Notes: generated from the letters alone by a model not told the origin. Shown: positions 1-60,029, counted from the first letter of the stretch. The stretch is 60,029 nt of DNA from Flavobacteriales bacterium (GCA_041745875.1 JBGTIB010000036.1:1-60029); one strand, 5' to 3'. Numbers and translations: made by a program.

Positions 1-442
1 GACCGCAGGCACCTCTGCTGAATTGAGCGCGCTCTGGTTCCAGATGGCCCCGGTCTGCATCAGCGGTGGCGACGACCACGACTATGAGTTGCCCATCGCT
101 TATCAGCAACTGGGTAGCACGGACCTATTACCCGCCACCGCCTACTACCTGAAGGGTGTCGGCTTCGATGAGGCGGAGATCAACGTCGGCATCAACGAAG
201 TGAACGGACCATCCACGTTGCGCCTGTACCCCAATCCGAGTGAAGGACGGTTCATGATACAGTTGTCTCAAGAGGGCTCAGTGGATGTGATGATCAGCGA
301 CATCACGGGCAGGGTGATGATCACCGAACGCATGGCCAACGCACAACAATGGTTCAACGTTGAAGGATGGCCGGCCGGCTTGTACATGGTCACTGTTATC
401 ACTGAGCAAATGCGCCAAAGCACCAAACTGATCCTGGAGTGA
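1..442 (+). CDS. 3' end of a T9SS-secreted protein (C-terminal sorting domain); the 5' end lies outside the window
   Basis: The frame is open from the window edge to the stop at 440-442. The last ~80 aa (LRLYPNPSEGRFMIQL...GLYMVTVITEQMRQSTKLILE) fit the Bacteroidota T9SS CTD pattern. Confidence 0.7.
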   Translation, partial: TAGTSAELSALWFQMAPVCISGGDDHDYELPIAYQQLGSTDLLPATAYYLKGVGFDEAEINVGINEVNGPSTLRLYPNPSEGRFMIQLSQEGSVDVMISDITGRVMITERMANAQQWFNVEGWPAGLYMVTVITEQMRQSTKLILE

Positions 443-463
443 AGTTGGCACAGCAGTGACCAC

Positions 464-2038
464 TCACGGCTTCGGCAGGTAGCCCTTGGCCAATGCATTG
501 AACGTGCTCAACTGACCCTCGCACCAGGTGGCATCGTGGCCCAATTCCTTTGCCATGAGTCGCACTACGCACGGTGCACAGGCCATCGCCGCTCCTGCAT
601 CCAGAAAGAGGAGACGCACCCTTCGCGCCAACACATCCTCCAAGGTGCAGGCCATCTCGTTCCGAACGGCATTTACCACTTCCGCCATGCAGTATGGGAA
701 GTCGGGATGCAGTCGGTCGAGCAACGCGGGATCCTTGCGCATTAAAGTATGGATCGCATCCGCTGCGCTGCCGTATCTGGCCAGGGGGTCAAGTGGATCC
801 ACATCCCCGGCAGGCTTACCATGGATGGGTAGTTCAGCGGTGCGGCAAGGCGCATTCTTCCGTCCAACGTGTTTGATGGCGGTATCGACCAGGTCCTCGG
901 CCATGCTGCGGTAGGTGGTCCACTTACCGCCGATGAGCGAGAGCAGGCCACTGTCGGAGATCACAATGCGGTGCCCACGTGAGATCTCCTTGGTCTCGTG
1001 CGATCCGCCCTGTTGCGGTCTGGCGAGCGGCCGCAGTCCGGCGTACATGGTGAGCACATCGGCACACGTAGGCTTCCGCGTGAGATAGCGGCCAACGGTG
1101 TGCAACACGAAGTCGATCTCCTCCTCCAATGGCTTCGGTTCATCACTCACGGTTTCCACGGGAATATCGGTGGTACCCACCAGCAACCTGCCCTGCCAGG
1201 GGATCGCGAAGAGGACGCGGCCATCGGGTGTGCGGGGGATCATCAGCGCGGCATCGCCGGGCATGAAGCTGCGGTCCAGCACCAGGTGGATACCCTGGCT
1301 GGGAACGATGTGGTCGCGCGTGTCGCTGCTGTCCATGGCGAGCACCGAGTTGGTGAACACGCCGGTGCAGTTCACCACCACCCTGGCGTGGATGGTGTGG
1401 CGCGTACCTTCCAGCGTATCCTCCACCACCGCGCCATTCACATTCCCGGCATCGTCCTTCAGCAGTTCGATCACCCGCGCGTGGTTGAGCACACAGGCAC
1501 CTTGTTCCACAGCAGTACGTGCCAATGCGACGGCAAGTCGTGCATCGTCGAACTGGCCATCGTGGTAAAGCACGCCGCCCCGCAGTCCTTTAGCAGCGAT
1601 GCCAGGCAAGTGCTTCATGGTTTCCGCTTTGCCCAACACACTTGTGCGACCCAGCCTGAGTTGTCCCGCCAACAGATCATACACGCCGAGACCGACGCGA
1701 TACCACGCACTCTCCCACCAGCGGTAGCAGGGGATCACAAAGACCTGGTCGTGACACACATGCGGTGCGTTGCGCAAGAGACGGCCGCGCTCACGCAGTG
1801 CTTCGCGCACCAAGGCCACCTGCCCCTGCGCCAGGTAACGCACACCGCCATGCACGAGCTTGGTGCTGCGGCTGCTGGTGCCTTTGGCGAAGTCATGCGC
1901 CTCCAGCAACACGGTTCGGAAGCCCCGGTTCGCGGCATCCACGGCCACACCAAGTCCGCTGGCACCACCGCCGATGACGAGCATGTCCCAAGGGGCATCC
2001 GCTTCCGTAAGGCGGTGTAATTGGGCGCGGCGGTCCAT
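464..2038 (-). CDS. glpD: FAD-dependent glycerol-3-phosphate dehydrogenase
   Basis: It has an N-terminal dinucleotide-binding motif (DMLVIGGGASGLGVAVDAANRG) and GTSSRSTKLVHGGVRYL, and shows GlpD-like sequence along its length. I placed the start at ATG 2038 (MDRRAQL) rather than the upstream alternative start of the 580-aa ORF. Confidence 0.85.
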   Translation of the reverse strand: MDRRAQLHRLTEADAPWDMLVIGGGASGLGVAVDAANRGFRTVLLEAHDFAKGTSSRSTKLVHGGVRYLAQGQVALVREALRERGRLLRNAPHVCHDQVFVIPCYRWWESAWYRVGLGVYDLLAGQLRLGRTSVLGKAETMKHLPGIAAKGLRGGVLYHDGQFDDARLAVALARTAVEQGACVLNHARVIELLKDDAGNVNGAVVEDTLEGTRHTIHARVVVNCTGVFTNSVLAMDSSDTRDHIVPSQGIHLVLDRSFMPGDAALMIPRTPDGRVLFAIPWQGRLLVGTTDIPVETVSDEPKPLEEEIDFVLHTVGRYLTRKPTCADVLTMYAGLRPLARPQQGGSHETKEISRGHRIVISDSGLLSLIGGKWTTYRSMAEDLVDTAIKHVGRKNAPCRTAELPIHGKPAGDVDPLDPLARYGSAADAIHTLMRKDPALLDRLHPDFPYCMAEVVNAVRNEMACTLEDVLARRVRLLFLDAGAAMACAPCVVRLMAKELGHDATWCEGQLSTFNALAKGYLPKP

Positions 2039-2084
2039 GGTGGGAAAGGTAGAGCGTGCATCGGCACTCTCCTTTCTTTGCGCC

Positions 2085-2780
2085 ATGCTGGCCGATCGTC
2101 TCCTCCCCCATGTCCTCAAATTCTCCCTCCAAGGCACAAAGCTTCCCAAAGGGATCGGTGTGCTCGATCCCTTCAATGGGCCCAACGCCGATGAGGTGCG
2201 TCGCATCGTGACACTTTTCCACCGCCGCTATTACAACGATGAGCGGCCGCGCACACTGATGCTCGGGATCAACCCCGGGCGCCTGGGCGCGGGCAGCACG
2301 GGCCTCTCCTTCACCGACACCAAGCGTTGCGAGATCGACCTGGGCATTCCGGTGAACGGCCTGCGTACCAATGAGCCCAGCAGTGACTTCTTCTACAGGA
2401 TGATCCGCTCAGCAGGTGGTCCGGAGGATTTCTACAGCAAGGTGTACGTGCATGCCGTGTGCCCATTGGGCTTTGTCAAGGAGCAGGCGAATGGAAGCGG
2501 CATCAACCTGAACTACTACGATGACAAGGTGCTGGAAAAAACCGTGACCCCTTTCGTGGAACAATGGCTGCGCACGCTGGTGGACTGTGGCATGCGTACG
2601 GATACGGTGTTGTGCATCGGCACTGGTAAGAACGCCGCCTATTTCAGCAAGCTGAACGAACGGCTTAAGCTGTTCGGACGCATTATCGCATTGGAGCATC
2701 CGAGGTATGTGATGCAATACAAGGCGCGGAGCATCGACATCTATATTGACAAGTATCTGGCGGCTCTGAAAGGTGTGTGA
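2085..2780 (+). CDS. uracil-DNA glycosylase superfamily protein (DUF4918/SMUG2-like)
   Basis: Recognised motifs are LGINPGRLGAGSTGLSFTD, EPSSDFFY, VCPLGFV and ALEHPRYVMQYK...YIDKYL, all typical of the Bacteroidota DUF4918 family. The start is ATG 2085 inside the 306-aa ORF. Confidence 0.75.
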   Translation: MLADRLLPHVLKFSLQGTKLPKGIGVLDPFNGPNADEVRRIVTLFHRRYYNDERPRTLMLGINPGRLGAGSTGLSFTDTKRCEIDLGIPVNGLRTNEPSSDFFYRMIRSAGGPEDFYSKVYVHAVCPLGFVKEQANGSGINLNYYDDKVLEKTVTPFVEQWLRTLVDCGMRTDTVLCIGTGKNAAYFSKLNERLKLFGRIIALEHPRYVMQYKARSIDIYIDKYLAALKGV

Positions 2781-2800
2781 GGGTGGTCTCAACTCACCAC

Positions 2801-3094
2801 CTACAGGAACAAACTGATCGTAAAGCTTGGCCTTTCGTGGTGCGCTTCATCCGCAGCGCGCGCGATGATCTGCGTGAAGCGGCCTTCCACGCTGTGGTAG
2901 ATGGCCGTAGCCTGCAAGGCGCCAGCGGGGAAGTCCACATGGACCATGGGGCTTGTGCCATTTTCCAGTATTGGTTGTTGCAGTTGTGCCGTAGCATGCA
3001 ACTCCAGCAGGCGTTCATCGAAAAGGCGTCGGAGTTCCTGCACAACGGACGGTGCATCGGCATGGAGCGGCTGTGGGTTCCGGGTGGTGATCAT
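2801..3094 (-). CDS. hypothetical protein (97-aa ORF, no recognisable family)
   Basis: It is the only uninterrupted ORF in the 2.8-3.2 kb gap and is convergent with the UDG-family gene. It sits beside a decayed gene, so it could itself be a remnant. Confidence 0.25.
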   Translation of the reverse strand: MITTRNPQPLHADAPSVVQELRRLFDERLLELHATAQLQQPILENGTSPMVHVDFPAGALQATAIYHSVEGRFTQIIARAADEAHHERPSFTISLFL

Positions 3095-3239
3095 ACCGGC
3101 TGCAGTTCACAGGGCATGCCACATGAGCACGTGGGATCAGCGCATCGAACAATGTTCATATTGTTGGGGATCCCACAAATGGAAAGAGAGATCCCAATGG
3201 ATCACATGTGTTCCTGAACCTGTGGAACTTTCGGGGTAA

Positions 3240-3716
3240 ACCATCTCATCGGCGGGGTTGTGGGGCCCATCGCCCATGCACGACCGGAGATCCTCCATCT
3301 TACTCATGCTTCGCGTGACCGCCAGCGCCATCTGCGGTTCCGACCTGCACCTCTATCGGGGAATTGTCCCAGGAATGAAGGAGGGCGACATTCTGGGACA
3401 TGAGTTCATGGGCATCGTGGAAGACGAACTGGAGACGGTGCTCACCACCATGAAGGTGGAAGGAGGCCGTGGTTTCGTACTGCGCCAGATGATCGCCTGC
3501 ACACGGCGCGGCGGCCACCTCAGTGTGCCCGGCGTGTATGCTGGATGGATCCATGTTGCCAGGGAGCGCGGCAAGGATCGGATCGCCTCGTTGTGCTTAC
3601 GCAACCTGCAGGAGGAACTCGCTACCGAGAATGCCTTGGTCGCATTGACCGAGGGCATACCCGGTAAGTCGCACCGAGCCGATGGTGCGAAGCGGAAGGC
3701 CAGCACGGTGGAATAG
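3240..3716 (+). pseudogene. remnant of a Zn-dependent alcohol/formaldehyde dehydrogenase (MDR family) with a large internal deletion
   Basis: The N-terminal MDR block LRVTASAICGSDLHLYRGIVPGMKEGDILGHEFMGIVED is joined directly to a block that normally lies near residue ~300 (GFVLRQMIACTRRGGHLSVPGVYAG). After that the reading frame loses similarity. There is no credible start, since a TAA lies at 3237-3239 and the first residues are non-homologous. Confidence 0.7.
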
Positions 3717-3734
3717 CAACTCCTGACCAGCTGT

Positions 3735-6700
3735 CTACTCGCGGGCACTGCGGTCCGCCAGGTCCATCAGCGTGCTGCGTTCGATGGGTTTGACCACGTG
3801 TGTATCGAAGCCTGCCTCCATGGAACGTTTGCGGTCCTCATCCTGGCCCCAGCCGGAGAGCGCCACGATGCGCGCCTTGCGACCCCACGGGGTCTTGCGC
3901 ATCAGCACACAGGCCTCATGGCCATTGAGCTTGGGCATACCGATGTCCATCAGGATGAGGTCGGGGAGAAAAGCGGCTCCCGCATCGAGGGCTTGCTCGC
4001 CATCGTGGGCCACCTTCACCTCGTGCCCGAGTTTGCGCAGGATCAGCGCCATGGTCAGCGCAGCATCCTGATTATCGTCCACCACCAGCACACGTCCCCC
4101 GCCGGTGTTCCCGCCATGTTCACCCTTGGAAGGTGCCGACCGGGCGGGCCCCGCTTTCCGCATCAACGGCAAGCGCACCTCGAATTCGCTTCCATGGCCG
4201 ACGCCATCGCTGTGGCCTACCACGCTGCCATGATGCATATGCACCAAACGCCGCACGATGTTGAGACCGATGCCAAGCCCTCCGGCAGCATGGTCGTTGT
4301 GCGAACCTTCCACCTGCGCGAACATATCGAACACATGCTCCAAAGCACTGGGATCAATGCCGATGCCGTTGTCCTTCACGGTGATGACGGCCTCGCCGTC
4401 GTGCTCGTCCACCGTGAGGCTGATCCGACCCCTGGAGGGGGTGTACTTGGCTGCGTTGTTCAGCAGGTTCACCACCACCTGGGTGAGGCGTGCCTGATCA
4501 CCGTTCACCACCAGATCGTTGCGGACGATGTTCACTTGGAAGTCCTGCTCCTTGCGGTCCATCAAGGGCTTGGTGGCTTCAATGGCCGTGTCAAGGACGC
4601 TGGAGAGCTCCGTGGGCCCCTTGATCAATTCCAACTTGCCGCGGCTGATGCGGCTGAGGTCCATGAGGTCATCCACCAGGCGCACCATGTGGTCCAGCTG
4701 GCGCGTCATCATGCCGCGGGTATCGTTGATGACACTGGGGTCGTCGGGTGCCAGCTCCATCAGCTGCAGGCCGTTCTTCAGCGGCGCCAGGGGATTGCGA
4801 AGCTCGTGCGCCAGCGTGGCGAGGAAGTGGTCCTTGTGGCGCGAGCTTTCCTCCAAAGCCTCCTCGGCCAGTTTCTGTTCCGTGATGTCGGTGTTCGTGC
4901 CGAACCAACGTTCCACCTTACCCTCCTCATTGAAAATGGGGACCGACCGTGCCAGGAACCAACGGTACTCCCCGGTGCGTCCCTTCAGCTGGAACACATA
5001 TTGCCACACAGTGCCTGTTTCCTGGGCTTTGGCATAGGTGGCGATCATGTCCGCAAGGTGCTCAAGGTGTACCACCTGTTCCCAGCCCCCCTGGTTCATC
5101 TGTTCCTTGGACAGACCTGTGTACTCCAACCAGCGCTGGTTCACCCAGGTGACGGTGCCACAAGGATCCACCATGTAGGCCATTTGCGACATGTGGTCGG
5201 CCAGCATGCGGAAACGCTCTTCGCTCTCGCGGATCCGATCCTGGGCCTCGCGTTCGGTGGTGATGTCGGTGCAGGTGCCGAACCACCGCACCACGGTGCC
5301 CTCGTCGTTCCGGATGGGCATGGCAGTGGCCAGGAACCAATGGTACTGGCCCGTCTTGCTCAACAGGGGAAAGCTGTCCTCCCACGATTCGCCCTTGGCC
5401 GCACGCTCCGTCAATGAATTGGTCACCCGTTCAAAATGGTCGGGATGGTGGATCGATCTGCCGTCCGCTCGGATCTCCTCGCCGGTCTTGCCGGTGAATT
5501 CGGTCCACCGCTGGTTGAACCACATGGCACTTCCATCGGCCTCGGCGATCCAGATCAGCTGGTACACATTGTCGGCCACCAGGTGGAAGCGTTCCTCGCT
5601 GGCGGCGATGGCCTCGCGGTTGCGCTTCTGTTCGGTGATGTCGCGGATCACCTTGGAGACCCCGATCACCCGGCCCTGGGCATCCTTCATGGGCGAGAGG
5701 ATGAGGGAAATGTCAACCGGGCTGCCATCCTTGTGCACGCGCACCGTCTCGAAGTGTTCGATACGCTCCCCTTTCAGCAGGCGCTTCACCAACTGTTCCT
5801 CCTCGTTGAGGCGGTCCGGCGGGAAGAGCATGGTGACGCGCTTCCCGATCATCTCCTCGGGCGAATAACCGAAGATGCGCTCGGCACCCTGGTTCCACGT
5901 GGTGATGGTGCCTTGCAGGTCGCGGCTTATGATCGCGTCGTCCGATGATTCGACGATGGCGGCCAGGCGCCCGATGGCCATGGACGCGGCTTTGCGTTCG
6001 GTAATGTCCTCCAGGACGGCCAAAATGTACGGTACGCCCCCGAGCTGCACGATATCGGCGTTCACCTGCACCTGTAGGGCATGGCCATCGGCATGGCGCA
6101 GTTCCATCTCCACCGGTGCCAGGTGCCCCGTGCGCTGCACCATGGCCAATAGCTGCTGGCGCTGTTCCGCATCGGGGTTCATACCGATCTCCACACTGGT
6201 CCGGCCGATGACCGCCTTGCGCGATCGCCCGATCATTTGCAGCATGGCCGGGTTGACATCGATGATGCGGGCCTCGTCGGCCGAGTATAGCATGACCCCG
6301 AATGGGGCCTTCTCGTAGATGGTCTTGAAGCGCTCTTCGCTCTGTGCCAGTTCCACCTCGGTGCGTTTGCGCGAGGTGATGTTCATGGTACCGCCCATCA
6401 TGCGCACCGGGCGGCCCTGCTCGCGCAGTACCACGGCATTGGTGAATACCCAGTTCACTTCGCCCTCGGGGTTCAGGGTGCGGAACTCTACTTCGTAGGG
6501 AGCACCGTCCTCAAGGGTGGCACGAATGGCACTGGTGACCCATTCGCGATCCTCGGGGTGGATCAGTTCGCTGTAGCCATCGATGGTGGGTTCGAAGGAT
6601 CCCTTCTTCACCCCATGGATCGCATACACGGGATCGGTCCAGGTGATCGTGTCCTTTTCCACATCCCAATCCCAAATGCCGAGCTTGCCCGTCTCGGTGG

Positions 6701-9700
6701 CCACGCGCAGGCGCTCTTCGCCCAGTTTCCGTTCGGTGATGTCCAGGATCATGGCCATGAACAAGCGCCTTGTACCACTGTTCACCGTCTGTAGATGCAC
6801 CTCCACGGGGTAGTCACTACCATCGGCACGACGATGCACCGTGTGGAATACGAGCTTTTCCTTCTCACCGTTCCGCAGCGGTTCCACCACGCGGTCGAAC
6901 GCCTGTGCATCATACTCCGGTTTGATGTCCACCGGGGTCATTTCGCGCATCTGATCGAGCGTGAACCCGAGATTTTTCAGCGCGCCGTGGTTGACATATT
7001 CGAACTTCAAGCTTTTCAGATCGAAGATGTAGATCTCGTTCAGGCTTCGCTCGATCATCCCGGACAACTGCTGCCTTTCAGCCTCCGCATTGTAGCGGTC
7101 GGTGATGTCGATCAGCACATTGTGACCGCCCACCACAGTGCCGTCGGCATCGCGCACGGGTTCGGGATGGGCCAGCACATGCCGGCGGGTGCCGTCCGGC
7201 CGTTGTATCACCATCTCCTCACGAATTGCAGCGCCCTGGCGAATTGCACGCGCCATGGGACTTTCATCGGGCTCGAGCTCCCGGCCGTCGGGGGTGTACA
7301 GGCGATGGGCCCCGTGCCAGATCCCCGGTGATCCGGCCGGAGCGGAACCCCAAAGTGCTTTTGCGGCTTCGTTGTACAGCAGGACGCGCCCTTCCGTATC
7401 GCAAGTGAACACCGCGGCGGGCAGCGTGTCGATGAGTTGGCGGTAGCGCGACTCACTCTCGGCCAGGGCCACGGCTCCCAGGCGCTGTTGTTCCAGTTCG
7501 CGCTGTAGCGCGTTGTGCAGATCGGCATTGTCCAGGGCCAGCGCTGCTTGTGCGGCCAGCGGGGTCACCAATTCCTCCGCCTCGCTTGTGAATCTGTCGG
7601 CCTCATGATGCCCGAAAAAGAGGCCGCCGATCACCCGGCCATCGCGCGAGGTGACGGGCACCGCCAGATAGCTGCGCACCGGTGGGTGGCCTTTGGGCAT
7701 ACCCCGGTGAGGATCCATTTTCCCATAGCGGGGATCCTTGGTGATGTCGCCGCTGCGTACCACACCTTCGCCGCGGAAAGTGGGGCCGAAGATCTCGGTG
7801 GCGCGCGGCATGGGCATATGGTCGAAGGCCTCACGCGGAATTCCCGATAGCGTATAGAGCATGAAGGACGCCCCCTTCTCGTCCGTCACGTTGTAGAAGA
7901 AGGCACCGAATTCCGCTCCCACCACAGCGCGGCCCGTGTCGGTCACGGCCTGTACGATCTTCCGCGTATCAAGCTCGGCGATGAGCGTATCGCCCATGGC
8001 ATTGAGCAGTTCCAAGGCATTGGTGCGCTGTTGCAAGGCTTCCTCCACAGCCCTGCGCTCGGTGATGTCCACACTGGCACCCATCACGCGCACCGCCTTG
8101 CCATCCACCCGCAGGATGGTCGCGATGGTGAACATCCAGATCACTTCGCCCTTGGGGCGTAAGGCACGTACCTCCAACTCGAAGCGGTCCTCGAACTTCA
8201 TGGCCTGCGCCAAGGTGCTCATGAACCGTTCGCGGTCCCCGGGGTGCAGCAGTGCCTTGTAACCGTCCATCGACGCATCGAAATTCCCGGGCTTGATACC
8301 GTGCATGGTGTACAGCGAATCGCTCCATGACAGTCGATCGGTGGCCACCTCCCAATCCCAGATGCCCACCTTGCCGGTGTGCGTGGCCAGGTCCAGGCGT
8401 TCCTGGCTTTCGTGCAAAGCATCGTTGCGCGACTGCAATTCCTCGTTGATGGTGGCGAACTCCTCGTTGATGGACTGCAGCTCCTCCTTGGAGGTCTCTA
8501 GCTCCTCATTGATGCTCTGCAGTTCCTCGTTGGAGGAAACGACCTCCTCGTTGGCGGCCTGCAAGTGTTGTACATGCACCTCGGCGTCCTCGCTCACCAG
8601 GCGCAGATGCTCGCGCGCTTCCAATAGTTCCTGTTCCAACACGGCGATGCGTCGCTCACGGGCATCCTCGATGGATGATCCGTTCGCGTGTTCGGCACCT
8701 GCATCGACATTGATCACCGGCACACCCTCCTCTCTGAAGAGCACCAGAAAATGGGGGTCCTGTCTCCCTCCACAGGGCACCACTTCGAGCGACACGTTCT
8801 GCAACGCGTTGTTCAAATGCATCGGGATGCCGCCCTTGCGCATGGGAATGCTTTCGCTGCGCGCCTTCTTCAAGAGGGAACGCAGTTCATAGGCCAGGTC
8901 GTCGCGCACCATCTTCAACAGGCTCAGCGTGGCACGTCCCGCACTGGGGGCCAGGAATGGTGCGGTGGGACCCATGAAACGCACGATCTCCAGATCCTTG
9001 TTCACCAGGACGCTCGCGGGCACATAGCGGTGAAGGAGTAACAGTTCCACCTCGCGGTCCATATCGGGGCGACTCCCGTTCTGCCGCCACGTACTAATTG
9101 ATGGCGCATGCTGTTGCACCGGCAATGCAGGCTTGAAGCTCAGGTCCATCTGCAAGCGTTCGCTGGCCCCGCGCTTCTTGCTGTACACCTTGTGGACCTT
9201 GTCCGGCTGTTGGAAGAGGTCGCCCGCACTATCCGGGGTCTCCGAACGGCCGATGGCCAGAAAACCATGTGGCCGCAAGGCGTAGTGGAACGACTTAAGG
9301 ATACGGGCCTGGGCCGGGCTCTCCAGGTAGATCAACACGTTCTGGCAGCTGATGAGGTCCAGGCGCGAGAATGGTGGATCCTTCAGAAGATCGTGCTTGG
9401 CGTAAACGCACATGTCCCGGATGGGCTTGATCACCTGGTAGTGACCATCCACGACGGTGAAGAACTTGGAGACGCGCGCGGGCGACAAGTTCTGCAACGC
9501 GCTCTTCTTGTAAATGCCAAGCCGGGCCTTTTCGATGGTACGTTCGTTGAGGTCCGTGGCGAAGATCTGCACCGGTGTGTTGATGGACCGTTCGCCCACG
9601 AACTCCAGCAGGGTGATGGCGATGGAGACAACTTCTTCGCCTCCGGCACAGGCCGGCACCCAGATGCGCAGGGGTTCGGTGGCCGGCCGCACTTCGAACA

Positions 9701-10793
9701 ACTTGGGCAGCACCAGCTTGTTCAAAGCCTTATGAAAGGCGGGATCGCGGAAGAAGCTCGTGACATTGATCAACAGGTCGTTGAACAGGGTGTCCAACTC
9801 AGAGGGGATGCCCCGCAGTAGCGCATTGTACTCGGAGAGTTTGGCACACTTGCTCAACACCATGCGTCGGATGATGCGCCGGTGGATGGTGTTCTCCTTG
9901 TACTCAGTGAAGTCCACACCGCGCTGTTCCAGCACATACTGGAGGATGCGTCGCAGCTCGTTCTCTTGCTTGGCGGGGATCCGTGCCCTGCCACCCGGGA
10001 ACAGTTCCTTCACCAGGCCGGCCAGTTCAGGACCGATGTCCTCGGGCCGGCGCACCAGGTCCACCACCTCGGCTTCCTGAGCGCTCCTTGGCATGCTCGT
10101 CTCCTGTGCGGTGTCGTCCTGTACCACGGTAAGCCCATCCTCCGCCTTGATGGCGCGCAGCCCTTCGGTGCCATCGATGCCGCGGCCCGAGAGCACCACA
10201 CCAATGGCGTTGTTCTGATATTCGTGTGCGAGCGCGGTGAAGAAGGCGTCGATCGGACGACCGGCGAATTCCAATCTGCCCCGTGGTTCCCGCAAGGTGA
10301 AGGTGCCATCCACCACGGCGGCGTTCATGGCACCGGGCACCAGGTACAGCCGGTCGGGCTCCAGCCGCATGCCGTTCTCCACCATGATCACCGGCAGGGA
10401 GGTCTTGGTGCGCAACACCTCGAAGAGCCTGTTCTCGCCTCCCTTCTCCTGGTGTGACACCAGCACGTAGGCCAGACCCAGGTCGGTGGGAAGATGTTTG
10501 AGCAGGCGCGTGATCGCATCGAGCCCACCGGCCGAGGCACCGATGCCCACCACGGGGAAGGCTTGCTTGTCCTCCTTGATGATCACGCCGGTCTTTTCCA
10601 GCGGTTTGCGCAAGCGCTTCACATCGGCCTTGCGGTACATGTTCACTTTGCGTGGGCCCATTGGCACGGCGTCCAACCTGCCTTGCCGCACCCATGCACG
10701 CACCGTATTAGGGTGGCATCGCAGCATGGATGCAGCCTCCGACAAGGTCAACATCACCTCTTCCTCAGTTCCTACGCTAGTGGTTCCTTTCAT
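3735..10793 (-). CDS. giant multidomain signalling protein: HTH + CheB methylesterase + CheR methyltransferase + coiled coil + PAS/PAC x ~8 + GAF + histidine kinase + receiver
   Basis: This is a 2352-aa ORF. In order it contains: an excisionase/MerR-type HTH ([26 protein letters not shown]); CheB ([16 protein letters not shown]); CheR ([18 protein letters not shown]); a heptad segment ([25 protein letters not shown]); repeated PAS S-boxes (SEERF..., GIWDWD...); a GAF ([21 protein letters not shown]); an H-box ([15 protein letters not shown]); an HATPase ([14 protein letters not shown]); and a receiver ([11 protein letters not shown]...[15 protein letters not shown]). Confidence 0.9.
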   Translation of the reverse strand: [2352 protein letters not shown]

Positions 10794-11970
10794 CGCAATA
10801 CCACCTTGATGATCACGATCCGATCTGCATTCGCGAAGTAAACATACGAGGCTGATAAAGCGTGTGGAGAAGGTTCCACAACACAGCCGATCCGTGGCTC
10901 ACAGATCCCGCGCAGTAGAGCGTGCATGGCTTGCTGTTCGTGCAAACTCGCATGTTGCCAGCGCTTCCCGCCAACATAGTGATCAACTATGAACGATGCA
11001 GAAACCATCGTTCACGTTCCATTCGGCCATGCGTTGTATCGAAGAAGATCCATGGACCCGTTCCATCCGATCCTTGCAAGGGTTGTGTGAAATGCTGGAG
11101 GTCGCTCCATATCGAATGGAACGACCTCCTAGCCAGTGTATGTCGAAGCGCCGCATCGCCCGAACCGCCATTGACATTTCTGATCATGGGACCGGTGTGG
11201 GACCTTGTCGATCAGCAGGCTTCGTCCGATGCCGTGGCAACGTCCGGGCCAATGTGGGATCCGAGGTTCGATAACACCATATCCTGCATACAACTGTGGA
11301 AGTGACTGAACATACCGGGGGAGTTGCCTCAGCAAAGGGTCCACAGGTAACGAGCCACGTTGATCACTCTTGGAACAGAGGCAAGTGATGTGTTGCGTAG
11401 GTGGGGGGCCACGCATTCATTCATTCATGTCGCCTCTGCAGTACGTTGAAGATCGAACTTGTGATATGCCAACGCGATCCTCCGAACGGCGTAGGGTGCG
11501 TGGGACGATCCGCCCCAATGCTGGCGAGAACCGTTCCCGTCATGGGGCATGTCATGGGAGCTTTGCTGAACGTTTCTGTTCAGCAAGCGCATGTGGCATG
11601 CGCTCTGTCCTGCATGTCCGGACCGGAGGCCCATCGCATGGACCACTTGAAGTCACGTTCCTCTACCGTGACCTTCGATATACCCAAAAGATCATAATGA
11701 CATCCCCACTTCAAATCATATGGTCGCGCTACAGCGATAAGAACGACGCTTCGCATATCGCGGACCTGCACGACCGCATCCGGAAGGTTCTGAAGATGGG
11801 TTTGTGCGATCCCTATTCCATCCATTGTGCTTTGGAGGAGCGTTCCGAACCTGAGGAGAAGATCACCATGCACCCCGAGAGCATTATTCCATTCCGCTCT
11901 GCATAGGGCTTCGGTTCAACCATTGGTGACCGCGCTCGCGTTCCTTCCGAGGTCCATGCATCCAAGGTAT

Positions 11971-14754
11971 TCAGAGCAGGGTGATCAACGTCTCCTTTGA
12001 CACCGGTTTCACCAGGTGGCCATCGAAGCCGGCCTCCGTGGAACGACGCTGATCCTCGGCCTGGCCCCAACCACTTACCGCAATGATGCGCAGATCCGGA
12101 CCCATCCGTTTTCGGATCGCACGGCAGGTCTCGTAACCGTTCATGCCTGGCATGCCGATGTCCATCAACACGAGTTCCGGAGAGATATCCTCGATCGTGC
12201 CGAGGGCTTCCGCACCACTGTTGGCCGTAAAACATTGCTGACCCATGCGCTGAAGCAACAAGGCCATGGAACCCGCCACATCCCTATCGTCGTCCACCAC
12301 CAGGATCCTGCGTGCACGCTGAACCCGGGCGTCCGTTCCGGGCTGCTCATCGAGCCCCCCGGGAGCAGCGATGCGTGGCAAACGGACGGTGAAGCTGCTG
12401 CCCTTGCCCTCCCCATCGCTGTGCGCCTCCACATTTCCCTGATGCATCGATACCAGTTTGCGCACGATGCTGAGTCCGATCCCCAAGCCACCCTGGGTGC
12501 GATCCAGATGGCGGTCAACTTGGGAGAACAGATCGAAGACGTTGGGCAACATGTCCGCAGGGATGCCGATGCCGGTATCGGAGATCCGTATGAGCACCTC
12601 TTCCGCAGTGCTCCATGTGCTCAAGTGGATGGTACCCTGGGCATCCGTATACTTCGAAGCATTGCCCAGCAGATTGCTGATGGCTTGCACCAATCTGGTG
12701 CGGTCACCCAGCACCCAGTTGTCGTCCCCACCAGGTTCGACGGTAAGAGTTTGTTGGCGTTGCTTGATGGCAGGTGTGATGGCCTCCACGCTCAGGTGCA
12801 GCACATCGGATATGGGTACCGGCTCCATCCGCAAGGGAATGGCATCACGGCTGATGCGGCTCACGTCCATGAGGTCATCCACCAGTTTGACGAGTTGTCC
12901 CATCTGGCGGTGCATCATCTTGTGGATCTCGATGGTCTCGGGATCATCCGCAGCATCCTCCGATAGGAGTTCCAAGCCGGAACGCATCGGGGCCAGCGGA
13001 TTGCGAAGCTCGTGTGCCAGGGTGGCGATGAACTCGTTCTTCCGACGATCGGCGGCATGCAGTGCTACCTGCGCCTGGTGTTGTTCCGTAAGGTCAGTGA
13101 TGGATACGAGAAGGTTGGTGACCGGATCGCCAGGCTCGTAGATGGGCACAACGGTGATACGGGCATGCCTGTGACCGGCAGGCAATTCAATATCCTCCTG
13201 ATAGAGCACCGGTCCACGCGTTCCGATCGAATCCTGGACCGCACGTTCCACCCGGTCGAAGCTGTCGCCGGAGAGGACCTGTTGCAGGGGTCTGCCCAGC
13301 ACCTCTTCCTCCGTGTAGCCTGTGAGCTCCAGCAGAGTGCGGTTTGCGGAGAGCACACGGAGGGGCCCGTCGCCGACCACTTCCACCAGATAGAGCGCGT
13401 CCGAGGTATTGTGATAGATGAGCGAAAGCATGCGCTCACTTTCACGCAATGCCTCCTGTACCTGCTTGCGTTCGGTGATGTTCTGTTGCGTGCCCCACGC
13501 CCGCACCAGGAACCCGTTCTCAACGATGCCCACCAGGTTGTTGTTGAAGTGCAGCATAGCGCCATCCTTGTCCCGCTCTTCGCTCTCGCCTCCTTCCAAC
13601 CGGTAACCCGAGGACATGAATGCTCGGAGGTAGGCCAGGTTCTCCGGGGTGCGGGGCAACAGATCGACCAGCGCGGTACCGATGAGTTCCTCGCCGTGTT
13701 CGTAACCATACATGCGTGCCATGGCATCATTGCATTCGGCCATGTAACCATGTTCGTAGGCCCAGTCCACAGCGGCTTCCGTGGAAAGGGTCACATCCAT
13801 GGGCTTGCGGAGTTCGCACCGCCAGATCCCTTCCGTGCTCTGCTGCACGAACGCATGGTAGCGTTGTTCCGATCTGTTCAAGGCCTCCACGCTGCTGCTA
13901 TGCAGGCGTTCATGCATGCGCACCGCCGCGGCCATCCACCAAAGGATGCCGCCCATCAGGAACATCTCCAGAATGGTACGCGCCGCAGTGCCGGTGGTAA
14001 GGTCGTACCAGCCCGCGTATTCGCCTTGCAAGCGGATCCAACCCAAGATCACAGGCAACAGCAACAGTACGGGCAGGGCCCTGCGCACCAAGGCACCGGT
14101 CGCACTGGGCTCGATGATGGTACGCATCGGCTCCGCTTCGGGAAGCGCGGTGATCAGCCCCACGCTGAGCAGGGTGAGCAGGATCGCCGTGTTGATCGCG
14201 ATGGCCGTGGCACCCGGGACGAGATAGAAGGCATCCGCCCCATATAGATAGCCGATCACCGAAAACATGGAGATGGCAATGCAGAAACCCGCTCCCGCGG
14301 TGGCCACCGTTCGCGCCAGGCGACCCATCGTGGACAGGATGATCGACGTATTGAGCAGAACGAAGATGAGCGAGGCAGGCACCCCCATGCGGCCTGGTGC
14401 CGTGGTACCGTGCTGGCCCCATGCGGCCTGTACGACCAACTCGTCGATACCCAGATCGATGTCGAGAATGTTCTCGGCCAGCGAGGCGAGACCGATGGCG
14501 CCGGCCACTACTGCGATCGAGCGGCTGCCAAGGTTCCTATCCGCGGCACGAAGCCACAACACAAGGGCCGTAAGGCATATCCCCAAAGCGGTGTTCGGCA
14601 TCATGTGCAAGCCCATGCCGACCCAGTCGGTCAGCCGGGGAGAGCCGGTGAACCAACCGACGAGCGTGATGGTGCCACCCAGCAAGGCGATCGCCGCACA
14701 AACCATCGTGAACCGACGGGCTGCCACGGGTTGCGTGAAAGGGGATCTGAGCAT
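11971..14754 (-). CDS. membrane-bound hybrid sensor histidine kinase (polytopic N-terminal sensor, 2 PAS, HisKA, HATPase_c, receiver)
   Basis: This is a 927-aa ORF. The first ~280 aa are hydrophobic with multiple predicted TM helices. It then has PAS ([17 protein letters not shown]), an H-box ([15 protein letters not shown]), [14 protein letters not shown], and a receiver ([11 protein letters not shown]...[15 protein letters not shown]). Confidence 0.9.
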   Translation of the reverse strand: [927 protein letters not shown]

Positions 14755-14857
14755 GCGACCCCAAAGCTATCGTTCAGGGCGTGGAGGAATAAACCCTAGG
14801 TTTGTACCCCCCTCGTAATGGCCCACGGGCCCCAACTTCGTTTTATACACACTGAAC

Positions 14858-17800
14858 ATGAGAACACCCTACCTGCCAATTTTCATGGCTTTCGTAGCCC
14901 TCATCGGCATACAGCCGATGAACGCCCAGCATGCCAAACCACAACCTGAGAAGGTCTCCCAGGTAGCCACGCTGGTGCCGCTTTCAGCAAAGCATCAAAG
15001 TGCTGCGAACGTCTTCTTCGGCGGTGGTCTCCCCGACGACTGTACCACTGCACAAGTATTGACAGTGGGCACCGATTGCTCACCTGTAACCGTGAGCGCT
15101 GCAGGTGCGTCCGAGTCCCTACCTGCGATCGTATGCAACGGATTCACCTCAGGAAGCGCACTCGACGTGTGGTTCACCTTCCAAGCAACTTCCCAGGTGA
15201 CCATCGTGGAAGTGCTCGGCACCGGGGTCTATGATGCGGTGCTGGAGATCTTCTCCGGTGACTGTGCCGGACTGACATCGGTGGGATGCGTGGACCAGAC
15301 CTTCCCCCCGAACAGCACACTCGAAGTGGCCACGATCGTGACCACCATCGGAAGCACCTACTTCGTGCGCGTGTACAACTACACGCCACCTGCTGCGGTG
15401 GACAACCAATTCACCATCTGTGCCTATGCTGGAGCCGATCCTCCCGCCAACGACCAGTGCACCGGAGCTGTCGATCAGGCCCTGGCCGTAGGGGGGTCCG
15501 TGACCTTCGCCGGGGATAACACGGGCGCCACCGATACCGAGGGCTTTGGCTTCGCTTCCGTATGGCACTCCTTCACCACCACCGAATGCACGAACCTGAC
15601 GCTCTCCTATTGCGCCACGACACCGGCCTTCGGCAATGCGTTCCTCGAAATTTTCAACGGTTGCCCATCCACCGGCTCGATCATGAGCTCCTCATTCGAT
15701 GTGACCACCTGTGGGAACAACAACGTAACGATCTTCTATGAATACGTACCCGCAGGTACTTGGTACTATGCCGTGCTTACGGACATTGCCACTGAAGCCG
15801 TGGGTCCCTATTCGATCACCGTCAGTGCTGTGGCATGTCCTCCGGGTTACTGTGCTGCCAGCGCGGAGACCTGCGACGAATACATCGCACAGGTCCAGTT
15901 CGGCAGCATCGATAACAGTTCCGGATGCACCGATGGACCAGCTGTGGATTACACATCGATCAGTACCACCGTCACCCAGGGTGGTGTGGTACCCATCACC
16001 GTTACCAATGGACCTGAGACCTACGACGGTGATCAGGTGGTAGTGTGGATCGACTGGAACCAGAACCAGAGCTTCTTCGACGCTGGTGAAGCATACGTAC
16101 TTACCACTGCGGATGTCGCAGTGACATTCACCGGCGACATCGCCGTTCCGTTCAACGCACTGCCCGGCAGCACGCGGATGCGTATCCGTATGATGTATAC
16201 CGGGGTGCCCAGCCCATGCGGTTCCTCCCAGTATGGTGAAGTGGAGGATTACACGGTTATGGTGGAAGCCGGCGTAAGTTGCGATGCCGATGCCGGGACC
16301 ATTACGGCCGACGGTGTGGTCTGCATCGAAACCGACCCGGTAACACTGACCGCGACCGTGAATGGCGATGCCGTGGTGCCACCAGGTTTCGAGGTGATCC
16401 ATGTTCTGACCGAAGGAGCTGGACTCCTGATCGTCGGTGTTGATGCGCTTGCCGAATTCGAGGTGAACGCTCCTGGCACCTACACCATCCACACGCTGGT
16501 TTACGACCCGCTGACCCTGGACCTGAGCACCGTAGTGATCGGTACGACCACAGGCTTCGATGTGAACGGACTGCTCATCCAGGGTGGTGGCAGCATTTGC
16601 GGTAGCCTCGATGTGACCGGTGCTGAATTCGTGGTGGAGATCTGCTGCGATGCCGAGGCCGGTACGCTCAGTGGTGCCGATACCTTGTGCTACGAGGGTT
16701 CACCGCTGACACTCACCGCGCTGGTGAACGGTGACGCCGTGGTGCCTCCTGGTTTCGAAGTGATCTACGTGCTCACTGCAGGGCCTGGACTGGTGATCGA
16801 AGCAGCAGGTGCCAACCCCGAGTTCCCTGTTGACGCCACGGGCAACTACACGATCCACACGCTGGTCTACGATCCGCTCACGCTCGATCTGGCCTCCATC
16901 GTGTTCGGTGTGACCACCGGCTTTGATGTGAACGGCCTGCTGATCCAGGGTGGTGGAACCATCTGCGCAAGTCTCGACGTGGCAGGAGCCGCTTTCGTGG
17001 TGGAGCTTTGCTGCGATGCGCTGGCAGGGACCCTGAGCGGTGGCGATACCTTGTGTTATGAAGGTGCGACCTTGACCTTGACCGCAACCGCCAACGGCGA
17101 TATCGTGGTACCCCTCGGGTTCGAAGTGATCTATGTGCTCACCGAAGGTGCCGGACTTGTGATCACCGGAACCAGTGCTACACCGACCTTCGATGTGAAC
17201 GCCACGGGCGACTACACGATCCATACCCTGGTCTATGAGCCGGCCACATTGGACTTGACCATCGTTGTGCCTGGCACGACCACCGGTTTCGATGTGAACG
17301 GTTTGCTGATCCAAGGGGGCGGAACCATCTGCGCCAGCCTCGATGTGGCCGGTGCAGCCTATTCCGTGATCCTTTGCTGCGATGCCGATGCAGGCACACT
17401 GAGCGGTGGTGCTGAGGTTTGCCTGGTGGACGGCAATGCCACACTGACCGCCGTGGCCGATGGCAACACCAACGTGCCAGCCGGCTATGAAGTGGTACAT
17501 GTGCTGACCCAAGGCCCTGGGTTGGTGATCATCGGCGTGGATGCCGATCCTGAATTCGTAGTGGATGCCTTGGGTAGCTACACGATCCACACCCTGGTCT
17601 ACGATCCAATGACACTGGATCTGAGCACCGTGGTTCTTGGTGTGACCACCGGAGTGGATGTGAACGGTCTGTTGATCCAGGGTGGTGGCACCATTTGCGC
17701 CAGCCTCGATGTGAGCGGTGCACCCTTCACGGTGGTGGATTGCTCGGGCTACTGCGATGCAGGTGCCGATGGCACCGGGCTCGGACTCGATGAGCGCATC

Positions 17801-18499
17801 GTCAATGTGACCTTCGCAGACATCAACAACACCTCACCGAACGTCACTACCACCCCTCCCTCCTATTCCGACTTCACGAACGTGACAGGGACGGTGGAAG
17901 TGACCGCGACCTACACGATCACGGTCGGGGTGAACAGTTCGATCGGCACCAGCTACAATACCAACCAGGTGTTGGTGTGGATCGACTACGACCAGAACGA
18001 GGTGTTCGACGCAAGCGAGCTTGCCTTCACTTCGACCATCGAGGCAACGGCCACCTACACGGGCACCATCACCATCCCCGGAGGAGCAACCTTGGGAGCC
18101 ACGCGTATGCGCATCCGCCTGCACGATACGCACGACGGAAGTGCCTACACGAACAACTTCAACGACACCCCCTGCGGACTGGCCAGCTATGGCGAAGTGG
18201 AGGACTACACGTTGAACTTGATCGCCTTCTCCAGTGTGGAAGAGCACAATGCTTCAGCCTGGTCGGTGTTCCCCAACCCGGGCAACGGCGACATCACCAT
18301 CCAATATGGTGGCCATGATACGAAGGTGACCATGGAAGTGATGGACATGACCGGACGCCTGATCCACGGCGAAGTGATGGGCATGACACAGGGTGGGCAG
18401 GTATTGCTGCCCCTGGCGGGACGACTGGCCGCCGGCACGTACATCATCCGCTTCACGTCCGATAAGCACATACACGAGCAGCGCTTCATCGTTCGCTGA
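14858..18499 (+). CDS. large T9SS-secreted surface protein with two GEVED domains and four tandem ~122-aa Cys-containing repeats
   Basis: It has a signal peptide (MRTPYLPIFMAFVALIGIQPMNAQ). YGEVEDYT motifs are encoded at 16232-16252 and 18188-18208. Four CCDA(D/E/L)AGTLSG...YTIHTLVY(D/E)P.TLDL...GFDVNGLLIQGGGTICASLDV repeats follow. The C-terminal T9SS CTD reads WSVFPNPGNGDITIQY...GTYIIRFTSDKHIHEQRFIVR. Confidence 0.9.
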   Translation: MRTPYLPIFMAFVALIGIQPMNAQHAKPQPEKVSQVATLVPLSAKHQSAANVFFGGGLPDDCTTAQVLTVGTDCSPVTVSAAGASESLPAIVCNGFTSGSALDVWFTFQATSQVTIVEVLGTGVYDAVLEIFSGDCAGLTSVGCVDQTFPPNSTLEVATIVTTIGSTYFVRVYNYTPPAAVDNQFTICAYAGADPPANDQCTGAVDQALAVGGSVTFAGDNTGATDTEGFGFASVWHSFTTTECTNLTLSYCATTPAFGNAFLEIFNGCPSTGSIMSSSFDVTTCGNNNVTIFYEYVPAGTWYYAVLTDIATEAVGPYSITVSAVACPPGYCAASAETCDEYIAQVQFGSIDNSSGCTDGPAVDYTSISTTVTQGGVVPITVTNGPETYDGDQVVVWIDWNQNQSFFDAGEAYVLTTADVAVTFTGDIAVPFNALPGSTRMRIRMMYTGVPSPCGSSQYGEVEDYTVMVEAGVSCDADAGTITADGVVCIETDPVTLTATVNGDAVVPPGFEVIHVLTEGAGLLIVGVDALAEFEVNAPGTYTIHTLVYDPLTLDLSTVVIGTTTGFDVNGLLIQGGGSICGSLDVTGAEFVVEICCDAEAGTLSGADTLCYEGSPLTLTALVNGDAVVPPGFEVIYVLTAGPGLVIEAAGANPEFPVDATGNYTIHTLVYDPLTLDLASIVFGVTTGFDVNGLLIQGGGTICASLDVAGAAFVVELCCDALAGTLSGGDTLCYEGATLTLTATANGDIVVPLGFEVIYVLTEGAGLVITGTSATPTFDVNATGDYTIHTLVYEPATLDLTIVVPGTTTGFDVNGLLIQGGGTICASLDVAGAAYSVILCCDADAGTLSGGAEVCLVDGNATLTAVADGNTNVPAGYEVVHVLTQGPGLVIIGVDADPEFVVDALGSYTIHTLVYDPMTLDLSTVVLGVTTGVDVNGLLIQGGGTICASLDVSGAPFTVVDCSGYCDAGADGTGLGLDERIVNVTFADINNTSPNVTTTPPSYSDFTNVTGTVEVTATYTITVGVNSSIGTSYNTNQVLVWIDYDQNEVFDASELAFTSTIEATATYTGTITIPGGATLGATRMRIRLHDTHDGSAYTNNFNDTPCGLASYGEVEDYTLNLIAFSSVEEHNASAWSVFPNPGNGDITIQYGGHDTKVTMEVMDMTGRLIHGEVMGMTQGGQVLLPLAGRLAAGTYIIRFTSDKHIHEQRFIVR
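16277..17740 (+). repeat. four in-frame tandem coding repeats with a 366-bp period (inside CDS 14858..18499)
   Basis: Repeat-initial TGCTGC (CC) codons lie at 16643, 17009 and 17375, exactly 366 nt apart. The first unit starts at 16277 (AGTTGC) and the array ends where the TGCTCG... segment begins at 17741. By eye the units are diverged (roughly 75-80 percent DNA identity), so they are not recent slippage copies. Confidence 0.9.
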
Positions 18500-18521
18500 T
18501 CCGATCTCGCACGCGCTGGGC

Positions 18522-18548
18522 AGGGGCCGTCTCGATGAGACGGCCCCT
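18522..18548 (+). terminator. stem-loop downstream of the T9SS/GEVED gene (putative intrinsic terminator)
   Basis: A perfect 12-bp stem is formed by AGGGGCCGTCTC (18522-18533) and GAGACGGCCCCT (18537-18548), with a 3-nt loop. It lies 23 nt after the stop codon and has no strong T-tract. Confidence 0.55.
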
Positions 18549-18876
18549 GTTCGTTCCGGCCCCTGTATTCCTGCACTGCAATTCCAGCGGCTTCCCAACG
18601 GGCACTCCACTTCGGGAGTGTCGCCTACACGCCCCAGCGTGTACGCCCCATTCCCCAATACGGCCTTCGCATGGGAACGGGTCCATGGATCGGTGGGCAG
18701 CCCGGCAACAAGCAACGCACGGTCCCTATCACGCGAATTGCCCCCACACAGTCGTACTGATCCTCAGGGCGATGGAGGCCGGAATGCGATGTGTGTACGG
18801 ATACGCATCCCGTATGAGCAACTCGTGAGGAACCCCTTGCAGCAGTTCCGGCACTCCATGTGAAGAGGTGGGTGCT

Positions 18877-19344
18877 ATGGCATTCCCTCTAAACCTGTTC
18901 CGTTCAGCGCTCCTTGGAGTAGCGCTGCTGATAACGGGACCTTCAGTTCTTGCACAATCCCCGACCACCGCTACACCGGTGATCTCACGCATGTGTCTGT
19001 GGAACGCTGACAAAGCGACCTGGAAGGCGCTCGGTCTGAAACGCGACGTGATCCGCAAAATGGCGGAGTTGCGCGAACGTTACCCGGCGGTGATCGACGG
19101 TCAGTGGGATTCACGCTCCGATGGGGAGGAGGCCATGTCGCTCGCTGCGGCGGCAGCCTCTCACAACGCAATGCCGGAAGCGGCCACCATGCTTTCGGGC
19201 CTCTCTGAGCGTGGTCGCCATGGAGGACCTCCCGTAGGCGCAGGAAACACATCGATGAAGGGCCTGCAAGCCGAATTGCGCGAGGTACTGACCGTGGAAC
19301 AGGTGGAGGCTTGGAAGCGCATTTGCCACGGCGACGAGGAGTGA
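18877..19344 (+). CDS. hypothetical secreted protein
   Basis: It has a signal-peptide-like N-terminus (MAFPLNLFRSALLGVALLITGPSVLAQS) and a helical C-terminus (LTVEQVEAWKRI). I chose ATG 18877 over GTG 18868. Confidence 0.5.
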   Translation: MAFPLNLFRSALLGVALLITGPSVLAQSPTTATPVISRMCLWNADKATWKALGLKRDVIRKMAELRERYPAVIDGQWDSRSDGEEAMSLAAAAASHNAMPEAATMLSGLSERGRHGGPPVGAGNTSMKGLQAELREVLTVEQVEAWKRICHGDEE

Positions 19345-19349
19345 TCGTA

Positions 19350-19787
19350 TCAAACGCGGGGCGATGGCCGGAGCGCCTTCCCTGCTCCTTTCCAATGATC
19401 GCGCACTATGACGCCATGGTCGAAACCCATGTCACAGGACTCGCCTTTCGGCAGCCATTTGATCTCGCGGGCTTCTTCGGTGATGGATGGAATTCCACCT
19501 GTGATGAGGCCTCTCCACACCACGGTAATGTAGGAGCCGCGGGGATCGCGTCCGGGTTCGGAATAGATACCGAGCAGCGAGTCGAGTTCGATCTCCACTC
19601 CCAGTTCCTCCTTCACTTCACGCAGCGCGGCCTGCTCCACGGTCTCTCCGGGATCCACCTTGCCTCCTGGCAGTGACCAAACATCACGGAAAGGGTCGTG
19701 CCCACGACGTATCAGCAGTACGCGATCCTGTGCATCAGTGATCACCACGTCCGTGGTAAGCACCACTTCATCCTTTTTCGAGTTCAT
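19350..19787 (-). CDS. NUDIX hydrolase
   Basis: It carries a canonical Nudix box (GGKVDPGETVEQAALREVKEELGV). I placed the start at ATG 19787 (MNSKKDEVV) inside the 181-aa ORF. Confidence 0.85.
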   Translation of the reverse strand: MNSKKDEVVLTTDVVITDAQDRVLLIRRGHDPFRDVWSLPGGKVDPGETVEQAALREVKEELGVEIELDSLLGIYSEPGRDPRGSYITVVWRGLITGGIPSITEEAREIKWLPKGESCDMGFDHGVIVRDHWKGAGKALRPSPRV

Positions 19788-20010
19788 GTTCCAAGGTTTT
19801 GACCGATGGACCTTTCGTCCACGAACAACAATGCCATTCGGTACGAGGCACAGGTGGACCCATGTTCCTTGGTTCGGCATTGCCTTGGCATCCATGGACG
19901 AAAGGCCGGACCGCCATGGACATGAACTTCCCCGGCATCCCTGTGCGAATGAAGGTGTTGCAACGTATCCACATACCCATGATGGACCAGATCACGAATC
20001 GGAATTCCCC

Positions 20011-21615
20011 ATGATCGCGGAAGAACTTCCCCATCCACGCAGAACGCGCCCTGGGTTGGCGCGCTTGGAACGCGATGGTCATCAGCGGAGTTTGTGGCAG
20101 GACACCGCCCAGAACGATATCCTGATGTCCCACGTGCTTCCAGCCACTTCGGTGGACGTGGTGGTGGTCGGTGCGGGTATCACGGGGGTAAGTACCGCCC
20201 TCGCATTACAGGAAGCCGGACAACGCTGTATCCTGGTGGAGGCAAGGAATATCGGATTCGGTACCACCGGCGGCACGTCGGCGCACGTGAACACCTTGCT
20301 CGAATTGAGCTACGACCGCATGATCGAAAAATTCGGCGCGGAGGAGGCCGGAATGGTGGCTCAAGCTGCACAACAGGCGGTCGATCGCATTCGGCATTAT
20401 GCCACTTTGTATGCACCGGACTGCAACTGGGAAGAACGCGATGCTTTCATGATCGCCTTGGACCAGGATCAGGCGAAGACGCTCGAAAAAGTGGTGGAGG
20501 GAACGCGTCGAATGGGCTTTGTTACCCGTTACGTGGACGACGCACCGTATCCTGGTTCGTACAAGATGGCCGCGCGTTTCGAAGGTCAGGCCCAGTTCCA
20601 TCCCACCCGATACGTCCATGGGCTTGCTACGGCGTTCACCTTGGCAGGTGGTCTCCTGCGCGATGAATGCGCCGTGCACAACGTTCAGGAGAAGGATGAT
20701 GGGCTCGAAGTGCAGACCGATGCGGGCACCATCCGGTCCAAGCGTCTTGTTTATGCCACCCATGTACCACCCGGGGTGAACATCCTGCATTTCCGCAATG
20801 CACCTTACCGGAGTTATGTGCTCGCCGCCCGCCTGAAATACGATGCCCAGCTGCCCGATGCCCTGGTGTATGACATGGTGGACCCCTATCACTACTACCG
20901 GACCGAGGAGGTGGATGGACAGCGCCTGCTCATCGCGGGAGGTTGTGATCACAAGACCGGACACGAACAGGATACCGCAGCCTGCTTCGACCAACTGGAG
21001 GCACATGTTCGCGCGTTGTACACGTTGGAAGAGATCACGCACCGCTGGTCCTCCCAATACTTCGAACCCACGGATGGGCTGCCGTATATCGGCAAACTAC
21101 CCATGAGCCACGATCGCGTTTACGTGGCCACAGGATATGGTGGGAACGGCATGACCTATGGGACGCTTGCTGCGATCATGATCACCGACATGATCACCAC
21201 CGGTGGCAGTGCGTACGAGAAAGTCTTCGACCCTTCACGCGTTAGCCTCGTGGCCGGCTTCTCGAACTTCGTGAAGGAGGCGGCTGACGTGGTGGGGCAT
21301 CTGGCCGCAGCTCCCTTTCCCGCCAGGAAGTTGGCGGATCTGGGTGAACTGGGTCATGGGGAGGGACGCGTGGTGCAACACGATGGACGATCGATCGCAA
21401 TCCATCGGGACGATGCGGGCACACTGCACGCCGTCGACCCCGCCTGTTCCCACATCAAATGCACCGTGGCCTGGAACGGCGCCGAGCGTTCGTGGGATTG
21501 CCCCTGCCATGGCTCGCGTTTCGCTCCGGATGGAAGTGTGCTCACCGCTCCGGCGCGAAAGCCCCTGCAACGCGTCGATCTTAAGAACGATACCGAACCC
21601 CTACCTCCTTCATAA
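20011..21615 (+). CDS. FAD-dependent oxidoreductase fused to a C-terminal Rieske [2Fe-2S] domain
   Basis: The N-terminus has VDVVVVGAGITGVSTALALQEAG. The C-terminus has the Rieske ligand motifs CSHIKC ... CPCHGSRF. I placed the start at ATG 20011, because the upstream part of the 651-aa ORF is antisense to the NUDIX gene. Confidence 0.85.
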   Translation: MIAEELPHPRRTRPGLARLERDGHQRSLWQDTAQNDILMSHVLPATSVDVVVVGAGITGVSTALALQEAGQRCILVEARNIGFGTTGGTSAHVNTLLELSYDRMIEKFGAEEAGMVAQAAQQAVDRIRHYATLYAPDCNWEERDAFMIALDQDQAKTLEKVVEGTRRMGFVTRYVDDAPYPGSYKMAARFEGQAQFHPTRYVHGLATAFTLAGGLLRDECAVHNVQEKDDGLEVQTDAGTIRSKRLVYATHVPPGVNILHFRNAPYRSYVLAARLKYDAQLPDALVYDMVDPYHYYRTEEVDGQRLLIAGGCDHKTGHEQDTAACFDQLEAHVRALYTLEEITHRWSSQYFEPTDGLPYIGKLPMSHDRVYVATGYGGNGMTYGTLAAIMITDMITTGGSAYEKVFDPSRVSLVAGFSNFVKEAADVVGHLAAAPFPARKLADLGELGHGEGRVVQHDGRSIAIHRDDAGTLHAVDPACSHIKCTVAWNGAERSWDCPCHGSRFAPDGSVLTAPARKPLQRVDLKNDTEPLPPS

Positions 21616-21626
21616 ACACCAATACC

Positions 21627-22034
21627 ATGAGAACGTTGAACGATGCGGTACAGGAAATGGTGGAACGGCATGACCGCTTCACCTACGACCTACGTGCCAG
21701 GTGCCGGGTATTGAGCGGCAGTGTGGCGGCCTACCGGGCGGAGCAACCCAACGTCCCCAGGACCGATCTTTCAAAGGCGATCACACAGGCTTTGGACAGC
21801 GATGGGATCTTGGGAGCATGGCGCCATCCCGACACCGGTGAAGTGCAGTACGACAGTTGTCGTGTGTTCACCGATCAGGACCAGGCATTGCGCTTTGCGG
21901 AGGAACAGGGTCAGCGCTCGGTCTTCAATCTGAACCGTATGATCGAAGTATCCGTCTCCCAAGGGAACCGGACAGTGAAGATCGACGTGCCAACTGAGCC
22001 GTGGCTCGGACGTGTATTCCCGCTCCGAGCCTGA
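21627..22034 (+). CDS. hypothetical protein (135 aa)
   Basis: It has a clean ATG ORF that begins 11 nt after the FAD-Rieske stop on the same strand. No motif was recognised. Confidence 0.5.
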   Translation: MRTLNDAVQEMVERHDRFTYDLRARCRVLSGSVAAYRAEQPNVPRTDLSKAITQALDSDGILGAWRHPDTGEVQYDSCRVFTDQDQALRFAEEQGQRSVFNLNRMIEVSVSQGNRTVKIDVPTEPWLGRVFPLRA

Positions 22035-22053
22035 TCGCTGGACCCGGCACGGC

Positions 22054-22506
22054 TCACAGTTCCCAATCAACCCATCGTCCAGCGGTTGCACTGAGGCTGA
22101 GCCTGCTGAGTTCCACTTCGGCAGGAAGATGCGGCCGAAGCCGTTCCACGATGTCGATCAGGAGTTTCTCGTAGGTAGGCTGCCATGAGATGGAGCGTGC
22201 GCCGGCAATGTGGGCGTGGTCCGCGGCAACCTGGTCCCGAAGATCCTCGCGAAGTACCAAGGTGTGGTCGTAATGATCCATCACATGGGTCTGCACGATG
22301 CGATCGAGGTCCCCGAAGGCCATGACCATGTCGTCGTCAGGGTGATTGGGTGCATCGAGCGGTACACCGGTAATGCCCACCTCCAGGCCATGTTCATGTA
22401 CACGGAGATGGCCGTGCAGCCCGTCGGGGCCGTCCGGGATACGGACCAAACGAATGGTGTATCGTCGATTGATGCGCACCAGCTGAGGCGCTCGAATGAT
22501 CTTCAT
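22054..22506 (-). CDS. 6-pyruvoyl-tetrahydropterin synthase / QueD-family protein
   Basis: The pattern HGH-x-x-V...V.ITG...GMVMAFGDLDRIVQTHVMDHYDHTLVL...PTYEKLL fits the PTPS/QueD fold signature. The start is ATG 22506. Confidence 0.65.
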   Translation of the reverse strand: MKIIRAPQLVRINRRYTIRLVRIPDGPDGLHGHLRVHEHGLEVGITGVPLDAPNHPDDDMVMAFGDLDRIVQTHVMDHYDHTLVLREDLRDQVAADHAHIAGARSISWQPTYEKLLIDIVERLRPHLPAEVELSRLSLSATAGRWVDWEL

Positions 22507-22973
22507 CAAGAGTTGGGGAAAGGGGCCTTTCGGAGGAAAATACCATCAGATACCCCGCGCACCGCACAGGTCAGGTAAGGCGCAAAAATGTGGTGCTGCG
22601 AGGATGGAAGAACATGATGGAGGTCATGCAAGTCCATGACCATGGTCGGTCGAACGGTACTGTTCGAACCATCCGGATCGGAATGGGTATGCCTCTTGCC
22701 GCACCATTGAACGCGCAACCTGGCAACGCGTGTTCCGAACCTGTGCCGAGGCACGCTCGCAAAGGTCCTGGTCGCACGAGATGAAAACGCCAGCGTCGCG
22801 TGAGGTGGTTCCGCAGAGAAAGAGGGCTCTACCGTCGGAACGCCTTCATCTTGGCCTACCTTCACCAAAGGAGGTCGAACCGGTAGCTTGGCATTGGCTT
22901 CGCAACGGGTCGATGAACATCATTTTCCACTTGTCGCCGATCGTGTGTGGGAAGTGATCGATCCATACAAGGA

Positions 22974-23198
22974 ATGCCCAATCGACTTACCAAAGACCCT
23001 GAAAGTATTGCAGCTTTCTTCGCCCGGTACAAGGGCTTGTTGATCATCTGCAACGTACGTCCGGAGCCCGATATGACCATGGAGGGGAAGGAGCTGATCG
23101 CTGCAGCCCGTGAACAACTGGGCTATGCGCCATCGACCAATTCGTTCGATATCATGCGTGCCCTGTTGCGCCACTTCCGCGGAATGAAGAACACCTGA
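22974..23198 (+). CDS. small hypothetical protein (74 aa)
   Basis: This ATG ORF (MPNRLTKDPESIAAFFARYKG...) lies in an otherwise ORF-poor 1-kb gap. No family was recognised. Confidence 0.3.
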   Translation: MPNRLTKDPESIAAFFARYKGLLIICNVRPEPDMTMEGKELIAAAREQLGYAPSTNSFDIMRALLRHFRGMKNT

Positions 23199-23501
23199 AC
23201 GGTCAGCTACAGGTATTCCCATCGCGTCGCTCTTCCATACGGTTACGTAGTGGCGGCCCGGAGGCTGCATCGAACATTGGATCCCGCACTGTAAAGCCTG
23301 AGCCAATTCCATAATTCGCCACGGACAGGGTGGGCAGGTCGTGACGATGGTGATGCACACGGAGGTACTTCCTCTACACCCATCGCCCCGATCGTGGAGT
23401 AATGATCCCTTTGGGGTATACAGGTCTCACCGCCCCATGCGGGTATCGAGTTGCTATTTTCAGGAGCCTGTGTTCGGCACGATCAGTGCGCTGAGCAGCG
23501 C

Positions 23502-24662
23502 ATGGGATCACGATCGGAAACGCAACCTCCAAGTAGAAAACGACGCATCCGGAATATCGTCCTGGTATCCGTTGGGGTCCTGTTGTTGATCCGGATCATT
23601 CTGCCTTATGTACTTCTGCACGTGGTGAACGACCGCCTGGCCAAGGTGCCGGGGTACCATGGTCATATCGATGATCTCCATCTCGCTATCATCCGGGGTG
23701 CATATACCATAGAACTCTTCGATCTGCAAAAGGTCGACAGCATCAGTCAGGAACGCACCCCTTTCCTGTCGGCATCGGCGATCGATCTGTCCGTGGAATG
23801 GAAGGCCCTGTTCCACGGTTCCGTGGTCGGCGAACTGGTGATCACCAGGCCTGAGATCCGTTTCACGAAGGATGCTGTGGAGCCGGAGCAGGTGCAGGAG
23901 GATACCACCAGCTTGTCGGACCTGCTCAGTGATCTGATGCCGCTTCAGATCAACCGCCTGGAGCTGAACAATGGTTCATTGCGCTTCATCGATCCCACTT
24001 CCGACCCCAACGTTGATATCGCCCTGTCCCCCTTTGACCTGCTCGCGTTGAATTTGCGGAACAGCTACGATTCCACCAGCTTGTTGCCGGCTACCGTGGA
24101 ATTGCGCGGTGGCGTATACGGTGGAACCATCTCCATGGACATGAAGCTGGACCCGCTGGGGGATGACCCCACCTTCGACCTCAATGCCGAGGTCGAAGGC
24201 ATGGAGCTTCCTCAATTGAACGACTTCCTTCAGGCCTATGGCAAGTTCGATGTGACCCGCGGAACTTTCGGACTGTACACCGAGCTTGCAGCCAAGGAGG
24301 GCGAATTCGTGGGCTATGTGAAACCGGTGATCAAAGATCTCAAAGTCCTTGGGCCTGAAGATCGCGACGACAACCTGTTGCGGAAATTATGGGAAGCGAC
24401 CGTCGGGGCTGCGGGGATGGTGCTTAAGAATCAGAGGGAGGACCAGGTGGCTACCAAGGTACCGATGCGTGGTTCCCTGGATGGACCCCGTACCAATATC
24501 TTTTATGCGGTGGTGGACCTTTTGCGCAATGCCTTCATTCAAGCGCTGCAGCCCGCCGTTGAACACGAGATCAACATTGGATCCGTGGAAACCCCGGACC
24601 AAAAGGAGGACGGTTTCATCAAACGCCTCTTCAACAAGGACGATAAGAAGGACAAGAACTGA
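23502..24662 (+). CDS. DUF748 domain-containing membrane-anchored protein
   Basis: An N-terminal TM segment (IVLVSVGVLLLIRIILPYVL) is followed by HVVNDRLAKVPGYHGHIDDLHLAIIRGAYTIE, which is typical of DUF748. The start is ATG 23502. Confidence 0.65.
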   Translation: MGSRSETQPPSRKRRIRNIVLVSVGVLLLIRIILPYVLLHVVNDRLAKVPGYHGHIDDLHLAIIRGAYTIELFDLQKVDSISQERTPFLSASAIDLSVEWKALFHGSVVGELVITRPEIRFTKDAVEPEQVQEDTTSLSDLLSDLMPLQINRLELNNGSLRFIDPTSDPNVDIALSPFDLLALNLRNSYDSTSLLPATVELRGGVYGGTISMDMKLDPLGDDPTFDLNAEVEGMELPQLNDFLQAYGKFDVTRGTFGLYTELAAKEGEFVGYVKPVIKDLKVLGPEDRDDNLLRKLWEATVGAAGMVLKNQREDQVATKVPMRGSLDGPRTNIFYAVVDLLRNAFIQALQPAVEHEINIGSVETPDQKEDGFIKRLFNKDDKKDKN

Positions 24663-24679
24663 CCCCCCTCACCCGGAAC

Positions 24680-24711
24680 GCAAACGCCCCGCACTGAGGC
24701 GGGGCGTTTGC
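24680..24711. terminator. bidirectional stem-loop between convergent genes
   Basis: A 13-bp perfect stem is formed by GCAAACGCCCCGC (24680-24692) and GCGGGGCGTTTGC (24699-24711), with a 6-nt loop. It lies between the stop at 24662 (+) and the stop at 24734 (-). Confidence 0.6.
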
Positions 24712-24733
24712 AGCACGCGAACAGAAAGCGCGT

Positions 24734-25312
24734 TCACTTCTTCCTGTTCGCAGTGGTCGACTTGCGGGAGGCTCCCTGACCATTGCTTGACGCCTCAGCC
24801 ATTTCCCCCTCCTCACCCATCGCTTCGCCGTTCACGGTCTCCGAGACGGTGGTGAGTTTCTCATCGGTTGCTTTCTCCTCTTCCAAGGTCTCATTGAGCA
24901 ATCCGACGACATCGTCCATGCCCAACTGTTCCGCCCAGGCCACCATGCTGCCATAGCTGGCGATCTCGTAGTGCTCCACTTTCTGTGCGGCGGAGACCAA
25001 TCCCGCGTCGAGCGCCGGATCATCGGAGAACTCGTCCATCACTTCGGTCCCTTCTTCCAATATCCCGTCGATCGCCGGGCAGTTCTTGCCACGGGCGGTC
25101 TTACCGATCGCCTCGAACACCTGTTCAAGTCGAGCGATCTGCTCCTGGGTCTCCTTGTGATGTTGCTCGAAGCCTGCCTTCAGATCAGGGTTCGTAGCAG
25201 CCTTCGCCATCTTGGGCAGAGCCTTCAAGATCTGCTTCTCCGCGTAATAGATATCGCGCAACTGCTCCTCGAATAGCTTGTGCAGTCCGCTTGTTTGTTC
25301 CTTGCTTGCCAT
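24734..25312 (-). CDS. ferritin-like DUF892 (YciF/YciE-like) stress protein
   Basis: Recognised motifs are LFEEQLRDIYYAEKQILKALPKMAKAA and HYEIASYGSMVAWAEQLG, followed by an acidic tail. The start is ATG 25312. Confidence 0.8.
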   Translation of the reverse strand: MASKEQTSGLHKLFEEQLRDIYYAEKQILKALPKMAKAATNPDLKAGFEQHHKETQEQIARLEQVFEAIGKTARGKNCPAIDGILEEGTEVMDEFSDDPALDAGLVSAAQKVEHYEIASYGSMVAWAEQLGMDDVVGLLNETLEEEKATDEKLTTVSETVNGEAMGEEGEMAEASSNGQGASRKSTTANRKK

Positions 25313-25408
25313 GTCGTGTACGTTGTTTCGCGTTCGTTTTGATACTGATACTACATGACCCCCGCCCGTTGCGCATCGGCGCATCGAACGGGGGCCGTGT
25401 AGTTCGTG

Positions 25409-25726
25409 CTATCGGTCTTGGTTTCCGGTACGGCCCGTGTTGGCCTCACCGCGCTTGTCGTCCTGCTGGTTGCCAGCCTGTGTCCGTGAAGCATCGCCTC
25501 CGGGACGGTTACCAGCCTGGGGGTTGCGCTCATCGCGGTCGTTCTCCGCACGTGAACCACCGGCATTATCACCGGAGCGCTGCTGGCCCTGCTCTTCACC
25601 GTGCTTTTTGCCGATCGGTCCGCTTTGCTCAGCACGACCACGATCGTTCTGTGTTCCTTGTCCTTGGTTGCCTGTGGGGTTCCCTTGGTTCGGGGTGTTC
25701 CCCTTGTTCTCATTTCGCTCTGCCAT
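25409..25726 (-). CDS. low-complexity hydrophilic (G/N/Q/R/D-rich) stress-type small protein
   Basis: This 105-aa ATG ORF (MAERNENKGNTPNQGNPTGNQGQ...) lies directly upstream of the DUF892 gene on the same strand. Its composition resembles a hydrophilin or general stress protein. A competing 317-aa ORF in another frame has no protein-like features. Confidence 0.5.
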   Translation of the reverse strand: MAERNENKGNTPNQGNPTGNQGQGTQNDRGRAEQSGPIGKKHGEEQGQQRSGDNAGGSRAENDRDERNPQAGNRPGGDASRTQAGNQQDDKRGEANTGRTGNQDR

Positions 25727-26110
25727 GACTTCTTCGTGTTAGGTAGGTTGATGGTCTTTCGAACGACGGTCACGGGGATCGTGGCCTGATACCGTTCATG
25801 TCGTTCCCTCCAAACCCTGCACCCTTCTGCGGCCCCCTTCACCATAGCAACGGTGCGCCTCGGAACACGCACAAAACGCCATGATCCAAAGTCCCGCGAG
25901 AATGAGGAGCCATTCCCCACTTCACCTTCGTGCTGTGGAATGTCCTCAGCGATCGATCTCCTGTTGCTCCTTCGGACCATCCATGGACCGAAGTTGTGCG
26001 ACCCGGTCCACTCGTGCGGGACCCGCGTTCGAACCATCCGATGCGTCCAGGCATTCCGGGAAAAGGGCACGCGATCGCCTATACGTACACTAACACTAAA
26101 CCGATCGGAC

Positions 26111-26479
26111 ATGTCAAATATGGACTGCCAGTACGAAATGCTCTCTGAAGCTGTTGATGATCTGCGGCAGCAAGGGTATACGGATGAACTGATGATCACC
26201 GAGGAAGGGATCCTGAAGCACACCGTACCCCTGGATCCTTCCCTATTCACCATCGACTCCTTCCATCGCTTCGAAGGACCCAGTGACCCTGCGGATATGA
26301 GCATCGTTTACGCCATCAGCTCCGACGATCTGGGACTGAAGGGTCTGTTGATCGATGGTTATGGAAGCAATAGCCGCGAGGTGATCGAGAAGATGGTGAA
26401 GCGCCTACCGGCTCACGAGGAACATGAGATCGTGCAACCCGATCGACCCATTGTTCCCGGCGCCATCCCGAAATATTGA
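26111..26479 (+). CDS. conserved hypothetical protein (122 aa), translationally adjacent to ku
   Basis: The ATG ORF reads MSNMDCQYEMLSEAVDDLRQQGYTDEL...FHRFEGPSDPADMSIVYAI. It resembles a small family common in Bacteroidota. Its stop at 26477-26479 lies 3 nt before the ku ATG at 26483. Confidence 0.55.
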   Translation: MSNMDCQYEMLSEAVDDLRQQGYTDELMITEEGILKHTVPLDPSLFTIDSFHRFEGPSDPADMSIVYAISSDDLGLKGLLIDGYGSNSREVIEKMVKRLPAHEEHEIVQPDRPIVPGAIPKY

Positions 26480-26482
26480 GTC

Positions 26483-27280
26483 ATGCGTCCCCTCTGGAAA
26501 GGCACCATCGGTTTCGGACTGGTCAGCATCCCGGTCAGATTGTACAGCGCAACGCAGACCAGTGACCTGGACCTCGATATGCTGGATGGCAAGGACAAGT
26601 CGCGCATCCGCTTCAAACGCGTGAACGAGGATACAGGAAAAGAGGTCCCCTATGAGCGTATCGTGCGGGCCTTCGACCTGAAAGGGAACTATGTGGTGCT
26701 GGAGGACGAGGATCTGAAAGGTGCAGCTGCGGAGAAGAGCGACACCATACTCATACAGGACTTCGTGCTCGAGAGCGAGGTGGAAGGCAAGTACTTCGAG
26801 AAGCCCTACTACCTCGAACCCGACAAAGGCGGTTCCCGCGCCTATGCCTTGTTGCGCGAGGCGTTGAAGAAGAGCGGCAAGGTCGGCGTGGCGAGCTTCG
26901 TGATGCGGACCAAGGAACATCCCGCCGTGATCCAACCGGACGGCCCCGTACTTATCCTGAACCAACTGCGCTTCGCTGAGGAGATCCGCGATGTTTCCGA
27001 TCTGAAGCTACCACCCGTATCCAAGGTGCCTGCGGCTGAATTGAAGCTGGCGACCCAACTCATCGAACAGGGTGCCGGTAAGCTCGATATGGCACGCTAC
27101 AAGGATCGATATTCAGAATCCTTGATGAAGAAGATACGGGCCAAGGCCAGGACCAAGGGCAAGGGGAAGGCAGCGAAGTCCACGCCAATGAAGGTGGTCC
27201 ACAAACGGTCGGCGAACGACCTGATGAGCACGCTGAAGGCCAGTCTGGAAAAGAAGACCACCAAACGCAAAGCTTCGTAG
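26483..27280 (+). CDS. ku: Ku protein (non-homologous end joining)
   Basis: It has the characteristic N-terminus MRPLWKGTIGFGLVSIPVRLYSAT and a lysine-rich C-terminal tail. Confidence 0.95.
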   Translation: MRPLWKGTIGFGLVSIPVRLYSATQTSDLDLDMLDGKDKSRIRFKRVNEDTGKEVPYERIVRAFDLKGNYVVLEDEDLKGAAAEKSDTILIQDFVLESEVEGKYFEKPYYLEPDKGGSRAYALLREALKKSGKVGVASFVMRTKEHPAVIQPDGPVLILNQLRFAEEIRDVSDLKLPPVSKVPAAELKLATQLIEQGAGKLDMARYKDRYSESLMKKIRAKARTKGKGKAAKSTPMKVVHKRSANDLMSTLKASLEKKTTKRKAS

Positions 27281-27281
27281 T

Positions 27282-30005
27282 ATGGGTTTGGGAGCGTACC
27301 GTGCGAAGCGTGATCTGAAGCGCACACCGGAACCCGATGACCGGACGAAGGCTCGAAGCGGTGCGCCCTTGGCCTTCGTCATACACCGACACAAGGCGTC
27401 GCAGCTGCATTACGACCTGCGCCTGGAAATGGACGGGGTGCTGAAGAGTTGGGCCGTTCCCAAAGGACCCAGCATGGCCCCGTCGGACAAGCGGCTGGCC
27501 ATGCAAGTGGAGGACCATCCATTCCGCTACAAGGATTTCAAAGGCGTGATCCCCGAGGGGAACTACGGCGCCGGGATCGTGGAGATATGGGATCGCGGTA
27601 CTTACAAACCACTGGAGTTGGACCCCAAGGAGGATCCTGAAAAGATCCTGCTCAAGGCACTGCGTGCGGGTTCCCTGAAGCTGGTGTTGAAAGGCCGCAA
27701 AGTGAAGGGTGAGTTCGCCCTGGTGCGCATGAAAGGCGAACAGGGACGCTCCTGGTTGTTGATCAAGCACAAGGACAAGTACGCGATGGATGCCTACGAC
27801 GCTGAAGCGCATACGCCGAAAAGCTCGCCCATCAACAAGGCGCTGGAAAACGCCGCAGGTACGAAAGGGAGAACCGCGAAGACCGCGAAAACAAAGAAGA
27901 CAGCGCGTAAAAAAGCGGCACCCACGCGAACACGAAAGCGCACTACGCCCAAAGTGGCGAAGGCGGCACTACCCGGTGCGGTGGTGGAACCTCAACAAAA
28001 GCGCTTCCACGTCCGCGGGCTAAGACGAAGCACCAAAGTGAAGGATCCCGTGAAACCAATGCTCGCCTCGGCGGACACGCCACCCTTCGATGACCCCGAC
28101 TGGCTCTTCGAAGTGAAGTGGGATGGGTACCGCGCCATCGCCGAGACCGGTGGCAAAGCACCCCGGCTCTATTCGCGCAACGGTCTGTCGTTCCTGGAAG
28201 TGTATCCGGATGTGGCCGGGGAATTGGGGCGCCTGAGGGAAGACCTCATTCTGGATGGGGAGATCGTGGCGCTCAACGATGACGACCGACCCGACTTCCA
28301 ACTGCTTCAGCACGCAGCGCAGGACGCTTCAACCCATGTGGTGTACTATGTCTTCGATCTGCTTTCCGTGGGGGGCAGGGACATCACCGATCGGCCCTTG
28401 GAGGAACGCAAGACCATGTTACGAAACGTGTTGACGGAAGGCACCCACGTGCGCTATTGCGACCATGTGGAGGAGCAGGGTAAGGACTTCTTCCGGGTGG
28501 CAGCGCAGGAAGATCTCGAGGGCATCATCGGAAAGCGACGCGACAGCAGCTATGCATCGGGCATACGCAGCCGGTCGTGGGTGAAGATCAAGAACCAGAA
28601 CACCCAGGAGGTGGTGATCGGTGGTTACACCGAACCGCGCAACAGCCGCAAACATTTCGGCGCGCTGCTGTTAGGCGTGTATGACAAGGGGCGCCTCCGA
28701 TATGCAGGACATGTCGGTACAGGTTTCGACACGCGTACGCTGAGGGAAATGATGGGCCTGATGAAACCCTTGGTGCGCAAGACCTCGCCATTCGGCGGCG
28801 CAGTGGATGCCAACATGCCGCCGGTATGGGTAAGCCCCAAACTGGTATGTCAGGTGAAATTCACCGAATGGACGCGCGATGGGCACATGCGGCATCCTGT
28901 GTTCATGGGCCTTCGGCCCGACAAGGAGGCCAGCAACGTACACCAGGAACCCATGGCGAAAAACAAAGGTGCGACCAGGGACAGGACCACATCCGACAGG
29001 ACGAAGTCCTCCCCAAAGCGAATGCGCAAAAGATCTGTCGACGCAACTCGAAAAGGGAAGAGCTCGGACACTGAGAAGCCAAACTCCCGGGACTTCAAGG
29101 TGGGCCGCAACACGGTCCACCTCACCAACCTCAATAAGATCTTCTGGCCGAAGGAAGGGATCACCAAGGGCGATGTGCTCGACTACTACGAACGCATGCA
29201 CGCGATCATCCTGCCGCATCTGAAGGACCGCCCGCAGTCGCTGAACCGCACTCCCAACGGGATCAAGGGCAAGGGCTTCTATCAAAAGGATGCGGGAGGC
29301 CAGGCTCCCGCCTGGGTGCCCTCCATTAAGATCCCCAGCGACAGCCGTGGCGGAAAGGACATCGACTATATCCTGTGCAATGACCTGGGCACACTGCTCT
29401 ACCTGGCGAATTTGGGATGCATCGAATTGAACCCTTGGAACTCGCGCAAACAGCACCTCCTGAAGCCCGATCACCTGGTGATGGACCTCGACCCCAGCGA
29501 ACGCAATAGCTTCGATGAGGTGGTGGAAGCGGCACTGGCCGTGAAAGTGGTGTTGGATAAGATCGGGGTGCGATCCTACTGCAAAACCTCCGGGTCGTCC
29601 GGGCTGCACGTCTACATTCCTACCGGTACGCGATATACCTACGAAGAGCTCGCACCCTTTGCGCAGGACATCATGCGCGTGGTGCACCGCATGCTGCCCA
29701 AGACCACCACCATGGAACGTTCCCTGGCCAAACGCCCAAAGCGCGCCATCTACCTGGACCATATGCAGAACCGCAAAGGACAGACCCTGGCCAGCGCCTA
29801 CTGCATCCGCCCGAAACCCGGGGCTACGGTGAGCACACCGCTCCTTTGGAAGGAGGTTGCTCCAGGCTTGGATATGCACGCCTTCACGATCGATACCGTT
29901 CCCGCACGTGTGGAACGCCTCGGAGACCTGTTCGCGGACATGCACGGGCAACGCCTTGCCCTGGCCAAAGCGAAACGCGGATCGGCCGAACTGCTGGAGG
30001 ACTAG
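27282..30005 (+). CDS. ligD: ATP-dependent DNA ligase D (phosphoesterase-ligase-polymerase architecture)
   Basis: Three domains are visible: the PE domain (FVIHRHKASQLHYDLRLEMDGVLKSWAVPKGPS), ligase motif I (EVKWDGYRA), and the primase-polymerase domain (LTNLNKIFWPKEGITKGDVLDYYERM...SGSSGLHVYIP). It starts 1 nt after the ku stop. Confidence 0.95.
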   Translation: MGLGAYRAKRDLKRTPEPDDRTKARSGAPLAFVIHRHKASQLHYDLRLEMDGVLKSWAVPKGPSMAPSDKRLAMQVEDHPFRYKDFKGVIPEGNYGAGIVEIWDRGTYKPLELDPKEDPEKILLKALRAGSLKLVLKGRKVKGEFALVRMKGEQGRSWLLIKHKDKYAMDAYDAEAHTPKSSPINKALENAAGTKGRTAKTAKTKKTARKKAAPTRTRKRTTPKVAKAALPGAVVEPQQKRFHVRGLRRSTKVKDPVKPMLASADTPPFDDPDWLFEVKWDGYRAIAETGGKAPRLYSRNGLSFLEVYPDVAGELGRLREDLILDGEIVALNDDDRPDFQLLQHAAQDASTHVVYYVFDLLSVGGRDITDRPLEERKTMLRNVLTEGTHVRYCDHVEEQGKDFFRVAAQEDLEGIIGKRRDSSYASGIRSRSWVKIKNQNTQEVVIGGYTEPRNSRKHFGALLLGVYDKGRLRYAGHVGTGFDTRTLREMMGLMKPLVRKTSPFGGAVDANMPPVWVSPKLVCQVKFTEWTRDGHMRHPVFMGLRPDKEASNVHQEPMAKNKGATRDRTTSDRTKSSPKRMRKRSVDATRKGKSSDTEKPNSRDFKVGRNTVHLTNLNKIFWPKEGITKGDVLDYYERMHAIILPHLKDRPQSLNRTPNGIKGKGFYQKDAGGQAPAWVPSIKIPSDSRGGKDIDYILCNDLGTLLYLANLGCIELNPWNSRKQHLLKPDHLVMDLDPSERNSFDEVVEAALAVKVVLDKIGVRSYCKTSGSSGLHVYIPTGTRYTYEELAPFAQDIMRVVHRMLPKTTTMERSLAKRPKRAIYLDHMQNRKGQTLASAYCIRPKPGATVSTPLLWKEVAPGLDMHAFTIDTVPARVERLGDLFADMHGQRLALAKAKRGSAELLED

Positions 30006-30799
30006 GTCAGCAACCCAGGAGCGGGCCGGGTTACCACCGCTGCAATGAACTGTTGCAGCTGTATCGCATTCGTTGAAGCCGATCCATAAGCGGTATTGTC
30101 GAAGATCACCCACACATGGATGCCTTCCGCAAGCATTGCAGCGATGCGCACCGCCAGCTTCTGCAGGAACTCCTCCTCATACGCGGACCAATACACCCTG
30201 GGACTTCCGTGCAGGCGGAAGTAGACACAAGACCCATACCCACCCGGTTCCATGCGGTCCGTGATCAATGGTGGATCGGCAGCAACACGCGCGATCCGAA
30301 GTTCCTCCAATCGTTCTGACACATCGCCAGTGGCCCAGGACAGATGCCGCGGTTCCAGAACGACAGTGCCATCGTACACCTCGCGGAGGGCGGTGAGGAG
30401 ATCCCCGGTGACATCGGTGAAGGGGTGTGAGGGTGGTAGTTGGATCAGCACAGGTCCCAGTCGATCGCCCAGTGCTTGTACCATCTCCAGGAACTCCTGT
30501 TCCGGACCGATGTCCGCCAACTTCCGCAAATGCGTGATGCCCGTGTACATCTTCACCGCGAAGCGAAGATCTTCGGGTACTGAGGCGGCCCATCGCTCGA
30601 AGGTCTTCCTGAGGTGTGGCCGATAGAAGGTGCTGTTCACCTCCACCGCGTTGAACACGCTTGCGTAGCGCTCCAGTTGTGAGTCGCCATGCAGCATCGC
30701 GGAGAGCGGCTTGGGAAGCTGCCAGCCTGCGGTTCCTATATGCAGGAACTCCGAACGAACCCGGGCATACTTCGGATCAGGATGTAACAATGGCATCAC
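30002..30799 (-). CDS. DUF72 domain-containing protein (YecE-like)
   Basis: The motifs IGTAGWQLP ... YASVFNAVEVNSTFYRPH ... FAVKMYTGITH are typical of DUF72. Confidence 0.8.
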   Translation of the reverse strand: MMPLLHPDPKYARVRSEFLHIGTAGWQLPKPLSAMLHGDSQLERYASVFNAVEVNSTFYRPHLRKTFERWAASVPEDLRFAVKMYTGITHLRKLADIGPEQEFLEMVQALGDRLGPVLIQLPPSHPFTDVTGDLLTALREVYDGTVVLEPRHLSWATGDVSERLEELRIARVAADPPLITDRMEPGGYGSCVYFRLHGSPRVYWSAYEEEFLQKLAVRIAAMLAEGIHVWVIFDNTAYGSASTNAIQLQQFIAAVVTRPAPGLLT

Positions 30800-30859
30800 G
30801 ATGCGCTCCCAGTTCCATGCCGCGACCCGTCAAGGATCGGCTCGGATGCACCCGTTCGC

Positions 30860-31339
30860 TCAAAGCAGACCTCGTGACCGTAATTCCGCTATGGAGGAGT
30901 TCGCATCACGATGATGTATGAACACGCCACCGGCTGCTTCCCAGAGATCGCTGTACTTCACCCGATCATCCACCAACACATCGCCTGGCTTGCAGTAGCG
31001 GCTTTTATGCCGCGCCAGGGTGGTGATCACCTCGACCCCAGGAAAGTGCTCCTGCACCCACGCCCGCTTCTGCGGTTCGGCCCATTTGCCGATGGGCAGG
31101 CCCGTCAGGATGATCGGACGCAGATGCGACACTGCAGTGTACAGGTCCATCGCGTCGGCCATCAGCGGTAGCCGGGCATAGAACTCCGGTGCGCCGGACA
31201 AACTTTTCCAGAAACGACCGGGGCCGTACAGGTCCTGATAGTCGCCTGGATGCATGCCCAGGATACGTTCCGCGCCGGCATCGAAGTCGGCAAGCACGCC
31301 GTCAAGGTCCAGATACAGTTGAGGCATGGTGACCGCCAA
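30860..31339 (-). CDS. HAD-superfamily 5'(3')-deoxyribonucleotidase-like protein
   Basis: It has HAD motif I (LYLDLDGVLADFD) and the size and pattern of the NT5C family. Confidence 0.6.
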   Translation of the reverse strand: MAVTMPQLYLDLDGVLADFDAGAERILGMHPGDYQDLYGPGRFWKSLSGAPEFYARLPLMADAMDLYTAVSHLRPIILTGLPIGKWAEPQKRAWVQEHFPGVEVITTLARHKSRYCKPGDVLVDDRVKYSDLWEAAGGVFIHHRDANSSIAELRSRGLL

Positions 31340-31610
31340 AATACGTCGGAGGGGACCATATCATAGGACCGGTCATCAAGACGTATACGGAACAAATGCG
31401 TGGGGAACGATCGAGGAGGACTGACAACAACAGAACGTGTTCCGAGGCGGGGCTTCCCCTTCCTATCGACCCATCCCCCCGCACAGGTGGGAACGGACGG
31501 TCCACACATGCTCCTGCATACCAAGCTGTTCCATGTCACCATTGAGCCGTGTTCCGGGCTCCCTGCACACACGGCGCAGGTCTTGTCTTCATAAAGGCAC
31601 GGAACAACCC

Positions 31611-32618
31611 ATGGCCAGATCACTCCATAGCGTACTATACCTGGTGATGCTCATCGCAGCACCACATGCTATTTCCGCTGCGCGTGGCACGTTGTACGCC
31701 GACTGCATCCTTCAGATAAAGGGGGCGCAGCGAACGGGCACCACGATCACGGTCATGCCAGGCGGTTCCCCGGCCTATGTCCTTTCTCCGACCACCAACC
31801 GTTTCATGCTCGAACTCCCGCTCGATGAAACGTACCTCATCACCTTCGAGCATCCCGATCGTGTGACGAAGCAGCTCTATTTCGATACCACGGTTCCGGT
31901 GGAGCATCACGCTGCTGACTTCGACTTTCCGCTGAAGGTGGTATTGGAACACGAGCGGAACGACTTCACCTATGCAGGGCCGGTGGGCTACATCCACTAT
32001 GAACATAGCATCACCGATTTCAGCTATGAAACAGACTACACGGTGAAGATGAACGGATCATTCCTGGAACGCATGGAGGTGCTGCATCGCACCGGTGCGG
32101 ACCCCATGGGTGTTCCTGAGCCGTTGGCATCACCTGAAAGGGCCCACCCTCCGGTCGTGGAGGATCCTGGACCGATCGAGCCTGGTACCACACTGGCACC
32201 CGTACTTTCACGCGTACCTCCCAGGGTCCAACGTCCTGTGATCGAGCCGGTCGAGCCCCACATACCCCAAGGTTCATTGGAAGAGATCGTTGTGGAACCT
32301 GTGGTATCCGATGCCCGGAAACTCCCCGAACCGAAGACTCCTGTGCACCATATTCCAAGGAACGTCCCCACTGCCCGGCCGCAGCCTTTGCCGGAAGAGG
32401 ACCCTGCACCGGTGCGCGCAAATGTGCAACGCGAAGAAGAACAATTTGTGGAATCAAGCCGTGTGACCACGATCGTTCGCTATCGCTGGGACCATGGACG
32501 GACGTTGGAATTTCGACGCGTGGTACATCACTACGGTGCGGTGTTCTACTTCCAGGATGGCCAAAGCATTCCGGAACACCGCTATGCCGATGGCGTGGAC
32601 AATGAACCGCAGCTGTAG
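31611..32618 (+). CDS. hypothetical secreted protein with a proline-rich linker
   Basis: A signal peptide is visible (MARSLHSVLYLVMLIAAPHAISA). I placed the start at ATG 31611 inside the 393-aa ORF. Confidence 0.5.
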   Translation: MARSLHSVLYLVMLIAAPHAISAARGTLYADCILQIKGAQRTGTTITVMPGGSPAYVLSPTTNRFMLELPLDETYLITFEHPDRVTKQLYFDTTVPVEHHAADFDFPLKVVLEHERNDFTYAGPVGYIHYEHSITDFSYETDYTVKMNGSFLERMEVLHRTGADPMGVPEPLASPERAHPPVVEDPGPIEPGTTLAPVLSRVPPRVQRPVIEPVEPHIPQGSLEEIVVEPVVSDARKLPEPKTPVHHIPRNVPTARPQPLPEEDPAPVRANVQREEEQFVESSRVTTIVRYRWDHGRTLEFRRVVHHYGAVFYFQDGQSIPEHRYADGVDNEPQL

Positions 32619-32671
32619 TTAGTACAGTTGCGGCATGCGATCGGTATCGGGCCCATTAGATCCAGACCCCC

Positions 32672-33124
32672 ATGAGCGTTTCTCCCATCCCCCCCGGTTA
32701 CAACACGATCACCACCTTCCTCATGCTCAATGACGTGAAGGGATTCATGGAATTCCTGCGCACGGTGTTCGATGCACAGCCCATCCGTTCTTTCACGACA
32801 CCCGACGGGACGGTGGATCATGCCGAAGCACGCTTGGGCGATTCACACCTGATGGTGGGCGACCCGATGGGAAAGCATCCTGTACGACCAGGCACGATGT
32901 ACTTCTATGTGCGCGATGTGAATTCGGTGTACCAGCAGGCGTTGGAAGCGGGTGCCCGTTCGATCAGCGAACCTGTGGACCTGTTCTATGGTGACCGGGT
33001 CGCTGGTGTCCAGGACGCATGGGACAATATCTGGTGGCTGGCCACACACGTGGAGGATATGACCGAAACGGAAATGGAAGAGCGGCACGATGCACGGTCG
33101 AAGGAACGTGCGGTGAATAAGTGA
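32672..33124 (+). CDS. VOC (glyoxalase/bleomycin-resistance) family protein
   Basis: Recognised motifs are HAEARLGDSHLMVGD and FYGDRVAGVQDAWDNIWWLATH, typical of PhnB-like VOC proteins. Confidence 0.8.
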   Translation: MSVSPIPPGYNTITTFLMLNDVKGFMEFLRTVFDAQPIRSFTTPDGTVDHAEARLGDSHLMVGDPMGKHPVRPGTMYFYVRDVNSVYQQALEAGARSISEPVDLFYGDRVAGVQDAWDNIWWLATHVEDMTETEMEERHDARSKERAVNK

Positions 33125-33263
33125 CCCCTTCGTTTCCTGAATGCTCAGGCGAAATGAATGTGTCCTTCATACGATGGAAGGTACGTAGCAATAAACTGGC
33201 ATGCGATCGCCCCCTTCATTGCGCATTCTGTAACGGACATCCACCCCTGAACATACTTTCGTC

Positions 33264-33491
33264 ATGCAACATCGAAGCAACACATTGATCCACCGCGCTT
33301 TTCCATTCATAGCCAGTATGCTGCTCCTGGTCGCCTGCCATACCGGCGAGGACAAGCACGGCAGTAGCCAGCAACCAAGCGTTGGTACCACCACACGCCC
33401 GCAAGGATCGGCTGCGGACACCATCACCAGCCAACGCGACTTCTCCCATCCGATCCGAAATCAGGGCACCGATACGACCATCACACCCTGA
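33264..33491 (+). CDS. small putative lipoprotein (75 aa)
   Basis: It has a lipobox-like FIASMLLLVAC followed by a polar tail. Confidence 0.4.
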   Translation: MQHRSNTLIHRAFPFIASMLLLVACHTGEDKHGSSQQPSVGTTTRPQGSAADTITSQRDFSHPIRNQGTDTTITP

Positions 33492-33503
33492 GCGATCACG
33501 GCA

Positions 33504-33540
33504 ACAGCAGGAAGCCCCGTCCCTTGGATCAAGGAGCGGG
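33504..33540. terminator. stem-loop between convergent genes (putative terminator)
   Basis: AGCCCCG (33504-33510) pairs with CGGGGCT (33528-33534). An inner CCTTG/CAAGG stem closes a GAT loop, and TTTGCTT follows. Confidence 0.55.
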
Positions 33541-33573
33541 GCTTTGCTTAGGATGTTGGTTCGGGAACCCGGA

Positions 33574-34188
33574 TCAGCGGCGCTGATCGGGTATGGTCGT
33601 ACCCTGGTTGTCACGGTTGGTAGGGGAAACGTAGGTTTCATTCCAACGGGCGTACTGTTCGGGTGTCAACACTGTTCTGATCTCCTCGTTGCGACGGTCG
33701 CTCAAAGGGCGGAAGTTCGGTTCCGTCCAAGGGGTGGCTCCCAGTGCATTGTACTCGCGCTCATAACCTGCGTCGATATCGCGCAAACGCTGCATCTGAT
33801 CGGGCTGTAGTTGATACTCACGGCCCATGTTATCGTCCCAACTCCTCCAACCCTGCTGGGCGGATCCACGACCCTGCTGGATACCCGGCTGTTGGGTGCC
33901 CGGTTGCATGGTGCCTGGCTGTCGCGTACCGGGCTGCTGGTGGGTCGGAGGTTGAGTCGAAGGGACCTGAGGACGCGCTGTAGGTCGTTGCGTATCGGTG
34001 CCTGGCGTGGTGGGCGTTGATTGTGCGTTGGCACTGAATGCGATCCCGAATGCAAGGCAGGCCACGGCAACTGAGCTCTTGCTGAACACAGGTAGAGTGA
34101 TACGGCGTCGCACAGGACGGATGGGCTCCTCGACCGGTGATTCCTGGGGTGGCACTGGAGCGGGTGGTTTGGTGGTGTACATCGTCAT
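33574..34188 (-). CDS. hypothetical secreted P/Q/T-rich protein
   Basis: It has a TM/signal segment (SSVAVACLAFGIAFSANAQ), a QQPGT repeat region and a helical C-terminus (LTPEQYARWNE). I placed the start at ATG 34188. Confidence 0.5.
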   Translation of the reverse strand: MTMYTTKPPAPVPPQESPVEEPIRPVRRRITLPVFSKSSVAVACLAFGIAFSANAQSTPTTPGTDTQRPTARPQVPSTQPPTHQQPGTRQPGTMQPGTQQPGIQQGRGSAQQGWRSWDDNMGREYQLQPDQMQRLRDIDAGYEREYNALGATPWTEPNFRPLSDRRNEEIRTVLTPEQYARWNETYVSPTNRDNQGTTIPDQRR

Positions 34189-34358
34189 TTCAATTAGGGT
34201 GTTTGATCTCCTCGGGAGGGACAGATCCGATGCCGTCATCATCCTCACCATCATCCGGGGGAAACTCACTTTCCGGTTGGGGAAGAACGACTCCTTCCGG
34301 GGTGGGTGTTGCTGTGATGATCACACATGGCAGCCCTGTTCGCAATGGTTCCCGACCA

Positions 34359-34673
34359 TCATCCTGATAAGGTATTGATGCGACGTTCCATGGCACCTGT
34401 CAGGGTACGGATGTTGATCACGGCGCGGTCCTCCACATACACTTCCAGTGACAAGACATTCGCTTCATCCAGTAACTGACCCAACAGTCGCATCATCGGG
34501 AGTGCTCCCCGATCCAGCAACAGAATTCGTTCGCCCACGAGTGTGACGCGTTCAACAGCATCCAGTTTCACCAGGCGAACGGTCGATACGTTCTGCTCTT
34601 CCATGGCAGCATCCTTCATCCTTCTTCTCGGGCCCATGATGCTGCGCCCGGCCTCAGGTACCATGCGCTGCAT
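34359..34673 (-). CDS. hypothetical protein
   Basis: This is a 104-aa ORF only. No motif was recognised. Confidence 0.3.
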   Translation of the reverse strand: MQRMVPEAGRSIMGPRRRMKDAAMEEQNVSTVRLVKLDAVERVTLVGERILLLDRGALPMMRLLGQLLDEANVLSLEVYVEDRAVINIRTLTGAMERRINTLSG

Positions 34674-34863
34674 ACGACGGCATGGTCAAAACCGAACTGG
34701 AATGTACCGAGCCCACTACATGAGGTGCTCCCTCCCCACAACGTTGATGTCATTCCGCAGGATCGACCGATACCCGATCCATGGTCCCTACCACCTCTAT
34801 CGGGACACCGTGAAAGGCAACAAACGCATACCCGATCGGCCAGTGATCTGCCGATGTACCGCT

Positions 34864-35421
34864 ATGGCGTTGCGAACCAATTTCAAACCAGGGGCACAAC
34901 AGTCGCTCGAAGCGAGCCGATACTTCATGGAACTCGCAGCGGATCTGTTGAGCGGGTTCCTTCCCACGGTGGAGCCGCGACGGATGCTGCTTCTGGAAGA
35001 TGGTCACGACCCCTTACCCCTGCGCATCTGGGACGCCATGCCCTCCATGCGCAACCAACTGGCGGCCATGATCCCGTGGTTGCGCGATACGGCCGAACAG
35101 ACCCGCATGCTGGGGCAGCATGGAAAGAAGGATGTGAAATACGCCTTGGAACTGGCGCGAACATGGATGGGTCTACGCCATGCGGAAGGAGCCGCTTTTT
35201 TGGAGATGCTCAACCCCGCGCACCCTTTCACCGACGATGAATGCAATGAACTGTCGGTGGGGATCCTTCAGGGGGAGACCGTCATGCTTTCCGCGCGGAA
35301 CGTCCTGTTCGTGAAAGTATCCACTGGCCTGTATGGGCTGACGGTCGCCGGATGGGGCAGCTTCCTGTTCGAACGGATCGAGGGGACGGGGAACTTACGC
35401 AAGCGGACACATCATGGTTGA
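34864..35421 (+). CDS. hypothetical protein (185 aa)
   Basis: I placed the start at ATG 34864 (MALRTNFKPG...) within the 292-aa ORF. No family was recognised. Confidence 0.4.
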   Translation: MALRTNFKPGAQQSLEASRYFMELAADLLSGFLPTVEPRRMLLLEDGHDPLPLRIWDAMPSMRNQLAAMIPWLRDTAEQTRMLGQHGKKDVKYALELARTWMGLRHAEGAAFLEMLNPAHPFTDDECNELSVGILQGETVMLSARNVLFVKVSTGLYGLTVAGWGSFLFERIEGTGNLRKRTHHG

Positions 35422-35458
35422 GAACGAGGAGATCAGCCGAGCTTTCGCTTCCGCGGTG

Positions 35459-35617
35459 CTACAGCTTGCGGCCGATGACCAGTCGATAGATCAGAGCGAT
35501 CGCGGCCAGGATCAATAACAGGTGGATCAGGTTGCCGACGATGGCACCGAAGCCGATGTAGCCGATGAGCCAGCCTGCGACGAGCACAACGATGATGATG
35601 TTGAGCAGCTTGTTCAT
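35459..35617 (-). CDS. lmo0937-family small membrane protein (52 aa)
   Basis: This ORF is absent from the ORF track because it is under 60 aa. My manual translation gives MNKLLNIIIVVLVAGWLIGYIGFGAIVGNLIHLLLILAAIALIYRLVIGRKL, two TM helices ending in the R..GRK tail typical of this family. Confidence 0.6.
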   Translation of the reverse strand: MNKLLNIIIVVLVAGWLIGYIGFGAIVGNLIHLLLILAAIALIYRLVIGRKL

Positions 35618-35788
35618 GGCGCTGGGTTGGTCAATGGATCACTGTCAGCTTTGATCTCAACGCGGTCAAAAAAGCTTTATCTGCCGGTGGTAGGTCCACG
35701 CGGATCCCTGCCCTCGAACCATTGGACCGGTACAGCGACCACTGTCCGTGATCGCTGCACCGATCAGCCATGGATCGGGAAGGTACGC

Positions 35789-36463
35789 TCAATCTGCGCC
35801 TCCCTCGGTCGTCCGTGTGCCTTCATCCGCACGGTTCGCCGGAGGAGTTGCGTCGCCCAGTATCGAATTGCCCACGGTCTCCCGGACATCCTTTACGGCG
35901 TTGATCGCCGTGGCCATCACCTTCACCACTGCCTTGCGCACGGGGCTCTTCGCCTTCCTGCTTCGCTTGACAGGGGTCGTCTTCTTCACGGCCACCTTGG
36001 CGCGTGACACCGTGCGCTTGGCCACCTTGACCACGGCCTTCTTGCCGATGGCGGATCTCCTGGCGACCTTTTTCGCGGTCTTCTTTACCGCGCTGCCACC
36101 TTTACGTACTGCGGTCTTCGCTGTCTTCTTGGCGGCTCCGGCCCGGGAAGCCACCTTCCTGCCAGCCTTTTTGGCCACCTTCTTCACGGCCTTCTTCGCC
36201 TTCGAAGTGCTCTTTCCGGCCGACTTCCTTCCGGCTGCAGCCTTCTTCACCGCACGCTTCGCCGTCTTCTTCACGGCACGTTTGGCGGTCTTTGCACTCT
36301 TTCGAGCCGCAGCACCCGCCTTCTTCTTTGCCGAAGTGGCGCGCTTGGCGGGCTTGCTGCCCGCACTCTTCGCCTTGCTCGCGGCTTTCTTCGCCGTACG
36401 TTTCACTGCTTTCTTCACGGCGGCCTTTTTGGCCACCGCTTTCTTCGCACTACGCTTTGCCAT
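35789..36463 (-). CDS. histone H1-like lysine/alanine-rich DNA-binding protein
   Basis: From ATG 36463 the sequence reads MAKRSAKKAVAKKAAVKKAVKRTAKKAASKAKS..., with ~200 aa of AKKA/KKTAK repeats. Confidence 0.7.
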   Translation of the reverse strand: MAKRSAKKAVAKKAAVKKAVKRTAKKAASKAKSAGSKPAKRATSAKKKAGAAARKSAKTAKRAVKKTAKRAVKKAAAGRKSAGKSTSKAKKAVKKVAKKAGRKVASRAGAAKKTAKTAVRKGGSAVKKTAKKVARRSAIGKKAVVKVAKRTVSRAKVAVKKTTPVKRSRKAKSPVRKAVVKVMATAINAVKDVRETVGNSILGDATPPANRADEGTRTTEGGAD

Positions 36464-36595
36464 GGTGTTGGATATTTCACGAAAGGTATCGTCAACGCAT
36501 ACCCCCTTCGTGCGCCTCCCTCTGCCCGATCGCGAACAAGTGGATGTTGGCATGCCCGGGTCGTGCACCTTGACCTGCACCCCCAGCTACCCTCG

Positions 36596-36997
36596 TTATA
36601 CCGGCCTGCGCAAAAGGTACCGGGTGATGAAAATGCCGGTCCCACCCTTGCCTTCGGCGGCACTGTTCACCCCGGTGTTCACCGTGTGCAGTTCCCAGCC
36701 TTCGCTCACATATTTGTTGATCGTCTCCACGATCACGCGGTCGTTGTTGGCGATGTTCTTGAAATTGATACCGACCGCACTGTAAAAATTCAACAGGTCC
36801 TTGCCTACTTCCTGGTCGGCCTGGTCGCTGATGATCACACGCGAGCGGCCGATGCCGGCAGGTACCACGCTCTCGATGGTGGAGAACTGGCGGTACTCGT
36901 AGGACATCGCCTGGGGACTTGGACGGAAGCTGTAGCCGAGGAAAAGGGTCAGGGCGAAGGATGCCCCGATCAACAGGGAACGTAGTTCGATCTTCAT
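36596..36997 (-). CDS. membrane-anchored hypothetical protein (possibly DUF4177-like)
   Basis: It has an N-terminal TM segment (LLIGASFALTLFLGY). The YEYRQF...EGWELHTV...GIFITRYLLRR pattern is reminiscent of DUF4177. Confidence 0.45.
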   Translation of the reverse strand: MKIELRSLLIGASFALTLFLGYSFRPSPQAMSYEYRQFSTIESVVPAGIGRSRVIISDQADQEVGKDLLNFYSAVGINFKNIANNDRVIVETINKYVSEGWELHTVNTGVNSAAEGKGGTGIFITRYLLRRPV

Positions 36998-37077
36998 GGT
37001 TGATGGTGTTTACTTTGTATCGGACGCTGAGGTGCGATCATTTGTTACACCCCCGTTCATCCTATCCCTGCAAAACT

Positions 37078-37509
37078 ATGATCCGATCCCTTTTCACTGC
37101 GCTTCTTTTGAGCTTTGCGGTGACGGCAAGTGCCCAGACCGTTCTGCACCTTTCAAATATCACCCTGACAACGAACGGCCACACGGAACGTGGTGCCGAT
37201 GTCACCGCCAGCTTGCGTGGTGACCAGGGAAACAAGGCTGTCACGATATACGCCGATCAACGGTATTCCGTCGACGGCAGGTTCAAGGTGAAGACCCACA
37301 ATGTGCACCGCCAAAGCGCCAAGCAGGGAGCCGTATACCTGACCCTGTACATGACCTTGAAGGCGGATGGCAAGCGCAACAAGCGCGTGGTGCAAAAGAC
37401 CTTCTATGCGGAACAGGATCGCAGCGCCCAATTCAGCGAGGCGTTCACCATCAAACACGGCATCGATGTGCGCAAGATCACCGTATCGTTCGAGGGCCGC
37501 ATTCAGTGA
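37078..37509 (+). CDS. small secreted protein, tandem paralogue 1 (143 aa)
   Basis: It has a signal peptide (MIRSLFTALLLSFAVTASAQ). It shares the blocks L..SNITLT..G.ERG.DVTA and KITVSFEG with the next gene. Confidence 0.55.
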   Translation: MIRSLFTALLLSFAVTASAQTVLHLSNITLTTNGHTERGADVTASLRGDQGNKAVTIYADQRYSVDGRFKVKTHNVHRQSAKQGAVYLTLYMTLKADGKRNKRVVQKTFYAEQDRSAQFSEAFTIKHGIDVRKITVSFEGRIQ

Positions 37510-37522
37510 TACACCCGCGTTG

Positions 37523-37957
37523 ATGACACGTGGCGCCTTCCTGCTGCTGATCCTGTTGCTTCTGGCTGGAACGGCCCAGGCGCAGAAGGGTCTGGTCATC
37601 ACGAACGTCACGATCACAGAGGAGGGCGTGGAGACCCGCGGCATCGATGTCACCGCGTTGGTCACGAGCTCACCGGTCAAGGGCCGGGTCGTCCTTTATG
37701 AAGAGGGGGGCATCCGCATCGGTGCATGGGTACGCACCATAACGCACCATGTGAAGCCTGGGTCCATGGAACGGGGCACCGTGAGCATTGCCATCGTATT
37801 GGACCTCGTGGCGCATGGGCACCGCGAGAAACGCGAAGTGGGCCAGGTCTTCCGTCCGGACGAGGAGCGCGTGATGCACATCGAGGAGAAGTTCAATGCG
37901 CGAACGGGAATGGGCCATAAGAAGATCACGGTTTCCTTCGTGGGGCACGTGGAATAG
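37523..37957 (+). CDS. small secreted protein, tandem paralogue 2 (144 aa)
   Basis: It has a signal peptide (MTRGAFLLLILLLLAGTAQAQ). The blocks LVITNVTITEEGVETRGIDVTA and KKITVSFVG parallel the preceding gene. Confidence 0.55.
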   Translation: MTRGAFLLLILLLLAGTAQAQKGLVITNVTITEEGVETRGIDVTALVTSSPVKGRVVLYEEGGIRIGAWVRTITHHVKPGSMERGTVSIAIVLDLVAHGHREKREVGQVFRPDEERVMHIEEKFNARTGMGHKKITVSFVGHVE

Positions 37958-38044
37958 ATGGCCTGATCCGAAGCAGACCCCCGGCCTGATCCATTCATTC
38001 GGGCACCATGTGTACGCAACGGACAGGTTATTATCTTGGCGGGC

Positions 38045-39808
38045 ATGGAGATCAAGCGCCTGCACGACATTCCCGAGCATCAGCTCGCCAAGTTCCCCAA
38101 GGATATCGCGATCGCAACCAAGGAGGATGGCCACTGGAAAGGGTACAGCACCCGTGAGTTGATAGACACCGCCGAACGCATCGCCCTGGGCTTGATGCAA
38201 CTGGGTGTAAAGCCCGGCGACAAGGTGGCCATCGCCAGTGGCAACCGCAGCGAGTGGTGCCTGGTGGATCAGGCGATCCTTCGCATCGGCGCCATCGGCG
38301 TGCCCATCTATCCCACCAGCAGTCCGGACGATTATGCCTTCGTGCTCCAACATTCGGAGAGCAAGGTCATCTTCAGCGCCAATGCCGACATCCACGGCAA
38401 GGCCGCCGCGGCACAGGCCACCTGTCCACAACTGGGGCATCTTTTCACCTTCGACAAGGTACCCGGGGCCAGGCTCTGGACCGATGTGGCCGCCATGGCC
38501 AATGAAGCGGAGCGACCCACGTTGCGGCGCTACAAGGAACAGGTAAGGTCCGAGGACCTGGCCACCATCATCTATACAAGCGGGACCACTGGCAGACCCA
38601 AGGGCGTGATGCTCACACACAACAACATCCTCAGCAATGTGGTGGCCAGTGCCACGCGATTCCCGGTAGACAGCCAGGCACGCTGCATCAGCTTCCTGCC
38701 CCTCTCCCACATTTATGAGCGCATGCTGATGTACCTGTACATGTACACCGGCGTAAGCATCCATTTCCAGGAAACACTGGACGACCTGGGTGAACGTATC
38801 CGGGAAGTGGAACCCGATGTGTTCACCGCCGTGCCGCGCCTGCTGGAAAAGATCTACGACAAGATCGTGGCCAAGGGCGATGCGCTCACGGGCGTGAAGC
38901 GCGGCCTTTTCTTCTGGGCCCTGGACCTTGGCCTACGGTACGAGGTACACGGTCGCAGTCCCTGGTACAACCTGCAACTGGCGTTGGCGCGCAAGCTCAT
39001 CTTCAGCAAGTGGCAGGCGGCCTTGGGCGGAAAGACACGCATCGTAGCCAGTGGCAGCGCCGCACTTCAACCCCGGTTGGCGCGCGTCTTCACGGCGGCC
39101 GGCATCCCCATCATGGAAGGCTATGGGCTTACCGAGAGCAGTCCTGTCATCAGCGTGAACGAGTTGGACAACGATGGCCTGCGCTTCGGTACGGTGGGTA
39201 GACCTCTGGCGGGTGTGCAGGTGAAGATCGCCCACGATGGGGAGATCCTCGCCAAGGGACCCAACATCATGGTGGGCTACTACAAGGACGAGGAGAACAC
39301 CCGTGCCACCCTGGACGAGGACGGCTGGTTGCACACGGGCGACATCGGTGAATTGAGCGCCGACGGGTTCCTGCGGATCACCGACCGCAAGAAGGAGATC
39401 TTCAAGACCAGTGGTGGCAAGTACATCGCCCCCCAGGTGATGGAGAACAAGCTGAAAGCCTCGCGCTTCATCGAGCAGTTGATCGTGGTGGGCGAGAACC
39501 AGAAGTACCCCGCAGCGCTGATCGTACCGGAGTTCGTCTTCCTGAAGGAATGGTGCGAACGCAAGGGGATCCCCTTCGAGAGCCGCGAACAGATCATTAC
39601 CGACCAGCGGGTATTGGACCGGATCAAGAAGGAGGTCGATGCGGCCAACGAAGGGCTGGGCCAATGGGAGCAGATCAAGAAGATCGCCCTGTTGCCCAAG
39701 GAATTCGCCATCGATACCGGGGAACTCACGCCGACATTGAAGCTGAGGCGCAAGCCCATCATGGCGAAGTACGACAAGGTGGTGAACGGTATTTACGGTG
39801 AAGCCTGA
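38045..39808 (+). CDS. long-chain fatty acid-CoA ligase (AMP-dependent synthetase)
   Basis: It has the AMP-binding motif IIYTSGTTGRPKGVMLTHNNI, plus GYGLTESSPV and TGDIGELSADGFLRITDRKKEIFKTSGGKYIAP. Confidence 0.9.
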   Translation: MEIKRLHDIPEHQLAKFPKDIAIATKEDGHWKGYSTRELIDTAERIALGLMQLGVKPGDKVAIASGNRSEWCLVDQAILRIGAIGVPIYPTSSPDDYAFVLQHSESKVIFSANADIHGKAAAAQATCPQLGHLFTFDKVPGARLWTDVAAMANEAERPTLRRYKEQVRSEDLATIIYTSGTTGRPKGVMLTHNNILSNVVASATRFPVDSQARCISFLPLSHIYERMLMYLYMYTGVSIHFQETLDDLGERIREVEPDVFTAVPRLLEKIYDKIVAKGDALTGVKRGLFFWALDLGLRYEVHGRSPWYNLQLALARKLIFSKWQAALGGKTRIVASGSAALQPRLARVFTAAGIPIMEGYGLTESSPVISVNELDNDGLRFGTVGRPLAGVQVKIAHDGEILAKGPNIMVGYYKDEENTRATLDEDGWLHTGDIGELSADGFLRITDRKKEIFKTSGGKYIAPQVMENKLKASRFIEQLIVVGENQKYPAALIVPEFVFLKEWCERKGIPFESREQIITDQRVLDRIKKEVDAANEGLGQWEQIKKIALLPKEFAIDTGELTPTLKLRRKPIMAKYDKVVNGIYGEA

Positions 39809-39838
39809 TCGCTGCAGGGTACTTCGAAGAACCTCGAA

Positions 39839-39980
39839 CCTGCCTACCGGCAGGCAGGCGGATGGCTCGCGTGACTATCGTTCGGCCAGACAACCTGCCT
39901 GCCGGTAGGCAGGGGCGCGACGAAGAGCGGATACTGGAACGAAGTATCCAACTGAGGAGCCTGCCTGTCCGGCAGGCAGG
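39839..39980. repeat. cluster of three 20-21-nt GC-rich palindromic (REP-like) elements
   Basis: The three elements are CCTGCCTACCGGCAGGCAGG (39839-39858), its exact reverse complement CCTGCCTGCCGGTAGGCAGG (39894-39913), and CCTGCCTGTCCGGCAGGCAGG (39960-39980). A GGATACT/AGTATCC hairpin lies at 39929-39949, and AACGAAGTAT occurs twice (39939, 39982). Confidence 0.75.
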
Positions 39981-40109
39981 CAACGAAGTATGGCCGATCG
40001 AGAGGCATGCGCCCGAAGGGTCGGCGCTGAACGTCGATGACGCCGAAGCGAGGTTCTCCGAGGTACCCGTTAGGCCGTTACATTTACGACCCCTTAACCT
40101 CTTCATTAC

Positions 40110-40505
40110 ATGAGAGCATTGCTCCTATGCCTGTTGGCAGTATCCTTCCTGTTCATCGCTTGCAAAAAGGAACCCGGCGAAGGTGGCCGGGCCGAGATCC
40201 GTGGGCGGGTCATTGAACAGCGCTACAGCAACAACACCCAACAACCCATCGGCCTGCCGTACGCCAAAGCGGATCAGCGGGTGTTCATCATCTATGGCGA
40301 CGGCGAATTCCACGATGACGATGTGCGCACAGGACCGGGCGGAACGTTCCGCTTCCCATGGTTGCAGAAAGGGGACTATCGGGTCTATGTCATCTCCGAG
40401 TGTGGGGCCTACGACGGATGCAATACCGCTGTGATCAAGGTGGCGACCATCGGCGATCGAAAAGAAGTGGTGGACGTGGGTGATATCGTGATCCAGAACT
40501 GGTGA
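40110..40505 (+). CDS. putative lipoprotein (131 aa)
   Basis: It has a lipobox (LLAVSFLFIAC) followed by a beta-rich body. Confidence 0.6.
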   Translation: MRALLLCLLAVSFLFIACKKEPGEGGRAEIRGRVIEQRYSNNTQQPIGLPYAKADQRVFIIYGDGEFHDDDVRTGPGGTFRFPWLQKGDYRVYVISECGAYDGCNTAVIKVATIGDRKEVVDVGDIVIQNW

Positions 40506-41206
40506 TGAGCAGCCGTCTGCTGTTCTTGCTGATGCTACTTGCTCCGGCGGGGCTCGTGGCCCAGGAAGCCGCGTTAAGCCCTGCGACTTCACAGGAGTTG
40601 TGGCTCAGTGCCTCCCTGCGTACCAGAGCTCCAAAGTTCATGAAGGACCTGCTGGGCGACCACTACAAAAAACTGCGCTTCGGCAGTTCCCTCGGATATC
40701 GCTCCGCCGACAACTTCTTCGCCGGCCGGCAACTCTACCTGGAGCTGCACAGCCGTTACCGTTTCAACAAGCACTTCAACCTGGGCGTGGAGTACCGCTA
40801 TGCCAATCGCGGTGCCTTGCGCAGCGATCGTCAGCGTTTCCAGCTGATCGGGGGCGCCAGCACCTCCTGGGAACGCTTCGACTTCAGCTACCGCGTCATC
40901 CAGCAATGGGTATTCCTGGACGAGGGCGGTACGAGCACTTTCCTGCGCAACCGTTTCGGTGTGGAATACAACATCCGCAAGTGGAAACTGGACCCGAGCT
41001 TCGAAGTGGAGTTCTTCACCCGTACGGACGATCCGCAGGGTTGGAACCACATCGGCACGCGCTATCGCCTGGGCACTGAGATCGGCCTCGGCAAGGCCCA
41101 CTCCATCTCCCCCACGCTCGTGTACGACAGCGATACGCGGGTGGCCTGGCCGGTGAACCGCGTCATCTATTCCATCGGCTACTCCTTGGACCTTTGGCGG
41201 CTGTGA
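40505..41206 (+). CDS. DUF2490-like outer-membrane beta-barrel protein
   Basis: It has a signal peptide (MSSRLLFLLMLLAPAGLVAQ) and alternating aromatic beta-strand patterns (YRF..., VEYRYA, FSYRV, VEYNI, YSIGYSLDLW). Its ATG overlaps the preceding stop (TGATG). Confidence 0.55.
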   Translation: MSSRLLFLLMLLAPAGLVAQEAALSPATSQELWLSASLRTRAPKFMKDLLGDHYKKLRFGSSLGYRSADNFFAGRQLYLELHSRYRFNKHFNLGVEYRYANRGALRSDRQRFQLIGGASTSWERFDFSYRVIQQWVFLDEGGTSTFLRNRFGVEYNIRKWKLDPSFEVEFFTRTDDPQGWNHIGTRYRLGTEIGLGKAHSISPTLVYDSDTRVAWPVNRVIYSIGYSLDLWRL

Positions 41207-41233
41207 CGACCTTTGCGGGGTAGCACCGTCCGC

Positions 41234-41887
41234 ATGGCCCGTATCATCGCTTTCCTCGCCATCTTCATCGCCGCCGTCACCGTGGGCTGGCTCATCCTTC
41301 GTCCCTCGGAAGAACTACCCGTCTACCACCCGAGCCAGCTCGATCCCCGCCTGGTGGATCCCGCCGTGAAGGGCCAGCGCGGCGAGCACCACATCCTGGA
41401 CTTTAACCTGACCGATCACCTTGGGCAGCCATTCACCCTGGACAGTGTGGGCGATCGCATCATCGTCACCGACTTCTTCTTCACCACCTGCAAGACCATC
41501 TGTCCGAAGATGAGCACCGAGATGGCCCGCGTCCAGGAAGCTTACAAGGACGAAGCGCGACTGTTGCTCCTCTCCCACTCGGTGACGCCCGAGATGGACT
41601 CCGTGTCCGTACTTGCCGCCTATGCCGAGCTGCACGGCGCCGACCCCGCACGCTGGCGCTTCCTCACCGGCCCGCGCAAACAGATATACGCCCTGGCCCG
41701 CCGCAGCTACTTCGCCGCCATGGACGAGGGCGATGGCGGCCCCGACGATTTCGTCCACACCGAGAACTTCGTGCTCGTGGATCCCCAACGCCGCCTACGT
41801 GGCTTCTATGACGGCACCAACGAAAAGGATGTGGACCGCCTCATCAAGGATATCCGGAAGTTGCTCCGCGAATCATCTCCAACATGA
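41234..41887 (+). CDS. SCO1/SenC family copper chaperone (thioredoxin fold)
   Basis: It has an N-terminal TM segment and a CxxxC motif in the context VTDFFFTTCKTICP, plus FVHTENFVLVD. Confidence 0.85.
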   Translation: MARIIAFLAIFIAAVTVGWLILRPSEELPVYHPSQLDPRLVDPAVKGQRGEHHILDFNLTDHLGQPFTLDSVGDRIIVTDFFFTTCKTICPKMSTEMARVQEAYKDEARLLLLSHSVTPEMDSVSVLAAYAELHGADPARWRFLTGPRKQIYALARRSYFAAMDEGDGGPDDFVHTENFVLVDPQRRLRGFYDGTNEKDVDRLIKDIRKLLRESSPT

Positions 41888-41960
41888 TGAGTTCATAGAT
41901 ACCTCCGGCACCGTCGACCCTCCGGGTCGACCTGCCAATACTGGATCACCGCCCACCCCC

Positions 41961-42935
41961 ATGCGCAAACTCCTCGACCGCTACTACGGCAAGTTCCGCA
42001 AGATCAAGGCGAACTACGTGCTGCTGAACCTCTTCAACTTAAAGCGGCTGAAGCACGCCCGGAACATGTACCGCAAGTACGGCATCGAGCGCAGCGTGCT
42101 GCTACCCATCAACAGCGGCATGCTGCCCAAGGATGGCGGTGAGAAACCCTGGCTGGACACCCCGGAAGGCGCGGCGAAACTCCCGCAACACCCCGGACTG
42201 GCGGCCTTCGATCCCGCCACCCGGGAGAGCATCAACCTTTGGCCGGAGAACGGCTACCTCATCCTACGCGGACTGTTCAGCGCGGAGGAAGTGGCGGCCA
42301 TCAATGCCGAGATCGATCGCCTGATCCGCGACAAGGTGGTGGACTTCAACTTCACCGGCCGCAAGATCATGTTCGCCTTCCACCACAGCGAGCTATTGCG
42401 CAAGGTGGTACACGACCGCCGCATCCTCGATGTGATGGACTTCCTGCTGGGCAGGCGGATCAAAGTATTCCAGAGCATCAACTTCCTCACGGGCAGCGAG
42501 CAGGCCGCGCACAGCGACAGCATCCACATGACCACCCACCCGCTGGGCTACATGATCGCGTCATGGATCGCGCTGGAACCGATCCACGCCGACAATGGTC
42601 CGCTGATCTACCACCCCGGCAGCCACAAGCTGCCCTACCTCCTCAACGACAGCTACGACCACGGCGGCGATCGTTTCGTGATCGGCGACGATGCCTATGC
42701 GCGCTACGAGGAGGCCATCGCCAAGGCCATCCGCGACGGCGGCTTCCCGGCGAAGGAGCTGCACGCCCAACCCGGCGATGTCCTGCTCTGGCACGCCAAC
42801 CTGCTGCACGGCGGCAAGAAGATGGCCAGCCCCAACGCCAGCCGCAAGAGCATGGTGATCCACTGCTTCGCGGATGATGTGCTGTGTTATCATGAGCTGA
42901 CGCAGCGGGTGGCGATGATGGAGGATGAGCATTGA
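41961..42935 (+). CDS. phytanoyl-CoA dioxygenase (PhyH) family Fe(II)/2-oxoglutarate oxygenase
   Basis: Recognised motifs are HSDSIH (HxD), GPLIYHPGSHK and LLWHANLLHGG. I placed the start at ATG 41961, because the upstream part of the 440-aa ORF overlaps the SCO gene out of frame. Confidence 0.8.
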   Translation: MRKLLDRYYGKFRKIKANYVLLNLFNLKRLKHARNMYRKYGIERSVLLPINSGMLPKDGGEKPWLDTPEGAAKLPQHPGLAAFDPATRESINLWPENGYLILRGLFSAEEVAAINAEIDRLIRDKVVDFNFTGRKIMFAFHHSELLRKVVHDRRILDVMDFLLGRRIKVFQSINFLTGSEQAAHSDSIHMTTHPLGYMIASWIALEPIHADNGPLIYHPGSHKLPYLLNDSYDHGGDRFVIGDDAYARYEEAIAKAIRDGGFPAKELHAQPGDVLLWHANLLHGGKKMASPNASRKSMVIHCFADDVLCYHELTQRVAMMEDEH

Positions 42936-43220
42936 GCCGGCAATATTGGGCGCGGACCGGAAAGGTATAGGGCAGGTCATTGCGAGGCAGGAGGCAAAGG
43001 CCTCCAGCCACAATTGACGAAGCATGAAACAGCAGCCTAACGAGACCAATGCATGTCTGTGATCCGCTTACGACTTTGCGAAGAAATCGGTTGCCCAGCG
43101 CAGAACGGCCAGAGCACCTTCTACTTGATAGTTCAGTTTGGCGATGATCACCGATCACAGCACCGGGTATGCACGAGAAGTCGGTGCCGAGAATTTAAAT
43201 GGTCGCTGTGCTGTTGCACG

Positions 43221-44588
43221 TTATGGTCCAATGAAGCGCACAGCGCCAACATCGCCCACACGGATCAACAATATGCCTTGGGGCTGCGGCGGCAAATTAA
43301 AGCGCAAGCGATCGCCTTCAGCAACCACCTGTACTGCATGCACCAAACGGCCAGCTGCATCCAGCACCTCCACATTGTAACTCCCCGCAGGTACACCCAG
43401 CACCGCTACCTGATCATCCGCTTCGCGATAAGACCGCAGCGTTGAACGTGGAAGTTCCGTTCCGTCGTTAACCCCTACGGCCACTGAACAGGTATCCGAA
43501 TACACGCTACCGATGAAACGGACTGCGCAATTCACGGGTTGACCAAATAAGTTTACGTGGCAGCTTGCGAAAAGCGTGTCGTGAAAGAACTCGATGGTGT
43601 TGATCTCGGGCTCGGGGCCCATGGGCAGTCCACACCAACGCGCGCCATCCCAGTAAGCGATACCCGGGCAGGGTACGTTACCCGCATAACTGAATGTGCC
43701 GCAAGCCCACAACTTGCCATCATATACTTCAAGTTCACTTGCACCGACCAAATAGAGGTAGGTGCCATCCAGCCCTTGAAAGCCTGTACCCACCGAATAG
43801 AACTGTTGCCCATCCCACCGCATGATTCCATGGCCCGCGTTGCCCGCTGCTATCGGAATACTACCGCTCACATACAACCCGTCGTTGTACACTGCCAACG
43901 CACGCCCGGCACCAAAACCACCTTCGATGCCAGGACCCAAGGGAAGCCATTCGCCTGTACCTGAAAGGTACGCAATATCCTTTGGGTTTGGGGCCCCATA
44001 GCGGATGGTGCCGGTTGCATAGAGGGTGCCGTTCCACTCCGCCAAGTCCTGTATGTTAGGCGAGTTTATCACATTGAAGGTGCCGACAGGCTCCCAATGC
44101 CCGCTAACCCGCTTGGCGATGCCCTGGCAACTCTGGCCATCCACAACATCAAATGCGCCAATGGCGTAGAGGTTATCGCCAATAACCTTGAATCGATATA
44201 TCGAATTGTCAAAATCACCAAACGGCAGCCATTCGGCACCATCCAAGAATGCACATCGGCGTACCAATGGGTCGCCATTCCAATTTGAGAAGGGCCCTCC
44301 TGCTATCAAAGTGTCTCCCCACCGGGCCATGGTTTGCACGCGCCCCCCGAACACACCAAGCGTATCCCACTGTCCGTTGGTATAAACCGGTACCGCGCCA
44401 TCGCTGGCATCGAAATCATTGTTGAGAGAGGATTCGCCACAGAAGTATAATGCATCAGAAATCGTATCACTATGGATGTTGCCCATCTCGAAGATCCTGA
44501 AGGGCACCCCAGCAGATTCCCATTGCCCCAAGGCATTCATTACGGCAAATACCGTTATTAAAGCACAGTTTACCTGTCGCATCATCAT
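43221..44588 (-). CDS. T9SS-secreted beta-propeller-like repeat protein
   Basis: It has a signal peptide (MMMRQVNCALITVFAVMNALGQ) and repeated G.F....G....GIA.WDG..W motifs. The T9SS CTD reads YNVEVLDAAGRLVHAVQVV...GILLIRVGDVGAVRFIGP. It starts 4 nt after the stop of the upstream gene. Confidence 0.75.
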   Translation of the reverse strand: MMMRQVNCALITVFAVMNALGQWESAGVPFRIFEMGNIHSDTISDALYFCGESSLNNDFDASDGAVPVYTNGQWDTLGVFGGRVQTMARWGDTLIAGGPFSNWNGDPLVRRCAFLDGAEWLPFGDFDNSIYRFKVIGDNLYAIGAFDVVDGQSCQGIAKRVSGHWEPVGTFNVINSPNIQDLAEWNGTLYATGTIRYGAPNPKDIAYLSGTGEWLPLGPGIEGGFGAGRALAVYNDGLYVSGSIPIAAGNAGHGIMRWDGQQFYSVGTGFQGLDGTYLYLVGASELEVYDGKLWACGTFSYAGNVPCPGIAYWDGARWCGLPMGPEPEINTIEFFHDTLFASCHVNLFGQPVNCAVRFIGSVYSDTCSVAVGVNDGTELPRSTLRSYREADDQVAVLGVPAGSYNVEVLDAAGRLVHAVQVVAEGDRLRFNLPPQPQGILLIRVGDVGAVRFIGP

Positions 44589-44592
44589 GTTT

Positions 44593-47187
44593 CTATCGAA
44601 TCACAACAAACCGTGTAGCATAGGTGCCGACACGGAGCAGATAGGTACCCTCGGCCAAGTTTGGCAGGTTCAGGTTTAGACGGGTCCCATCACTACGGCC
44701 GATATCACTCACCACCAATCGCCCTGCGGCATCAACTACTTGCAATCCATATTGTCCGTTTGGAAGGTCGAAGATCGTAACTTGCTCTTGGGACCAATGT
44801 GCAAATAACTGCGCGACAGTGATGCCCCCTTCAGAAATTCCTACTTCGTTCAATGGCTCACCGCAGAGAGAAGCAATAAATCCTTCTGTTGAACCACCCT
44901 GCCATATCTCCTCAAAGTAAGGGCCACCGCCGCCATCATCTAATGGAAAGTAGCTAGCCGGATTATCTCCCTTACTTGTTATTCCTCCGAAATATAAATT
45001 ACCGTTGTCACTGCGGGGAAGTATGGTGTAGATTATTTCACGATTAATGGGTCCTGCCGCACTAGCCTCCCCCCCGAAGTAGGTGCCGTACAACAACTCA
45101 TTTGTAGGACTGAAAATTAACAAGATTGCATCCTGATGGCTAATCCATACAGTTCCAGGTATTTGGTTCACATATATCTGAGATTGTTGATATAAACCAG
45201 GGAGGGATTGGGACAAAAGACTAGGCCCTGCAGGCAATAGATCGTCGCCTTGTTTTACCCAACCACCAACGATCAACTTCCCATTTGAATCGAATTCGCA
45301 ACAAATCAAATAATTTGTGGTGCCTATGGCATCATAAATGTGCGTGTGCCAGATCCGGGAACGATCTATACCCGAAAACCGGGCTATGAACCCTGGATAA
45401 GTATTCGTCGAATTCGTATGCTGGTACCATCCTGTGCCTGGAACTAATCCAACGTTACTTCCTCCTCCACAAACACCGACCAGCACTATGTCATTTGTTG
45501 TTGGATCAACTGCAACGCCATTATGCAAACTCCAGTCAGAGACCTCAGTTCCGACATACGTGCTCCACAAAACGGCGCCATCGGTACTAAATTCATACAG
45601 AAAGCAATCAATTTCACCAAAAGGACCAGTGGAGTATGAAGCAGATTCAAATGGAATCAGATTAATGTCCGTACTTTCCGTGACCCCACCAACAACAATA
45701 CTCGCGCCCTTCGTGTCAACGTCATATGCAACGTCGCTTGCGTTCCCGGGTATATGGCAACGCCACATGTGGCGGTCACCGTTCCCGAACATCGAGATAA
45801 AGCCATCATTGTCGTTACTGTATGGCCAATACGTTGAACCAATTGGGGGAGGCACGTCCAGCGCAGGTATGGTGCTGATTGTGCTGCCCACGATGAATAT
45901 CTTATTCGGACCCAAACCCACCATGCCGTAGATGTAGGTGTTGTCATCCCCGTAGTAGGTGGACCACTGCCTTTCACCATTCCCTTTGTTCAGTCGTGCG
46001 ACAAACCCTTTATAGACTCCTGCATTAGCTGCGGTTTGATAGAACTCTGTTCCGGGCTGTAGATGGATCATGGAAGCAGAGCTCGTATTTCCCGCAATGT
46101 ACACTTGGCCTTCCACCTTGCGGCCAATCGCGGTACCACGCGTCAGTTCCCCAGCGGCCTGCCCGCCGAGGAATGTCTTCCACTCAATATCATCATCGGT
46201 ATTGAATCGCATCATGTATGCCGCTGTGCCGGCTGCGGAATAATTGGTGCCCGGCGCTTGCGGGAAGGTCATGAAACTGGACCCGGTGGTTCCAACTAGG
46301 TATAAATCGCCGCCCTCGACTTCCACGCTTTCGTATATGTGATCGTTCTCGTTCCCGCCCAAGTACGTGCTCCAGCACAAACCGGGTTCATCGTAGGAGG
46401 TAGGCCCGAAAGGCGGAATGCCAATCTGGAACACTAGGGGCCACGACGAGTTGTAGCTGTTCCAATTGAAGCCCACAACGCCAACTCCGTTGTTCACTTG
46501 GTAGTTTGCCTCCCAATTTACCGGAACGATAGACCCCAAGTCATTGATTTGATAAGCCTGTGCAAAGGGGATTACCATCCACTTGCCATCATAATAAAGT
46601 TTGAGGTTGCCCCACAGGTCTATAGCAATGCTATCCTGGCCTTCGAAGGCTAGCTTCAAATCACTCAGCACACAGCCAGGCCGCATCACGAACGCCATCT
46701 TTTGTCCTTTGCTACCGCTGTAGAAATGCTGATCGATATTAGGAAAAATGTTCTCGTAAATTATCCGGTTAAAACCGATCACCCCTTCCACGCCATTGTT
46801 GCCGCAATGCGCCATATAGAAATTCTGGAGCCAATCCTTCTGCGCCCAGCCGATGGGAGCCACCTGATTTGCGCGTGGGCCATAGGGTCGCATGTCCAAG
46901 CGATACAAAGTATCCACTGTGGCCACATTGGAATCCACAACTGCTACCGTAAAGGATACGCGCGACTTGTCCCTTAAATAAGCTTTCGGAAAACCACCTT
47001 CCGAATAGAACTTGATATCCTCTCTAGGCTGGTCATCGGTATCGATCACCTGGCCCATATTCTCCCAAAAGCCGATACTCCTCATGTAGGTTTCCCCGTA
47101 AAGGTCTGGGGGAACGTACTGGGTAAATGCCATTGCAGGTATCAAAGCCATCAGCGCTAGTATTGCGGGTGGGGAGTTTACTCTCAT
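44593..47187 (-). CDS. T9SS-secreted SBBP-type beta-propeller repeat protein
   Basis: It has a signal peptide (ILALMALIPAMAFTQ), an N-terminal FWENMGQ motif, and repeated STY(L/Y)GG...D..Y.. blocks. The T9SS CTD reads GQYGLQVVDAAGRLVV...GTYLLRVGTYATRFVVIR. It is more AT-rich than the core genes. Confidence 0.8.
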   Translation of the reverse strand: MRVNSPPAILALMALIPAMAFTQYVPPDLYGETYMRSIGFWENMGQVIDTDDQPREDIKFYSEGGFPKAYLRDKSRVSFTVAVVDSNVATVDTLYRLDMRPYGPRANQVAPIGWAQKDWLQNFYMAHCGNNGVEGVIGFNRIIYENIFPNIDQHFYSGSKGQKMAFVMRPGCVLSDLKLAFEGQDSIAIDLWGNLKLYYDGKWMVIPFAQAYQINDLGSIVPVNWEANYQVNNGVGVVGFNWNSYNSSWPLVFQIGIPPFGPTSYDEPGLCWSTYLGGNENDHIYESVEVEGGDLYLVGTTGSSFMTFPQAPGTNYSAAGTAAYMMRFNTDDDIEWKTFLGGQAAGELTRGTAIGRKVEGQVYIAGNTSSASMIHLQPGTEFYQTAANAGVYKGFVARLNKGNGERQWSTYYGDDNTYIYGMVGLGPNKIFIVGSTISTIPALDVPPPIGSTYWPYSNDNDGFISMFGNGDRHMWRCHIPGNASDVAYDVDTKGASIVVGGVTESTDINLIPFESASYSTGPFGEIDCFLYEFSTDGAVLWSTYVGTEVSDWSLHNGVAVDPTTNDIVLVGVCGGGSNVGLVPGTGWYQHTNSTNTYPGFIARFSGIDRSRIWHTHIYDAIGTTNYLICCEFDSNGKLIVGGWVKQGDDLLPAGPSLLSQSLPGLYQQSQIYVNQIPGTVWISHQDAILLIFSPTNELLYGTYFGGEASAAGPINREIIYTILPRSDNGNLYFGGITSKGDNPASYFPLDDGGGGPYFEEIWQGGSTEGFIASLCGEPLNEVGISEGGITVAQLFAHWSQEQVTIFDLPNGQYGLQVVDAAGRLVVSDIGRSDGTRLNLNLPNLAEGTYLLRVGTYATRFVVIR

Positions 47188-47481
47188 GGCGAGTTGTGTT
47201 GGGGATGATCGAAGATAGTTAGCAAACTAATGAAATTGCATGCGTTAGAGTTTCATGACGCAGGAGGGGGACCCTGCGGTCTCCCGGCCATCAGCTCGAC
47301 TTTATCATCTGCCAATGTAAGCATTGCAACTCTTGCAGATCTTACCACGGCATGCCCTAGACATCCAAGAACCCATACTCCAGCGGAAACGACCGAAACC
47401 CCAGAGCCCTATTTCGGGAGAGCACTGCGGAGGTTCTGAGCAAATGGAGACGCTCGCTGAACACGCTGCATAGGTCAATAA

Positions 47482-47568
47482 AGCACGGTTGTCCACTGCT
47501 TCGCCTACGATGTGTTGTGCTACCATGAGCTGACGCAACGAGTGGCGATGATGGAAGAGAATCACTGA
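47482..47568 (+). pseudogene. orphan 3' end (28 codons plus stop) of a second PhyH-family gene
   Basis: It translates to STVVHCFAYDVLCYHELTQRVAMMEENH*, against SMVIHCFADDVLCYHELTQRVAMMEDEH* at the end of CDS 41961..42935. In my hand alignment 23/28 aa and 71/87 nt are identical. A TAA at 47479-47481 lies immediately upstream in frame. Confidence 0.75.
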
Positions 47569-47610
47569 GCACTTCCATCTCGGGCACCCTTGTCACACTT
47601 CAAACAACAA

Positions 47611-47630
47611 CCCCCGCCTTCCGGCGGGGG
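47611..47630. terminator. GC-rich stem-loop between the phyH remnant and the convergent FN3 gene
   Basis: CCCCCGCC (47611-47618) pairs with GGCGGGGG (47623-47630) around a TTCC loop. Confidence 0.6.
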
Positions 47631-47675
47631 CTGCTGTTCATCAAGGCGCCGGCGATCGGCGCGTTGTTCTTCTAC

Positions 47676-48290
47676 CTACCCGATCAGCGTCCGCGCTGGG
47701 TCGCTGGCCGGGCTGGGCCCTGCGGCACCGATGGCCACCACCTGGTACCAGTAGAACCTGCCGGTGGCAAGGCCTTCGTCGGTGTAGGTCGCGCGGGTCA
47801 CCACGGCAATGGCTGCCCACGGGCTCTCTTCGCCGTCGTCCGGCTTGCGGCTCACGATGTACGAGTGTGCCCCGTACACGTAGTTCCACTTCACCAGGAC
47901 CTGGCCGCTGAATTCGGTCAGGCGCGCACGCAGGTTCTCCGGCATGCTCAGCAAGCCGATGCGTTCGGGCACCTTGCGCGCGTCGAAACCACTGCTGATG
48001 ATCACCGGGACATCACCGTTGGCCACGCTGGTCACATAACCAGCCTCCTGGGTGAGCAGTTCCATCAGCACGGCGGCCTTCATGTTCTTGTCCAACACGG
48101 CGGCAACTCCACCGCCCATGGCCAGCACATTCGCCGCCTCCAGCAAGCCGCGCGCTGTCGTTAGATCGGCAATGGCCGGTACCGGGGTGGCGAAGCTCGG
48201 GTTGCCCGTCATCTTCGTCTCCACCAGCAGCGACTTTGCGATCAGTTGGTTCACGGTGAGCTTGCTCACCCCTGCAACAACTTTCGACAT
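47676..48290 (-). CDS. hypothetical protein with a C-terminal fibronectin type III domain
   Basis: This is a 204-aa ATG ORF. The C-terminal ~90 aa (VLVKWNYVYGAHSYIVSRKP...YTDEGLATGRFYWYQVVAIGAAGPSPAS) fit FN3. No signal peptide was recognised. Confidence 0.65.
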   Translation of the reverse strand: MSKVVAGVSKLTVNQLIAKSLLVETKMTGNPSFATPVPAIADLTTARGLLEAANVLAMGGGVAAVLDKNMKAAVLMELLTQEAGYVTSVANGDVPVIISSGFDARKVPERIGLLSMPENLRARLTEFSGQVLVKWNYVYGAHSYIVSRKPDDGEESPWAAIAVVTRATYTDEGLATGRFYWYQVVAIGAAGPSPASDPARTLIG

Positions 48291-48631
48291 GGCTTTTGCT
48301 TTTTAGTGCGCACCTACCCCCCGGGCAGTCCGGGGGTGCAGTGCGCGTTCCTGTTTCCGTGTCACGCGGGCGCTGCCTGCACCGCGCTTGTTATCGGAAC
48401 GGTACGGCCGCTCGGAACGTACGTCCAGCAAGGAACACAGGCCTTCACAAGCCGGTTTTTGAGCACGAACTTCCGCGCCGTTCCCTTCGCCGTAACGGCC
48501 GTACCTGACGCACCCGCACACACTGCCCCCTTCCTCCCGACCATTCCTCGTTCAAACCGAGGAAAACACACGAACCTGGCCCGGGCCAGGCGCCCGGATG
48601 CATGGAAAATTGATGATCGCAACCCCTGATA

Positions 48632-48736
48632 GAGGGCCAAAGGCCCGGCACATACCAGCCCACGACGCAGTCGTGGGCGGACAAGCGATGCAAGCCCATT
48701 TTCCGGAGGGCCAAAGGCCCGGCACATCCAGCCCAC
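48632..48736. repeat. two direct copies of a ~31-nt REP-like element adjacent to the RAYT remnant
   Basis: GAGGGCCAAAGGCCCGGCACATACCAGCCCAC (48632-48663) and GAGGGCCAAAGGCCCGGCACATCCAGCCCAC (48706-48736) differ by one indel. The first copy continues into the hairpin GCCCACGAC-GCA-GTCGTGGGC (48658-48678). A 16-nt palindrome, CCTGGCCCGGGCCAGG, lies at 48575-48590. Confidence 0.65.
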
Positions 48737-48737
48737 C

Positions 48738-49010
48738 TCAGTCCCACATGTACCGCTCGTCGAATTCGATCCCGTGGTCCTTTAGGAGTTGACGGTACTC
48801 GTCCTGGAAACTGACGGTCCGGTGACGCTCCTCCTGGCCGTCGATGTAGTCCAGCAGGATGTCGAGGTCGTATGCGGACAGGGACGCATAGCCCCGCTGC
48901 CATGATATGTACGCATGGAGTTGCGCACGTAGCGGAGCCTTCAACCAAGGGTGGCGGAATTTGGTGCTGAACACGATGTGCAGTACCACTTGACTGAAGG
49001 ACTGAGGCAT
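48738..49010 (-). pseudogene. internally deleted REP-associated tyrosine transposase (RAYT, IS200/IS605 TnpA-like)
   Basis: The N-terminus MPQSFSQVVLHIVFSTKFRHPWL and C-terminus WQRGYASLS...DYIDGQEERHR...EFDERYMWD match the RAYT family ends. The product is only 90 aa, and the central segment that should carry the HUH motif is missing. Confidence 0.7.
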
Positions 49011-49219
49011 GGAATCATTTTCCTATTGATTGTTTCGAAGGACAAAATAAAGCGGAACTATATACTTGACACACCACGAAAACGAACTGATTTTCAGCCC
49101 TTTGTCCTGGTATTTTTCGTCTCGGCCTTACCCTTCGCAGCTTTCTTGCCCGGCACAGGGCGGCGTGAACGCCTTCCGCAACGCTTCCTCAAGCGTGTAA
49201 GGGTGCAGAGACAAAGAGC

Positions 49220-49702
49220 TTACGTTGTGCCCTTGAGCGTCGAAGTCTTCGGCTTTGGGGGCTTTCCTTTTTTTGGCCATGGCCGTTGCATGTATTGGAC
49301 TACTGACCCATAGAAGTTGCCCTCCAGGGCGGTAAGGGTTGCGTGTTCAATGTCTTCCCAATCGCCCAGCTTGCTTGCCCATCGACCATTCGGCAGTTGA
49401 CGCGCAACATGGGTAAAGCCTTCGCTATCCGCATAAATAGCAAGTCGCTCCATCGCAGCGGGGGTGCCCTCGCCTTCGGCTACCACGACAAAACCACCTT
49501 CCACTGCCAATGCGTGCATTACGTCCTTTACGTCGCAAGAACGGAACACGCCGTCGGGCCAGTAATATCCAGGGGCGGGATCGAACCATGTAGAATCATC
49601 ACCGACCGCCCAAGCAATGCAGTTGTATTCCTCAGTCTGGATACTGGTAACCCGGTGGTTCGATTCGTCCAGCGCGGGAAACTTTGTTTGAAATCTGCTC
49701 AC
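49220..49702 (-). CDS. hypothetical protein with a conserved YNCIAW...THVA Cys/His signature (possible papain-fold enzyme)
   Basis: This 160-aa ORF has a GTG start overlapping the upstream stop (GTGA at 49699-49702). Recognised motifs are EEYNCIAWAVGD and EGFTHVARQLPNGRWASKLG, with a K/P-rich tail. Confidence 0.5.
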   Translation of the reverse strand: MSRFQTKFPALDESNHRVTSIQTEEYNCIAWAVGDDSTWFDPAPGYYWPDGVFRSCDVKDVMHALAVEGGFVVVAEGEGTPAAMERLAIYADSEGFTHVARQLPNGRWASKLGDWEDIEHATLTALEGNFYGSVVQYMQRPWPKKGKPPKPKTSTLKGTT

Positions 49703-50631
49703 GATTTGTGGCCTTGTTCATAAGCCCAATCTATCCAGGCGCGGGCCATATCTTTGATCTTGCCTCGCTTTTTCGGAGGCACCGGATCGGCACCAGTCAG
49801 CAGGTTCAGGGCTGCGAACCAATGGTCGGGCTCCTTTTCAAGCTCTTCAATGATAAAAGGGACCGCATCGGCGCCCATTCGAATGATTTCCTTATAGGCG
49901 GGATGCTTCGCCATCTGAGCCACAGAGGACGAGGGTTCGCGTTCGGCTTTCCAGCGGATTGAAAGCGTCCGGAAACGCTCACGTAGTGATGGTGAGGAGG
50001 GTTGCAATTCCCAAAGTTCAGACAGACGTTCGCGGAAGTTACGCAAACGCTCCTCAATGCTGGTGGATATAGGAAGGTCGGTTGGCGGGGGCGAAACGCG
50101 GACCCGCTTCAACCGTCCACCTGTTGCCATGCGCCCATAGTTGAAGCGCCATCGCTGGTCGTTAATCTGACCAACGAACCAATTTAGTTCGGAAAGACTC
50201 ATCCCGAACTTGGGCAATAGCACACGAACGGCGCTCCCTCCATTGCCACGAGCACAGAAGCGCCACGGCTGGATATAAGCTTGCCCGAATGCCGTGACAG
50301 TCACGCAAGGCGTGTCGTAAATCTCCGCTTCAGAGGGTTGAATGAAGGCAACAATTCCGTTGTAGTTGTCCCCACTGGACACATACGGAATACTGCCACC
50401 TGCGTAATTCTTACTGCCCGCAGAAGCGCCGTTCCCGATATCGAACCAATCGGCCAGGAGGGTACGTGCCAAAGGTCGCGTTCGCTTCTTTCCCTCGCCT
50501 AGCTTGTCCTCAAAATCCAGGATCAACTCATCTGTAATCTCGGGTGAATTGGCTACAGTAAGCGACAACTGCCGAACAGAATCGCGACGATGGCGCTCGA
50601 ACTCCGCCATACCGAAATGAGCACTCGGCAA
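49699..50631 (-). CDS. HsdS-like target-recognition domain fused in frame to a HPAY...HWF helical domain; probably the expressed tail of a decayed RM gene
   Basis: The TRD-like block reads LADWFDIGNGASAGSKNYAGGSIPYVSSGDNYNGIV...AVRVLLPKFGMSLSELNWFVGQI...LKRVRVSPPP. The C-terminal domain reads RFRTLSIRWKAE...MAKHPAYKEIIRMGADAVPFIIEELEKEPDHWFAALNLLTGADP. The ORF starts only at TTG, and the frame stays open for 87 more codons upstream. Confidence 0.5.
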   Translation of the reverse strand: MPSAHFGMAEFERHRRDSVRQLSLTVANSPEITDELILDFEDKLGEGKKRTRPLARTLLADWFDIGNGASAGSKNYAGGSIPYVSSGDNYNGIVAFIQPSEAEIYDTPCVTVTAFGQAYIQPWRFCARGNGGSAVRVLLPKFGMSLSELNWFVGQINDQRWRFNYGRMATGGRLKRVRVSPPPTDLPISTSIEERLRNFRERLSELWELQPSSPSLRERFRTLSIRWKAEREPSSSVAQMAKHPAYKEIIRMGADAVPFIIEELEKEPDHWFAALNLLTGADPVPPKKRGKIKDMARAWIDWAYEQGHKS

Positions 50632-51006
50632 CCATTGCTCCGCACAGATTTCGGTTCCATCGGTAATGAAGCGACGCTCGACAACGCAAGCAAGATTCGG
50701 AACCGGATCAACTGTCCCATCCCGAAGGAAGTTTTCATAGAGGCTCTTAACAGCCTCCAGCTGGCTTCCTTCGATCGGTACACGGCGTTTCTTGCTGATC
50801 TCAAAGCCATCATTCTCAATACGCGCCAGGAAGGTTCCCCGGTCCTTGTTAGGCGTGTGTGCCTTGCCACAAACCTCCGTACCATCGAAGGTTTATCGTA
50901 CTACGGACAACCGACAACTGGCTTCTACATCTCTGGCGCTGGTCATGCGGGCGCTGTCCTGTTGCTTCACGTACTTGTTGAGGACGGCGGTTTGGAAGAG
51001 GGGCAT
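50632..51006 (-). pseudogene. fragmentary DNA methyltransferase: N-terminal 25 codons, an in-frame TAA, then an HsdM-like C-terminal segment
   Basis: From ATG 51006 the sequence MPLFQTAVLNKYVKQQDSARM resembles the N-terminus of Eco57I-like type IIG enzymes. A TAA lies at 50893-50895. The same frame then continues TFDG...DRGTFLARIENDGFEISKKRRVPIEGSQLEAVKSLYENF, which resembles the end of N6-adenine MTase domains, and runs without a stop or start codon into ORF 49699..50631. The catalytic MTase core is absent. Confidence 0.55.
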
Positions 51007-51272
51007 GGAGGCGAACCGCTTGTCGCGGGAGGGTGAAACTATGGTGAATGGGAACAAGGGCAACGCGCGAGGCGTTGGGCCATGAGGCACAGACGCGTAG
51101 GAATGCTGGGCAAAGTAGCGAACAGCAGCGACAATAAATGGCGCCTTAGAAAGCGTGGTAAAATGATAGTTCGGTACCCATTAAAGATTACGGGCATATC
51201 GCGTAAAAAGCATGCCTTTCACTACACATTCATGAATTCATATATTCGTCGTCCATACCAACACTCAAAGCC

Positions 51273-51881
51273 ATGAAATATTTCCGGTGGTCCATCGTGG
51301 GCGTTTTGATCGTGCTCACCATTCCATGTAGTGCCCAGCTATTGGGAAGAGGAGGAAAAACCAACGCAAAAGCACGAAGTGGCGTGATCAGGATGAAGCA
51401 GTTCAATGATACGCTTGGGACATACTTCTGGAGCCACTTCGACGCTACAAAACGCTCAAGCTTGAACTTCATTGATCGAAAGGGGAATGTAAGAGTACTC
51501 GCCGAAGTCCAACCGGATGCTGCTCTTGAACGGGTCACCGACCTGGTAGCAAGCGCCGAATGGGAGGGCGTGAGTGCTGAGACCAAAGTGACGGTTGCTA
51601 CTACCATGGCCGAACTTGGTCAGCGAACGGCTCCAGTGAATATGCTTCGCGATGGACTTTACCGAATTGCCGAATTGCGGTACAATGACCCAGAGGGATA
51701 CTCCCCGGAAGTGGTTGAACGCATGATGATAGCCCTGTTCGCCATGGTCCAAGCCATCGCCATTGACAAGGTTCCTGCGCCTGTAAATGAAACGACTACT
51801 ACACCGTCTACGGACGCTGTAGTAGTCAAGGAAACGAAGATCGGGGAATCTACCATTCCACCATCCACGCCAAAGAACTAG
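51273..51881 (+). CDS. hypothetical secreted protein (202 aa)
   Basis: It has a signal peptide (MKYFRWSIVGVLIVLTIPCSAQ). It is the only plus-strand gene inside the RM wreckage. No family was recognised. Confidence 0.5.
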   Translation: MKYFRWSIVGVLIVLTIPCSAQLLGRGGKTNAKARSGVIRMKQFNDTLGTYFWSHFDATKRSSLNFIDRKGNVRVLAEVQPDAALERVTDLVASAEWEGVSAETKVTVATTMAELGQRTAPVNMLRDGLYRIAELRYNDPEGYSPEVVERMMIALFAMVQAIAIDKVPAPVNETTTTPSTDAVVVKETKIGESTIPPSTPKN

Positions 51882-52213
51882 TACAGCCAATAAAGTTTGA
51901 CCGCTGCTTCAGGGATAGGGGCAGCGGTCATCTGAGACGCGCTTCGCAAATATCCTAGGTTCCCCTTCTGCGCTGGGAGACACTGAGGTTTTGGACGCCT
52001 GGGTGTTGAAGATGTCAGGTCGGTGGTGTCCATGCCCTTCAGCTCCACCACGGCGATGGCATTGCCGTCCTTCAGCACGGCGCCATCGGCCTTCCTGCTG
52101 CCCTTCTCGTTCTTGAACTCGCTGGTCAGCTCGTAGCCCAACACGCCCACGAAGTAGGCTGCTTGATCTATCACTAAGGCGAGTATAAGAATACTGAAGG
52201 CTGGGTGAATCAT
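51878..52213 (-). pseudogene. fragment of the PD-(D/E)xK nuclease region of an Eco57I-like type IIG restriction-modification enzyme
   Basis: FVGVLGYELTSEFKNEKGSRKADGAVLKDGNAIAVVELKGMDTTDL matches the conserved N-terminal nuclease block (D...ExK) of that family as I recall it. The sequence before and after it is not protein-like, and the ORF is only 111 aa. Confidence 0.5.
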
Positions 52214-52288
52214 CGAATCACTCCCTTCAACTTAATAGCCTCAGATAGTCGGGCTGCCTTGTGACTCAAGCTTGAGCTTTTGATCTGA

Positions 52289-54727
52289 TTATTTCCGGCT
52301 CATCCGTTTCCCGCGCTGCGCAATCTCCATCCCGCGCGCAACCTTTATCTCAGTTTCCATGATCAATTTCATATACCGTTCCTCCAGTTCATCTCGCTCT
52401 TCCGCTCTCTTCCGACAAATCTCACAAAGTCGCTTAGCCTCCTTTAAATCCTCAAGTGGGTCCCGCCCCTTCAGCAACCCCCTCCTTATTGTCGTGGTAG
52501 CGATCATATGAAGCACTACTGCGTTCGTGTGCATGAATTCCGGATACTGTTCGAACGCGTCCTTGCCGAGTTGCGCCTTTAATTCCCCCACATATCGCCA
52601 AGCCTCGGCCAGTTCCTTCTGCGCGCCCTCTCCTTTGGCCATCTCCGCCAATGCACAAGCCAATGTGTTCCATATCGATGCCCGGCATTGCGCTATCTGC
52701 TTCTGCACTTCACTCGTACGAACCTGCTCGATTTCTAACTCCTTATAGAGAACTAAAGCCATCCGACCATCATCGATGCACGGTTTTAGGCTCTTCCGTA
52801 CCGAGGGCTGCCTCATATGTTTCGCCCATCGTGCAACGCATCTACCATGATAGAAGCGAGGATCTTTCGGAGCGACCTTCAAGCCGTCATTTGCCCAGCC
52901 AATAGACAGTTCATCCTCTCCAAGTCTCCTTGCCACCCAACAAGCCAAGTACAAATACTCAACGTTCTTTGTCTTACTCGCTTTGATCAGTACTTTCAAT
53001 CTGTCATATATTTTATGTTCTACTTCTTCCCATTCCTCCTCGTGTGGAAAAAGGAAAAGCACCAATATTCTCAATATTTCCTGATGGTGGTCACCATCTC
53101 CATCAGCGAAGATGTACTCTAAGAAATCACGTAGCCGACTTAGCAGATTGTCCGAATCTATTCTTCCCGAACCAGGCTTAGTGTATAGATCGGTTATGCG
53201 CTCAATCAAGGAGCGAATCCTTTGCTCCTTGAACATAAAAAGTATGGGCAATCGATGCCATACGCCCATAATTCCATCCTTGGGCCCCGTTGTTGACTTC
53301 AATACCACGTTCCCCGATACGAGTCGGTGCACAGCACTCGCCAGCATCGTTACATAGTTCGAATCAAATATGAACTCATTGAACTTGGCTCTGTATCGAT
53401 TTCCAAAATCCCTAGCTCGTGCTTGTTTCAGTAGCTCACTCAACTGTTCAATTAGTTCCTTCTTGGCACTCGATACATCTGTGCCAATGGGTCCCGCTTT
53501 GAGCATCTTTATCGCTCCATTGATTTTTTCTTGTATTGTATTCACATGCTCAAGAAGCGCATGACCGACAAAATCTGCACGACACTCATTCAACCAGCTC
53601 CTAACTTGTTTATCGCTATCTGCTAAACTCGCATTTACTGCTATGTTGAAGTCCATGGAACCCATACTTCGGCTAAGCTGCTCAAGGTCATCGTCGCTTT
53701 GGCGTAAGGCAATCTTCTTGGCTTGCTTGCTTGTCCTTTCAGTTGAACCATCACGTATCATACGCTCCAGCAAGAGTTCTGATACCCTTCGGAATGGATT
53801 GGTCTCCGGCGTCAGTTTATAAATCTCAATCGCCTTGTCTTCTAACACTTCAGACTTCGATGGGGTCGATGACAATATGAGAAACCGAATCTTAAGGTCG
53901 GGTCGCTCCCTTGCCAATGCTGCATTGAAGTTGATTACAAGGTCGGCGGCCTTGCAATCCACGGCCAAATTCATTCGGGCACGAATATTCTGTATGTTGA
54001 TTCGGCGCCCTGCTCTCTCTCTAAGATCCGTTGCACGACTACTCGGACTACACGTCTCTATTATTGAACGGATATCCCCTAGTTCATCGAAAACCTTGTC
54101 ATCGATTCTGACCACAAGCTTATCCTTGAGGAGATACTCCAGTCGCTCTGCCCCTATCTTAAGAACCGAGTTCGCCATCATCAAGAGATACGGCGTCTGC
54201 TTACCCAACTCCTCTAGCACATGCGCGTTACCCTCCGCACCTGGCTCATCCATAGCCCTAAGTAGATCTTCAACCACCCGAATAGAGGTAAATCCTTGCC
54301 GTCGCAAACTGTGCAGGAAGTCTTGAAAGCGGCTGTATTCGCCGCTATATTCATCCAATAGGAATAAACGCCGCGAAGGTGTGCTTAATAGCAACATGTA
54401 TGTCGATTGCGCCTCCTGCGTCGCTCTCAGCCCGAAACGGTGAATTAAACCTTCACGCGCCTCCTTCTCATCATAGCCCATGGGCCCAATGCGCTGGCTG
54501 CCTAGTTTCAGAGGCAAGCAATACTCCTCGAGGTCATATGTATCGATGAAGTAATGGAATTTATAGCCTTGGGCCTCTAAATTCAATTGCGCCTCTAGCT
54601 TCCTGCGTGCCGATTCAATTCGGCCACCACGTAAATCCTCGAGCAGTCCGAGTCGCGGATCACTTTCACTTGCGTGCCCCAGTACTTCCTCAACCATCTG
54701 CGCGTGCGGGTTCCTCGTTGAGGACAT
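52289..54727 (-). CDS. unknown-function protein C of a three-gene operon (~812 aa): N-terminal alpha/beta region plus C-terminal helical-repeat (TPR-like) region
   Basis: This long ORF is AT-richer than the core genome. Its start (ATG 54727 or ATG 54697) overlaps the end of gene B by 38 or 8 nt. I found no Walker A, HUH, HNH, TIR or SIR2 motif by eye. The N-terminus contains FHYFIDTYDLEEY, and the C-terminal ~450 aa are helical repeats. Confidence 0.75.
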   Translation of the reverse strand: MSSTRNPHAQMVEEVLGHASESDPRLGLLEDLRGGRIESARRKLEAQLNLEAQGYKFHYFIDTYDLEEYCLPLKLGSQRIGPMGYDEKEAREGLIHRFGLRATQEAQSTYMLLLSTPSRRLFLLDEYSGEYSRFQDFLHSLRRQGFTSIRVVEDLLRAMDEPGAEGNAHVLEELGKQTPYLLMMANSVLKIGAERLEYLLKDKLVVRIDDKVFDELGDIRSIIETCSPSSRATDLRERAGRRINIQNIRARMNLAVDCKAADLVINFNAALARERPDLKIRFLILSSTPSKSEVLEDKAIEIYKLTPETNPFRRVSELLLERMIRDGSTERTSKQAKKIALRQSDDDLEQLSRSMGSMDFNIAVNASLADSDKQVRSWLNECRADFVGHALLEHVNTIQEKINGAIKMLKAGPIGTDVSSAKKELIEQLSELLKQARARDFGNRYRAKFNEFIFDSNYVTMLASAVHRLVSGNVVLKSTTGPKDGIMGVWHRLPILFMFKEQRIRSLIERITDLYTKPGSGRIDSDNLLSRLRDFLEYIFADGDGDHHQEILRILVLFLFPHEEEWEEVEHKIYDRLKVLIKASKTKNVEYLYLACWVARRLGEDELSIGWANDGLKVAPKDPRFYHGRCVARWAKHMRQPSVRKSLKPCIDDGRMALVLYKELEIEQVRTSEVQKQIAQCRASIWNTLACALAEMAKGEGAQKELAEAWRYVGELKAQLGKDAFEQYPEFMHTNAVVLHMIATTTIRRGLLKGRDPLEDLKEAKRLCEICRKRAEERDELEERYMKLIMETEIKVARGMEIAQRGKRMSRK

Positions 54728-55841
54728 CAAAAGCCAACTGCTCTCCTTCAGTCCCTTTACTCAGTTTTCCGTACAGCATTTCCGCAATAGGAATGTGCTC
54801 CAAAGCTGAAATGCGCCAGTCAATGCAACCGTTCAGAGCCATCTCGTCGTATTCCTTTGCATAGCGCATAGCTTGTGACTTCTCATCAGGCACCCTCAAT
54901 CTAACCATCTGCATGTTGTAATCGTATTCATGGAACTTGCTTATCGCCAGCAATACGTGGCCAAAATGCTCTTGCATTTCGCCATCTTCAACCAATTCCG
55001 ACATCCAACTTGCGGGAAGTGGTGCGCGGGTCTTACCCACCAAGTATGCAATCAATGCTCTGGCATATCTGTCATTGCGCAATAGGTTATCCCTGAAATA
55101 ATCCGAACTTAATAAGACCTCCCCTAGCCTGGACTGCAAGTTCAGCACGGTTGGGGTCGGGTCCGCATACCTAGTCCAATAGTGCAACATCTTGAGCATA
55201 CTCCCTTGATCCATGGAAAAAACTTCCAACTGTTCAGCAAGCGCTTCGTCGAAGGCCTTCATCTCATTCGGTCCCTTTTCGATAATTCTTGCTTGATGGC
55301 AGATATAAGAGTCCATGAAATTTGAGAACGCAGACCAGCCTGCTTTCAACACGTAATCCAGCGCCTCCCGAAAAAATGCCGCATTCATTTCCGGAACCAT
55401 TGACTGCAATAGTGCTGGAATGTCATCTACTATCCTACCCCGTGGCAAACGCGCAAGCGCACGCAGAGTCAATTGTGCGATGTGGTCGTTCGTCCATTTT
55501 CGACTCATTCGTTTGGAGAACGCTATATACATTCTATCCATTGCTCCCCATCGTGGCCGGATATCTGCGATTGCGGTCAACAATACATTCTGCTCATACT
55601 CGCCCTCTCCTTCATCGTCGCAACCGCTCAGATATCTGCCAATCAAAGCCTCTTGGAAGTCCTTTCGCTTCCATTCAAGTCCCAATCGAACTAGCTCCCT
55701 ATCAATCGCTTCAAGCCGTGCCGCATCTGTCTCATAGAAGTGGTCAAAAATGAACGTCGGCTCAATACCACGGACGATTCTATCAATCTCATTGAACCAC
55801 GCGTCGTGATCAGCAATCTTGGCGAATTCCTTCAGGGTCAT
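54690..55841 (-). CDS. unknown-function protein B of a three-gene operon (383 aa, predicted all-helical)
   Basis: Its ATG at 55841 overlaps the gene A stop (ATGA at 55838-55841). No motif was recognised. Confidence 0.75.
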   Translation of the reverse strand: MTLKEFAKIADHDAWFNEIDRIVRGIEPTFIFDHFYETDAARLEAIDRELVRLGLEWKRKDFQEALIGRYLSGCDDEGEGEYEQNVLLTAIADIRPRWGAMDRMYIAFSKRMSRKWTNDHIAQLTLRALARLPRGRIVDDIPALLQSMVPEMNAAFFREALDYVLKAGWSAFSNFMDSYICHQARIIEKGPNEMKAFDEALAEQLEVFSMDQGSMLKMLHYWTRYADPTPTVLNLQSRLGEVLLSSDYFRDNLLRNDRYARALIAYLVGKTRAPLPASWMSELVEDGEMQEHFGHVLLAISKFHEYDYNMQMVRLRVPDEKSQAMRYAKEYDEMALNGCIDWRISALEHIPIAEMLYGKLSKGTEGEQLAFDVLNEEPARADG

Positions 55842-56857
55842 GTTGCCACTGTTTGTTTTAAACGTTTATATCCATCGTTACTCACACTTTCCCAGTCTCT
55901 CTCTATCGCAGTGAGTACCATTGGTCGCGTTGCACTATATGTCCTTCCATTCTTCTCGATCGGGAGATGGATATACTCATCCAGGCTCGTCACCGCACAA
56001 TCCCTATGTGTAGGTCTAGTTCGCCCACAATGTGGAAGTTGCATAGACGATAGGAAGTAATTGCGCTCACTCCTTCGCCATGATCTATGGATTGCCGTGG
56101 GCTTAGTAACCTCTGTCACGTGTTTATAGTCCAAGCGCACAAATTGGGTCATCGGCTCCCATGCCAATCCTAAACTTTGGACGATAAAATTTTCAAATGC
56201 TCCGCAAGTGTCTGGATAGCGCGTGTATTCACCTTCCAACCGATTCAATTCATTCGCGGTGGTTACCCATACATTCCATCGCCACTTGGGGCCCTTACCA
56301 CTGGTCTTCAGATTCGCCAGCGTTCCATTTGCGTAAAGACGCTCTAGTTCCCGTGTGTCACCTAAACTGATTTTGTGGCCCGCGTCGCGAAGTGTGTATT
56401 CCCGAAATGTGTTCATCGTCACCATGCGCACCAACCCAGTCTGGTTGCTAAACGTGCCACATAACGGGCAGCCCATGCCATAGTGCGGGGTGTACGCCTG
56501 CAACCACTCCTCATAGGCCATCATCACATTGTCCGTGTCGCTGTTAAATATCTGCTCCACCACGGAAGCATAGACACTTGCCGGAACCGCATTTCCTTCA
56601 AGATCGATTGCTAAGCAAGACAGCCATTGATGCACCATGAGTTCTCCAGCGGCTCTTCCTTCGTACCACTTCAGAAACTCAGACACGTCCGTGTGTGGAT
56701 CCATGAACGGACTACAGTGTTTCCAAATAATATCGATTGTCTCTCGCAATTGCTCTGGTGCCATGATGACATGTTGTTTGGGCGGGGGGTTTAATATAGT
56801 CACCCGCACCCAATCATCGCTCGCATGGCCCAATGTCATTGGCAATTGAATCCCCAT
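55838..56857 (-). CDS. unknown-function protein A of a three-gene operon (339 aa) with CxxC and a Cys...His pair
   Basis: It is the first gene of the operon and has a ~490-nt upstream non-coding region. It has a CxxC motif (GCPLCG, C130/C133), DTCGAFENFIVQSLG (C218), AIHRSW (H257), and HCGRTRPTHRDC (C277/H284/C287). Confidence 0.75.
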   Translation of the reverse strand: MGIQLPMTLGHASDDWVRVTILNPPPKQHVIMAPEQLRETIDIIWKHCSPFMDPHTDVSEFLKWYEGRAAGELMVHQWLSCLAIDLEGNAVPASVYASVVEQIFNSDTDNVMMAYEEWLQAYTPHYGMGCPLCGTFSNQTGLVRMVTMNTFREYTLRDAGHKISLGDTRELERLYANGTLANLKTSGKGPKWRWNVWVTTANELNRLEGEYTRYPDTCGAFENFIVQSLGLAWEPMTQFVRLDYKHVTEVTKPTAIHRSWRRSERNYFLSSMQLPHCGRTRPTHRDCAVTSLDEYIHLPIEKNGRTYSATRPMVLTAIERDWESVSNDGYKRLKQTVAT

Positions 56858-57351
56858 TTTGGTTCTCCCAAGGGTCTTGTTGCAGAAACAAATACGAATC
56901 TGAACGACTCAAGGTTCCCATCGAAATTGCCTCCTGTCGCAATCGTGACTGCATGATAGCTATGGGGTGATAAGGAACTCAACCTATGAGTCTTCATGGT
57001 TAACAGCAGCGTCGATGGAACACGTAAACCGCAAGGGCCAAAATATATACTTGCCTCGCTTGTACGCTCCGGCACCAACTTGTCTTTTCATAGTTCCGCT
57101 GTTGAGAACCTTACTACTTGTTTTGGGTCTCTCACTCAAACGCCAATAACGGTTCGTATCGTGCAAATGGACCCTGGGTTCGGAGCCGCGTTCAAGTCCG
57201 CACTGCACGCGGTCTGTGGCTTCCTGGAACAAGCAGCGAGCATCCCCAGCGCCGCATACCTCCTCCCCTTTTCCCGACCTTCGCGCCCCCATCGCCTTCG
57301 CCTGTCCTTCGCGGTGCTTCTGCCAACGAGGCGGGCTATGGCGAGCAAAGC

Positions 57352-59238
57352 ATGAACGTCCTTTCCGTCGAACGCCTCGCCAAAAGCTATGGTCCACGCC
57401 AGCTCTTCAAGGACCTCAGTTTCGGGCTGGAGAAGGGCCAGAAGACCGCCATCGTGGCGCGCAACGGCAGCGGCAAGAGCACCCTGCTGAAGTGCATCGC
57501 GGGGCTGGAGACCGCGGACGAGGGCATCGTCACCTTCAACAAGGGCATCCGCGTGGGCTACCTGGACCAGAGCGTGCAGATGAACGCCACCCACAGCCTG
57601 GTGGATGAGATGCTGGACCGCGACGACCCCATCACCGCCGCGATCCGCGACTACGAGCATGCCGTGGCGAAGGGACTGGACGGCAAGGCGATGCAGCAGG
57701 CCTTGGACCGCATGGAGGAACTGCAGGCCTGGGACCACGAGGCCCGCGTGGTGAGCATGCTGCACCGCTTCGGGCTGCGCGACATGGAACAGCCGGTGAA
57801 CACCCTGAGCGGCGGCCAGCAGAAACGCCTGGCCATGGCCAAGGTGCTGATCGACCTGCCCGATGTGCTGATCCTGGACGAGCCCACCAACCACCTCGAT
57901 GTCCATATGATCGAGCAGTTGGAGGAGGAACTGGGCACCCCCGGCATGACGCTGCTGCTGGTGACCCACGACCGCTATTTCCTGGACAATGTGTGCGACG
58001 AGATCATCGAGATCGAGTTCGGCGTGCTCACGCGCTACAAGGGCAACTACAGCTACTACGTGGAGAAGAAGGCCCTGGCCGACGAGGTGCGCGACGCCAC
58101 ACAGCACCACCTCCAAGGCTTGATGAAGCGCGAACTGGAGTGGGTGCGCCGCATGCCACGCGCACGGGGCACCAAGAGCAAGAGCCGCCTCGATGCCTTC
58201 GACAAGATCAAGGCCGATGCAGGCCGGCGCTACGACCGCGAACAGGTGAAGCTGGAGGTGAAGACCGACCGCCTCGGCGGCAAAGTGATCGAAGCGCGCA
58301 ACCTCACCATGGGTTTCGGCGACCCGGCGGACAAGGAACGCTACAAGCCGATCGTATCACACTTCAACTACTCCCTGAAGAAGGGCGACCGCATCGGTAT
58401 CGTGGGTCCCAACGGCATCGGCAAGAGCACCTTCCTGGAACTGCTGATCAAACGCCAGGAGCCGGACATGGGCAAGGTCACCATCGGGGACACGGTGGTG
58501 CTGGGCATCTTTGATCAGCAGCGCCTGCAGTTCAAGGAGGACCAACGGATCCTGGAGGTGGTGCGCGACATCGCCGAGGTGATCCCGCTGAACAAGGGAA
58601 AGTCGATGAACGCCTCACAATTGCTGGAGCGCTTCCTCTTCGACAAGGAACAGCAGTACCAGTACGTGAGCACGCTGAGCGGCGGTGAACTGCGCAGGCT
58701 GCAGCTGTGCACGGTGCTGATGAAGAACCCCAACGTGCTCATCCTCGACGAGCCGACCAACGACCTGGACATCCCCACGCTGAACGCCCTGGAGGATTTC
58801 CTCTCGGACCTCGATGTCTGCCTGCTCATCGTGAGCCACGACCGTTTCTTCATGGACAAGCTGTGTACGAAGCTGCTGGTATTCGAGGGTGAAGGGCTGA
58901 TCAAGGAATGGGTGGGCAGCTATTCGGACCTTCGGGAGAAACAACGCATCAGTGCAAAGCAGCCGACACCCCGCAAGGAGGAGCCTGTTGCAGCACCACC
59001 ACCACCCAAGGCCGACAAGGCGAAGAAGCTCACCTATGCCGAGCGCCTGGAACTGGATCGGATCGACAAGGAGATGCCCGCCTTGGAGAAACGCAAGGCG
59101 GAACTGCTCGCCGAACTGGCCAAGGGAGGCACCGACCACCACGTGATGATGGAGCGCTCCATCGCACTGGACCGCATCGTGGCCGACCTGGACCGCCTGA
59201 CCGACCGGTGGTTGGTGTTGAGCGAGAAGAACGGGTAG
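57352..59238 (+). CDS. ABC-F family ATPase (two ABC domains, C-terminal coiled coil; Uup-like)
   Basis: It has Walker A motifs (ARNGSGKST and GPNGIGKST), signature motifs (LSGGQQKRL and LSGGELRRL), and a K/E-rich coiled-coil tail. I placed the start at ATG 57352 (MNVLSVERLAKSYG). Confidence 0.9.
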   Translation: MNVLSVERLAKSYGPRQLFKDLSFGLEKGQKTAIVARNGSGKSTLLKCIAGLETADEGIVTFNKGIRVGYLDQSVQMNATHSLVDEMLDRDDPITAAIRDYEHAVAKGLDGKAMQQALDRMEELQAWDHEARVVSMLHRFGLRDMEQPVNTLSGGQQKRLAMAKVLIDLPDVLILDEPTNHLDVHMIEQLEEELGTPGMTLLLVTHDRYFLDNVCDEIIEIEFGVLTRYKGNYSYYVEKKALADEVRDATQHHLQGLMKRELEWVRRMPRARGTKSKSRLDAFDKIKADAGRRYDREQVKLEVKTDRLGGKVIEARNLTMGFGDPADKERYKPIVSHFNYSLKKGDRIGIVGPNGIGKSTFLELLIKRQEPDMGKVTIGDTVVLGIFDQQRLQFKEDQRILEVVRDIAEVIPLNKGKSMNASQLLERFLFDKEQQYQYVSTLSGGELRRLQLCTVLMKNPNVLILDEPTNDLDIPTLNALEDFLSDLDVCLLIVSHDRFFMDKLCTKLLVFEGEGLIKEWVGSYSDLREKQRISAKQPTPRKEEPVAAPPPPKADKAKKLTYAERLELDRIDKEMPALEKRKAELLAELAKGGTDHHVMMERSIALDRIVADLDRLTDRWLVLSEKNG

Positions 59239-59242
59239 TGCG

Positions 59243-60029
59243 TCAGAACTTGGCGCAGGGTACGATACGCCGCCGCGATGCGCTGCGCTTGCGGTTCTTC
59301 TTCACGATCTCGTACAGGATCGTCAGTTCGTGTGCACCACCGCCATGTGCTGCCAGGCGTGAAATGGTGATGTCGTAGCTGTATCCGAAGCGCATGTCGT
59401 TCACGGTGACACCCACCAGAACGGCGATGGCATCGTTGTTCATGTAACCCGTGTCGTAGCGCTTGAACAGCGGTATGCCGCGATACCAGAGCCCTGCGAA
59501 GAATGGATCGTGCTCGTAGTACGCACCCAGATCGAGCTGGTCGTATTTCTCCTGGCCCTTGTAGTTGAACGCGAACACGAAATGCTGCGCATGCTTCCGG
59601 ATCACTGGGGTGCGCACCGGCATGCGGTAGCCCCCATGCATGCTCAACTTGCGTGGGATCCGCGACTCGTTCTCCAGCAGCGACTGGTTGGGACGGTTGA
59701 GGTGGTGGACCGATGCACCGAACCACATCTTGGGCGTGAAGAAGAGCAACCCGGTGGCCATGTCGGCATAACTGATGCTATGTCCTTGCAGGTTCTCAAA
59801 GGTCCCGATATCACCTCCACGCGCCAGCTGGTCGCTGAAAAGGAGTCGCGAATAATCCACCGCATGGTTCACCCAACCGAACTGCAGCGAAGGTCGGAGG
59901 AACACCTTCCGCTTGATCTCGATCTCATATGCGTACTGCCCCGCCACGGTGGTGTAGCGCAACGCTCCGGCGCCTGCCTTATCGTGGGTCACCAGCAAGC
60001 CGATACCGCTGTGAACCTCCGGCATATAG
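59243..60029 (-). CDS. PorP/SprF family type IX secretion system membrane protein (N-terminus outside the window)
   Basis: The blocks GLLVTHDKAGAGAL, GASVHHLNRPNQSL, GAYYEHDPFFAGLWYRG and GYSYDITISRL are typical of PorP/SprF. The frame is still open at the window edge. Confidence 0.85.
   Translation of the reverse strand, partial: YMPEVHSGIGLLVTHDKAGAGALRYTTVAGQYAYEIEIKRKVFLRPSLQFGWVNHAVDYSRLLFSDQLARGGDIGTFENLQGHSISYADMATGLLFFTPKMWFGASVHHLNRPNQSLLENESRIPRKLSMHGGYRMPVRTPVIRKHAQHFVFAFNYKGQEKYDQLDLGAYYEHDPFFAGLWYRGIPLFKRYDTGYMNNDAIAVLVGVTVNDMRFGYSYDITISRLAAHGGGAHELTILYEIVKKNRKRSASRRRIVPCAKF

Follow-up and report, generated by a model that had tools for sequence, protein, structure and literature searches.

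We describe a candidate conflict operon from an uncultured Flavobacteriales genome, which consists of three overlapping genes (A, B and C) on the minus strand of the analysed window, a stretch of 60,029 nucleotides. A-B-C is a single horizontally acquired operon, one of a recurrent family that has C at its centre and as yet no name. It is credible that the trio represents a new, unnamed candidate immune system. We infer a defence function, leaning somewhat beyond an even chance towards a conflict system against phages or mobile elements, probably one that acts by abortive infection. C would be its sensor-effector, B an adaptor and A an exchangeable partner. The central idea of a preliminary description of this DNA, that the three genes form a mobile candidate operon for defence or conflict in a variable island, was upheld by the co-occurrence of the genes, by their genomic context and by the lack of any housekeeping profile match.

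The coordinates of the genes and surrounding features are listed in Table 1. Three translationally coupled genes of 339, 383 and about 812 aa had been described, and their coordinates, the ATGA junction and the B/C overlap of 8 or 38 nt were all verified. The start codon of B overlaps the stop codon of A as ATGA (55841..55838, minus strand). The extent of the B/C overlap depends on the start codon of C: the public gene call of 802 aa places the start at 54697 with an overlap of 8 nt, and the longer form extends the overlap to 38 nt. For A an alternative start at M32 (ATG 56764) yields a protein of 308 aa, which fits the family length of 299–342 aa better. When the region was shuffled 200 times the longest stop-free run was 139 codons on average and 249 at most, far below the lengths of the real reading frames. 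The GC content of the operon is 0.486 as compared to 0.592 at positions 1–42935 and 0.610 at positions 57352–60029, and at the third codon position it is 0.53 in the trio versus 0.78–0.83 in host genes. Reading frame length together with low third-position GC indicates that the genes are real and foreign. The earlier spot counts of G+C (25/60 at 53041 and 40/60 at 8041) are exact, and the reported abrupt return to high GC upstream of the operon was seen as a rise from 0.46 to 0.62 across about 57.0–57.3 kb in 300-nt windows. A near-consensus Bacteroidota -7 element (TAnnTTT) is located about 190 nt upstream of the ATG of A and may serve as promoter. In other trio loci the upstream regions measure 270–670 nt and carry no conserved small ORF.

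Table 1. Features of the operon and of the island that carries it.
Feature	Position	Strand	Remarks
Gene A	55838..56857	-	339 aa from first ATG (ORF call)
Gene B	54690..55841	-	383 aa (ORF call)
Gene C	52289..54730	-	813 aa from TTG 54730; 812 aa from ATG 54727; 802 aa from ATG 54697
N-terminal alpha/beta domain of C	53753..54616	-	residues 28–315 of the 802-aa form; helical insert 136–235
Most conserved stretch of C solenoid	52478..53017	-	residues 561–740; pLDDT 90–98
Upstream non-coding region of A	56858..57351	-	494 nt; presumed promoter/regulatory region
Lineage-specific insertion	42936..57351	.	14.4 kb, between PhyH stop codon (42935) and ABC-F start codon (57352)
Sub-island 1	42938–47481		
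Second copy of last 89 nt of PhyH (42849–42937)	47482..47570	+	includes stop codon; 82% identity; repeat family D1
Sub-island 2	47571–57351		carries the trio
Type IIG restriction-methylase gene fragment	51881..52213	-	PADLOC REase_MTase_IIG E=6.4e-11, profile positions 71–113 of 1066 only
ORF	49702–50631		weak type II specificity-subunit match, E=0.03
ORF	48741–49010		weak Y1/IS200-like transposase fragment

The variable-island location proposed for this genome was confirmed, since the trio lies within a lineage-specific insertion of 14.4 kb. Of 29 related genomes, 27 have PhyH and ABC-F next to each other, at a distance of 12–950 bp. A tblastn search with the island ORFs against 79 related loci (1.27 Mb) gave no match at the PhyH/ABC-F site; the sole match was an fn3 match with 24% identity elsewhere in one locus (L019). 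By blastn, the counterpart within the island is limited to positions 47480–47572. At least two parts make up the mosaic island, and their boundary is marked by a copy of the 3’ end of PhyH. Duplication of the 3’ end of the target gene is seen in this genome and likewise in L070. The PhyH/ABC-F interval is an insertion hotspot into which the trio was inserted.

Restriction-modification wreckage had been reported downstream of the operon. One piece is a clear type IIG fragment located 75 nt downstream of C, while the second is only a weak match (E=0.03). Decay of the island is possible, given that a dead fragment is left of the type IIG gene beside the operon; even so, A and C retain all their conserved residues. 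We consider it extremely unlikely that the operon is itself a non-functional remnant in a degrading island, as the fragmentary state of the type IIG gene and of the Y1 transposase could suggest: all three genes keep very long, uninterrupted reading frames, the overlapping start/stop arrangement is preserved, and nearly every family-invariant residue is kept in A and C of the window. The one departure from a highly conserved position is N725 of C, where 83% of the family members have E.

At E≤1 none of the three proteins matched Pfam, PADLOC or NCBIfam, and sequence searches against PHROGs and PDB gave nothing significant, so that the proteins are as unrecognisable as had been stated and no profile points to a housekeeping role. 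Relatives of C were found in 204 representative clusters at E≤1e-3 by exhaustive HMMER search, many of them matched end to end and 66 of them at E≤1e-10. The family spans several bacterial lineages. Co-occurrence of the homologues as a trio had been set beforehand as a test of the idea. An A-like gene, a B-like gene and C followed each other in this order and tightly packed in 10 of 13 independent contexts (window, L080, JGI 3300047160, L081, L083, L085, L093, L098, L100 and L086), with all genes on the same strand, intergenic gaps of -29 to +20 nt, and partners upstream of C of about 300–340 aa (A-like) and 365–410 aa (B-like). GC content of the trio was below that of the flanks in all nine loci with DNA. 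Partners can also be exchanged. In L082 a membrane protein with three TM-like segments occupies the A slot, followed by a TM-anchored B-like protein and C; in L092 a TIR_2 protein lies directly upstream of C in place of A and B; at L095–97 C stands alone. No member of the family turned up on viral contigs or in phage or plasmid records.

Several of these features would suit an addiction or toxin-antitoxin-like module that stabilises integrative mobile elements, with C or A as the toxin and B as an unstable, fast-evolving antidote: the genes overlap tightly and are translationally coupled, integrases, a transposase and an ICE-like region are associated, the location is an integration hotspot, and GC is below the flanks everywhere. 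Such a module is quite improbable, however, as the proteins greatly exceed the size of typical toxin-antitoxin pairs, a DNA-binding antitoxin-like domain was not detected, and the occurrence of C without B in L092 and L095 is hard to square with B as an essential antidote. One module could moreover combine a toxin-antitoxin role with one in defence.

As the preliminary description had anticipated, the homologues reside in variable regions by known defence genes, integrases and transposases. Neighbours of family loci include an integrase with type I hsdRSM, two ThsB genes with a caspase-like protease, which together make up type IV Thoeris (10.64898/2025.12.03.692087), and a dCTPase (dCTP-deaminase) defence gene (7e-123), a ubiquitin-like system and a type I S subunit. 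Mrr_cat, TCAD9 and transposases were found as further neighbours, along with the type IIG fragment in the window. A recognised defence gene is present within 10 kb in about 6–7 of 13 contexts, a small sample, and an enrichment of the family near defence genes is no more than suggestive. At L080, L085 and L100 no recognised defence gene was found within 10 kb. The three operon proteins match no model of PADLOC-DB v2.0.0, and neither do 50 members of the C family or 18 proteins of the A-like and B-like type.

We regard it as very unlikely that the family has a non-conflict cellular role carried by mobile DNA, such as an RNA-processing or regulatory complex on a TPR scaffold. TPR solenoids with nuclease-like domains are known in RNA metabolism, Foldseek matches of C include Ski3, CNOT10, Ctr9 and IFIT, and at several loci (L080, L100) only housekeeping neighbours are seen. 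Against this role stand the patchy distribution, with no trio at the PhyH/ABC-F locus in any of 79 related genomes, the foreign composition, the swapping of partners with TIR and membrane proteins, and the recurrence of known defence systems nearby.

Protein A is homologous across loci (E=3e-10 in BLASTP against the L080 homologue). An alignment of nine positional homologues of the A family showed C81, I84, W197, G230, W260, L269, S270, G278, E294 and R332 to be invariant. Cysteine and histidine residues of A had drawn attention earlier, and C130, C133, C218 and H257 are present as described; a conserved catalytic role did not stand. Neither residue of the papain/transglutaminase-like C218/H257 dyad is conserved among the nine family members, and the CxxC motif is kept in only three of them. 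The single invariant Cys of the family (C81) is not accompanied by an invariant His. A catalytic signature was not identifiable, with no match in Pfam, PDB or PADLOC, and profile and sequence searches did not relate A to TIR, nucleotidyltransferase, cyclase or other nucleotide-processing families. The single-sequence structure model of A has a pLDDT of 34. Positional homologues of B are 365–409 aa long and 13–16% identical, with only M1 and W15 invariant. Homology of B is weak but profile-detectable, as the B profile finds the 242-aa protein of L082 at E=9e-14; no PDB or PADLOC match was obtained for B. B is the fastest-evolving member of the trio.

Homologues of C are proteins of about 725–800 aa with a common N-domain and TPR motifs. 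The AlphaFold2 model of C, based on an alignment of 90 sequences (pLDDT 82, pTM 0.82), shows an N-terminal alpha/beta domain of alternating strands and helices followed by a TPR-like solenoid. A TPR-like C-terminus had been suspected before and is borne out by Pfam TPR_14/TPR_2 matches in 7 of 50 family members, by the all-alpha solenoid and by Foldseek, whose top matches are TPR solenoids such as Tom71, TTC7B, Ctr9 and IFIT1/5, with probabilities up to 0.99, none at E≤1e-3. The solenoid contains a near-invariant cluster (Y583, W587, R590, R591, D612, R614, F615, H617, Y651, N677, E720 and T724), each residue being conserved in at least 93% of 135 sequences. In the N-domain the same 135 sequences share a conserved polar site formed by D52 (99%), D/E55 (87%), P62, E120 (100%), D247 (94%), N258, S/T276 and R303, with FIDTYD, which contains D52, as the best-conserved N-terminal motif. 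Residues D52, P62, E120, N258, R590 and R614 vary little or not at all across the family, and all of them are kept in C of the window. None of 135 C, 9 A and 9 B sequences contains the Walker A motif (G....GK[ST]), and NTPase Pfam matches were found neither in the three operon proteins nor in 50 C-family members.

A PIN-like reading of the N-domain is plausible, with three or four acidic residues conserved at what the model predicts to be strand ends and helix starts. Like PIN/NYN nucleases, C has a small alpha/beta domain with an Asp ending the first strand (hhhDxxD/E), a conserved Glu at the N-terminus of the helix after the next strand, and a DxxAIDR helix followed by a strand ending in Ser/Thr. 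The spacing and order of these motifs presumably recall those of PIN/NYN domains. Unlike in PIN domains, there is a helical insert of 100 residues and the fourth acidic position is Ser/Thr. Twenty isolated N-domains gave no Pfam PIN-clan match even at E≤10, and the N-domain profile found no match in a PDB sequence search. Foldseek on the whole model, with results dominated by the solenoid, retrieved no PIN or other N-domain fold. Examples of PIN-like and NYN-like nuclease domains are those of VapC toxins and of DS-3 and DS-5, two PIN-containing systems of DefensePredictor (PMC13092281).

Close parallels are BcTir/Tpr of Bacillus cereus (10.1101/2023.05.26.542521) and ThsI (10.64898/2025.12.03.692087), validated or predicted immune proteins that combine enzymatic and TPR domains. 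Their partners are exchangeable and include TIR, caspase, TM and unknown genes, and the TPR fused to the enzyme is presumed to receive a signal derived from ADP-ribose (10.1101/2023.05.26.542521; 10.64898/2025.12.03.692087). Like BcTir/BcTpr and the type VIII Thoeris ThsI (CMP-hydrolase plus TPR), C joins an N-terminal alpha/beta domain to a C-terminal TPR, the TPR modules being compared by domain description. C also appears to lie in defence islands, has no NTPase, and occurs alone or beside exchangeable partners (TIR, transmembrane or unidentified proteins). In contrast to these proteins, the N-domain lacks a detectable MilB/nucleoside-deoxyribosyltransferase-like signature and differs in its pattern of conserved residues; a MilB/CMP-hydrolase Pfam match was found neither among 50 full-length members nor among 20 isolated N-domains. 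C is usually accompanied by the unrelated proteins A and B, with a TIR partner in 1 of 13 contexts (L092) and none in the window operon. With Avs/AVAST and other STAND-TPR phage sensors C shares its large size, an N-terminal effector-like domain, a C-terminal TPR solenoid and an apparent location in defence islands, but C has no NTPase domain (no Walker A in 135 sequences), and its TPR region is the most conserved part rather than the most variable. As a multi-gene operon of unknown-function proteins near defence genes, the trio resembles the PADLOC candidate systems (PDC-S/PDC-M) and named multi-gene systems, whereas its proteins match none of the PADLOC-DB v2.0.0 models.

In the conflict system that we infer, C would be the core, an autoinhibited sensor-effector protein that needs no NTPase. 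Its near-invariant acidic/polar N-terminal site (D52, D/E55, E120, D247, N258, S/T276, R303) would provide the catalytic output, most likely as a metal-dependent nuclease of the PIN/NYN-like type, and the Arg/His/Tyr/Trp cluster of the solenoid could form a fixed binding pocket that receives activation. B, tightly coupled to C, may act as adaptor or sensing partner, and A would occupy the exchangeable partner slot, which in other lineages holds a small multi-pass membrane protein or is lost with B to a TIR protein that replaces both. The assignment of sensing and the direction of signalling are presumptive. Strong conservation of the TPR surface speaks against the view that C recognises variable phage proteins directly, and this makes the sensing step the weakest part of the model.

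The conserved pocket could also be read as part of a Thoeris-like signal relay, in which C is a pure effector, the TPR pocket a receptor for a small nucleotide-derived second messenger, and A with B a new type of signal-producing module that is triggered by infection and stands in place of TIR. Burroughs and Aravind reportedly proposed in 2020 that the TPR of Tpr-core systems senses NAD+-derived signals. Conservation of the cluster at 93% or more over 135 very divergent sequences is what a fixed ligand pocket typically shows, L092 has a TIR protein directly upstream of C, solitary C mirrors the cases of a Tpr core alone reported for BcTpr, and ThsI and BcTpr offer precedents (10.64898/2025.12.03.692087; 10.1101/2023.05.26.542521). 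We nevertheless judge such a relay unlikely, because A resembles none of the nucleotide-processing families searched, the A slot in L082 holds a small membrane protein that is effector-like rather than a signal generator, and C does not match the MilB/CMP-hydrolase domain of ThsI and BcTpr and is twice their size (about 750–800 aa compared to 415 aa for BcTpr). We give little credence to a more specific version, in which A and B would form an infection-triggered enzyme of an unseen fold family, making or unmasking a ligand that is read by the TPR pocket of C, a new receptor, and switches on a new hydrolase domain, with TIR as a possible substitute. If true, a ligand made by A and B and read by C would define a new class of immune signalling pathway, linked by TIR substitution to Thoeris-type signalling.

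The three reading frames A, B and C are located on the minus strand exactly where the preliminary description had placed them, as the ORF listing shows. A and B overlap in a shared ATGA, while the overlap of B with C measures 8 or 38 nt according to the start codon chosen for C. The spot counts of G+C made at that stage (25/60 and 40/60) were exact, and the operon as a whole has a GC content of 48.6% compared to 59–61% in the flanking core, with a third-codon-position GC of 0.53 versus 0.78–0.83 in host genes. Shuffling the region 200 times gave a longest stop-free run of 249 codons, which all three ORFs exceed by far. A, B and C are real genes. Starting A at the alternative ATG at 56764 (M32) would give a protein of 308 aa, inside the family range of 299–342 aa, and the first 31 residues of A are without counterpart in most family members; the annotated start may lie too far upstream.

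Positions of the trio genes, conserved sites of C, island features and comparison loci (C residues numbered in the 802-aa form)
Feature	Position	Strand	Remark
Gene A	55838-56857	-	339 aa ORF
Gene B	54690-55841	-	383 aa ORF
Gene C	52289-54730	-	813 aa from TTG; 812 aa from ATG 54727; 802 aa in public gene call
C, D52	residue 52		end of strand 46-51 in model
C, E120	residue 120		on helix starting at residue 115
C, D247 and N258	residues 247, 258		on helix 238-264
C, S276	residue 276		directly after strand 270-275
C, R303	residue 303		in strand 302-303
PhyH-family gene	41613-42935
ABC-F start (ATG)	57352
PhyH 3' end, first copy	42849-42937		last ~89 nt including stop codon
PhyH 3' end, second copy	47482-47570		82% identity to first, 4.6 kb downstream
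Sub-island 1 genes	43224-47187	-	two genes, both low-GC
High-GC segment	47571-48800		GC 0.61-0.66
fn3-like ORF	47676-48290		204 aa; third-position GC 0.83
Direct repeats	48632-48653, 48706-48727		perfect, 22 nt
Acido-Lenti-1 match	48633-48677	-	42.1 bits; gathering score 37
Y1/IS200-like transposase fragment	48741-49010
DUF7689 protein	49223-49702	-	E=3.5e-35
Specificity-subunit-like ORF	49702-50631	-	310 aa; weak type II match only, E=0.03
Type IIG restriction-methylase fragment	51881-52213		E=6e-11
L009 insert	4808-10000		not the same insert as in L070
L070 insert	5738-10000		not the same insert as in L009
L070 PhyH 3' end copies	5657-5734, 7752-7824		beside 4.3-kb insert
L083 cluster	7506-13385		beside trio; also in L084
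L095 cluster	13041-22241		3' of lone C; also in L096, L097
Trio, window			A/B/C 339/383/802-812 aa
Trio, L080			A/B/C 302/396/754 aa
Trio, JGI 3300047160			A/B/C 336/409/756 aa
Trio, L081			A/B/C 308/371/791 aa
Trio, L083			A/B/C 323/365/790 aa
Trio, L085			A/B/C 299/373/725 aa
Trio, L093			A/B/C 322/402/753 aa
Trio, L098			A/B/C 304/370/768 aa
Trio, L100			A/B/C 299/382/776 aa
Trio, L086			A/B/C 342/372/780 aa

As had been claimed, the three proteins are unrecognisable: Pfam, NCBIfam, PADLOC and PHROGs gave no match at E<=1, if PHROGs matches at chance level are set aside, and sequence searches of the PDB returned nothing meaningful. A word-indexed search of 5.8 billion clusters found only self matches, and an exact-sequence look-up of A returned no record. 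When C was compared exhaustively with 1.84 billion representatives by HMMER, in contrast, 204 proteins were obtained at E<=1e-3 and 66 at E<=1e-10, many of them matching end to end with 21–27% identity and lengths of 725–800 aa. The source records annotate these as hypothetical proteins. The family comprises over 200 clusters and spans several bacterial lineages. The reading of C as an orphan is thereby overturned, and the practical lesson is that all three proteins appear as orphans in a word-indexed search, the family emerging only with an exhaustive profile search. A metagenome scan with a narrower C alignment yielded 6 loci only. No match was obtained by tblastn of A, C and the query P0017 against plasmid and phage records, three scans of viral contigs did not find the trio family, and PADLOC models matched neither the three proteins of the window nor any of 50 members of the C family and 18 proteins of A-like or B-like type. 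We found no papers naming the trio; an earlier computational mention of the C family is possible (e.g. Burroughs & Aravind 2020).

Gene order was compared in 13 independent contexts of C-family genes. In the ten contexts listed in the table an A-sized and a B-sized gene on the same strand overlap or abut C, with intergenic distances of -29 to +20 nt, and in every locus with available DNA the GC content of the trio is below that of its flanks. A fourth small gene 5' of A was considered and rejected, as the small ORFs at this position are unrelated between loci.

A matches its counterpart in L080 with a BLASTP E-value of 3e-10. In a nine-sequence alignment C81, I84, W197, G230, W260, L269, S270, G278, E294 and R332 are invariant, and the family carries the motif W...EGLYLSY..D..GRTR...ER[VI]H; the A-like proteins are true homologues across loci. 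The CxxC is not conserved in the family, and neither are C218 and H257, whose spacing and context had suggested a papain-like peptidase; this idea therefore fails. Two further readings of A were rejected: the order R...LS[YS]...E recalls the R-S-E of ADP-ribosyltransferases, for which the 24 residues between Ser and Glu are too few, and the Glu and Lys of a PD-(D/E)xK reading of EGLYLSYK are not conserved. A single-sequence AlphaFold2 model of A was unusable (pLDDT 34). The B-like proteins are merely 13–16% identical to each other. Profiles of A and B matched nothing in the PDB, local hhalign related none of A, B, the N-domain of C and the TIR proteins to one another, and a Walker A motif is absent from every A, B and C sequence checked.

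C was modelled by AlphaFold2 from an alignment of 90 sequences, with mean pLDDT 82 and pTM 0.82. In this model residues 28–315 fold as an alpha/beta domain interrupted by a helical insert (136–235), and the remainder is an alpha-solenoid. The TPR-like C-terminus proposed earlier is confirmed: Foldseek against PDB and BFVD returned exclusively TPR-type solenoids (Tom71, TTC7B, Ctr9, CNOT10, APC subunits, IFIT1/5) with probabilities up to 0.99, none at E<=1e-3 and none reaching the N-domain, and Pfam TPR repeats were detected in 7 of 50 family members. Two sites stand out by conservation. In the N-domain of 135 members these are D52 (99%), D/E55 (87%), P62 (100%), E120 (100%), D247 (94%), N258 (99%), S/T276 (91%) and R303 (90%), and FIDTYD is the signature of the family. 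In the solenoid, Y583, W587, R590, R591, D612, R614, F615, H617, Y651, N677, E720 and T724 are each at least 93% conserved, within a stretch modelled at pLDDT 90–98. The order of N-domain residues, with a strand-end Asp, a helix-start Glu, a DxxAIDR helix and a strand ending in Ser/Thr, recalls the arrangement in PIN/NYN nucleases. Searches for this resemblance with the isolated N-domain profile were negative, giving nothing consistent in Pfam (E<=10) or PDB, and Foldseek on the whole model gave solenoid matches only.

In some loci the partners of C are swapped. In L082 two other genes come before C, one for a 133-aa protein in which three TM-like segments are seen, the other for a B-like protein of 242 aa that starts with a TM helix and that the B profile recognises with E=9e-14. 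Directly upstream are ThsB-ThsB-caspase genes, a complete type IV Thoeris system by the definition in 10.64898/2025.12.03.692087. In L092 the gene immediately upstream of C encodes a 271-aa TIR_2 protein and a downstream gene an Mrr-type nuclease (Mrr_cat), and in L095–97 C stands by itself beside a TCAD9-containing cluster. From these variants C emerges as the constant core, with B usually kept and the position of A exchangeable. The cluster beside the lone C comprises a 1450-aa FIST/GAF protein, a 407-aa protein of no assigned family, a sigma-54 activator AAA+ and a TCAD9-domain protein, and is similar to the NTP-dependent conflict systems that Kaur et al. 2020 (PMC7159879) call 'ternary'.

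We also surveyed genes up to 10 kb from the operon in the 13 contexts. One context holds an integrase and type I hsdRSM, and L083 a dCTP-deaminase defence gene (PADLOC 7e-123) together with a type I S subunit and a cluster for ubiquitin-like conjugation; the Thoeris genes of L082 and Mrr_cat of L092 also fall within this distance, and others show a weak PycTM match, a reverse transcriptase possibly belonging to a group II intron, and an ICE-like region. In L085 a DDE transposase is the only recognised defence or mobility gene within this distance, and L080 and L100 contain none. With 13 contexts the association with defence is suggestive and not statistical. That A-B-C is a conflict or defence system we consider slightly better than an even chance; besides the relay treated below, the rival explanations are an addiction module, decaying cargo and a cellular function outside conflict. 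The compact L083 cluster, made up of two Multi_ubiq genes, a 640-aa deaminase (dCTPase), BubE, a ThiF-type E1, an HTH-peptidase S24 regulator and the S subunit, fuses ubiquitin-like conjugation with a defence island of the nucleotide-depletion type.

As to mechanism, C would be both regulated enzyme and receiver, with modular partners. The very high conservation of its TPR surface argues against direct sensing of variable phage proteins by C and favours a fixed ligand, either a conserved element of a partner protein or a small molecule. On these grounds sensing is placed in the fast-evolving B, or in A and B jointly, and the C N-domain would give the output, a chain that we propose tentatively and regard as rather doubtful. 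The main mechanistic rival, which we judge unlikely, is a relay of the Thoeris kind: A-B would produce a signal, and the TPR pocket of C would read it. It has precedent in two validated systems: BcTpr of BcTir/Tpr, with 415 aa, joins a MilB-like N-glycosidase to a TPR domain (10.1101/2023.05.26.542521), and ThsI of type VIII Thoeris a CMP hydrolase to a TPR domain (10.64898/2025.12.03.692087). C, however, is twice the size, lacks a MilB-like signal and has other motifs, so that it is not demonstrably a member of the BcTpr/ThsI family. The trio resembles both systems in its logic of an enzyme plus a TPR receptor, but the parts are unrelated. A-B-C is best described as a putative defence-island operon in which exchangeable partners accompany a core of enzyme-TPR type, its protein families being unrecognised. 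If it defends against phages, it would be a new system with all parts from families unknown to Pfam, NCBIfam, PADLOC and PDB. The comparative data lead to a testable design consisting of the two conserved sites of C, a partner slot occupied by A or instead by a membrane or TIR protein, and B as fast-evolving adaptor, and the trio could show how enzyme and TPR receptor modules get assembled repeatedly.

The trio resides in an insertion between the PhyH and ABC-F host genes, the latter encoding a product whose best relatives have 83–89% protein identity and mark the host as a high-GC, uncultured member of the Flavobacteriales. The spacing of the two genes is 12–950 bp in 27 of 29 related genomes carrying both, and 14.4 kb in the window. 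No island ORF gave a tblastn match at this site in 79 related loci (1.27 Mb), the sole match being fn3 with 24% identity elsewhere in L019. Of the island DNA, just the 89 nt that repeat the PhyH 3' end have a counterpart in relatives; the island is therefore a mosaic inserted at a hotspot. Separate inserts of 4–5 kb, without homologues of A, B or C, occupy this junction in the relatives L009 and L070. In the window the PhyH 3'-end copies flank sub-island 1 on both sides, and in L070 the PhyH 3' end is likewise duplicated. In these Flavobacteriales the PhyH 3' end looks like an att-like site at which DNA integrates repeatedly.

The wreckage of restriction-modification genes described earlier is real for the type IIG fragment and modest beyond it, the other match being weak. 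The DUF7689 gene overlaps the 310-aa specificity-subunit-like ORF by 4 nt; the two could form another two-gene cargo module. The direct repeats overlap the Rfam Acido-Lenti-1 RNA match and adjoin the Y1 fragment, and this match may represent a REP-like element or transposon-associated RNA and not a free-standing sRNA. The segment that includes the fn3-like ORF is host-like in GC within an otherwise low-GC insertion, and its DNA has no counterpart in the related loci. In sub-island 1 an 864-aa protein contains DUF7948 and a weak, below-cutoff match to a T9SS sorting tail, and a 455-aa protein shows a weak beta-propeller match; this cargo is predicted to consist of secreted or surface proteins and not of defence genes.
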